A stretch of 60,020 bases of DNA, filler included, from Sluysia triapertura (lineage: Eukaryota), in assembly GCA_046118255.1 (NCBI GenBank). It is 4 parts of 4 records of this genome, joined end to end, with 100 filler letters (N's around TTAATTAATTAA, not from the genome) between each part and the next. Parts side by side here need not be neighbours in the genome. Positions count along the whole stretch, not along the records: positions 18,583 to 32,543 come from JBJNIA010012538.1; positions 32,644 to 46,151 come from JBJNIA010035927.1; 2 more parts are not named here. The stretch is one strand, 5' to 3'. The notes under the pieces are model-generated. The model ran no database searches. It was not told the origin of the DNA and saw only the letters and a program-made list of their open reading frames with translations. Below, in pieces: positions 1 through 60,020 of this stretch (the first letter of the stretch is position 1; every line of letters begins with the position of its first letter). The translations under genes and the position numbers were made by a program.

Positions 1-9800: not shown

Positions 9801-12604
9801 TTACTTTAAATTGAGGTTTGTTTATGGATTGTTGGTGTGGATGTTGATTATAATAATGACAGTAACGACAGCTGTAAGTTAGAATGTTTTGTAAGAGTTA
9901 AAGTCTGACAATATTAATAACTGAAAGGTTAAGTTGGATCTATTTAGAATTTCATAAATTTACTATTTCAAGAGATAGTAATGAAGATGTGGGGATTGAT
10001 GAAATGTTGCATGATGTATGTTTTGATGTGTTGAAGATGAAATAATATAATCGGAGGTGAAGGACTGAACCACCACAATGAGTTTAAAAAGTAAAAGAGA
10101 TACTTAAAACATTTTACAATTGTTCTTAATCCTTTAACCAAGATCATAAAAGTTTTTTGTATTATTTTTATGCATCAATGCTGCCATCGTGCCATGATAA
10201 AAATCAAATCAGCTATCACCAGAGAGAAGCTATTAAAGAATTATTTGATTTCATATCTAAAATAGTCGTATTACGAACTGCAAGGTACATACGATCTTCA
10301 GTGGTGGAACCTGAACATCTATGTCATAAACATAATTGCATATTGTTCATCATGAGTTTTGTTTTTTGATAAAAAATATCCTAAACGAATTCTACAAACA
10401 TTATCAACAAATTTATTATGCAGATAATTGATTGTGAAGTTTTAATGCGATTTCTAAAACTATATATTCCGATATTATGTAATGTTTAGTTATATATCGA
10501 AGATAATCACATATAAGAATATATTGACTTAGTCAAGCCAGTAGTTAATATTTATAGAATATTTCGGGCGAATGTATGTTAAAAGTAATGAATTCATTAC
10601 CAACTGCTAACGTTTGTCAATGTGAATGATCATTAGTGAGATCTCAAAATGTTTTAGAACGCTTCGAAGTTCATGTAGGTTTTATTCGTAATTCACTAAG
10701 TGTAAATAATGTAACTACTGTAAAATGATTTTTATTGATCTTACATTACGTTTTATTTGTTTATTCGATTCTAGTAAAGGGAAGTGGAGTCCACACCTCA
10801 TAAATGTTTAAATTTAAATTTTGTAAATGCTAAAATTTTTAAATTTGAATTCGAATCAGATTTATTTCAAAAATCTTAACTTTAAATTGGCAGATAATGA
10901 TATGTGCCCTTAGATTAATAAGGTATATGTTCATGTTGATGCTATTAACAAAATGGTTAAACGTGTAAGAAAAAGTTTCAGATTAATGGATATAAAATAT
11001 GTCAGTAGTTAACTGCATAACAGGAATTTAATCTGTGCGATAAAGTAATACTCGCTCGCATTTGTATTATTAGATATTTAGTGTTATGCAAGACTGAACG
11101 CTTAATTAATGTACGAGGTCAACAAAATTCTGTCGTAAGACATAATCGCTAATCATGTTGTATCGTTATCTTTGTTGGGATCACCTAACTGTTGGATATA
11201 GAAAAAATGGGATGAATTCATGAAGATTTGATAGAAAATAATAGACCAAACATCTATAATCATGTTAGACATTAAAGAATACCTTAGAGATTCCGAAAAA
11301 TTTTGCAATGTTTCGCGATCCTTCTAGGAACTTGAAATTATTTTTAAACACTGTTTGAATCATCTTTGAACTTGTGAACATTGAAACCATTTAAGATCTT
11401 GTAAACTTTAAGAATCTTTGAAATCTGAATAAGCATTTAAGACTGTTGGGATAAAATTATTGTAATTGATAACAAAAACAATTTTGACACGTTAATAAGT
11501 AACATAGATAAGTAGGAAAATGGTGAAGGTTGAAGCACCTAGAATCTCCTGAATATATTATGAAACGCTTTAAGGTTCAAAATACACTAACGATAATAAT
11601 ACAATAATAATAATAATATTAATATTAATAGCTAAATAAACACCTGCCGGTCTTAATTAAAAATTATATATTATAAGAATTGAAAAAATACCGGCATAAA
11701 TAATTGAAATATAAAAAGTTTAACTACTATTGATCTATATTGATCTATTTTTTGAATTGACGAAAGTCTTTCTTGTATAGGATAATATTCTGTCGAACAA
11801 CATTTATTGTGATAATATAAAACTAACTTAACATCATTATCTGCGCGTGCCAGAGCATGGGGTTTCTGAAGCTTGAGTATTAAAAATACATTTAGATCGA
11901 TTTGATTAATTGCGTAAGTTAGGACTATCATTGGGTATTAAAGTATTTCTGTATAGTAGACGAAATAAATTTTGTATTAGGATATTCCTATAAATGCAGT
12001 TGTAATAACTTCCATTGAAACTGTCTTTATATCAATAGAGTTAACATTTCTCATCATATACTCGATTTTATCTTTATAGGAATTATGGTCAACTAAAATT
12101 AACTTCATTTTATTGTTGCTTATGATAAAATTTTTAACTCATTCGTAGTACAGCAATAAGTGATTCACTCCTCTTTATTACTATGTGTATTGTTGATTCT
12201 ACATTTACATTGTCGTTTAATGTTATCTTTTCATTTAAAAATTCTAATCCTGTAGGAGGATAAATCTGTTTCAAATGTATCATTCATAATTCGTTGCACG
12301 GCACTTGATTTACTAAAACGATAATCACATATTAAAATAACTTTATATAAAATGATCGTATTGATTATTATCTTGATTGTTCCGAATGAATTTTTAGATT
12401 TCAACTAATTATCTTAGTAAAATTTTTAAATGCCGCAAAGATTTTTGATTTTTTTACTTTTCTGATTTAATTAATGACTTAATTAATTATATTTATTTAT
12501 TAGCACGTTTAAATTACAGCTAACTCATATTTCGCAGGAGTATTGAAAAATACAGTATTAAATTAATGAATAGCACCTGGATGAGATTTAGTACTATTAC
12601 TGAA

Positions 12605-12647
<43 letters not shown>

Positions 12648-13866
12648 TTATTTATTTATTTATTTATTTATTATTTAGATGATTGTTTAACGTAAATTTG
12701 TATTTGAAGCTTGATATGCATAATTTTCTAAAATTCGGCCATTTTAAATTTAATGTTTATAATTAATATTTACCACACTGGGGTATACTTTTAGTTAAAT
12801 ATATTACGATTTAGTGAAATATGAGAATATTTAATAAGCAGAGAATTTATAGTTCAGAATTATGCGAATAACAAACAATAATGCTTATTTCATTTATTTC
12901 AGAGCATTTAACACAAACAATATTTCAAGATACATTAAGAACATAATTTATTTTTGAATTCAAGATTAATTTTACAATTAATACATAATTTAGTAATTGA
13001 ATGGTTGAAGTAGAATTTTCTTAACGAATTGATATTGTTACATTGAATGATTAGTAGAATAAATGCTTACCCAGTTGATGATTACGATCATGATGATGAT
13101 GATAGTATTGTCGGTTGTTGAAATTGGTCAATTGTTGATTGTTGTACGTTATGAGAGCAGTTTTTTTGTAAAAAATGAAATTCTGTTATGTTAAGGTTGT
13201 GCAATTAATGTATCTAGGATTAATTATTTGTTCGAGAGCTTCCGATGGTTTCGTTAGATGTCACTATCACAAGTAATTCTAAAATTGAAGATAAGGTTGT
13301 ATCAGACATGATACGTTTGAAGTTGAAAGTGATTTTTTTGTTCAGTAAGGTTTATTACAAACATAAGAATCGACTGGTTTGAAACGTATCAAAGGTTTTA
13401 AAAGTGTAAAATAAGTATATGAGTGACTAAAATGTCTAGTAATTTTATTGATGTTAAAGTGCATAAGTTAAATGTAACATTTTTGTGCATTAAGAGGGTT
13501 ATAATTTAGGTTGTTATGGGTACTTAAAATTAAATACGTTTGTTTCGTCTAATTTCTAATTTTATTGATTGTTCCGAATTGTCTAAATGAAAAGGAATTC
13601 ACCAAGAATGTGATCATGTTATTGAGGATATGGAATAAAAATTTGTAAGGTTTGTGCAGTGTTTTGTATAAAATATTTTTAAATAACTAGTATTTTACTA
13701 GGAATAAAGTTGTAGGTTATGTAGAATGAGCCACCACATTAACCAAATTTGAAGAAGTGGAGAGGATAAGAAATTGAGTGTTACTGAATTTTACAACTGA
13801 ATTATATTTTAATCTTGAAAAGACCATGTTTGTTTAGAAGAGTTTACGTGATACTGAAGGATTTCT

Positions 13867-14115
13867 TTATCTTTGATGGTTCACTGTGATGATTGACTGA
13901 GACCGTTGCTGGTTTGATTTTGTTTTTATTGTCGACAATGAACTGTATGACTTGAAGGACTGGTGTAGTGATGCTGTATTTTCTGTTTTTAACCAGACGA
14001 ATTTATTGTCCAGAATGTTTTTGGGTATATGAATATAAGAAGAATCGTTGTGAACCTGAGTTTTATTCAATTCGTTGAAATACTGCCGCAATAAAGTTGG
14101 TAAGGAGTGTTCCAC
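13867..14115 (-). mobile_element. Gypsy/Metaviridae pol (integrase C-terminal region) remnant
   Basis: 'IHIPKNILDNKFVWLKTENTASLHQSF' resembles the 'HIPKxL....VWLR.D....L..PY' segment preceding the GPY/F motif of Gypsy integrases; degenerate. Confidence 0.5.
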
Positions 14116-16089
14116 ATAATTTAGTATTTAAGTCGTATTTGTGATACCACAGCTAATAAAAAAAGAGAATCTAGAAATGAATTTGAAATGTTTATAAAAT
14201 GATCTGTTTGATAATAAAAACATCAAACATTTTCCATTAGAAAATTTGCCATAAATAATTGAAGATTAAATTTTAAAAATTGAAGTTAAAATCATTTTTA
14301 CATATGCGGTTAATTATTGTTATTTTAATGCAGGAAGTTAACTTAAGTAAAACAAATTAAGCAGAATAGAGGAAAATAATGGTTGATCATTAATCTGTGT
14401 TTCGTGTTTCACTGATATTAATACTTCATTTTAAATGACTAACATAATTAACATAATGGAATATTCATGCAGTTAACTACTTTATAAGCAGAATAATTTT
14501 TGTTAAGAAACATCCTTTTTCTCAAGGACATTAGTCTAATATACATATGTTTTTTACTCACTTTTGTTAACTCACACATGTGGTTCTTGTGACGTGAGAA
14601 TAATTTTTTATAATCTAGAATAAAGTAAAAAATTTTTTAAAATTAAAAAATAAAATTAAAACAACTTAGCAATCTTGGTAGATTCAATGAAGTAGCTTCA
14701 AAAATTTGAGGTTAAGAAAGAAATATATCAAAAATGCACTTAATTTGAGAAAAAAATAAAATGAAAAGATCTTTGGATGGAACTCAGTAAACTTAATTAG
14801 CAAATAGAGAAGCGAAAGCAACGTAGAAAGGAAAAAAAGTGAATACTAGCAAGCACAAGTCAACACACATCCATTAGATGTGAAAAAATAAATTATAATA
14901 TGGCCAAACCAATATTACAGGAAAAGATTACTAAAATTGGTCGTATAATTGAAATTAACTATCGAGATAAGTTAATAATAGAAAAATTATTACAGAATAG
15001 AATTCAGAATACTAAACGTGAAAATACAATATAAAGCAGAGTTTTTGCCGATAAATTCACATATTGAAAAAATTTGAAAATTTTCGTATACAAAACATGG
15101 ACACAAACTGAAAATTATATATTGAAATATCTGTCATAAATCAAGTCATAAATTGAAATTATTAACTGATCCTTGACAATATAGATTGTTTTCTTGTAAA
15201 TACAATGAAATAAATTAAATAAAATACAAAATATATAAAAAATTGTGTTACATATAAATTTATGATATGTTTAATTTATTTTGAAACTTTAATTTAACTT
15301 TAACTTTTTATCTCTAGCATTAGAGTTGAGATCAGAACTCACTTCCACTTTATAGAGAATGGTTATAAGCTGACTTGATTAATATGATTTATACAAAGTA
15401 AACGTAATTAATATAAAAGTTGTTAATGTATTAGTAAAAATAAGGTGGTTCTTGAAATTGAAATATTTAATATACAGTTGAACAAGTATTTTTATATAGG
15501 TTATTGAATTAATGAAATTAAATGACGAAACATTACGATTTTATTTGCAGTATATAATTTAGTTATTTCAACAAGCTTTATTTTAATATAAATGTATTGT
15601 TTAAAAATAAATTTAATAAATGTTTTAACATTTTATTATCATTTGTATGTTGAATTAATTGAAATCATTCCAGTGAAATTTCATTATTTTTTAAATAAAA
15701 TGTTTAATATACATTACTCTTTAATGTGGATAGAGTGTTTATTAATAATATTAGTATTTAGAATAAACAATTTTAGAAATTTTCACTGTAGTGATTTTTG
15801 TGTTTTATATCGTTGTGAGTCCAAACACTTTCAATATCGCATTTGAACGGTGTATATGTATACCACTTGCTTCAGGCAAAGTTACTAATTTATTCATTTT
15901 AGTGTGTAACTTATAACTGTAGATTAGAACAATTTTTGTTTAAACTATAAACTTGCAATAATTAATATAGCATTTAATGGAATTAAAAGATCCTATCAAA
16001 GACAATAGTACTCATTTCATTATACATGTTAACCATAAAACAATAATAATAATACACCATTTTCAAACAATATTTTATTCAAGCCATTT

Positions 16090-16960
16090 ATTTATTATTA
16101 AAAATGTAATCTATCGTGTTATAAAAAGTCTCGCCAATGATAAATTAATTTCTTAATACCATTTAAATATCAATCCTAGCTTATAGAAGCAAAAAATTCG
16201 TCAGTCTTTTTCACGTTGTGCCGTGTTCTTTCAAAATGAGTCATTGATTGAAACAGTTCGAAGAAGCAAGAGCTAGATGCAGAAGTAATCCAAATTCATT
16301 AGGATCATCTGGCTTTTTTGTTTTTGCAATGCATGAGATTTGACATTATTTTAATGAAATAAATTTTATTTCTCTCGACTAATTCTTGGTAATGATCAAT
16401 AATAATAGCTTCAACATTCTTAATCTGATTACAATGAATTCAAATGAGAAATCAATTCGAAGAGAATTAAACCTTCAAAATTAAAACCGAATGCAAATTA
16501 TGACTATTTTCAATTTACATTTTTTATTAACCTGTTGACCAATATCGCTTTTTCCATTTTTCGTCACTAGTATGAATACTTATAAAAACTCTTTTATCAT
16601 TGGAGCACTGAAAATCTGTAATCTTTTTCTTTGATTTAATGGTGCTTCTTTGTGGCACTTGTTAGTCTTCTAGCAACATCAAAATCCGAAATAAACTTTG
16701 AAGATCATTTGTTATTGTTTGTACACGTCCAACTGGTTTTGTTTCAATGTAGGTCTTCATGTCATCTAAATCTGCAATATTTGGTTACTTTATATATCTT
16801 TGTCGTTAAGTTTTAAACATCCATCGTTAAATATTATATACCATCGTTGTAACACTTTTTTGCATTGGTAACATCAGAATCTTCTCACATATTCTATATG
16901 CATGTGCTGCTGCGACTCCTTTTCTCCATTAATGCTAGAACAAGCCATGCATTACAATTT
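16090..16960 (-). mobile_element. Degenerate mariner transposase
   Basis: Minus-strand fragments across frames: 'KGVAAAHA..VLQRWY' (HTH), 'SIHTSDEKW' (ITGDEKW), 'ELVERNKIYFH*NNVKSH' (HDNARPH), 'LFQSMTHF', 'DEFFAS..NGIKKL..W'. Confidence 0.8.
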
Positions 16961-17905
16961 TTAATTCAATTGTATTAAAATTTAAAAAATTCAATTCAAT
17001 TAAATAAGCAATTGAAATGATCAAACAAAATAAAGGACCCCATATTTAAAACGATCCGTTTTGATAAGAGATTGAATATTTCTCATGTTATATCAAATTA
17101 TATCAACCTACGATAATAATAATAATAAATAATAATTTTTAAGCATTTAATTTTTTTAAATTTACATATTTTGTTAATATTGCCTTATACTTAATTAAAT
17201 AAATGAATCCTTTTGTTTTATTGAATGTTTAGAGAATAATACTCTTTCCATGAGTTATTAATCTTTCGTAGGTAATATGTAAATGTTTGATTACCGCTTT
17301 ATCTATTTTGAATAGTAATGTATTATAGAAATGCAGAGGATGTAAATTTAATTATAATGCACAGAATTTATTGCACAATATTACAATTTATTTATTAAAA
17401 ATAGATGTACAATATTATGAAAATTATATTGTGCTAAATGTTTTGGTCCGACATAACAATATAAACTCTATTTATTAGTAATGTTATTTGATACTTCATT
17501 TAGAAAACTTTATTTTTCATTTTATATCAAAGTTGAAACCTCAATCTATATAGATTTTTATTTTATGAAATTATTGTATGAATTGCAAGAATCCATATAT
17601 TGAATCTTATTTGCAGGTTTAACTATATCCAATCTATTTGAGTCCTTATGAAAAAATTTTTACAACCTCGTAATGTAGTTTACACAAATTTATCTCATTA
17701 TTTTAAATTAAATTGAACATAAAGTTCTACGATAATAAATTGAAAAATAAACAAATACTTATTTCAGGATTTCAAAAAAATGTTGTAACTTTTATATTTT
17801 ATGATTTTAAAAATAACGTAAGACAATTTTTAAATAATTTACAAAAAAACAAAAATGAAATTTAATAATTTAAAACTTTATTTAAATTACTATTAATATT
17901 TATAG

Positions 17906-18482
17906 TTACAAAGTCCAGAAAAAATAAATATTAATGAACGATATGAACCAAGTGATGTTGACGAATTGGAAAATTTCAATGAACTCCATTCATATGGTGA
18001 TAATAACGAACGATCAAATCGAATACGACGATTAGCAGCAGCTAGTTCTAACAACCACGATGGTATTAACAAAGAAACTATATCTCTCGTTACAAATCAA
18101 GGAGATGAATTTATCAAAATTATCAGTTCTGATTTTTGTTATGAAGAGGAAATATTAGGATCGTCATTCTTAAGTGTAAGTCAACCCAATTCAATACGCC
18201 CTTGCGCGATACATTATGTTATATCTTATGGAAGAAACTGAAACATTTCCTGATGTTAATGAAGTAATCATTGAAAATAATGATAGTCCATCATCATTTA
18301 TAAGTTGTACTTTTGAATTAAATGATATGGAATTCAATGGTTCAAATTTTGATTACGTGGATTGTGAAAGTAACTCAAGTTCAATTCCTAAGTTATGTAT
18401 TAATGGTAAAATTAATCTTGAATTTAAAGATAATTTATGCTCTGAGTGTATCTTGAAATATTGTTTTTGTGATAAGTGCTCT
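17906..18482 (+). pseudogene. Unknown acidic protein fragment ending in a Cys cluster (CSECILKYCFCDKC); frameshifted, runs into gap
   Basis: Two overlapping ORFs (17966..18241, 18216..gap) preceded by a TTATAG acceptor-like site at ~17905; no family recognised. Confidence 0.35.
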
Positions 18483-18582
18483 NNNNNNNNNNNNNNNNNN
18501 NNNNNNNNNNNNNNNNNNNNNNNNNNTTAATTAATTAANNNNNNNNNNNNNNNNNNNNNNNNNNNNNNNNNNNNNNNNNNNN
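18483..18582. other. Artificial scaffold linker (44 N + TTAATTAATTAA + 44 N)
   Basis: The same 100-nt structure recurs at 32544 and 46152; the 12-mer has stops in all six frames. Confidence 0.97.
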
Positions 18583-20043
18583 TATATATATGGATACAAT
18601 CATAAAAAGACAGGAAACAATAATATTATTAAAATAATTTTGGAGGTAAAATTTGGTAACAAGTATGATAAATTTTGATTGTAAGACTATTTGTTTGTGA
18701 AAATGTGTAGTTTTACGGAACTTGTATATTCATTTTATGTTTATTCTTTTAGACTGTGTTGCAGTTTGTTTAAGATTTTCTTTATGAGAAATGTGTTGTA
18801 TTATGCTGATGTTTGTCTAGAATTGTATTTTGTTGTGTTTCGATTGTGAGCTCACCACGGCATATATTAGCTCTATTATTATTGTATTTTGATGATAACT
18901 TTTATATTTAACCCTTTAAGTATGTGCCACGTCAATAAACGTTTTTGCTTAACTTCTGCGACAGCCGAGTGGCATGAATAAGCGCTCTGATGAATTTTCT
19001 TGTTTTACTAGCCAAATAACGCTTACTGCCGCTGCGTATATGCTGAGTATGCATTGTTTATATATGTTAGCGCTTGGCTAGATCAGTAGAATTATGAGAT
19101 ACATTTCAGAAATGTATAAAATATGATTAATAATCATGGATCAATTTTATCAGAAACGTTTCTCGTTGTACTGAAAATTATAGTGACATAAGATTATCGG
19201 TTTTCGGTTTTATTTCCGTAGAAATGTATTACATGTTATTTACGGGCTGCGTTTGCTTTTAAATTTGTAAAGTTTTTAAAATATTAAAAAATGCTTAAAT
19301 ATACAGAAACATTAATTTTTTTATTGGTTTATTTTTGGATTGTGTAAATTATCTGAAGATTTTTCAAATTCATGAAAAACAAAATATTGTATAACACATT
19401 GGCTTGGCTATATGAATAGTTCGTAGATATGTTCTTGTAACTTATTATTATGTTCTGTATAATATCATCAAATTATAATTATAATAATATCCTGCTTTAA
19501 ATAACATTTTCAACTTTGTTTTTCATTGAGTTTTGTAAATATCATGTGATCATTGCTACTAAGAAGTAATAATAATTACAATAACAAAAAAGTCATTAAT
19601 AAAAATAGATATAATTATATTAAATAGGTCATATTTACATAAACAATTTGTTTTGCTTGATGCATTTATTACGAATAGTATAAACATTTATTAATTAATA
19701 TTACCGAATTAATAATAATTTATTAAAACATAATTTAAATTACAAATTGTTTTAAAATTTGTTGACACATTTTAAATGTAACGTGAACAAATATATTCAG
19801 TTTTAAACAATTTCAAGCTTCGTCATAAAGATCTGTAATTAAAGAACTTTGATAATAATTAATAAAATATAATGATTAATATTATTATGTTACATAATAT
19901 TGTGGATTTTTTGGATCATCAAAGATAAATATTTATTCTAAAACGAGTACATTTAGAACTTTCACTATGAAAGAAGGGATTAAAAAGGACGAATTTTAAT
20001 TTTATTGCCTCTGTAAGTAGAGTTAGAATTTATAATTTTAATG

Positions 20044-20106
<63 letters not shown>
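20044..20106. repeat. (AAT)n microsatellite
   Basis: Directly visible; similar tracts at ~12606, ~25501 and ~40848. Confidence 0.95.
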
Positions 20107-22330
20107 TTAATATTAATCTAAATTGAACTAATATCAATTATAAAGTATGTTCACAAATATACTTAAAACAAATCATTCTTTATAATATTCCGAAATAGAA
20201 ATAACTCTTGTCTTTTCATGATTATTTCACAATTTTCCAGTTATTTGACATTCTCTTGTTATTTAAATTATGTAAAACCCATTATCTATCTTAATTTTTT
20301 AAATTATTATTAGCATAAAGACATTCATTTTAGTTTTCGAATCTTTATTATTTCCAAGATAATGCTTATTTAGATAAGCATTTATTAATTAATAATTAAT
20401 AATTTCGAATTGTAACCATTTAAGATAAGGAGTTATATAAATTAGGGAACTCTTTTAAGTGTTACATTCATTTTTATGCTTATTGTTTATTCATATTATC
20501 CTGAATTTTCATTAAATAAAATATGATATTATATGATATTATCTTAGATAGAATTATATCTTTTCAAAAAATCGATAATTTATTAGTTTTCTTACAATAG
20601 AAAATTAATAGAATGTTTTACTTATTCCAAATTCAAAAATTTAAATTATTAACCATCACTATTGTCATGTATCATATTTTTGTCAAGAAAATACTTCATA
20701 TATTCATGAATGAAGATGTATTGAGTCTGAAATAAACGAAATAAAATAAACGATTATATTTAAACAAACAGATAATTAATGTAAGATGGTATCACATTTC
20801 TTTGTAAATAAAAATTATTTCTATCAAAATATATTATCGGTATTTATAATTGGATGTGGCAATCCAACCTATCAGTATCGAGTTGTATTTAACATTGTTT
20901 CGATAAATTATTATTAAGTTTTACTTTTTATGTTTTATAAATAATAATACATTAATATTTATAATTTCACATTTTAATTGGTCTATATTTTGATAATAAT
21001 TACAAAACTAACTTCGATTATCTCAAAATGGAGAAACCACAGGGTACCATAAAGAAGGTCATTAAATATTTTATTTTATAATTTTATTATTGGTTTTAAC
21101 AAAGTTATTTTTTGAATTTAATTTTTGAGTAATTATTAAAAATTAATAATGGTTACAAATATATTTTAAATTGTGTTGATGTATATTTAAGATTGACTTG
21201 TACAATTGTTGATCATCAAAATTTAATAGAATTATTTGGCACTTGAAAGTAAAAATAATGATATCAATAATAATTATAATAACACTAGTGATGACAATAA
21301 TGAAAAAACAATTGTTGCAAATTATTGAGTTCTAAAATTTTATGTTGAAATGTAAGATGCATAAAATATTTCTTGCATGATTAAAAGGTTTTGAGGGGCG
21401 CAGTAAGTGTCGTATGTGCTTTGACATATGTTACTGATGCAATAAAATCATGGGTAATGTTTTGGGTCACTATAAACATTTAGTCTTCAAATATATCCAA
21501 TCGAAAGATGACTTAAATAATACTTATCAAATTTTAATTAACAATATGAAAGCAGTTCATTTTCTTACTGAAATTTTAGGTAATTCAAACATGAAAGAAT
21601 AAGACTTTGTCGTACAACAAAGAAATTAATTTGTGATTAGATAAACAAAGTTATGTAGGACAAATTGTTTTAGATTTAAGACAATATCAATTACAATTTG
21701 AATAAATAGAAAAATACAGAGAGCAATTTAATTGTAAGATTGAAATTATGATTAGTGATAGTGATAGTTATTTAAAATACACTAATGTTAATTGAGATAC
21801 TTTATTAAATGGATGTATCCAATCACAGTACCGACCATTCAATGATATAATAAGTAAATTTAAAGTGGAAAGTCCAAACATTATTCCAATCTGTCTAGTA
21901 TTAGTAAACATAATAAAGTATAATAAAAAAAGATCATTAAAAGGTATTCACAAATCGTATAAACAATGCAAGGACTGTTCTTTCAGTTCCAAATTCAGTT
22001 AGTTCCCATTAAATTTAGAAAAATCACTCTCTCAAATACTAACGACAAAAGAACAATGTAACATTGATGACAATGATTGTGATGATTCCGATTTGTATTT
22101 AATAAATGTTTGTATTACATTATTTATTTTACTTTATGATGAATTATTTTAAATTTGATACTAACATAAGTTCTATTGACATTCAAGAAATGTGATTATG
22201 TATTAAGAATGCAGCATCGATTTCTGTTATTATTTATTAATATTTAATAATTGATAGCAACACCATTATTATAAGATGAGCTTGGTATCACTCGGAGATG
22301 ATATGCAATTCATAAACAATGTAATCGCCA

Positions 22331-23964
22331 TCACTTCAAAATTGTATGTTTTGGAAAATTTATTATTTTGTGTTGTAATATTAGCTTAAAGATTTTAAAA
22401 ATTTGAAATGATAACTTGTAGGTTTTTGGATCTTTAACAAGATATGTTTTTAATGATTCAATATCGTAAAGATAAAATCGAGTTGTTTTTGATAAGGATT
22501 TTATGTTAGACTTCAGATTTTTAGGTTCGGATCTAGTAAGTAAATCAATTACGGTTATAATAAAATTTTGTACAAGGATCTGACGGATGACGGAGTGAGA
22601 TGTTATTAGGTTATGAGTCGTGTTTATTGTTAAGTATGTACATTTATATATAGGTACAGTTTGATCTTTTAAGTTGTCAAAAGACAATGACTTACGTTTC
22701 AAACTGGTTTTTGTCGTATTAATCATGTAATGATACGAAATTCTTTTTAAGAAATAATAGATTTAATTTTGGCATTTTAATTTCTAAAATAAATATAAAA
22801 ATTCTAAGTACAATACATTTATTATATGAAATGGGAATTTTAAATTTTGAGATAAAGTTTTCTCTTATTACTTCTTTGTCCAACACTACGACCAGTTGCT
22901 CCCATTGATCCATTCTTTAATTTGGTTGACTAAAATATAAATCAAAAAAGATATAGAACAAAAACTTACGTACAATATCTTATCGCAAAGAGTATAGTTC
23001 ATTAATTTGCATAAATTCACTTTGCTCATCAATTTATCTATCTCTTGATTTAGTGTTGATGACGTTTTCAATTGTTGACGATGTTGAACTCATTAATTCG
23101 TAGTAGAATATACTTGTAATGATAGATCTTAAAATCATTCGAAGCATTAATTTTTGATATTGAACTAAAGCGATGTACTGCTGTGTCTAGGAACAGTTCG
23201 ATTACATCTTTTCGCATTATAGTGCTGGCCTTTGGTCGGATTGACAGATAATAATCAATAAGTTCGTGTTTATACTCTTTTGATATATTGTGTAGGTCAC
23301 TCATGATCCGTATACTTGGGACTAAATCTTTATTGTCATAATTATCGAATTCGTCTTCGAGTACTCTCTCAATAACTAACTGCTCATTCAGGATTAGGGA
23401 TATTTGATAAACTTTTTGTTGAACTAGTTCAATGATTAAAATTTTTTGAAAATAGCATCGTATACGTCTCAGTAAGGCAAGCTGATTTTGTCAGATTTAT
23501 ACTATTAACTAAATCGATTAAATCTTTTGAACATAGTTTATTGGATCCACTATTCCCATTATTGTTCATTTCTGGTGTTGCATTATAACTTGTAATTTTA
23601 ACTTCATCATAAGCATTTGTTCTAAATGTTTCGTAGAAGAGATTATCTTCATTCTCTAGAGTACTACAAAAATTACATTGATTATGTTCGAAGACATTAG
23701 AAAGAGTAATTATTTGGATGGTAGCTTAATTGTCATTAAGATAAGATAATAGGCCATAAACATTTGAAATTTGCTTTGTTTTTTTCTTTCGATCTAAACA
23801 TAATTCATTAAACGATTAGAATCCTTTATATATTTCTTTGCCAACAAATTACTACTTGGTTTAAGAATATCATTATCAACAGTAGTACATTTTACTAAAG
23901 TTTGGATATAAAATGATTCCATAGAATTTCTAATAATGAGTCGATTCGGAGAAGTTTTTGCCAT
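22331..23964 (-). pseudogene. Long (~540 codon) intronless orphan ORF broken by stops and frameshifts
   Basis: ATG at 23964 (MAKTSPNRLIIRNSMESFY...) continues through isolated stops and frameshifts into track ORFs 23068..23304, 22886..23071, 22719..22913 and 22331..22726, which overlap end to end. No domain recognised. Confidence 0.6.
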
Positions 23965-25496
23965 GATTTAATGTGAATCAATATTCGGCGTCAAAAATTG
24001 CAAACGAAAAACAAATCTATTTGACTGTAAAGGGTCTTTTTTATTAACAAAACAAATGAGTTGTCACACTTTGCTTAATATTTTTGATTGATAAATAAAA
24101 TGTGAGTCCAATCAGAGTCTCAGAGATAATATTTAATTATTGTAAATCTGCCAAAAAAGTGAGTGATTTTTGTTTTTTGATTAAAATTCTATTTTTAGTG
24201 GTGTGATATCATTAGTCATCCAATCAGGCCTCCGAGAAAAATCGATGAGGAAAATAGGTCCTGATTGAATGATAAGTAATTTAATTTTAGTACACAAATG
24301 TGGTTGCTGAACCAACTACTATCAGTAGTACATTAATTAGATTATTTTGACAGACATTAACTACTGATAGTGGTAGATACTAGGTTAATAATAAAATTAA
24401 TGACATTAATAACAAAATAATAATATTATTATTAATGCCATTTTATTTAAAATAAACACAAACGTCTTTTGACCAATTTCTACATGATCTTGCTCTTTCT
24501 ATTTTCTTTTATTTCTGACATAAAAATTGAAAAGATAAAACGTTTGGTATACTGTGAAGGAACAACGGTAACGTGTTATACGGTGTTTAGGTTATCGTTG
24601 CTGCCTTCACCATAGAAATGAATTCTTTAAAGCTCTATTAAATTTATTTTTTGAAAATGAGAGAATGGTTTGAGCTGCAAGTAAAATAACGAATGCTGGA
24701 ATAAACTCTTGAGATTCATTCAAGGTTTATAATTGGAAATACGGTTTATACATTGAATGTAGTGGTTTAAAATGCTTGTTAATAGTTTATTTGATTTGAA
24801 AGACAATTACAAAATAAATCTTAGCGTGGTTACAATGTTATTGAAGGGTGTTGATAATGATTATGTGTAGAAACGATGGGTTTAAATTAGTGTGATTGAT
24901 CCGTGATTGTAGCGTAAATGTTTTCAGGTACTTGTTAGAGTTGTTGGATAGTGTGAATGCGTTTGTAATTTAAATATTATGTGTTATGATTGTAACTTGG
25001 TTTGAGAACATTATGAATTGTTTTTTGTTTTAATTATCGAAGTATGGTGTGAGATAAATGATTGAGAGTATTCTACGAGTTGTCTTTAAGAAGTATATAT
25101 TGTTAAATTATTATGAATGTCGAATGCTGTTTTTGGTGGATCAGTTAATGTAATTGGATAGTATGAAATGTGATTAATTTAGATGTTATGTTTTTTGTAA
25201 ACTTATTGTTGTGGTTTGAATATGTTAAGTATGATTGACACTTAAAATTGTGGGATTTTTAGAAAATATAGAGTTGATAATCGATACAATACCTATATTC
25301 AGTAAAGTTGGCATTTTACATTAAAACTTCGTAAATACGAGATTTAATGTTGTGTTTTTAACTGCACAAATAAATTTTAATATCCTATGTGAATTTATTT
25401 GTAATGTTAAATCCTATTTTGTAAAAGTTTGTAATTAAATCAAAATTTTGTGCAAAATACTCATTACTATTATAAATTTATCAGTTTTATTAAAAT

Positions 25497-25530
<34 letters not shown>

Positions 25531-25965
25531 GTGGAATTATTATTATATTACTAATATTATATTACTAATTATATTATAATATTATATTACTAACATTCAA
25601 TTAAAAAGTACAAATTAGAAAAATTGTAAATGAAAAAATTCTAAACTCGTAAATAAAATCAATGACCTCACAGTTAGAATTGTGGTGGCCAACCTAATAA
25701 CTTAAAATTTTAATTTTACACTACACATAAAAATCACACTTCATAATATTTCTTATTTTATTTTTTTCAGAAATCTTTAAAATTTTCGAAACTTTAAAAC
25801 ATTTTAACAATATTAAAATCATAGTCAGCATCTTAAGTTATCAAATGTACATTTCAAGTTCACAATTCTTCAACACTCAATCATTAATATCATTGAAAAG
25901 CATTAAATTCACAATTAATTCAAAATTAATTTTTAGTTATTTTCTGGTTATGCCACGGTAAGTGT

Positions 25966-26406
25966 TTATGGATCATTCTAAAAACATACAACAAATAAAA
26001 ATGATTTAAGTTATTAAAATTCGAATAAAAATATATAATGATTACCATTTCACACTTCATCATAGAATCGTCTGGAACTTCAATAACATAAGCAATTGTA
26101 ACGTTGTCATCATTAATGGCTAGTTTTTGTAAATAATGTTTGACTCCCAAAGTCGATAAGATGGATTCTGTTCTATGATAATGATCCACGAAGCAAGCTG
26201 AATAACCAGGAACGTGATGAAATTCAAAAATTATGTGGTAGTAGATGCAGTTCTTGCCGTGCTTGTAACATTTACCAGTTGGGGTAGTTTCATATGGGCA
26301 ATGAGTCATAGGTAAAGTTTTGTTACCGTTATAGAACAACTTGAAATGCTCTTCCTTTGAATTATTATTTGACGATTTTGTCTCTAATGTTTTTTTTATT
26401 AGTCAT
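25966..26406 (-). pseudogene. Atypical CCCH (C-x9-C-x6-C-x3-H) zinc-finger gene, copy A
   Basis: CPYETTPTGKCYKHGKNCIYYH at 26300-26235. Predicted GT..AG intron 26045-25978; the next exon stops after 3 codons. The upstream ATG at 26406 is out of frame across a homopolymer run. Confidence 0.6.
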
Positions 26407-28393
26407 GACTAATGAATTGACATCTACTATATTTGTATTAACTAATTTGTGAAAAGCTAAAAATATATTAATAGAAATTTCTGTAACTTGATCATTAACC
26501 GTTACAATTAATCTATGATTACTTTAATTTTTATTTGCGATATCATAATTCAACGAATAAACATGATTTATACTAAATTGTTTAGATGGAGTTGTATAAT
26601 TTTGTTCAAGCAAACTTTTTGTACTGATGTTTCGTACATGTACTAATTTAACATAAAAGTAATTACTTTGATAATTTAAGATGACTTAATATATAATTGT
26701 GGAATAGTGAGCAAATGTTTTAAAAGAGTTCTTAAATGTAGATTGATGGTTTTGACTGAAGGTAAAGTTTGGATGTTGAAAGCCTGTGAATTTAAAATGT
26801 TTTGAGGTATGAAAAATGGTTTAGTGAATCTGAAAGAAATAAAATGTAAAAAAGGTTTTGATAGAAAATACGTAATATGTTATAGAATGTGGTTTTATGT
26901 GTTATATGTTAAATTAAATTTGAGATATTTTGAATTAATTTTTAAGTAAATCGTTGATGATTTTCGGTATTGAATATGCGATTTTGATGTTATGAAAGTT
27001 TAGAATGTTTGCAAGTAATAACAATTATGAAATATTCTGAAGAGTAATTTTGTTATATGTTATCAAAATGTAAATGTTAAAATCTAAAAACATTTTCATA
27101 TTATTCGTATTGTAAATAATAAAATCTAAAAACATTTTTGTATTAGTTTTAAATAATAAAATTTCATAAATAATAAAAGTTTAAAAATTTTTTAATAATT
27201 AATAATCAAGGAAGTTATATTTATTGAACGGATATTAGTATCATAAATAATCTATTTGCTTATTTATTGAACGGATATTGCTAAATAATTATTTATTTTC
27301 GAAAAGGAAATTAATATTCATTTTAAAAATTTTATTAATAAACATTTAAATTTAACGAAAATCAATATCCAAAGTTCCAAGAGTATAAAAGGTATAATTT
27401 AATGATTAAAATTGATAACAAAAATATAGAAAAGTTTTGGTAATATATTTGGCGAAGAAAAGTTCGTTAGACAATTTATTCGAATCAAATACTTGATTGT
27501 TCGCTAAGTCACGATTGGAATATTCGATTGTTTATCAAGATTATAAGCGTCAGTCAGACAATTTGTTTATATACCAAGTCATAGCGTCACGTGGAACATT
27601 GAATCAATTTTTTGTCAAGTATCATTTGGCTCTTGGAACTAATCTGATTTTGATTACGTAAGCTTATATTACTTAAGTTTTTTCGACCATGATACGCGGT
27701 CTCAAAATCTCACTTAAAATCTTCATTAATTTTAGTAAAAACCCAAAGATAACCTCTGGGTCAAATTCTAACTTAAAATATAAAAAGTTTAAAATTCTAT
27801 TTTTATTATAACTGCGTTTTTATTTTTGAATCTATTGTAACTATACGAAATTTTATCTAATTTTGTTTATAATAAAATTTCCAGTTTATATTGCTTCTTA
27901 TTTCATTTATTAAAGTTGTAAAATTGCAATTAAATTTATAAATTGATTAAAATAAAAGTATTACGAAAATAAAGAGTTAGGAATAAATTATTAAGGAAAA
28001 TAACTGTAGCATAGACAAGAGTTTACTAACCTTCGATTGTGATTAAAATTATACATTAAGGGCTAAATTTATTAGAGTAAAGACATTAGGAATATAGAAA
28101 ACACGAAGAATAAATCGTTAAATAAAAGAGTTCTTAGCCTCGCACGAACAAAAGAGCTTTTTGACCTTCAACTTTGAGTATTTTAAATCCTACGTAAACT
28201 TCCTTCCAGTTAAGATAAAGCGTTTAACGTAGGCGGACCCTATCTTCTAAATTTCTTTTTATAATTGTTCGTATAGGTATAAAACCGAACAAAAATAAAA
28301 TTTTAGGATATTGGGTTTGTCACCAGTTGAAGAAAATTTAATTGTATTATACATACGATCGCAAATGAATATGCTTAAATATAATGAAGCCAG

Positions 28394-28919
28394 ATGCAAA
28401 CAAAATATAATTTCCGATCTGATCAACCGCAAAACTATCATTTTAAACCTGTTGTTTCTAATCCAAGTATAACTTCTGGGATTTACAAAATTTTGGCACA
28501 ATGTCCATCTCAGCTAAACGAATCCGGAATATATCTCAAATTTGGTGCATCTTGCCGCTATTTTCAAAATGTTTTAGAAATAAATTATGATGGCCTAAGA
28601 AATCAAATTAGTAATGAACATTTGGAAGGTTTGAATGATCTGCTCATACCTATACAAAGTAACACAATCAGCCATAACCCAAAAATCAGTAAAATTCACA
28701 TTCAAGCCATGAACAATATTGCATCTTCTAGTCAGGTTAACGAGTCAAGATTTAAAGTAATTTTTAATATTCATGTTATAAAAATATATGATCTTTATTT
28801 CTATTTATTATTAGGAGTCTAACAAGAAAATCCACGTCGTGCCGAATACAAGCAGTTTAATTCATAATCGCATAAAATTAACAATTTTTGTGCAGTGTCA
28901 CTTTAAACTCAATTTGTAA
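28394..28919 (+). pseudogene. Atypical CCCH zinc-finger gene, copy B (two ligands mutated)
   Basis: CPSQLNESGIYLKFGASCRYFQ at 28502-28567 (C>Y and H>Q are each one-nucleotide changes). Predicted GT..AG intron 28757-28814. Confidence 0.55.
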
Positions 28920-31900
28920 TAAATTTTCCTTCTTTGTCATTTTATTGAATAAAAAAGTTAATGATAAAATGTTTAAATTAAATCTTGTTAACTCGTTTGG
29001 TAAAAGGAAAATAAAAAATGTTAATTTAATTTATATTAATTTCAATCAAAGAAGTGACAATAAGATTATAACTAAAATAATTATAATTCTACAATACCCA
29101 AAAGAACTAACTATTATAAATAGCGATTTCAGACATTAAAACAGTTTTCTAAATCTATTCTAATTGTGACTTAAAAGTTGAATAGTTTAAATAACATAAT
29201 TTTATTCGTAATGTCATATACTTATCAAATCAACAAATCAAATAGAATTAGAGGATCAAAGAATTTAATTAATTAGGTTTTTTCGGATCATTTTTAAAGA
29301 AAACATATGTTGCAACAAATTATTTAATTATCTTTGCGAAAAAATTCGTTAGTCTGAAATTTTTATAAGATTAAATATTTTCCAGAAAACAATAAAGTTT
29401 TAACTTGTACAAAGTGAACAGTATTTGTAAAATTCATTACACAAAAGATTTATTAAATAACCCTCGAATTAACAGTTTTGTTGTATTAAAAACTTTGTAT
29501 TTTAATTATAACATTACGAAATATTGATTTTGTGTTAGTAAAACTTGAATTGCTAATATAAATTTTCGTTCATTAATTATTATAATTTTCCTCATATCTT
29601 TAGACGTGAACCTAACTTATGTATTTAAAAACTTCTTTCGAAATTTATAGTGATAATAAATGACTGGCACAATTATAATAAATCAAAATTATTCTAATTA
29701 AAGTTCCTTGTAAATTGTATCTCATTTAAATTACAAGAAACAAATCTCGCTATAATAACGGAATTCAATCATTCGAGCATATTGCTTCTTAATGACCTTC
29801 AATTGTAGTGAACTCCACATTTTCACAGCAAACGTTTCTTACATAAACAAAACACTAAATAAATTGCTCGATTCATAAAATGAAGTATCAATTTACATAA
29901 GTACAAATTCATATTCAATCTGGTATTGGTATTTTCGCCAATGTTGCGATTATTATCGTACTATATGAAATAAGTTTAGAGCATGAAATATGATTAGATA
30001 TATCTTTTTATTATACATTACAAACTAATTATATTTATAGGTTTTGTTTTATTTAATTTTCATATTTTATGTTACGATATGTTGAATTGCATTATATTCA
30101 GCAATATTTAAATGAAAATATTAATTTTGTTTTAGCTCGAACGACTTCATTTTTTTAATATGTTGTCCTAATATATTTAAAAATCATTTCGAGTTTCGAA
30201 ATTTTTGTGCAAGTATCAATTCAAATCCTTTGATATGTAAGGAATCGAGCTCTGATCATTCTTGTTCAATAATCAATTATGCCAAATGAAGCAGACTAGT
30301 TATCAAACTAATCAAGCTACTTTTCGAAATTTTTAAAGAAACTTACGCTATATCTATAGGTATATTTATACTTGTCATTTTACTTCTGATAACATTTTAT
30401 AATAATTTTTTTGCGTTGTTCAAATTCTTTGTTATTGATTTTGTAAATGTTTTAAAATTTGTATTTGTGAATATTTTGATTAGGTTAACTTATTTATAAA
30501 TAAATAAATATTTTAAGTTTTGTTGAATTTAAAATTTCCAATAATTTAAATATTTCTTCGCCATCACCAAACCACTAAAGCTTGCATTATCTTTCGCTGA
30601 CACATATGAGTTGGCCCTTAAGTATATAAGACCAAAAATATCATAGTGGGCTTACAAACAAGAAGTAAAACAAAACATATTAACAAAGCCTAAAATTTTC
30701 ACAGTAACAATTAAAACAAAACCTAATAATCCTCACAAACAAAGAAAGAGATGATGATGTTAATATATACAGTCGATTATGATAAATAAAGTTAAATCCC
30801 ATGATAAAGTTATGTTAATAATTAAAGTTTATGCTGAAAATAAAGAGATTTTGATGATGAAGGTTGAAGTTATTATCAAAGATGTTATTGCAATTTAAAC
30901 ATCACATGTAAATAATTTAATTTAATTTAATTTTTCAAAAAAATTATTATAAATATAATTATCAACTTATTCAGTAATAGATTTTTACAAAAATTTTAAT
31001 TATCACTTGAAATTCAAATTGTAAATGATTCAAAAAAGACATTTTAAATATGAACATTACTTCTTCCAATCATGGGTTTTTACATAAATACTTAATCGCG
31101 TTATTAAAATTAAAAGTGTAAATAATTCAATATTTTTGTCAAAAAAGATATTGTAATTAAATATATCCTATTGATTAACTGTAGAATATTAAATAATATT
31201 TCAACTATATTATGTAAGACAAAATCTATACTAATATATTTGTGTCTAATATCAAATTTACGATATTCTCATTCTATAATACAAATGTATTAGTAAATAG
31301 TTATCAAATGGCAAACAAAACATTCTTATTCTCCAGAGATGTACTTCTAACAATTTACAGCCAAACGCATCACTACAAATTTATCAATGTGCTGCAATCC
31401 TTTATTAATCTCATAATTTTCTTTTAAAATTTTTATTCTTTTTAATTCTAATATCGGCTTAAGGCTCCAAAACACTTAACTAATTCATTAAAAGAATAAT
31501 TTAATGAACGAGAAACAAGGTAACAGTAATGACATTAAATAATCAAAAGTCATTGAATAAAAAAGGATTAAATTCTACTCTGTAGATCATATTCCGGACG
31601 TATGCGATACTCTTGTGTAAATAATACAAAGGTACAAAGGTTAAATAATATTATCGAAGGTCAAAGGCCAAATATTAGATTTTAAACAAAATATTAGATT
31701 TTAAAGTTTAAATTTCAAATTAAATATATTAAAGTTTAATTGTTTAAATCCATTGGACATTTTATAATTAAATCAATTTAATTAAATAAGAATAATTATT
31801 GGAAATTTTATGAAATAATTTAATTAAATAAGAAAATTGTTGGAAATTTTATAATCAAACGTTATCCAAGTTAGTGTAATTATTGATAATATTATATTAT

Positions 31901-32543
31901 TTTATTTATTAAAAACATTACTAAAATTAATATTAATATTAAATCTATAATTATTAAAAATAATAAGCATTATTAAAATTAAAAATTAAAATTATTTGCT
32001 TCAATTTTTTGTTTTAATGCTTTCAAGGGCAGTTCTAAACAAGTATATAAGGTGACACATTTAAACATCTTCACACAAATATTTATACGATATATTCAGT
32101 TAACGTTTTATACTTTTAAAATCTTTACCGAGTGATTTTGGACAGCTTCATCTAAGTATACGTACAGTTTCTTGCGATAATTGGAAAATTTTTCGACTAC
32201 AAATTTTGCAAAGGAAGTGCTATTCTTCGTTAGTTTTTATATTTAAGTTTTTAGCAATTTATAAAATTTCCTTGCTAAAATATTACGTAAACTTCATTTT
32301 CTAATTTTCCCGCTATCATTTAGAGATAGCGCATTAAAATCCACATAAAAATTTACTTCTAGATTATATTTGAAATAATCTATCCTAATATTTTATTATT
32401 TTATTATAATTTAATTGATCACTATTGTACATTTTTCATTTTATTAATAAAGTTTGGATATTTTATTATAAATTTTCTGATATTAGTAACAGTTCCTTAG
32501 CGAATCGGAGTAAACTTATTAAAATGTTCACTTTCATTGAACC

Positions 32544-32643
32544 NNNNNNNNNNNNNNNNNNNNNNNNNNNNNNNNNNNNNNNNNNNNTTAATTAATTAAN
32601 NNNNNNNNNNNNNNNNNNNNNNNNNNNNNNNNNNNNNNNNNNN
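32544..32643. other. Artificial scaffold linker (44 N + TTAATTAATTAA + 44 N)
   Basis: Directly visible. Confidence 0.97.
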
Positions 32644-33399
32644 ATTAAATAATTAAACAAATATAAAATCTCACTTTTAAATATTAATTTCCAAATAAAA
32701 ATCGAAATAATAATGTTTTTTAAAAAATCAATAGTGATAATAATGTTCAAAATAATAATGTTTTTAAATTTAACGATAATGTTTTATATTCAAAATAATA
32801 ATAGCAATATGCATTGATCAAGTATAACAATCATTTCAGTGTATCAAGTATAGTAATCAAATCAAATTTAGCAGTCAAAGTTTTTACAATTTATTATCAT
32901 TTAATCACTCTTATTAGCATATTCATTTCGTATATTATCGTTGTTACTACCACTACTATTCTATCAGTAATGACAGTAGATGATGTATACAAATTGAAAA
33001 AATGTCATTACTGATAGTCATTTAATCAAATATGGTGTTGGCGTGTCTTCAAATGCAACTACATACACACATCTATTAAAGTAACTAACTTCATTCGATG
33101 TCCAATCAATATTATTAATTCACAATGTTTTTGGTCATTTTATTGGAAATCCAATAACACACAATTTTCCTGACAAAAATAAACCACACAGTAATAACAA
33201 AAAATAAAAAACGTTATTAAGAACCAAAAAATTAATACGATCTCAAACAATGTAACTAGTTTAAGAAATTTATTATATGATCCTATATCATAAAAATTCT
33301 TAATTTAATGATGAATATTTTTAATTTTGAAGAAACTTTTATCAGCTACTAAACACATACATCGAATGATAATTATGAACTCAAAATAAGTAATTATTT

Positions 33400-34376
33400 A
33401 AATTTAACTGATGCACAAAGTTCGAAATTACTTCACAAATGCCTTTTAGATTTAAGGAGAGTGAATGATGAATCTGATGAAGATTAAAATGGATCTTGTG
33501 AAGATATCAATATTCCAGACATTAAAAATCAAACATTAGAATCAGATACAGTCCTGTTTAAATCGTCTAACTTTGATATGAATCACATAATTCAGAATCA
33601 TAATGTTATCTACAGAGATCGCCTAGAGCTAGCTGATGTTGACTACAACACGTTTGTGTCATCATCTAACTTAGATGAAGAATTCAAACAAAAAAATAAG
33701 CTGATAAATCAATTAATTATGTTGAATATTCACATAAATAATGTTAAAAGTAATGACGGGTTGCATGATTTACAAAAAGTCAACCATATAAAAAATCAAC
33801 CAAATCTATATGTCTTGCTAACGATCAACTAAAATTATCATCATCTATGTATATCAAAGATCGAATTTCTAAGATCGAATTGGAATACCGATCAAGGTTA
33901 ATGCCGGTTTCATGGAATATGCATGAAGTTAATCTCAAATTTAGATTTTTAGCGTCTGCTGCACCACATAGAAAATTACCATGTTTAATGAATAATAATC
34001 ACTATGCCAAGCATTTAATTAGAACATTAAGAATGCAGATTGTATGAATATGAAGTCTATTTCACAATATAGCTCTATAATAAACGTCATTGACACTTTT
34101 CTACATGGTAAAGCTATAGACTGAGCTAAATATTCATCTAAGATATTTAAAAGAATATTAAAATTCCACTTATACCAACGTACATCAACAAACAGTTTAG
34201 CCTATTCAATCCAATCGTACAGTCGAATAACGAAAATAAAGATACAAATAATTCCACAAATGATAATTCGGATAAAACATCATTTTTACACGAACGTTTG
34301 GACCAATGTACTCACCATACAAATGAACTTGGAATTTGCATGAAGTTTGGGAATGAGTGTAAATATTTTCACAACG
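33400..34376 (+). pseudogene. Degenerate ORF ending in atypical CCCH finger, copy C; truncated by a repeat at 34377
   Basis: LDQCTHHTNELGICMKFGNECKYFHNV (first Cys 34307, His 34370-34372), preceded by broken ORFs 33578..33832 and 33847..34047. Start approximate. Confidence 0.55.
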
Positions 34377-35408
34377 TGTAGTGGCCAACCCCTTAACTCA
34401 AAATTAAGAATAATTCAATTAAAATAAAATCCACCACAATCACACTCAGCAACTACAATCACCACACAATTCATCACATAAAATAACAATACTCACAACT
34501 ACTACCTTAACACTTCACCAAACTACATCTGACAATAAATTAATCCATATCTGAACATTCCCAACTCAATAAACTCTTACATTCATTTCAACAACTCAAG
34601 ACACTCACTCACTAAATACCTTATCAAAATTCACAACATCAATTCATCAAACACTTCACCAACCAACTCACAACCATCACATAAACCCCATAAATCATAA
34701 ACACAAGAACATTCAAATCATACTTATAACCATTTCAGAAACAATACCATTCTACCCAAAATTTCAAGCTACAATAACATTCAAACCCTTCATCTGCAAC
34801 AATGTCCACAACAGCACGAGATATACAAAATTATTTCGCAAGTCTTTATAAAATCAATTTAACTTCAATCTTTCCAATAAATAGTTCACACCTAATGCAT
34901 AGACCTTATTCTCAGCCATAAACCTTTTCAGTAAACTTCTACTAAACTTGTTCTACATTCCCATCTTTCTTCATCACTTACATTTATATTTCTATTTTAT
35001 TACTCAATATGTCCAAGATCAAAAGATTTAAGAGAAAAAGATCTTGTAGTTTAAGAAAGATTATGTTGACAAAAAGATACAAGATATTCATGTATTTTGA
35101 ATTTATTTATTATTACCACTTTTATTATTCTTATTATAGACATTTTAGCATTATTATTACCACCACTCATTATTAGTAATTACATTATTATTAGTTCCTT
35201 ATTATTATTTCTTTATTATTATTATTGTACTTTTAATTTTACTAATGTAATATTATTATTATTACTCACAATCATCACCATTATCAACCACTACACTTTA
35301 ATAGTGATGTAATAATTATACATTAGTCAAAATCAACAATAATCAAGACATCAGACAATCGATATTATTCACATAACACCTGTATAATCATCACAGTCAG
35401 CAAGCACA

Positions 35409-35815
35409 AACCAATCAGAGTACATATCTCCCATCAGCTTTTTGACTACTCTGATTGGTTATTCAAAATTAAATCTGTCACGAAGTAATTAGTCAGACAA
35501 ATAGTAATAAAAATTTAAACACGCTGATTGGGTAACAAATTAGTAAGCACTGAATCAATTACAAGAAATCAATAAAAAGCAGCCATATTGATAATTAACA
35601 ACAACAGAGTACACAAATAAAAGCGACCATTATTAATAATAATAACACAAAAAGTAAAAATTATCAGAAGCCAATTAAAAAGAGAATTACAAAATAAAAA
35701 TTTATTGGCAGCCATTGTAATAACAAAAAAATTTTTATCCAGACATTACTTAAAAGATTATTTTGGACAGTTCTTACCAAAATTTAATAATCACGAGTGA
35801 CGGCCATTTTGTAAA
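35409..35815. promoter_or_regulatory. Cluster of CCAAT (NF-Y-like) boxes and GCCAT (YY1-like) motifs
   Basis: Perfect 14-bp inverted pair AACCAATCAGAGTA (35409-35422) / TACTCTGATTGGTT (35447-35460); CTGATTGG at ~35524; GCAGCCAT at ~35579 and ~35708; GCGACCAT at ~35623; GACGGCCATTTTG at ~35799. Confidence 0.5.
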
Positions 35816-35941
35816 AGTTAATCAAAGCACAAAACTTTAAACAAATTAAGCAGACAGACACAAGAGAAAGAAAATAAAACGGCGATATTAAACGAATAAT
35901 CGAAATATTCTGATAACCTACGTGATGGATAGTTTCAGAGA

Positions 35942-36041
35942 NNNNNNNNNNNNNNNNNNNNNNNNNNNNNNNNNNNNNNNNNNNNNNNNNNNNNNNNNNN
36001 NNNNNNNNNNNNNNNNNNNNNNNNNNNNNNNNNNNNNNNNN
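35942..36041. other. 100-N assembly gap
   Basis: Directly visible. Confidence 0.98.
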
Positions 36042-36042
36042 T

Positions 36043-37014
36043 TTAATTTTCGACACGTATGATGATGCACCAAGATGGAATAAAGCAGGAACCGGCTATG
36101 TTACAATTTTAGATGTTGTATATATTTTAGTTAAAGAAAGTCAAGTAAGATGTGAAAGTAGTTTGAGACAAGATGCATGTTCTGTTAAAGTTTTAGATTT
36201 AATTTTCGACACGTATGATGATGCACCAAGATGGAATAAAGCAGGAACCGGCTATGTTACAATTTTAGATGTTGCAAAAATTTTAGTTAGACAAAGCCAA
36301 GCAAGATACGAAGATCGCGAATGTTTAGTTTCCTCAGATTTCTACGGTATGCACCTTATAAAAGGTAGTCTCAGCGAGATGTTCAATTGTAAATATAGTG
36401 TAAATCATCTGGGTAATTCGAATGGAACATTTGGACTATTATTAGGTGAGAATTTGTATTCTAATAATTCTTCTATAAACATTTACTATGTTTTATTTTA
36501 TTGTCTTTATTCCAGATGTACATGTCAGGGGCCTGAATTCACGAAGAAGAAGATATCGCTGAGGTGTAGCCACAACAACAATTCCTATTTTTCTCAATTT
36601 TATGTAATATTAATAAATAATTCAAAGCAACGTTTTCATTTCGATAATTTAAATTTTGAACTCGAAATTTCATTATTAGATGTTTTAAAAAAAGAATTTT
36701 ATCCTAAGGCGAAACCAAGTACGGATAACATAACGATAAATGTTTATTACAAAACCTTATACTATAGTTCGATTTTCGAAAACATTACAACTGTGATTGA
36801 CCCTTTCGATAACGAAAGTCAATCAAATGAACTTGTTCTTTTCCAATCCAAAAGCTTTAAATATATCACGACACTCGGCCATTATAACAATTTAAAATCA
36901 CATTTAACAGAACTACCCATAGTAATTTCGGGAAAGTCAGATAGATTAGATTACAACCTCTTATTGATTAAGCAACCCCATCTCGAACAACCGAACGAAT
37001 GTAGGACTCGATAA
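36043..37014 (+). CDS. Orphan ORF (>320 codons, open from the gap) with an in-frame 156-bp/52-aa N-terminal repeat
   Basis: The frame is open from 36043. 'LIFDTYDDAPRWNKAGTGYVTILDV' occurs twice (36043 and 36199). Longest ORF in the window; no family recognised. Confidence 0.5.
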   Translation, partial: LIFDTYDDAPRWNKAGTGYVTILDVVYILVKESQVRCESSLRQDACSVKVLDLIFDTYDDAPRWNKAGTGYVTILDVAKILVRQSQARYEDRECLVSSDFYGMHLIKGSLSEMFNCKYSVNHLGNSNGTFGLLLGENLYSNNSSINIYYVLFYCLYSRCTCQGPEFTKKKISLRCSHNNNSYFSQFYVILINNSKQRFHFDNLNFELEISLLDVLKKEFYPKAKPSTDNITINVYYKTLYYSSIFENITTVIDPFDNESQSNELVLFQSKSFKYITTLGHYNNLKSHLTELPIVISGKSDRLDYNLLLIKQPHLEQPNECRTR

Positions 37015-38190
37015 TTCTACGCTTTACAAATTCACAAGCTAGATTTAAATCAAATTTATGCGTAAGACTTGTTAAGTTAGTAAAAAAAGGAGAGAAAAAA
37101 GTAGAACATTTCAAAGCATTTATAATAAGATTTCCTTACATCGTACTATTTGCCAAGAGTAAGTACATTGCCCATTGTTTTTTTCAAAAATTTGACAAAT
37201 AGTATTAGGTTTTATAAAAATATTAATAATTATGAACACATTGGTCCCTTGATCAATAAATAATCTTAAATTTGAGATCAGTTTAAACACAATGTAAATA
37301 ATGCTCATTATAAAAATCATTTTAATTTTCTTCATTTTCAAAAAAAAATCGTATTAGCTTCTTTATTTTAAAATCATTATTTTAATTTTTCATTAATTAT
37401 TATAAAGAATCATTGAGATCATGTTTTTATAGAATAACTATATTAAATTAAGATTACGTAGAAATAAAACAAATTCAAAATTTAGTAACAAATAACAAAT
37501 TGTATAAGTAATCATTTTAAATTGAGATTGTATAAAGATGTCATGAAATCCAAATTTATAAACATTAAACTCTACTATCATAGTTAATTAAATAATAAAA
37601 TCATGTTAAATAAAGATTAGAAGGAAATATTGTAAAATTAAAATTTAAGAGCATAATATTCTTAAAACCGAGATTTAGATAAAATAAAATCATATTAAAT
37701 TAGGATTAAATTGAGACAATCAAAATTCAATAACAATAGTAATAATAATGATGTATTAGTAATAATAACAATAATAATTCTAACAAAAGCTATAAAGTCA
37801 TTTTAGAAAGTATAAATGGCAAATATTAGATACTTGCAAATATAATACTATGCAATAAATACAAAAGTGTATGCTAGTAGTATAAAACTGCATACTCATA
37901 GTTGGTTTTTTCTATAGAAGCTCTTCGATATATAATATGCAATATGACACAACATTATTCACAATACAATTTACTATTAATAATATAATATAATTTTGGA
38001 CCGCATAACATTTGATTTTATTACAAACAAGAATTAAGCTATTGCATGGTATGCCTGATTTGGAAAAATTGATTGTTTTTGAAAGAATCGAAAAGCACAC
38101 TTAAAATATGATCATCACGGAACAAAAATGATTTTCTAATGTCGAGAGATTCTTTTAGAGTTTAGTTTCTGTTTGATTTCTGCTTCATAT

Positions 38191-40845
38191 TTATTGAATA
38201 CCTGTTTGAATTTTTTCTACCCATTCGGAAATTGTAGCTGGATTATCACTGGCTAATTTGTAAACTTTTTCATCTGTTTGTAACTAAATTATAGATAAAA
38301 TAGTTTATAAAGTAAAATTTTGTATAATGTGCATAACATTAATTATAAATTATGTACACTATTCAACGAATATGATATTTTTCCTTCTTTTAAATACACA
38401 TTTTCGGCCATAAGAATACAAATAGATTTTCCAAAAACTATAGTATTTTCAAATATATCAAAAAGGATAATCGTTTCATCTTTCTCGGAAGTGCTTTTGT
38501 ACAATTATGGAATAACAAGAATGTATCACTAAATTCAAAATATGTGTACTTGCGCGAAGAAAACTACTTTCTTGCTGTATGAGATCATATGTTGGATTCA
38601 TTTTTTAAAATTATTCATCTTTGTTATATTAGTCAATATTTTTCAATGATACTATGAAACGATTAATACAAGTTTAAATATACAAGTACATTTAAAAACA
38701 AGTATAAATACAAGTTTATAAAAACATTGTCACGGAAAATGTAAGATGTTGGAAAATAACTACTTTCGGGGAAGTAAAATAATAGTTAAAAATACTGATA
38801 TCTAAAACGAACAGAAATTTTATTCATGTAGAAAAACACAATTTACTACAAATCAAATATGTATAAACTTTTCTATCAGTCCTTTGTTATCCAATAATTT
38901 TCTGTTCCTCAAAGGCATGCTACAGATGAGCTGGGCACAAGTCTTTGATCTCGTCATCGTGAAGTCATACTTTTATCTTGGTTGGTTTATGGTAGAAACT
39001 ATCATTTTGACAATCTCCAACAGATTTTCTATGGGATTCATGTCTGGAGAGTTTTCAGGCCAAGCCATCAAATATTAAGAAAACCAAAGAAAAAATATTT
39101 TTAGATCGAACTTCAAATAGAAAAACTGATTGTAGTATTATTATTGATTGTTAGGTAAGAATTGTTTGTTTTCCAGTCAGTCCGAATAAAAATAAACTTA
39201 TAATTAAAATGTGTTAATTTAAGTGTATATTTTTATATAAAATAGTCAAATACAGTATTAATATTATATTATTTTATTTGAAATAAAGTGTTTAAATTTG
39301 TTTCATCTTTTTGAATAATAGTAAGAGGGATTGGAAATTGAGCTACCATATGACAATAAAATATATAAAATAAAAGCTCCTTGGTGACAGTTTAAAGTGT
39401 TGTATCTAACCTAGAAAAGTTAAATCGTTAAAATAAAATCTTATAAGTTAAGTTCGAACAAAGTACGATTACAGCTAAGATACATTCAGAACATAACAAG
39501 ATTTGCAGAATAATTTAGTATATAAGCACTTCTATCCTGAATAACTGGGATAAATTTTCGAATTCACACTTACAAATAAGATAAACATAATATGTAGAAT
39601 ATAAATATCACTTGCAAAATAAATTAGTAAAGGAAGTTTACATTAACATTAATTTACATCCTCGAATCTTGATTTACATTTACCTGAGTTTCAATAAAAT
39701 GTAAAGCATACATGGTCATTCACAAAACAAAATTATTGTCTGACATGCAGAGTTCATTTAAACACATTTAAATATTTATAAACCCTAACACCAAAATATT
39801 TTTTACAATTTTATCGACATACTTATAAGTGGTTCGTTCTAAATTTCTTTTAAATTCCACTCCAGCCTACTACTATATTTATAATCGAATGAATTTTCAA
39901 AATATTTTGTTATCATTAATAAATAGCAAAGTGTTAGTAGTGAACATTTATAGTTCATATCTAATAAGAAAATTTATTTATACATTATATACCCACTGTA
40001 AAAACTTATTAGTGATTTTTTATAATTAATTGTATTATCTAAATTTTAAAATATTTCAAATTGAAATAACAATTTCATTTAAGTACAAAAATTATTAACG
40101 CATTTTGTTGTAATTTTTAGTAAATACACCTTAATGAGTTAAATCTCCGATATGCAAAGAGTAAATATTTATTAAATATTTAAGACACTTACAATTCTAA
40201 ATTCAGAAATATTAAGTTGGAGAATGAGTTTGAATTATGACATAGTAGTGAAAATGCTTTGTATTCATAACATTATTGTCAGAATGCCTTAATTCTGAAT
40301 TAATGCTTATTTTTTCTGTTTCATATTTTATTGTATTTATTGTCGAGTAAATAACTATGATATTAACATTTCTAAGATATTATATCTCCTTTTATTTGAA
40401 ACAATATGAGATACTTGCCTCCGGCTGAGATTTATTTCAACCTGAATACCCAGAATATGATATTTATTTTTTATTTCGTTCACAATTAATCAGCTTGCCT
40501 GAGTCAAAGCAGAGTAATTAAAAGTATATTGTAATATAATGCATAAAAATGTACTTTATCAGATGTACAGTTATTTGATGTAATCAATGTTTATATTAAC
40601 AGAATCATCGTTGACTCCATAAAATAAAATTTAAATCAATATAATATTAATTTATTGCCAAAAAGATTTATTACTTTTTAATTTATAACTTTTAATTTTT
40701 AATTTATTTAACTTTATATTTGATTAGGCCTTCTGTTTTTGGTCACTTATTTTATTTTATCGTTTTGGTTACTTTTACAAGTTAATAATTTATGCACTTA
40801 CTAATAATTATTACGTAACTTAATTAGAATGTTAACTTATTTTAA

Positions 40846-40892
<47 letters not shown>

Positions 40893-42831
40893 TCTTTATA
40901 ATTAAAATTTTCTTTTAATCTATAAATCTTTTGCACTTAAATCTTTACATTCTTCTTTTCTTAACACGATCTTGCGTAAATGAATATAATATAGGGTTTT
41001 GGTATAAAGGATGGTTAAAGGTGTAGAGTATATGATGTAATGGTAGCTATATGATTATATCAGAATGTGATTTAAATGTAAGTTTGATGAATGTTTGTGT
41101 TATTTATTTCTTTATTTCTTGTCTATTTCATTCATTATTGCAAACCACAAGATATTACATGAAAATACATATTATGGTATTAAGAATAAGATAAGAATGT
41201 GAGTTAAGAATGTTTGCACTTGTAGTGAATCTTTTGATATATAAAACATTCTCTTTGCATTTGTTTTTTAATTCCTTATTATACGATCTTTCGCATAAAT
41301 TAACATGCTATTTGATGCTTGCATATCAAATATGAGTAACTGGTGTATGAATGTTTAAAGGGATAACGCTATAAATTACGTCAATATTAAATTGTACGGT
41401 GTATATGAATTAATTTACTGAATTAAGTTGTAGTAATGCTTTAATATTGTATAGGTATGGATTGTTTGGGTTGATCTGTAGTTTGAGTTTGTTAGATGAA
41501 GTGTTGTAAAGTGTGGATTTTCTCCTTTCAACAGTTGTTATTTGGTGTTTTGGAAACATTTTGATCTGAGGTAAATTCCTGCAATCTTGCCATAATATTG
41601 TATAAATATATATTGTTTAAATCTGTAGCCGATTGTAGGTTGAATTTGTCGTTACATGATTTAATGCTAAAATGTTTTATTGAATAATGTGGTGAATTAA
41701 TTGGTCGAAAAAGTTGAGAGGTATAGAGTATATGACTATTAAATGATCAGGAATGTGATTTAAATTGGGAATTTTGTTAAATATGTAATTATTTAACCCT
41801 TTAACGTTCAATTTTTTTCTGCAGGTTTAACTCGCTCGAGTTAATTCGAGTGTGAGAGTTAAGGGGTTAAAAATTTATAAACGCTGCTTTTGTAATAAAA
41901 ATAATAATCATGAGTTGAACCAAAACTCCACACTTTCATTTTTAGCAACAGAGACGAACTCACGAAATAATAATCTAAAGTTTAATTTAGATTAAGATTT
42001 AAAAGTTATTCCACATCTTCAATAAAGTTTTATATTTTACAAATTTTAGGAAATATTTCAGTCGCTAATTTGAGTAAAGTTAGCGACTCTAGTTCCAATT
42101 ATTTACAAACGTAGAGAGTGAATAAATATTATAACATTTAAAATTCGAAATAAAGTAATTTAATTTATTTAATTTAAGCATTTAATTTATTTTAAAGCTC
42201 AAATTTTTTATTACAATTTTAAGAAAAAAGTAACCGCATTTTTACATATGTGGCTTTTAAGATCCATTGCATAATTTTTGAATGAATAACGTAAACCTTG
42301 CTATCAATTAAGTAATATAAATGTATGAAAAATAAATAAAAATAAATATTGAATTAGTTTAAAAATTCAGCATTATTTATCATAAAATATTTGATAAAGC
42401 AGTTAGTGGAGAATATTATAAAACAACTGTTTCAGAAGTAAAAGTGAGCATTTACATTGAAAAATGGACAAGATCCTATTTTTATAATGAATAATGCCAG
42501 AATTCACCATTATCGAGCATAAAAAGATGAGACTTAATTTGAAAAATACTTGCCCCCTCATTCTCGTTTTTTTCGGTTTGGAAAAATTTAGTTATCCGAG
42601 GTGGCGCAAAAAATGAAAATGAATTATAAAAGGTGAATTTCTGATAAAATTATTCTGTAGTGTTTTCATATTTAAATAAAGCTGTAAACAATGAAATAAT
42701 CATAGAATAAAAACCTAAATTTTTATTTTTGATTTCATTTTTAATTTTTTTTAAAACTAATTCAATATTTTTATTTTTCAAAATGTTCATAGTACGTAAT
42801 ACATGGAAAAATTTCGTAATTGATCGAACCC

Positions 42832-42903
<72 letters not shown>

Positions 42904-45900
42904 CCTCTAAATAACCACTTTCAGGAAATCTTCTTCGGGTAATTGTCATTGTGGTTAAAATACGAACTCCTGTTATGTCTTGTAAATTGATTCTTTTTCG
43001 TGTTTTTGAATTTTCTTTGAGATCGTTATAAAATATCTTAAGGAAATATTAATTTTTCATTTTAATGATTATTTTGGACTTTTCAAGAAATGTAATTTAC
43101 AGAGATTAAATATTAAAAATATATTTTAAATCCACTATATATGTCAGACATATATAAACAAGAAAATCTATGCGCATTAAACAAAAGCACTACAAAAATA
43201 AAATTCGTAATGCTGTAATTTAGTGAAATACAAACATGTATAAATTGATGAAGGACATAAATATAATACTTACTAGGATAAACAGAAAATAATTATGGCT
43301 ACATTATACATATGGTAAAATATTAACTAGAAAAGAATGTAACATACTAACAAAGCTTAAAAAGTATATAAAAGTATGATATAACAATATATGCAATTAA
43401 AAACAAATTAAATACTTTTTATTTTATCTAAATAAAATACTTATCGATTATTTTTCTCAATTTGAATCTCATTTCTCTCAAATAACTCAAAAAGCAATAT
43501 TTTCATCTAACTGCGCATTCGAACTATTGAAGAAAATTCAGGTATTGAAAACTAAAATTCATACAATTATCTTTGTGTGATTGCATCGATAGGTAGTAGA
43601 TTTAATAAACATAAATTATGCTCAATCCTATAAATATTAATTTAGGAATTTGTTAAATTTTAATTTTATCAGAACAAAGCAGTTTTGTAAAAGTATTAAA
43701 GAATTTTATTGAATCGAATATTAAGATTAAGTATTTCTCAATGTACTATAAGCTGGAATTTTATTTTTAATACTAATGTTAAAGTAAAAAAGTATGATTT
43801 ATTATTTAAACACCTAAATTTTTTACTAACCGCATGATGAATAACATCAAGTTCAAAGTACTTCTTATGCCAATTTGGAAAAACTGGATGAGGTTTAAGT
43901 TTGTAGAGTTCTCCAGAAAAAGCGATTTCTGACCGGGCTTCAGGAGTCTGTTCGGAAGCATGAGGATTCAATGAAGATGATGCGACTCCTCTTCTGAAAA
44001 ATAACTGTTTAATTGAATTTCAAGTAGATACATAACAAAAAATATAAAAGGTAATTCACCAACCTGTCGTTGTAGTGAAAGGAATTATGATTGTAATGTG
44101 AATCAGATGTGTTATTTGATGTTTGGTGATTGGTTACAGATGAGATTTGCACATGATTTTGTGAATGACTGGAAGTTGTCTTGACATTATTTAATCCAGA
44201 AATAGATGATCCTTGGTTTGAGGAAACTGATGCTTTATTAGGTGGAGGAGGTCGACTAGGTCGCTGAATCATTTGTGATAATGGTGGGGAGGAAGTTGTG
44301 GATATACGATTACCTTGAGAGTTATGGTAATTGGATGAAGGAGACTGGTATCTTGGGATTGAATTACTACTTGCAACGGCGGTGATGGAAGTTGGCAATA
44401 CAGTCTCCAAGTTATGTGATATATCAGACTTAGATTTTGCAGTAGAAGTTGCAAGGCTTTGAGTTGAAGATGGTTCATTGAGAGATGATGCAATATTTGG
44501 ATTAGTCATGGATAACTTCGCATCAGTTTTTGTCGAGTCAATATTGTGTTCGGTATTACTTGGCATTTCATTCAATTTCCTTTGCTATACAACAAATATT
44601 ATATTATAATTAAGTAAATTCCTTGTAAATTGCATTAATTAAAAACAAAAAATGAAGTTTCACTAACAATAAGGGGACACTGTCTATCAAGTCGTCGCAA
44701 AGATGTTATTCGATGCTGCGATCTAACTGATAAACGAGTATTCATAATATCGACATGTCGATGTTCTAATCGTTTGTCAATATTTGAAACATGTTGAATA
44801 CTTTCTTTACTTTTCAAAGTACCGTCTTCTTGATCAATATACATCATTTTCTGTTCATCACTATTCAATTGACTAGCCAGCAGAATCAATTCTTTCTGCG
44901 AATCTCTACACACTTGTTGCCATATCTGAAGCCAATTTCCTGGTTCAGCGCCTTCACGAAGACCCATAATACCATAAACAGATTCAACATAACTATTATT
45001 AAAGGCTCCATGTAACACTGGATCGTAATGGCGACTGTTGCGACGTCGGTAACGAGGACAAAAATGATCGAGATCATAAACTGAACCACTACTTAAATCT
45101 TCTTCAAGAAAGTACCGCCAGAGAGATAATACTGCCATACTAGTACATGGGCGTAATATCTGCAATAATATAAATTTTATGAAATTTGTACAAAAATTGT
45201 AAATTTATCTATAAATACTTTGAATACCGGTGATATTTTGGCATTTAACAATTATGTATCTTATACTTTAATTATATTATGAAAAAAATTTCTATCAAAA
45301 ATATCGAAACTCAAAATAATAATATCACCTAGGAAAGTAAATATATCGTTTGGTAGTTTGTATTATTTTATTTGCTAATTAATAAAACTAGAAATATTAG
45401 AAATATAAATTAAATCTTAAAAATTTTAAATTAGTAACAACACTTAAATTTAATTAAATTCCATATCAATAAAATTAAATTAAATCAAACCTTTTGTGAT
45501 AAAGGAGGACAGTAATTAAAATTAAAGAAAATTGGCCATTGCTGATGGTGATCAAGTACGTATTCATAAATAGAATGTTGTTTCGTTAATTTGTCAGCAA
45601 CATCAATTATATCATCACCAATAACCGTAGAACCAGAAATAGGTACAATGGTATTGAGCAGCCATCGGAATCGATCCATCTCAGAGTCACATTTAAAATC
45701 ACTAAATCGACTACTTATATGATGATATGCCAAAAATCGAAGTAGAAATTCATTGTACTGGAATGCCATGGGAAACTGGCTAATCAGTTGATGAACAGCA
45801 TCGAGAAATTGCAAAAAAACGGGGAAGGAGTTATGAGCAGCTTGTTTGGCAGCATTGAATGATGCAGCATTAGGTAAGACTATATTTGGTTGATTCTGAG

Positions 45901-46066
45901 AATTTTCACTTGCTGCAGTATTGAAAGTAGCACTAACACCAGAAGACATACTGAGCCGAGATCTAAAGGGATGACCCATTAGCAACCATTCTTTTTCAAT
46001 AAGTGCCCAGAAACCTTCTAGAGTGCGGTAAAAAGGATCTAACATTACTTGAGTCAATGAAATTAT
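38191..46066 (-). CDS. SBF: Myotubularin-related protein 5/13 (SBF1/SBF2-like), 3' six exons: 46066-45491, 45159-44668, 44584-44064, 43993-43831, 43036-42905, 38283-38191
   Basis: 'DPFYRTLEGFWALIEKEWLLMGHPF', 'PVFLQFLDAVHQLISQFPMAFQYNEFLLRFLAYHHISSRF' and 'ILRPCTSMAVLSLWRYFLEEDLSSGSVYD' are SBF-type myotubularin/SID segments. C-terminal PH domain: 'FSGELYKL..NWHKKYFELD..INLQDI..LQTDEKVYKLAS..EWVEKIQ*'. All five introns are GT-AG with consistent phases (0,0,2,0,0). 5' exons not found. Confidence 0.93.
38860..39075 (-). mobile_element. Tc1 transposase C-terminal remnant (in last SBF intron)
   Basis: 'WPENSPDMNPIENL' and 'LICSMPLR...DNKG' are the Tc1 WPxxSPDLNPIENxW and SMPxR..KG motifs. Confidence 0.85.
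41793..41870. mobile_element. 70-bp piggyBac-type miniature element with TTAA TSDs
   Basis: TTAA|CCCTTTAACGTTCA ... TGAGAGTTAAGGGG|TTAA: imperfect TIR starting CCC, with internal palindrome TTAACTCGCTCGAGTTAA. Confidence 0.7.
42290..42620 (+). mobile_element. IS630/Tc1-superfamily transposase remnant (in last SBF intron)
   Basis: 'YHKIFDKAVSGE..', 'PIFIMNNARIHH' (DNARIH) and 'KYLPPHSRF' (YLPPYSPF). Confidence 0.7.
42833..42902. repeat. (AAT)n microsatellite directly after an SBF splice donor
   Basis: Directly visible; source of the poly-Tyr in ORF 42650..42949. Confidence 0.95.
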
Positions 46067-46074
46067 CTAAATGC

Positions 46075-46075
<1 letters not shown>

Positions 46076-46151
<76 letters not shown>
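46076..46151. repeat. (AAT)n microsatellite abutting an SBF splice acceptor and the gap
   Basis: Directly visible. Confidence 0.95.
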
Positions 46152-46251
46152 NNNNNNNNNNNNNNNNNNNNNNNNNNNNNNNNNNNNNNNNNNNNTTAAT
46201 TAATTAANNNNNNNNNNNNNNNNNNNNNNNNNNNNNNNNNNNNNNNNNNNN
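46152..46251. other. Artificial scaffold linker (44 N + TTAATTAATTAA + 44 N)
   Basis: Directly visible. Confidence 0.97.
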
Positions 46252-46328
46252 AATAAAATTATACGTGCATTTTCACTGCAAAAGTTCAAAATGGGTCATT
46301 TGACCCGTTATGGTATGTTTAGTGTTAA
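46252..46328. mobile_element. One end of a piggyBac-type element
   Basis: GGGTCATTTGACCC subterminal palindrome followed by GGTATGTTTAGTG|TTAA (a CACT-starting TIR on the minus strand next to TTAA); the rest is lost in the gap. Confidence 0.6.
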
Positions 46329-46628
46329 TAATCTTTAAATATAATCATGTTAATTTTAAATTTAAAGTTGTATGAAATCTAATATTTTTATTTTATGCTT
46401 TATGTATTCTGTAAACATTTTAAAAGATTGTTAAAAATTATAATTAAAAAATTAAATTATTTTATAAAAGAACATTCTCGAATTTAATTGTCTCACTAAA
46501 CCAAAAATTAATGTCTCTTTATGACAAGTGATTAATATAAAAGCAGTCATTATTCACAAAAACGACAACTAAAATAAAATTACAAATTAGTTGGTAAAAA
46601 ATTTTCAAGCGATCGGTTCAAGCTACTT

Positions 46629-46717
46629 TATCGATTTGGCTAGCAATTTATATCTATCGATTTGGCTAGCAATTTATATCTATCGATTTGGCTAGCAATT
46701 TATATCTATCGATTTGG
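46629..46717 (+). repeat. 26-bp perfect minisatellite (TATCGATTTGGCTAGCAATTTATATC x3.4)
   Basis: Units start at 46629, 46655, 46681 and 46707. Confidence 0.95.
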
Positions 46718-47387
46718 AAAATCATCAACAATCTTTTATCATATAGCATCAGAAAACAATAAAGTGATTCAGGTAGTAAGTCTAAATTAATAGCTGTGTA
46801 TACTCGAACAGAGTTATAAAATCTCACGCAAAATATTCATATTTCCGTTGGTCCTTAAGGCCAATGATAAAATCATTGTAAATTAATTAAATTTTTAACC
46901 GAGCCTAAAGTAGACTAGGTCCTTTAAAAACATTAATATTTTGTTAAATTAATTGTATTTTGTAATAATATTTGTTATTTTTACTATTAAATAGACATTT
47001 ATTTTTACGTTCTATCATTGTTTTCGTATCGTTCATTTAATATTGTAGAAAATAAATCTTAAATTGTTTGTTATTTAGTAGATAAAGAATTTACAATATT
47101 GATCATTTAAATAAAGAATTTTTAATACGTTGGCGTTTAATATAAAATAAGCTTATTATAAAACATTACATTTTAAAGATATAAAAAGCATATTGATACA
47201 AAAGCTACTTGACTTAATCAACAAGATATTTTATTGAAGTTACCGAATAATAATCCACGTACCATGACTAGCTTTATTTGAAAATTCTCGTCATATTAGT
47301 TCACGCATCTACAACTACGCAATTCGTAGGTCATATATTGTAGACGAACTCTTTTAATCCATTTTGCTGCTTAAGTTAGGTTAAGAT

Positions 47388-49346
47388 TAGGGCTGCAGAA
47401 TTTAAAGATTAATTAATCGATTAATCGTTAATTTATTTTAATGATTAAATTTTTGTTTAACTATTAATCGGATTCAAATTCAATTTTTAGCCCATCTTTA
47501 TAAATGTATGAAAGTGCAGGAAACAAAAGTAATAACAGCAAAATGGCGACAGAGAAGAAGCGATTTATCATATATAAACCTATATCAGGTAGATTACGAG
47601 AACATTGTTGGCTGACAACGTTTATTGCATTCATTGTCGCTTACTTACCATCTTCAAAACAAACACTTACAATATTCGAAACTTCAGCCTACAAAGTCAG
47701 CTTCATTTAACCAGTTTACAGCGACAGCATCATCTACTTCCAAGAAAACTACTTTGAGTTAGTTTTGTCGTCGGTCCGATCAACTGGTGAGTGTTACCGT
47801 ACAGCATGACATTACAATATCGCTTGCAAAATGGATAGCTAGCAGTTGCAGACCAATATCGATAGTATAAGATGACAGTCTTCAGCAAGTATTACTTACA
47901 ACACTTCAAAATGACGAATATAAAACACCTTGTCGGAGCACTATTGATAAAATGTTGACCGATATGTATATCACAAAATTCAAAGGCAGTCGCGCTAACG
48001 TCTAATTTTTGGACATCCATAGGCAATGAAAGTTCATGTGGAATCATTTGCCATTGGATTACTGATGATTGGAATTTGAAAAGTGTTGTTCTAGAATGTG
48101 TGCATGTCGTTGAACGTCACTATTCTGCCAATGTTGCTGAGTTATACAAACAGTCTGCAAAAAAGATTCGGGTTCTAGTAACTGACAATGCACGAAATAT
48201 GGTTTCAGCTGTTAATCAAAGCTGTTTTGCTCATATTCCGTGTTTGGCTCATGGCCTGCAGTTGAGCATATTGCATGGAGTTAAAGCTGCAGATGCCGAA
48301 GTATAGTTTGTCAAATGTCGAAAAATCATAGGACATTTTAAACATAGCCCCGTCAACACAACTGAATTGCAAAATTACATAAACTACAAGATGTTCCAAG
48401 AAGATGAAATAGCGTTTTTGAGATGCTGCAGAGTCTTTTGTGGGCTAGGGAAGCACTAACTGAAGGAAAGAACTATAAAAGATTTCAAAATACGTCAAAG
48501 TTTTAATTGTATTTTGTCAGGCTGCGGTCCTGCTTGGTGGTGATAAGTATGTGATTCGTAGCTGTGTTATCGTCTTTAACAAAACACATGACTGTAAATG
48601 ATGATGATCCGGGATATACGGCCAGATTCAAGGAAGCCTTTGTAAATGAATTCAGCGAACGCTTAGCTAATATGAAAAGCATTGTAGTTTTAAAGATTGT
48701 AACAGTACTTGATCCACGATATAAAAACTCGAAGTGTTTATCAGACGATGCAAAAGAACGAACTTGGTCGCTTATCGAACAGAAAATAGCAAGTGATGAT
48801 TCGTTGAAGACTAATGTACAAGATGATACTAACAGTGTCAATAATACTATATGTCAACCAAATGAAAAGCGTTTTAAGTTAATGGAGGCTGACTCCGACT
48901 CAGAAGAGGATGTCAAAAGCGCTTCTGATGAAGTACAACGATATAAAAAGAAGAAAAAAGTTGCTGAATCAGTTGATCAACTACAATGGTGGAAACTTAA
49001 TGAATATCGATATGCAAGACTGTACTTTGCGTACGGGCTACCTCAGTTCCGTGTGAACGATTATTTAATTCTGCTGGTTACATTGTTAACAAGACGCGTT
49101 CATCACTTGAACCAAATACAGTTAATATGATTGTGTGTTTGCATAGCTGGTTATCTGACAATATTTGCAAGAGAAAATGCCTATTTTATTTCTTGCTTTT
49201 AACTGAATTTTAATTGAAATACATGTAGAATAAATTTGTCAATAAATGTTTGTGAATAGTTTTGATTTAATCGAAATTAACTATTAATTAATCGTTAATT
49301 TATTAAAAGTTAACTATTAAAAATAAATTAATCGTTACCAGCCCTA
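47388..49346 (+). mobile_element. hAT DNA transposon (ZBED1/Tramp-like), near full length, transposase pseudogenised
   Basis: TIRs TAGGGCTG...CAGCCCTA, with subterminal TTAATCG repeats at both ends. Flanking 8-mers GTTAAGAT/CTTAAAAG (5/8 match). Transposase motifs 'VTDNARNM', 'CLAHGLQL', 'LDPRYK', 'LQWWK' and 'ATSVPCERLFNSAG' (dimerisation domain). Confidence 0.93.
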
Positions 49347-52131
49347 CTTAAAAGTCATGAGTTTAATTCGGCTTTTATTTTAAAGGTGAAATTAACTTTG
49401 GCTATTACACAGTAACCGTGAAAATTACTATAAAAGGAGGTGTTTCGTTTCACAAAATACATACAAAAAAGAGAAAGCAAGGAAATTATTGTGCGGCTCG
49501 ATTTTCAATACATTACAACTTTAACATTTTGATGAGTTTTATATCTCTTAACAACTTATACTCCAGCAAATATAAATTTAATTAACAGGTTCACTTGAAG
49601 TTAACGATTTTGTTTATAAAAGGAATTTTCTTTTAAATGAACGAAATCTTTTGTTGCCAATGTGAGGGTACACTTAATAAATTTAAACTGAACTGCACGA
49701 AAGATGCTTTTAACTAAATAAATCGTTTTTAATCGTAGGAACTTGGCTTGGTTATTAACGCGTAAACAATATTATTTTGAATATTGTGAGTACCTAAATT
49801 ATTAATTGAAGAAAAATAACTCTAAGACCTTATTAACAAAATAAAAATGATTACAATGTATATAATATAGATGTAAATAATATAGATGTATAGAAATCTA
49901 AATAACAAAAAATTCGAGAATTTAAGTATGAAATACAATAATTGAATTTCTAAATGTAGTTTAACCCAGGAGTAATTCTTGAGTATGAAAATATGGTGAG
50001 AATTTACCTGTACTTTAATTCTAATATTATAGAAAAAAACTTGTTATTAAAAACTTACGTTGACATAACAAATTAATCATAAAATTACAGTTAAATAATC
50101 GAATATAGATTTGTTCGTTTCCTTGGAATATATATAGCAGTAGGAAATTCCAATCCCAAAAAATAGTCGTTCTCCTGAACTATATTTTGTTGCAGTAAAG
50201 ATAAATATATTTTTGTTGTGAAGTGTTCGCGTTTAAAAATGTTTTTCTATAGTCGTTTCACTGTAGTTTATTTTCTCTATTTGACCAGAATAAATATTTA
50301 TAAAAATTTACCTTTATCTTTAAAAATGATTTATTAATGATAAAAATGATTTATAAGAAAATTGTTTACATTTAAAGAACAATGATAAAATATTTGTTTA
50401 TATTTAAATGACAGTCAAGTATTGCTAATTATTTTATTAATTTCAATTTTATCATAAATATTTGATAACAAAAATTTGTTTATATTTAAATTAATATTTT
50501 TCAAAAACAAATTTTAAAGATATTTAAACTTTATCTTTCTTTTATTTTCTTAAAAATAAAAAATATTTATACATATACTATATTCCTATTTATGTACATA
50601 TACTCTTTACAATTTGTTTTGCAAAATTTAATTTGTTATTGACAATACTTTATCCATTTTATCGTGATAATTATACTGGTACCTTGGTCTGATTCGAGTA
50701 AATTATTGGAGTAAATTTATTTTCGTTGGTTTTGTAGTAAATACGGTATTGTTTTATTATTTTAAAATTAACTGTTCAAACCATTAATTATTTTCATTAT
50801 TATTTATATTTTTTCTTGTTTTTTTGAGATTTTGAAAAAGAATTTAATTGCACTTGCATATTTTATGTGAGAGACGAGTTAGAACTGCGATTTTTCAGAC
50901 GGCGACTTTAAATTTATGAAATAAAGTAAGAAAGTTTGAACAATTAAAAGTTACCGAATTAGGTTGAGCTTATTTTAAAATAATTTTTTATTTGATTAAA
51001 ATTTATAAATAATTTTAAAGCGATTAAAACTTATTAAAGCTTAATAAAGAAAAAGTTACAAATCTAATTTAAACTTAGAGCAACTAAACAACAAATAGTT
51101 TTCAGAAGGTAATAATTAATTATTATAATATTAACATTCACTCACACAATAAAATTAATTCTCAATTAAAATTTTACAATTCACACTATTCTTTTTCTTT
51201 ACTCCAATATTTGAATGTTTTTACTCCAACATTTTCTTAATCAGAATTTTACCAATTAGCTATTTGGTTTGGTATTTTTTTGCTGGTGTATTTTGATTTC
51301 CAAGCATTTTTCGATTTCATTATTTAGTAATTAAATTTTATTATAGATTATAAATTCAAATCCTGGCTAATTTTACTTTATTATCAAATGTACATATATT
51401 ACCTCATTGTCATAAGACAAAGTTCTATAATAAGATAGTCAAGTATTTGTATTCGCTTTGATACATTGTACTTGTTAATGCTACAGATTCAATTTAATAA
51501 TAAAACTATATTCACCTCCGTTTTGTCATCGTGTTTTTGTGTTTATACCGTTCTTCTGCCTAATTAAGTTTGTTGACCTCCATTTTTCATTTTTATTGCT
51601 CTATTTTCATACTTATAAACTATTGCATTTATATTTATTTATATATTATATGTTTATATTATAGTATATTAATTTATATAGCGGTAATATCAATCAAAAA
51701 TTAAATAAAATTGATTTACCAAATATAAAATCATTAATTAATTTATTATCATTAATTAATGACGAAATATATAGTTTTGATTAATATTAAAGATTTATTA
51801 TTTGAATTTCTATACTATCACTGGCTTTGTTGCATTTATTTTCATATTTTTTTGAAATTGTTTATAATTTACAAATTTTTATAATTTTTATAAATTTTTA
51901 CAAAATTTTATAATTTTTATAAATTGTTTATAATTGTAGTTTGGATTGTTTCAAAAATAATTCTACTTATTAATGTAAATATTAAATATAAAATAGTATT
52001 TTCGTTGGATATTAAAACTAACATTAATAAATCAATAGAGAAATAAAAACAAAAATAAAATTTATTAATTCATTTAAAATTCCAAAAGTTTTCTAATGTA
52101 TTATGATCAATAAGTAGTTTCAATTTGATTA

Positions 52132-52445
52132 TTATGATTTGAAAACTTGAATTGTACATTGATCTAATTCTAATTCGCAATGTTTACCTTCTTCGCAAGT
52201 AAAGAAACTAAAATATTTAATTGGTTATTTTAAAATAGTTTCAAATATTACCTAGTGAAATTTTTACCAAATACTACATTCCAACGTCCACCAAATTCTC
52301 TATCCAATGTTTTCTTAATTTGTTCAGCTTTGTCTCTATTTGATGTATTACTTTCAAACGCTCTAACCACAGTATCCATAACGAGTTCTGTCTGATCTCG
52401 GTTTAATTTAGTCTGTTTTACTTTTAATTCTGTAGATTTAACCAT
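52132..52445 (-). CDS. Dynein light chain, LC8 family, divergent (exons 52445-52252 and 52207-52132; 89 aa)
   Basis: Removing a 44-nt phase-2 GT-AG intron gives 'KAEQIKKTLDREFGGRWNVVFGKNFTSFFTCEEGKHCELELDQCTIQVFKS*', which aligns to LC8 [32 protein letters not shown]...LFKSG; total length 89 aa. Confidence 0.9.
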
Positions 52446-52766
52446 GTTTGATTATTTTGTAATTGAATGAATTCATAATCGCATTTGATTTAATATATAC
52501 TAAAATAATGGTCTCAATAACTGCGAAAAAAGAAATTGTTCAAATAAAATACAATAGAAATTAAATTGTTGCTAAAGTATGCATAGTTAGTGTATAGTTT
52601 TAAACAAAAGCAACAATTAAATTATAATTTCAATTAATGTCAATTATTTGGTCTAAATGACTCAATTATTTAATGAAATTAAACACGTTTTAAATTTATA
52701 ATTATTGTTGAGTTGCTATTACAATCCTTAGGAAGAATGTGTAATATGAAATAAACGACAACTGCA

Positions 52767-52843
<77 letters not shown>
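52767..52843. repeat. (ATT)n microsatellite
   Basis: Directly visible. Confidence 0.95.
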
Positions 52844-52844
<1 letters not shown>

Positions 52845-55800
52845 ACAGCCTCATTTATAACTCAAGAAATATTTTCATAAACATCGAAACTTAAAAAGAA
52901 ACACTTTCAAACAATAAAATTGGAGTTGGAAAGTAGCAAGTAAACATGAAGGAAGAAAGGAAGAATCCATTACACTTAATTAATTCCTATAAAACATCGT
53001 GCATGTGATGGAAAAGCCACTAAAAGTGGTATAAATATATACTACTTAACGAAAAGGATATAATTGAATAAATTACATAGAATTATGATATGATATCACC
53101 AAATTGATCATATGTACTGTAATTAACTGGGACATAGAGAAAACTGTTATGCAACTATAATATAAGAACCAATATATAAATTATTATGGAATTCAATTGT
53201 TTAGAAAGTATAATAGAGATTAAATGGAAGATCTTTCAGTGGAGATCTTTTATGTGACAAAAACGATTACTTATTGGCCATAAATTCTGAATAAGGAAAT
53301 ATAGATAAGAAATTTGAATAGAATTTCACTGAAGCATTACCAATTTTTTATTCGCTTTAATTGTGAATTGGGGATAAAACTTATACAAAGTTAATTAATT
53401 GTTCTGTGTTTACATTGTTTAATGTTGAGTAGTTGAATAATTTAGAAAAAGTATTTATGCTAACCGCAATTCTATAATAACAGAATTCTTCCATTGCTTC
53501 ATTTTCTTGATGACTTTACTTAAATATGTCTGAATGATTTCGATTTTTGAACCTTATTTATCAATATCAAAAATGACAGTGTTACTGTGGTGGCTCTCAA
53601 CTTATAAGGTTTAACTTTACTAGTCAAACAATTATACAAGTGTTCCATAATTCACAAAACACATAAAACTTCTAACTGTACTATTAAATCACAACTCTTA
53701 ATTCGATTATGATCTGATCATCAAATAATACCATTAAACAATAAAAATCATGCGTAAAATTATTTAGTGCATTGACTAAATTCGTACATATTTACAAATA
53801 TCATACGTAATATCCAATTGCTAAATATAAGCAGACTTATTAATGAAACAAAATCGCTTTAAAATTCATAAAATTATTTAATCATAATCAGATTCTTAGA
53901 TCAGCAAATATTTCTTGGTAAACCTTGTATGTTGCACCTTTAACATTCAATTAATTAATTCTTTATGCCATTCATTAAACTATTTAAAAATAACGTTGTA
54001 GTAAACAATTCTATCCTACAGGTCATCCTCAGGCTTTAACATCTCATATTTCGGAAAATTTTTGCTTTAAATTATTGTCTTTATAACCTTTAAAGGAGAT
54101 GTTGAATATGAAAATATTATCAGAAAGAACCTTAATTTGTTCCTAAATATTTTAAAATTCATTTAATTTTAGTTATAATAATTATAATTCTTAATACTTC
54201 TGAAATATAAAGATCAAATATAAATAAACTATCCCCAATTCTTATCACTTGGTATTGAGATTGAAATAAATCTCAGACGAAAATCAAATCCATAATGATA
54301 ATTCAAAAAGTAATAAAGAGTTTTTGTTATGTTTAAGATCAAACGTGATTAAAGTTATAAAAATAATATTGAATACATTTAGTAAAGAAACGATAAAAAG
54401 AAGATTCTTTTGTGACGTAAATTTAAATATTAAAGAAATTTTATATTTTCACACTTAAAATATCCTATAGGAATTAAATACATTATCAATTATCTCATAA
54501 ATAACTAAGGTATACTGGTTTCTAAAACTATTCGAAAATAGTAAAATCCACTCGGTTTAATATTAAATGTATATAGAAATATTAAATGTATATAAATGTG
54601 TATAAAATTGAAATATTAAATGTGTAAAAATATTAAAACTGTGTAATATATTATTTTAAATAATCGTTATTTTAGTAAAATTATATAAATTTAGAAAAAA
54701 TATTTCAATAATTTTATTTTTGCATATTTTGTAATTCGGAATTTTATATCACATTTGTATTTCATTAGTATAATCTAAGAAAATTAATTAATTTACGATT
54801 CCGACACAAATATTTTATTGTAAAATTTTATTATTTATCCATCATAAAATTTTATTATTCAATAAAATAACAATAATTCTAATCATAAAAACGAATTTTA
54901 TTATATCAATAAAATTGGATTACTATCGAATAAGACGACTAATTTTATCTAAAAGACAAACAGTTATCATATAGCTTCACAACAAATATGGAGAATTTCT
55001 TTTTGGCTATCTTCGATTAGTGTTACGTTAAATTACTTTCGAATTTTTTGGAAACGTTTGCAGTTTTATAACAATCCAATATCCATTACAGAGAATTCAA
55101 TTGCAGTTTTACTACAGTTGACATTTTTGGATTAATCCTCATATTTATAGATCTTGTCCATATAGATCTCCTATAGATCTTGTCCATTAATTCGCAAGTT
55201 GATTATTATTAAGTTTAATGCTATAATTTTAGCATCAAAATACACTTAAAATCATTCTTTAAATCCAAGCATTCGCCTGGATTAATAGTATTTTTAAAAT
55301 CAATTGAAAAAGTCGACTCAGCAGCGATCCTGAATTTTTATATTATATTGTACATTTATATAGTTGTTATAATCTTGTTACACTGTTTTTTATATGTTGA
55401 GTTTTATTTCATAATAAATCTTAGTGGTTATTTTGTTAAGTTAATTAGAGGTATGTTTTTAAAAGATCATTACTCGTATAATTTTTGATCAAATAAAAAT
55501 AAAGGTAGAAACCGTTTAAGCATCGAGTTAGTACGCTATAATAAGTAGAGCCACTTTATGTAGTATCTTTCAACTTCATCCTGTGATTGAGTATTTCATA
55601 ATTGTTGCTGATAAAAAAACAGAACAGGTCATTATGAACATTAAAATTTGTTAAATTAAAATTAAAAATTACTTTCAAGTCTGGCGACACTCACTACCAA
55701 AAATAAACACAAAAGTACAGTTAATTTTTTATTATAAAACACTAACATGTTCTTAAAAAAAAGCTACGTAACATCTTTTTGACTCATCGTTAATTTTCAA

Positions 55801-58800
55801 AAACACTGTAAATTTCCTTATTCTCATCTTTCACAAAATATCGATGTACAAATATGGTTTTCGATGTAATTTGAGTTTAATAACACGGAATCTTCAAAAT
55901 ATTCAATTCAATTAGTTTATTTGTTACATAGCAATCATCACTAATTGATACATAGACTAGCAATATCTTCTACAATATCATCTTTAATAGTTTTAATACT
56001 ACTAACAATGAATTGAAATACATCAGAATGAATTTTATTTAGATATAGTAGTGGCATTATTGAAAATGGAAGAAAATCTCTTTTTACTGCCATGAAACTG
56101 TTTGATAATTTTAGTATTGATTACAATGAAGGTTCTAATAACCGGTATATTTAAAGTCTCGATAAAACCACCTATAAAAGAGCTCTGTATTTAAAGTCGT
56201 GGAACTTTTCAACTACCTGTACGAAATCATTAACTATATTATTTGAATAGGACTATCAAGCTTTCTTAATTTGGTGATTCAACTTATAACCCATAAGTTT
56301 ATTCATATATTACATAAACACTCCCATAATTCACAGAATATATAAGAAAATCACTAATTTTAACAATTGTAAAAGACAATATGAGTAATCAAATTCATTT
56401 CTTAATCCCATGTTCCTAATCATCAAATAGTACTTTATATATTTTGCATTTCATACCATTTAAATTAATTAATTAACGCTATTCATTAAAGCACTTAAAC
56501 TTTCAATTATAATGTTTGTATTAAACAATTTTATGCTAGAAATCATTCCCAGGCTTAAACATTTCTTATTTCATAAAGCTTTTTTGTCTGACGTTCAATA
56601 TAATTCTATCCTAAACTATCATAACTTTATAACTTCTAACTTAGTTAAATTCTCAATTATAAATCATTATAAAGAACCCTGCATAATAATATTATTATTA
56701 ATAGAAATAATATAATGATTGCAATAATAGTAGCAATATTACAGAGTAACCCAACTAATTACATTTAACTTTATTACAGAATCATCATACAATAAACCTA
56801 GAACTCATAAAATAGTTAGCAAAATTTCCAATCTAAATCACATATTCCTAGATCATTCAATAGTTCTTTATTCTCACAACCTTTAATTCACAACATTATT
56901 CAATAAACCATTCGAACTTTAAATCTTTTAATGATAAAGTTGCTCTATATAAATTCATTCTATAGATCATGTACAGACTCAAAAAACTTATATTTTACAC
57001 AACATTAAAGTGGAATCACAACTTAATACATTAAATTCACTTCATAACCAATTAAAATATTTCACAAAGAAATATACACATTACAACGCATCAACAAATT
57101 CATAAACAGATACAAAGATTATACTTAATATCTAAATTCTATAGACAAAAGGATTCAATAATGAAATATAAACATCTTTTAACCCACAAAACACTTTGTA
57201 AAACATGTAATCTTAATCGCTGTCAAAGATCATCAAATAATTCTCCATACATCCTGTATTTTACATCTTTAACAATTGATTACCTCACAATTTTTGCATT
57301 CAATAATTCCACAACATATCGTGTAAGATCATGTAAGTATAGAAATTAAAAGAAGTTAAAGAAAATAGATGAAATAGGCAGTGAATTAAAAATATTGCAG
57401 CAATTGCTTAAAGAGTGGTTCAGTTTCAAATTACGTAAAATTAGCAATTAAATTTTCTCACAAATGCTTTATTAAAATATCGATCCTTAATTGGTTTAAT
57501 TTTACAATTAGTTTCTTGTCTTCATTCAATTGTGATTCATGTTTTATATTTAATAATACTACATATTGTTTAGCATGCTAGTTGACAGACTGAAATGCAC
57601 ACAGAACAACCAATAATATAACAATAATACTAATGTTGTTATGTTAGTGCACCGCGACACGAAAAAGATGTATATTATGAAAATTATATCTTCATGTAAA
57701 TATATAATGATGATAATAATTATCAATTAATTATCCCAATAATATATGCACTTACATAAATCAAACATAGTATTGAATTCAATAACTCATGTCAAGACAC
57801 TAAATACTGATATAATACATAATATTTCATAAAATAAAGTAGTAAACTGAATAAAATAATAAATTGATAATAAATGTATTGATTATTTAAAATAATAAAT
57901 TAGTAATAAATGAGAAATTAGCATTAAAATTGAAAACGAATAATAAAATAATAATAAATGATATAGAAAAGTAATTCATCAATAATAAAAAAATCTACAG
58001 TGCTTAATGATTAATTTTTGAACTTATGATTTAATAAATAATCACATAACTGGTCAAAGAGAGATAGACAAAGATAAAAAGCGAACTCTATTTTTAGTAT
58101 CTTAAACCTCACGTCAAAGACTAATATCCTAATTGATTTGTCTGTTGATTTACTTGTTCTATATAGTGAATCGATAAAGACGATAAGGAAACTTTACAAA
58201 AATTTCAAATAAAATTTACTAGAGACGAAAATTAATAATAATTAGATCCTACTACGTATCTAAAGTAATTAGATAAACTAACAATAAATTTTATAGAAAT
58301 GTCTTCTAAAAGGATGTAAATCTTTGACTATAGACGAATCCGAAATTTTATCACTTTGTAAGTTAGCTGATACTTGCAAATTTAAAAACAATTACATGTT
58401 ACAATGTATTGTTATTCTATATTATACAGTTGTGAAATGTTACTTAAAATTTATTTGAGTCAAATGATTTGGTTCTACTTAAATTTATCTTAATGATCGA
58501 AGGCTAAAGAGTGACTTGTCTACAACGCAATAATTATATAAAGAAATATGGAAGTTAATAAATCATTTATTCTTATACTCTGAGCAACAAATATAACTTT
58601 AATACATTCGAAGTTTAAAACTATAATAATAACTTTATAAATTTAATGATAATATTTTAGATTAAATGTATTTTACACCTATCTTTAAATTGAGATTGAA
58701 AAGGCGCAAAAATGGTATAAAAATTTGCTTACGGTATAGGATTTAAATGGAATTGTGACGTAATTTAGTCGAATCAATTTTATTACATCGACTATTCTTA

Positions 58801-59159
58801 TTTATCTTTATTTATTTATCACAAGTTTTTACGTCTCTAGTCGTTTAGGTCTATCAGTAATTAATATTATCCTTATAAAATTTATGAAGGTTAATTTTTA
58901 ATTTTTTTGTGTACACAGAAAGAGTTGCTACAAGGTCAACAATATTTTAAATCAATATTATTAATTTATCTTACTAATAGAACACGAATATGAACACCAG
59001 GAAATCAATATCATCATATTAAAATATACTAATTATATTGTTGTTATCATTATGATTTCTGTTTCTTTTACACTTCATCTTCCTTTTATTTTTACTACCA
59101 ATCTTCCTTCTACTCGTTGGTGTTTTTGAATTTATATATATTTATAGTACGTATGATTC

Positions 59160-59800
59160 ATGCTTCGTATGACTATTAGAACGAGAACTGAGAATTGAAA
59201 GATTTCAAACATGGAACGAGAAAAACAAATCCATAAATTTAAAACCGATATTTACAATTTATTTTGTTTAATTCAAAATAGTAAAGAACTGAAGGATAGA
59301 GTGCTTACATATCAGAAGAAATATATACAAAATGATGAATATAACAATACCATGGCTGCTGAAATATCAGCAAGTTCTGGTAATAAAAAAAATTCAGTCG
59401 CTAACGAGATCATTTAGAAAGAACTGTTAAAACATTACAGAAAAAATTCGTTCGTGATAATGATCTACGTCGCATTAACTACGTTAGAATTATGAGGGAC
59501 AGCATCACACTTTTACAAGAAATCAATGAGCTTCAAAAAGTTTTACAACAATGTCGACTGCACATTCACGATTTAGAAGCAGCTCTTGGTTTGCATCGAA
59601 AGTAAGGAGAAGTTGCTCGTAAAATTTTATCGAAAATATCAAAGAACTCGAAACTGATACATTAATGTTACGTGAAGTAGAGGGATCAGAAATATTGATA
59701 GAAGCACAAGGAAAGGATTGGACTGTAGAATCTTTATCTAAAGCTTTGAACAGCATCTGCAAATTCAACAGATAATATACCCAGTTCTCCGATCAAATCG
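59160..59800 (+). pseudogene. CFAP57: CFAP57/WDR65 C-terminal coiled-coil region, disrupted copy
   Basis: 'IHKFKTDIYNLFCLIQNSKELKDRV', 'FSR*RDHLERTVKTLQKK' and 'NYVRIMRDSITLLQEINEL..IHDLEAALGL' match CFAP57 KRFKTDLHNC..IQEP / RQREHLERNL / DYVRIMQENVSLIKEINEL / VYDLEAAL. At least two frameshifts and several in-frame stops; homology may extend to the window end. Confidence 0.85.
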
Positions 59801-60020
59801 CAATTATACAGATCTTTTATTTGATAGGTGCTCAAGCTATTGCACGAAAAATATTAATAGATCATAAACCACAACCGTTGATAGGCAGCTCAGCATTATG
59901 GTTACAAGAATGATGCCTATATATGCGCAAAAAATTCATTCACAATTCAAATATTGAACGAAAAAATATTGCTGAACCAGAATTTGATAAATCATTTTAT
60001 GATCTGATGCAGAGTATGCT

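Follow-up and report, generated by a model that had tools for sequence, protein, structure and literature searches.

On balance, we read three zinc-finger loci of Sluysia triapertura, a probable flatworm, as old paralogues of a small, spliced and lineage-specific host gene, which would form a local and decaying cluster. The window, namely the whole stretch of 60,020 nucleotides that was analysed, is joined from parts and has assembly gaps at 32544-32643 and 35942-36041; copies A and B lie in the part from JBJNIA010012538.1 and copy C in that from JBJNIA010035927.1, and these parts need not be neighbours in the genome. The three peptides reported in a first-pass annotation were found at their positions and on their strands, and the fingers, together with a possible remnant of another, are as follows.

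26235..26300, minus strand: finger A, complete C-x9-C-x6-C-x3-H with four of four ligands; Pfam zf-CCCH_UNK, E 0.00037
28502..28567, plus strand: finger B, degenerate, with Cys2 replaced by Tyr and His by Gln; no Pfam match
34307..34372, plus strand: finger C, complete C-x9-C-x6-C-x3-H; Pfam zf-CCCH_UNK, best E 2.7e-05; top PDB match 5ELH_A
33890..33930, plus strand: possible fourth finger remnant, heavily decayed, in the frame of C; borderline

The three motifs are above the level of chance: the full pattern occurs twice (A and C) in the six frames of the window, against a simulated mean of 0.015 in 200 order-3 Markov windows, none of which reached two, so that it is indeed commoner than in random sequence. 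The annotation had given all three copies this pattern and a consensus with Cys and His at its positions, which stands for A and C but not for B; since two of its four ligands are replaced, finger B appears to be dead. Likewise, A and C fall within the broad definition of the CCCH zinc finger, C-X4-15-C-X4-6-C-X3-H (PMC2267713), and B falls outside it. When each finger was used as a query, the best non-self matches were the other two in every case, with pairwise scores of 58 (A-C), 64 (B-C) and 41 (A-B); the best simulated scores were at most 35, 37 and 45 for queries A, B and C, respectively (40 windows each), and the A-B score thus exceeds the maxima of both of its queries. These mutual best matches above the simulated maxima support the view that the loci are real paralogues, as had been proposed. 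No finger beyond these three was found in the 60-kb window, of which they span 8.1 kb (p ~0.05 under uniform placement, calculated by hand). The possible fourth remnant scored 26.5 at the DNA level, barely over the highest value of 20 simulated windows (26.2), and gave no Pfam match; a fifth candidate, ahead of the repeat terminus at 28325, was discounted (p 0.28).

Over 25 codons compared between pairs of copies, identity amounts to 48-72% at codon positions 1 and 2 and to 16-40% at position 3, and shared residues are written with different codons in five of seven, seven of nine and seven of 14 instances for the respective pairs. The third positions are therefore saturated with the first and second conserved, which argues for old paralogues whose divergence was constrained at the protein level; the differences among A, B and C are as large as those between them and the Unkempt chain described below. 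The birth and death suggested in the annotation fits this old divergence and the decay of B and C. Its remark on likeness between B and C ahead of the finger also held, over 12 ungapped residues directly upstream (p 0.0004); A has no significant upstream similarity to B or C, and the N-termini of the three are not significantly alike. Downstream, A and B resemble each other in register over the first 30 post-finger residues (p 0.006), with p rising to 0.05 over all 63 residues ungapped and the similarity not significant when gaps are allowed (global p 0.14, local p 0.96).

The annotation had not recognised the type of finger, which can now be named: the spacing is that of finger 3 of Unkempt, with nine of its 22 residues, and these genes probably represent a known CCCH type in a lineage-specific form with a single finger. 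Both loops are, as had been noted, longer than in the TTP/makorin type (C-x7/8-C-x5-C-x3-H); the spacing is non-canonical and yet already known. The top PDB sequence match of C is finger 3 of 5ELH_A (Unkempt), ungapped with E 0.72 and nine of 22 residues identical; a hand count on the 5ELH chain gave the same nine of 22 for A, as did A against C. No PDB sequence match at E<=10 was obtained for finger A, nor any PDB match to Unkempt with profiles of the three sequences. Pfam zf-CCCH_UNK (PF25427) was, for A, the sole family at E<1 and, for C, the best one, and these weak matches (17.3-20.8 bits for A, 21.9 for C, no match for B) are all under the curated cut-off of 31.1. Generic zf-CCCH models did not match at E<1, and for the TTP/makorin-type PF00642 the spacing differs and no match was obtained at E<=10. 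In the Atlas, the look-alikes of A (0.85) and of the finger of C (0.90) were generic zf-CCCH clusters, and an Unkempt-like cluster came no higher than rank 17, for A (0.80).

In addition to the ungapped 9-6-3 spacing, A and C share Thr5, Gly9, Lys13 and Gly15 with Unkempt (UNK/UNKL) finger 3. N143 and F149 of Unkempt are reported, in the available text, as RNA-binding residues (10.1101/2024.07.29.605660); with a presumed offset of 29, on which this mapping rests, they would correspond to finger positions 14 and 20, of which position 20 keeps an aromatic residue, Tyr in all three copies, while position 14 is His, Phe and Phe instead of Asn. Unkempt differs in having six tandem fingers and a RING, against one finger per gene, no RING and predicted proteins of ~90-155 residues here. 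Indeed, other finger spacings (6-7-3, 7-5-3, 8/9-5-3, 12/14-5-3) gave no match in six frames with stops allowed, a search that would miss fingers split by introns or inside gaps; RING gave none either to one pattern in six frames (stops allowed) or in a Pfam scan of 25 frames. Because neither the six-finger array nor a C-terminal RING was found, A, B and C are unlikely to be Unkempt orthologues. Fingers 1 and 3 of the Muscleblind-like proteins (MBNL) also have a six-residue second loop, and the lead-in of C resembles that of finger 1 (E 1.3), but their first loop has seven residues (a two-residue gap in the alignment with C) and they occur in tandem pairs. TTP/TIS11 and makorin fingers (PF00642), to whose clan the Atlas look-alikes belong, share the three Cys and one His, the Gly two before Cys2 and the aromatic residue two after Cys3, and differ in both loops.

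The predicted genes around A and B are composed of the following elements.

26046..26309, minus strand: main exon of gene A, 88 codons, ATG three codons before Cys1; frame open from 26402
25978..26045, minus strand: predicted phase-0 intron of A, 68 nt, GTAAT donor, T-rich acceptor, 189 nt post-finger
25966..25977, minus strand: predicted last exon of A, three codons and stop, placed from the nearest acceptor
26390..26406, minus strand: upstream ATG (26406), shifted by one base from the finger-A frame across a run of eight A (26397-26390)
26457..26522, minus strand: possible upstream intron of A, 66 nt, GTAAT donor, T-rich acceptor, 21% GC
28394..28756, plus strand: main exon of gene B, 121 codons, ATG 36 codons before Cys1, open; 32% GC
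28757..28814, plus strand: predicted phase-0 intron of B, 58 nt, GTAAT donor, 189 nt post-finger
28815..28919, plus strand: predicted last exon of B, 34 codons and stop; 32% GC

Gene A (34% GC over 26046-26400) is readable as an intact gene of 91 codons and may still work; the frame offset at the run of eight A is either a lesion or a homopolymer sequencing error. In the coding model its open frame scored -0.09, below two other frames (-0.02 and -0.04). The main frame of B was the best of six (0.05), and the open frame of its last exon was not the top-scoring one; B retains an open frame, but its zinc finger, judged from the residues, cannot fold. The predicted introns have 15% GC and an in-frame coding score of -0.91 in A, and 12% GC and -0.88 in B, the upstream candidate of A being weaker than the downstream one. 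Both begin with GTAAT (0.0022 per base in the window), are in phase 0 and lie exactly 189 nt (63 codons) after the finger, a register that is not independently fixed because the post-finger p values are weak or non-significant and the position was noticed post hoc. Both low-GC stretches end in a T-rich AG, and each can also be read through without a stop.

Gene C is in a different state, and repeat termini adjoin all three copies in a region where element remnants are abundant.

33269..34150, plus strand: decayed frame ahead of C, whose 370 codons as far as 34378 contain 16 stops; putative part of gene C
34151..34381, plus strand: open frame with finger C, no in-frame ATG, stop two codons past His
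34377..35090, plus strand: repeat terminus (TGTRGTGGC) and C>>G-skewed stretch, beginning 4 nt past finger C
25681..25718, plus strand: second terminus copy, 285 nt past the predicted stop of A, orientation opposite to A
28291..28325, minus strand: third terminus copy, more diverged, just upstream of B, facing the 25683 copy across A

Only three of the 16 stops precede 33830, and Pfam found the finger and a weak Med9 match in this decayed frame and nothing else. The terminus at 34377 provides the stop codon of the finger-C frame, and 34377..35090 is probably a mobile-element insertion; C would thus be a pseudogene cut by a repeat. As to the doubt whether any intact member exists, therefore, A is readable as one, with B finger-dead and C a probable pseudogene. 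The 9-mer TGTRGTGGC occurs four times against 0.10 expected, with a C skew of 0.28-0.78 after each occurrence. The third terminus is 83% complementary over 35 nt (score 31.2, simulated maximum 25.6), and no C skew follows it. No target-site duplication was found in the flanks examined near the termini. Similarity between the skewed stretches 34377-35090 and 25480-24500 reached z 5.2 with flat scoring and was discarded, since it fell below z 3 with composition-aware scoring and longer spans. A reading of the C-skewed stretches as remnants of LINE ORF2, with finger C as the end of an ORF1, found no Pfam support and was rejected, and Rfam and tRNA scans were empty.

In searches for homologues among longer proteins, none of 74 candidates reached E<=1 with the A exon and none of 18 reached E<=10 with the finger alignment; HMMER against 1.84 billion representatives gave four matches at E<=0.001, all of them repetitive proteins whose repeats add up and none with the finger, which were rejected. 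Nothing of use came from NCBIfam, PHROGs or tblastn against phages. This lack of relatives says little, because even a conserved neighbour gene is only 39-47% identical to its best matches, which are of flatworms. AlphaFold2 on three-sequence alignments, too weak to decide, gave mean pLDDT of 43 and 62 and no zinc-finger match; with these models Foldseek returned no match at E<=0.001 and VIA none at Z>=5, and the idea of an RRM or ferredoxin-like domain after finger A was dropped as unsupported. In the literature, the spacing string was found only in part among the matches listed, none of them titled on CCCH proteins, and no such single-finger family appeared among the papers listed on Unkempt or CCCH proteins with flatworms or retroelements.

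The annotation had left open whether the loci are a host cluster or cargo of a mobile element. We favour the former, as the predicted introns are short and in phase 0, which speaks against a retroelement in particular, and as a comparison of the flanks, which had been proposed as a check, found none common to the copies. It is nonetheless conceivable, if unlikely, that the finger genes are accessory cargo of an element family, either a DNA element that tolerates introns or a large retroelement with an extra ORF, in which the protein was kept under selection while the element lineage was active, would bind RNA of the element itself or of the host, and decayed in the inserted copies. Saturated third positions followed by single-base lesions are also expected of old element subfamilies; the window holds many remnants, among them frames at 47959-49130 that resemble hAT (a weak Pfam match, E 0.03), one at 2699-3031 that resembles an integrase (rve, E 0.099), and skewed repeats; and two inward-facing 35-nt arms (25683 and 28325) enclose A. 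No such pair exists for B or C, however, and the terminus lies downstream and reversed in A, upstream and reversed in B, and directly downstream in C. According to the available text, giant planarian LTR elements hold many extra domains (PMC6431247), and the accessory ORFs of one of them, Burro, would offer a parallel in a flatworm setting; but that text mentions CCCH zero times, introns are predicted here, and reverse transcriptase, endonuclease, transposase, gag, pol and CCHC had no Pfam match in 21 frames near the copies and skewed repeats, where decayed frames can evade Pfam. The confinement of all three fingers to 8.1 kb of 60 kb, with no other found, also speaks against cargo.

Among host-gene readings, descent of the finger from Unkempt is itself a proposal. 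Origin from another CCCH finger (Muscleblind, TTP or other), with convergence on the Unkempt-3 spacing through small insertions in a host cluster, is quite unlikely in our view: of the nine identities, four fall on the ligands and a fifth on the Gly usual in CCCH fingers, and the lead-in of C and the generic Atlas look-alikes point the same way, whereas an ungapped alignment was obtained only to Unkempt finger 3, Thr5, Lys13 and Gly15 are common to A, C and Unkempt, and zf-CCCH_UNK matches two of the three copies where generic models do not at E<1. That the loci are functionless in themselves, being scattered duplicates of the finger-3 exon of a multi-finger Unkempt gene or remains of one very diverged Unkempt orthologue, is very improbable. 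The finger-3 spacing and the damage in B and C would suit it, and missing exons could fall in the two gaps; against it, no other finger spacing or RING pattern was found in six frames, A and B are on opposite strands and face apart, and the copies diverged under constraint, as far from each other as from Unkempt, whose real fingers are deeply conserved in animals (PMC4358403, available text). Nor are the equivalents of R119 and Y120, placed 10-11 residues before Cys1 by the same offset, retained.

In the favoured reading of a decaying host cluster, each gene would comprise a short low-complexity N-terminus and then one finger like Unkempt finger 3, after which A and B have ~63 residues and the short intron. 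In an intact member, three Cys and one His would bind Zn, and an RNA base would be stacked by the finger on the conserved Tyr at position 20. Unkempt fingers 1-3 favour A/U-rich RNA (PMC12136788), with a Kd given as 5.0 uM (PMC4358403), both according to the available texts; an intact member might bind U/A-rich single-stranded RNA weakly. It would then be an adaptor or modulator in post-transcriptional control, acting with a partner or as an oligomer, which we propose because the six-finger array of Unkempt is absent. A further-reaching version, in which finger 3 was excised from the Unkempt array and fused to a new 60-residue alpha/beta segment to give a sizeable, fast-turning family of expressed single-finger micro-proteins, seems doubtful to us when taken jointly with its alternative of spread by an undescribed intron-bearing element and with a role as RNA-binding regulators or competitors of Unkempt.

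In conclusion, the loci offer a genuine, if rather unremarkable, example of duplicated genes in decay, in which one copy may work and two are damaged; three copies of a known finger type, two of them damaged, leave the general picture unchanged. Post-transcriptional control is central to the stem cells and germ line of flatworms. If A is expressed, it would provide a natural test of one Unkempt-type finger working outside the three-finger cluster, and would also show how a lineage-specific family of RNA-binding proteins can arise in flatworms.

All three peptides proposed in the first-pass annotation were found at their places in the window:

26235..26300, minus strand: finger A
28502..28567, plus strand: finger B
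34307..34372, plus strand: finger C

The C-x9-C-x6-C-x3-H motif, which had been regarded as common to the three copies, is complete in A and C but not in B, where lesions remove two of the four ligands; namely, Tyr replaces Cys2 and Gln replaces His. When all six frames were searched, the full pattern occurred twice (A and C), and it is commoner than chance: 200 simulated windows contained 0.015 occurrences on average, and none of them reached two. The fingers are, furthermore, paralogous; in single-query searches the best non-self matches of each were the other two, and the A-C, B-C and A-B scores all exceeded the best scores of 40 simulated windows. In a 25-codon comparison of the copies, identity is 48–72% at codon positions 1 and 2 but only 16–40% at position 3, and half or most of the residues shared in the three pairs (5/7, 7/9 and 7/14) are encoded by differing codons. 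This conservation of positions 1 and 2, together with the diverged position 3 and the synonymous differences, indicates that the copies split long ago under protein constraint. The closest pair is B and C (14/25 residues identical), which are also alike in the 12 residues upstream of the finger (p 0.0004).

The window is eukaryotic with approximately 25% GC, and its host can be gauged from one conserved gene:

46066-43741, minus strand: SBF/MTMR13 gene of the myotubularin family, with its 3' exons separated by short AT-rich introns (Pfam E 2.9e-37)

Among the best 120 of 636 matches to this gene, the four best named ones are from flatworms (39–47% identity), so that the host is probably a flatworm, and one with no near relatives among the protein sets searched. 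Homologue searches of these sets found no true relatives of the finger genes; given such a host, however, empty searches for a fast-evolving gene weigh little.

In both A and B, a GTAAT donor is located in phase 0 exactly 189 nt past the last ligand position, a coincidence spotted post hoc, while the background frequency of GTAAT in the window is 0.0022 per base. The donor opens a stretch of 68 nt with 15% GC in A and of 58 nt with 12% GC in B, both closing in a T-rich AG, and the flanking exons have 32–34% GC. Both stretches scored -0.9 in a coding model for which four SBF exons served as the training set. The same donor distance and phase, the low GC, the T-rich AG, the rarity of GTAAT and the coding scores favour a predicted intron common to A and B; against it, both stretches are free of stops if read through. 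The first 30 residues past the finger are alike in register between A and B (p 0.006), but the 63 residues compared with gaps allowed are not (p 0.14 and 0.96). The frame of A starts with an ATG 3 codons upstream of Cys1 and would comprise 88 + 3 codons; a further ATG, upstream by 35 codons, has its frame shifted by one base over a run of 8 A. That of B, with an ATG 36 codons upstream of Cys1, would comprise 121 + 34 codons and is open throughout.

Copy C, in contrast to B, which continues at that point, ends 2 codons past His. Its open stretch of 76 codons has no in-frame ATG, and 16 stops fall in the 370 codons that lead to its end. The stop of C sits within the 9-mer TGTRGTGGC, which is followed by C>>G-skewed sequence:

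13738, minus strand: terminus TGTRGTGGC
25681, plus strand: terminus TGTRGTGGC
34377, plus strand: terminus TGTRGTGGC
53586, plus strand: terminus TGTRGTGGC

These four copies, against 0.10 expected for a pattern derived from two of the four, are all at or near the start of the skewed sequence; a 14-mer version with 3 mismatches allowed matched the two source copies only. TGTRGTGGC is hence a probable repeat-family end, which may be an LTR, a TIR or the start of a LINE, and we read its insertion into C as having cut the frame, with no target-site duplication found near the insertion and an assembly gap downstream at 35942. Related termini at 25681 (beyond A) and 28325 (before B, reversed) face each other across A. 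Carriage of the finger genes as cargo of a mobile element is unlikely: the position of the terminus relative to the finger differs at A, B and C, and the comparison of flanks in the window, proposed in the first-pass annotation as a check, found nothing else common to the copies. This fits independent insertions better than it fits one carrier shared by all.

The rest of the window contains many decayed frames and repeats. Skewed repeats at 40895-41900 (-), 53586-54100 (+) and 56250-57400 (+) are mutually similar with composition-aware scoring (z 16–19) and had no Pfam match in any frame. CCAAT-box clusters at 35310-35700 and 24400-24100 follow a skewed stretch plus a TTA-rich tract, and beyond each cluster come orphan frames (35926-37014, +; 23725-22331, -) for which no family match was convincing. 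Beside the assembly gap, within a 323-codon orphan frame, a 110-nt near-exact duplication (36042-36151 / 36198-36307, 94%) may be an assembly artefact. A Cys-rich motif, C-x2-C-x10-C-x2-C-x4-C-x-C-x2-C, is duplicated at 18381-18470 (+) and 13000-12911 (-). The two copies, both of which carry lesions, share 87% identity across 103 nt, and the motif terminates an acidic orphan frame (17906-18482) with no Pfam match; another acidic orphan frame, 5857-6165 (-), has a high coding score (0.28) and again no Pfam match. Broken frames with partial duplicates at about 1500-5500 and 21130-22370 presumably resemble Polinton/Maverick integrase and ATPase; Pfam gave only rve (E 0.099). Also present are a frameshifted hAT-like transposase remnant at 47959-49130 (+; hAT-like RNase H, E 0.03) and a short tandem array at 46630-46718 (period ~26 nt).

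While the finger had been left unrecognised, its spacing is that of the third finger of Unkempt. Indeed, the top PDB match of C was Unkempt (5ELH chain A, E 0.72), to the third finger of which it aligns ungapped with equal 9-6-3 spacing and 9/22 identities; A counted by hand against the printed chain also gives 9/22, the same number as A against C. In Pfam, zf-CCCH_UNK is the sole family for A (E 0.00037) and the best for C (E 2.7e-05), both under its 31.1-bit cut-off, and no family matched B. Against the link to Unkempt, the Atlas look-alikes are generic CCCH clusters, A had no PDB match at E<=10 and the three-sequence finger profiles did not retrieve Unkempt. Convergence from another CCCH type has a low probability; the ungapped alignment of C and the Pfam ranking of A and C speak against it. 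The spacing fits the published CCCH definition, C-X4-15-C-X4-6-C-X3-H (PMC2267713; again in PMC2478707), yet is absent from the 23 plant groups tabulated in PMC2267713, and is rare but already known; the finger type itself is already described. Unkempt, however, carries a RING besides its six fingers in tandem (PMC4358403), whereas the genes here have one finger each, and none of the other finger spacings and RING patterns tested is present in the window. On this evidence the finger genes are not Unkempt orthologues, so that simple orthology to this known CCCH family, named in the first-pass annotation as a refutation, does not apply, and it is highly improbable that A, B and C are pieces of a true Unkempt. 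No such family was found in the literature searched, and the one-finger architecture looks undescribed.

Somewhat more probably than not, the three genes belong to a decaying host cluster of the Unkempt-finger-3 type. An intact member would bind zinc through Cys3His and contact single-stranded RNA. N143 and F149 of Unkempt are among the residues whose mutation is described as abolishing RNA binding (10.1101/2024.07.29.605660), and would correspond, via an inferred numbering offset of 29, to positions 14 and 20 of the finger. All three copies have Tyr at position 20 and either His or Phe at position 14. Structure predictions had low confidence (pLDDT 43 and 62) and gave no fold matches. Fingers 1-3 of Unkempt together are reported to prefer A/U-rich RNA (PMC12136788). 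Since these three fingers together reach a Kd of 5.0 uM on RNA (PMC4358403), a lone finger in this family would be expected to bind RNA weakly and to depend on a partner, on assembly into an oligomer or on the segment after the finger.

What the first reader, a model, noticed from the sequence alone, without database searches (positions are those of the whole stretch)
25978..28814. Head-to-head CCCH genes keep a phase-0 intron exactly 63 codons after the finger despite near-total sequence divergence
Seen: in copy A the GT donor (26045) follows 63 codons after the His; in copy B the GT donor (28757) follows 63 codons after the His-equivalent Gln. Both predicted introns are short (68 and 58 nt) and end in TTAG. 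The 63-aa segments share only a hydrophobic pattern (IIFEF vs NVLEI). The two genes point away from each other across ~2 kb within one contig. Inference: an old inverted duplication of a spliced gene with a length-conserved domain after the finger, possibly under a bidirectional promoter (ATTGG ~27515, GTCACGTG ~27586).
Basis: partly seen in the sequence, partly recalled or inferred. Interest (0 to 1): 0.7.

Follow-up and report, generated by a model that had tools for sequence, protein, structure and literature searches.

The report
Diverged orphan zinc-finger gene pair
Two small, divergently oriented genes in a very AT-rich, repeat-laden eukaryotic contig are probably old paralogs of a lineage-specific CCCH-type zinc-finger family that kept one intron position; this is ordinary gene-family evolution, and no RNA data were available to prove the splicing.

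Summary
In both copies a GTAAT donor lies exactly 63 codons after the last finger position, and the predicted introns are 68 and 58 nt and end in TTAG.

Both reading frames are longer than chance allows. Copy A has a real C-x9-C-x6-C-x3-H motif. Copy B has lost two of the four ligands here, but most of its paralogs in the one public run still have the second Cys at the position aligned with A.

The evidence that A and B are related is:
- the finger, which is strong;
- an in-register hydropathy pattern in the 63-aa tail, which is weak (p about 0.01-0.05);
- the shared donor position (p about 0.014).

An old duplication of a spliced gene is therefore the best reading, at about 0.55.

Several points weaken the rest of the interpretation:
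- No RNA run exists, so splicing is unproven.
- A high-copy repeat starts 6 nt after A's donor, so A's 68-nt intron and 3-codon second exon are doubtful. A longer intron with a B-like second exon is possible.
- The 2-kb spacer is largely made of interspersed repeats, and its CCAAT and CACGTG motifs occur at chance frequency, so a bidirectional promoter is unsupported.
- Neither protein has a relative in any database searched.
- Both genes are multi-copy.

Interest is low.

The parts
26046..26309 (-). Copy A, exon 1 from the first in-frame ATG (MTHC...) to the predicted donor. The frame is open upstream to 26402.
   Evidence: An open frame of 158 codons, longer than any frame in 300 shuffles. 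G+C is 0.357 against 0.241 for the piece.
26235..26300 (-). Copy A's CCCH-type finger, C-x9-C-x6-C-x3-H.
   Evidence: It is the only such pattern in the six frames of the piece, and 1.3% of shuffles contain one. Pfam zf-CCCH_UNK matches at E 0.002 and 18.4 bits, below the 31.1-bit cut-off.
26390..26406 (-). An ATG (26406-26404) followed by an A8 run (26397-26390), one base out of frame with copy A's open frame.
   Evidence: Three-frame translation. If the run length differed, 35 or 36 residues would precede the first Cys, against 36 in B. This is inference only.
25978..26045 (-). The donor at 26045-26040 is credible, but the rest lies in a repeat.
   Evidence: Sequence. Summed depth is about 122 at 26054, about 490 at 26023 and about 6,500 in the 25864-26004 bin, and a contig match ends at 26039.
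25681..26039 (.). A high-copy interspersed repeat immediately 3' of copy A's donor.
   Evidence: Depth is 4,000-6,500 against 10-19 for single-copy sequence. Loose ends occur at 25681 and a joint at 26039. The terminus at 25683-25717 resembles 28291-28325.
25601..25693 (-). An alternative second exon for copy A (30 codons plus TAA), following the acceptor TTATTAG|G.
   Evidence: It has the same acceptor 8-mer as B and carries T-I-F-x-x-C-x-F at residues 23-30, as in B's second exon. The in-register score has p 0.015. This is weak evidence, because its first 13 nt belong to the repeat terminus.
28394..28756 (+). Copy B, exon 1 (121 codons from the ATG to the predicted donor).
   Evidence: An open frame of 144 codons against a second-longest maximum of 113 in shuffles. 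G+C is 0.322.
28502..28567 (+). Copy B's degenerate finger (C-x9-Y-x6-C-x3-Q). Codon 47 (28532-28534, TAT) is TGT in most paralogs.
   Evidence: BLASTP against A gives 25% identity over 32 aa, pairwise E 9e-5. At 28533, A>G accounts for 46.8 of 71.8 depth in X1 contigs, which changes Y47 to C.
28757..28814 (+). Copy B's predicted 58-nt phase-0 intron (GTAATT...TTATTAG).
   Evidence: G+C is 0.121, flanked by exons at 0.32. No RNA evidence is available.
28815..28919 (+). Copy B's predicted second exon (34 codons plus TAA).
   Evidence: It is in frame after the acceptor and has G+C of 0.324.
26403..28393 (.). The spacer between the two 5' ends, largely made of interspersed repeats.
   Evidence: Depth peaks are 4,500-10,900 at 26710-27132, 2,700 at 27697-27837 and 14,300 at 28120-28260. 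CCAAT at 27514 and CACGTG at 27588 occur at chance frequency.

Best explanation
A and B are diverged members of a lineage-specific, multi-copy family of small two-exon proteins. Each has about 36 residues, then one CCCH-type finger with the spacing C-x9-C-x6-C-x3-H, then a 63-residue tail, then a phase-0 intron and a short last exon. An old duplication placed the two copies head-to-head. The intron position and the exon length were inherited from the common ancestor, while the sequence outside the finger drifted almost beyond recognition. Copy A keeps all four zinc ligands and would bind zinc and, like other CCCH fingers, probably single-stranded RNA; that function is inferred, not shown. Copy B in this window has lost two ligands (Cys to Tyr, His to Gln), and its paralogs differ from it mostly by amino-acid changes, so it is probably decaying or no longer works as a finger. 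A's original 3' end has been altered by a repeat inserted 6 nt after the donor.
For: Both open frames exceed shuffles, and exon and intron G+C differ sharply. The CCCH pattern is rare by chance and gives a weak Pfam CCCH hit. The atlas offers CCCH clusters only as low-score leads. The ungapped alignment anchored at the donors has z = 4.2, driven by the finger. Tail hydropathy is in register, with r = 0.28, shuffle p = 0.013, the best of 62 shifts. The donor coincidence has p of about 0.014. Most B paralogs have Cys at the position aligned with A's second Cys. Summed depth of 120-240 over both coding parts, against 10-19 for single-copy contigs, indicates several paralogs at 90% identity or more.
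Against: There is no RNA evidence of transcription or splicing. Similarity outside the 22-residue finger is marginal (63-aa tail p = 0.047 by BLOSUM, N-terminus none). MAFFT prefers a gapped alignment of the tails. No homologue was found anywhere, so no third sequence tests the alignment. The structure models are too poor to compare. The listed differences in B's paralogs are 10 non-synonymous to 2 synonymous, which shows no purifying selection. The finding was picked post hoc from a large scan.
Confidence: 0.55

Rival explanations
1. The whole block of about 3.5 kb (roughly 25621-29137) is one repeated or mobile unit, present in about ten copies, and A and B are its cargo or its own open frames. 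On this reading they are not host genes that share a regulatory region. Their conservation of structure would reflect the unit's copying history.
For: Depth never falls below about 118 from 26005 to 29106, while the flanks are at 23-69. One single-copy-depth contig joins 25620 directly to 29138. Both proteins are orphans. The differences between paralogs are mostly non-synonymous.
Against: No terminal inverted repeats or other transposon ends were seen. No transposase, integrase or reverse-transcriptase domain was found in any open frame. The joint rests on one contig with 33 nt on its shorter side. Depth is a sum over contigs and is inflated by nested repeats.
Confidence: 0.2
2. A and B are unrelated. 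B is an independent orphan open frame or pseudogene, and both the finger-like similarity and the equal distance to a GTAAT are coincidence picked out by a reader who was scanning for patterns.
For: Identity is only 25% over 32 residues. B gives no Pfam hit and no CCCH lead in the atlas. tblastn of A against the piece does not recover B. The tail similarity is marginal.
Against: Three separate lines of evidence point the same way: the finger score, Cys at the aligned position in B's paralogs, and the donor coincidence at p of about 0.014. In-register hydropathy adds to this.
Confidence: 0.15
3. The two copies are paralogs, but both are dead pseudogenes in a repeat-rich region and neither is spliced or expressed today.
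For: B has lost two zinc ligands. An ATG upstream of A is one base out of frame across an A8 run. A repeat abuts A's donor. The neighbouring gene also changes frame at an A6 run.
Against: Both frames remain open for 144-158 codons in sequence where stop codons are frequent. A keeps all four ligands and an in-frame ATG three codons before the finger. The frame shifts at homopolymer runs could be assembly errors.
Confidence: 0.1

Closest known systems
CCCH-type zinc fingers in the broad sense (C-X4-15-C-X4-6-C-X3-H; Pfam zf-CCCH PF00642 and the Unkempt-like PF25427)
   Same: Copy A has C-x9-C-x6-C-x3-H, with Gly before the second and third Cys and an aromatic residue between the third Cys and the His. 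This fits the generalised definition used in family surveys (PMC2267713, PMC2873481, found). Its best Pfam match is zf-CCCH_UNK.
   Different: The score of 18.4 bits is below the curated cut-off of 31.1 bits. There is only one finger. The 63-residue tail matches no family. No homologue was found among 1.84 billion representative proteins. Copy B lacks two ligands.
TTP/TIS11 and the nematode PIE-1/MEX-5/POS-1-type tandem CCCH proteins (from established knowledge)
   Same: They are small CCCH proteins, and some of these families evolve fast and are lineage-expanded. Their fingers bind single-stranded RNA.
   Different: Those proteins have two fingers with C-x8-C-x5-C-x3-H spacing and a conserved lead-in. 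Here there is one finger with x9/x6 spacing and no lead-in.
Conservation of intron position and phase between old paralogs (a general, well-documented feature of eukaryotic gene families; from established knowledge)
   Same: The predicted phase and the aligned position are the same, while the protein sequence has diverged.
   Different: Here the introns are predicted only, and one of them is interrupted by a repeat.

Membership tests
CCCH zinc finger (generalised motif) | Three Cys and one His spaced C-X4-15-C-X4-6-C-X3-H | tested here: met
   Copy A has C-x9-C-x6-C-x3-H at 26300-26235. The definition is taken from PMC2267713.
CCCH zinc finger (generalised motif) | The same motif in copy B | tested here: not met
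   Copy B reads C-x9-Y-x6-C-x3-Q. Most paralogs have Cys in place of the Tyr. Whether any paralog has His in place of the Gln is unknown.
Pfam zf-CCCH_UNK (PF25427) | Score at or above the curated gathering cut-off | tested here: not met
   Copy A scores 18.4 bits against a cut-off of 31.1, with E 0.002. Copy B gives no hit.
CCCH zinc finger | Zinc coordination and RNA binding | not testable with these tools
   The single-sequence AlphaFold2 models have pLDDT 54 and 35.
Tandem CCCH (TTP/TIS11) family | Two fingers of C-x8-C-x5-C-x3-H about 18 residues apart | tested here: not met
   There is only one CCCH pattern in the six frames of the piece.
Paralogs with a conserved intron | Same phase and same aligned position of the intron | tested here: met
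   Both GTAAT donors are in phase 0, 63 codons after the aligned His or Gln. This rests on prediction only.
Paralogs with a conserved intron | Splicing shown by transcripts | not testable with these tools
   No RNA run contains this sequence. The one run consists of contigs that run through the donor at 28757 (record 7).
Bidirectional promoter pair | Divergent starts less than about 1 kb apart sharing one compact, unique promoter | tested here: not met
   The start codons are about 2 kb apart, the spacer is largely interspersed repeats, and the cited motifs occur at chance frequency. The transcription start sites are unknown.

The most novel reading that the evidence does not exclude
The roughly 3.5-kb block carrying the divergent A/B pair is a previously undescribed mobile or copy-number-variable unit of this genome. 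Its two open frames would be a fast-evolving pair of CCCH-derived proteins that always travel together, and one public contig would represent the empty site.
Probability: 0.1. Interest if true: 0.5.

Novelty: new member of a known kind. Interest (0 to 1): 0.2.

Why it matters
If the reading is right, this is one more case of intron position and exon length outlasting recognisable sequence similarity in a fast-evolving, lineage-specific gene family. That is useful as an annotation aid in an AT-rich genome where homology searches return nothing, but it does not challenge current understanding. The more practical results are corrections. Copy B's finger is degenerate in this copy, copy A's 3' end is invaded by a repeat, and the shared-promoter idea has no support.

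Tried and rejected
- **Homology searches.** All returned nothing: the word-index search with A and with B, phmmer of A against 1.84 billion representatives, PDB sequences, and metagenome contigs with A and with B.
- **Viral contigs.** A gave nothing. B gave two loci, L001 and L002. These are a chance 8-residue word match in the wrong frame, opposite a phage capsid gene, and were rejected.
- **Protein atlas.** It gave only sub-threshold leads for A, which were CCCH clusters at 0.76-0.84, and nothing for B.
- **Structure prediction.** Both models were too poor (pLDDT 54 and 35) to compare folds, so no fold search was run.
- **RNA features.** Rfam and tRNA scans of the piece were empty.
- **Repeat between A and B.** There is no DNA-level inverted repeat between them.
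- **Genetic code.** A ciliate code was considered and rejected, because there are no long TGA-only frames that make sense.
- The third word-index search was not spent on the neighbouring gene, because this genome's own proteins are evidently absent from that collection. Exons were searched separately by reference.
- **Organism.** It could not be identified.

Full report
**The sequence.** The piece (18583-32543) has 24% G+C and no tRNA or Rfam match. It has few long open frames. The four longest are 158, 144, 143 and 140 codons, whereas 300 shuffles of the piece give a longest frame of 89 codons on average (maximum 146) and a second-longest of at most 113. The organism could not be identified. 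Short candidate introns and the composition point to a eukaryote with an AT-rich, repeat-rich genome.

**Checking the observation.** A script confirmed every count.
- In copy A the finger is CPYETTPTGKCYKHGKNCIYYH, that is C-x9-C-x6-C-x3-H. Exactly 63 residues follow before GTAATC at 26045.
- In copy B the aligned stretch is CPSQLNESGIYLKFGASCRYFQ. Exactly 63 residues follow before GTAATT at 28757.
- The predicted introns are 68 and 58 nt and both end in TTAG.
- In the 365 nt after the His or Gln codon, A has one GTAA site and B has five. An exact coincidence therefore has a probability of about 0.014.
- G+C drops from 0.357 (A) and 0.322 (B) in the first exons to 0.147 and 0.121 in the predicted introns. 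In B it returns to 0.324 in a 34-codon in-frame second exon.

**Are A and B related?**
- BLASTP aligns 32 residues at 25% identity without gaps, with a pairwise E of 9e-5.
- An ungapped alignment anchored at the two donors scores z = 4.2 against shuffles. Nearly all of that comes from the 22-residue finger, which scores 41 against -23 +/- 11.
- The 63-residue tail is marginal (p = 0.047), and the N-terminal part shows nothing.
- Per-residue hydropathy of the two tails correlates in register, with r = 0.28 and shuffle p = 0.013.
- MAFFT, left to itself, inserts compensating gaps, so gap-free collinearity is likely but not proven.
- The most telling extra evidence came from the one public run that contains this sequence (X1, contigs, same or a very close genome). 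At 28533 most of the matching contig depth (46.8 of 71.8) reads G instead of A. This turns B's codon 47 from Tyr into Cys. That is the very position aligned with A's second Cys, so the B family has the same unusual C-x9-C-x6-C spacing, and this window's copy has lost it.

**What the proteins are.** A's motif fits the generalised CCCH definition C-X4-15-C-X4-6-C-X3-H used in family surveys (PMC2267713 and PMC2873481), and such a pattern occurs in only 1.3% of shuffled pieces. Pfam gives only a sub-threshold hit to the Unkempt-like CCCH model (E 0.002, 18.4 bits against a cut-off of 31.1) and nothing for B.

No search found a relative:
- the word-index search with A and with B;
- phmmer of A against 1.84 billion representatives;
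- PDB sequences;
- metagenome contigs.

Two viral-contig hits for B are a wrong-frame chance match over a phage capsid gene. The exons were searched one by one by reference.

**Context from the run.** Contigs identical to the window have a depth of 10-19. Summed depth over the coding parts of A and B is 120-240, so each has several paralogs at 90% identity or more. Parts of the flanks and the spacer reach 4,000-14,000. This has three consequences.
1. A high-copy repeat occupies about 25681-26039 and starts 6 nt after A's donor.
2. The 2-kb spacer is largely made of repeats. The cited CCAAT and CACGTG motifs occur at chance frequency. A shared bidirectional promoter has no support.
3. The listed differences between B and its paralogs are 10 non-synonymous to 2 synonymous, which gives no sign of purifying selection.

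**An alternative 3' end for A.** Beyond the repeat, on the minus strand, the string TTATTAG|G occurs at 25700-25693. It is the same 8-mer as B's acceptor and occurs four times in 28 kb. It opens a 30-codon frame ending at 25601.
- That frame carries T-I-F-x-x-C-x-F at residues 23-30, exactly as B's second exon does. The in-register score is 2 against -27 +/- 12, p = 0.015.
- This would make A's intron 352 nt long, still in phase 0, with a repeat inside it.
- Against this, the first 13 nt of that exon belong to the repeat's terminus, and a similar terminus lies upstream of B at 28291-28325.

I leave this open.

**Other loose ends.**
- An ATG at 26406 is one base out of frame with A across an A8 run. 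With a different run length, 35 or 36 residues would precede the first Cys, against 36 in B.
- The neighbouring gene (22334-23967, minus strand) also changes frame at an A6 run. These are either homopolymer errors in the assembly or real decay.
- One contig at single-copy depth joins 25620 directly to 29138, and depth is raised across the whole block in between. The A-spacer-B block may therefore itself be a repeated or copy-number-variable unit. No transposon ends or transposon proteins were seen.

**Verdict.** The most likely reading (about 0.55) is an old duplication within a lineage-specific, multi-copy family of small single-CCCH proteins, which kept exon length and a phase-0 intron position while the sequence diverged. 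Copy A is intact in its finger. Copy B is degenerate in this window. The function, RNA binding by the finger, is inferred from the family and not shown. Conservation of intron position between diverged paralogs is well known, so this is a new member of a known kind and of low interest.

Noticed in passing
window 22334-23967 (minus strand): A chain of open frames (57, 98, 140, 67, 65 and 143 codons) that overlap in different frames and give no Pfam hit. It is probably one orphan gene. The frame change at 23432-23490 falls at an A6 run with no fitting GT..AG, so it is either a pseudogene or a homopolymer error in the assembly.
   Followed up: partly
window 22930-22969 (minus strand): A clean 40-nt GTAAGT...TTTTAG candidate intron in the neighbouring gene. 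It suggests that very short introns are a feature of this genome.
   Followed up: no
window 25620 / 29138: One X1 contig at single-copy depth joins these two positions, skipping 3,517 nt that contain both genes. Depth is raised across the whole block. This could be an empty site or a copy-number variant of a 3.5-kb unit.
   Followed up: partly
window 25681-26039, 26710-27132, 27697-27837, 28120-28260: Interspersed repeats at hundreds to about a thousand copies (summed contig depth 2,700-14,300 against 10-19 for single-copy sequence). The terminus TAGGTTGGCCACCA at 25683-25696 (minus strand) recurs with 3 mismatches at 28312-28325 (plus strand).
   Followed up: partly
window 20033-20128 and 25499-25530: Microsatellites (TAA)n and (ATT)n.
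   Followed up: no
window 26390-26406 (minus strand): An ATG one base out of frame with copy A's open frame across an A8 run. A different run length would give A an N-terminal segment of 35 or 36 residues before the first Cys, against 36 in B.
   Followed up: partly
L001 and L002, 3001-3135: IMG/VR phage contigs that matched copy B through the word IYKILAQC. The match lies in a wrong frame opposite a capsid-like gene, so it is a chance hit.
   Followed up: yes
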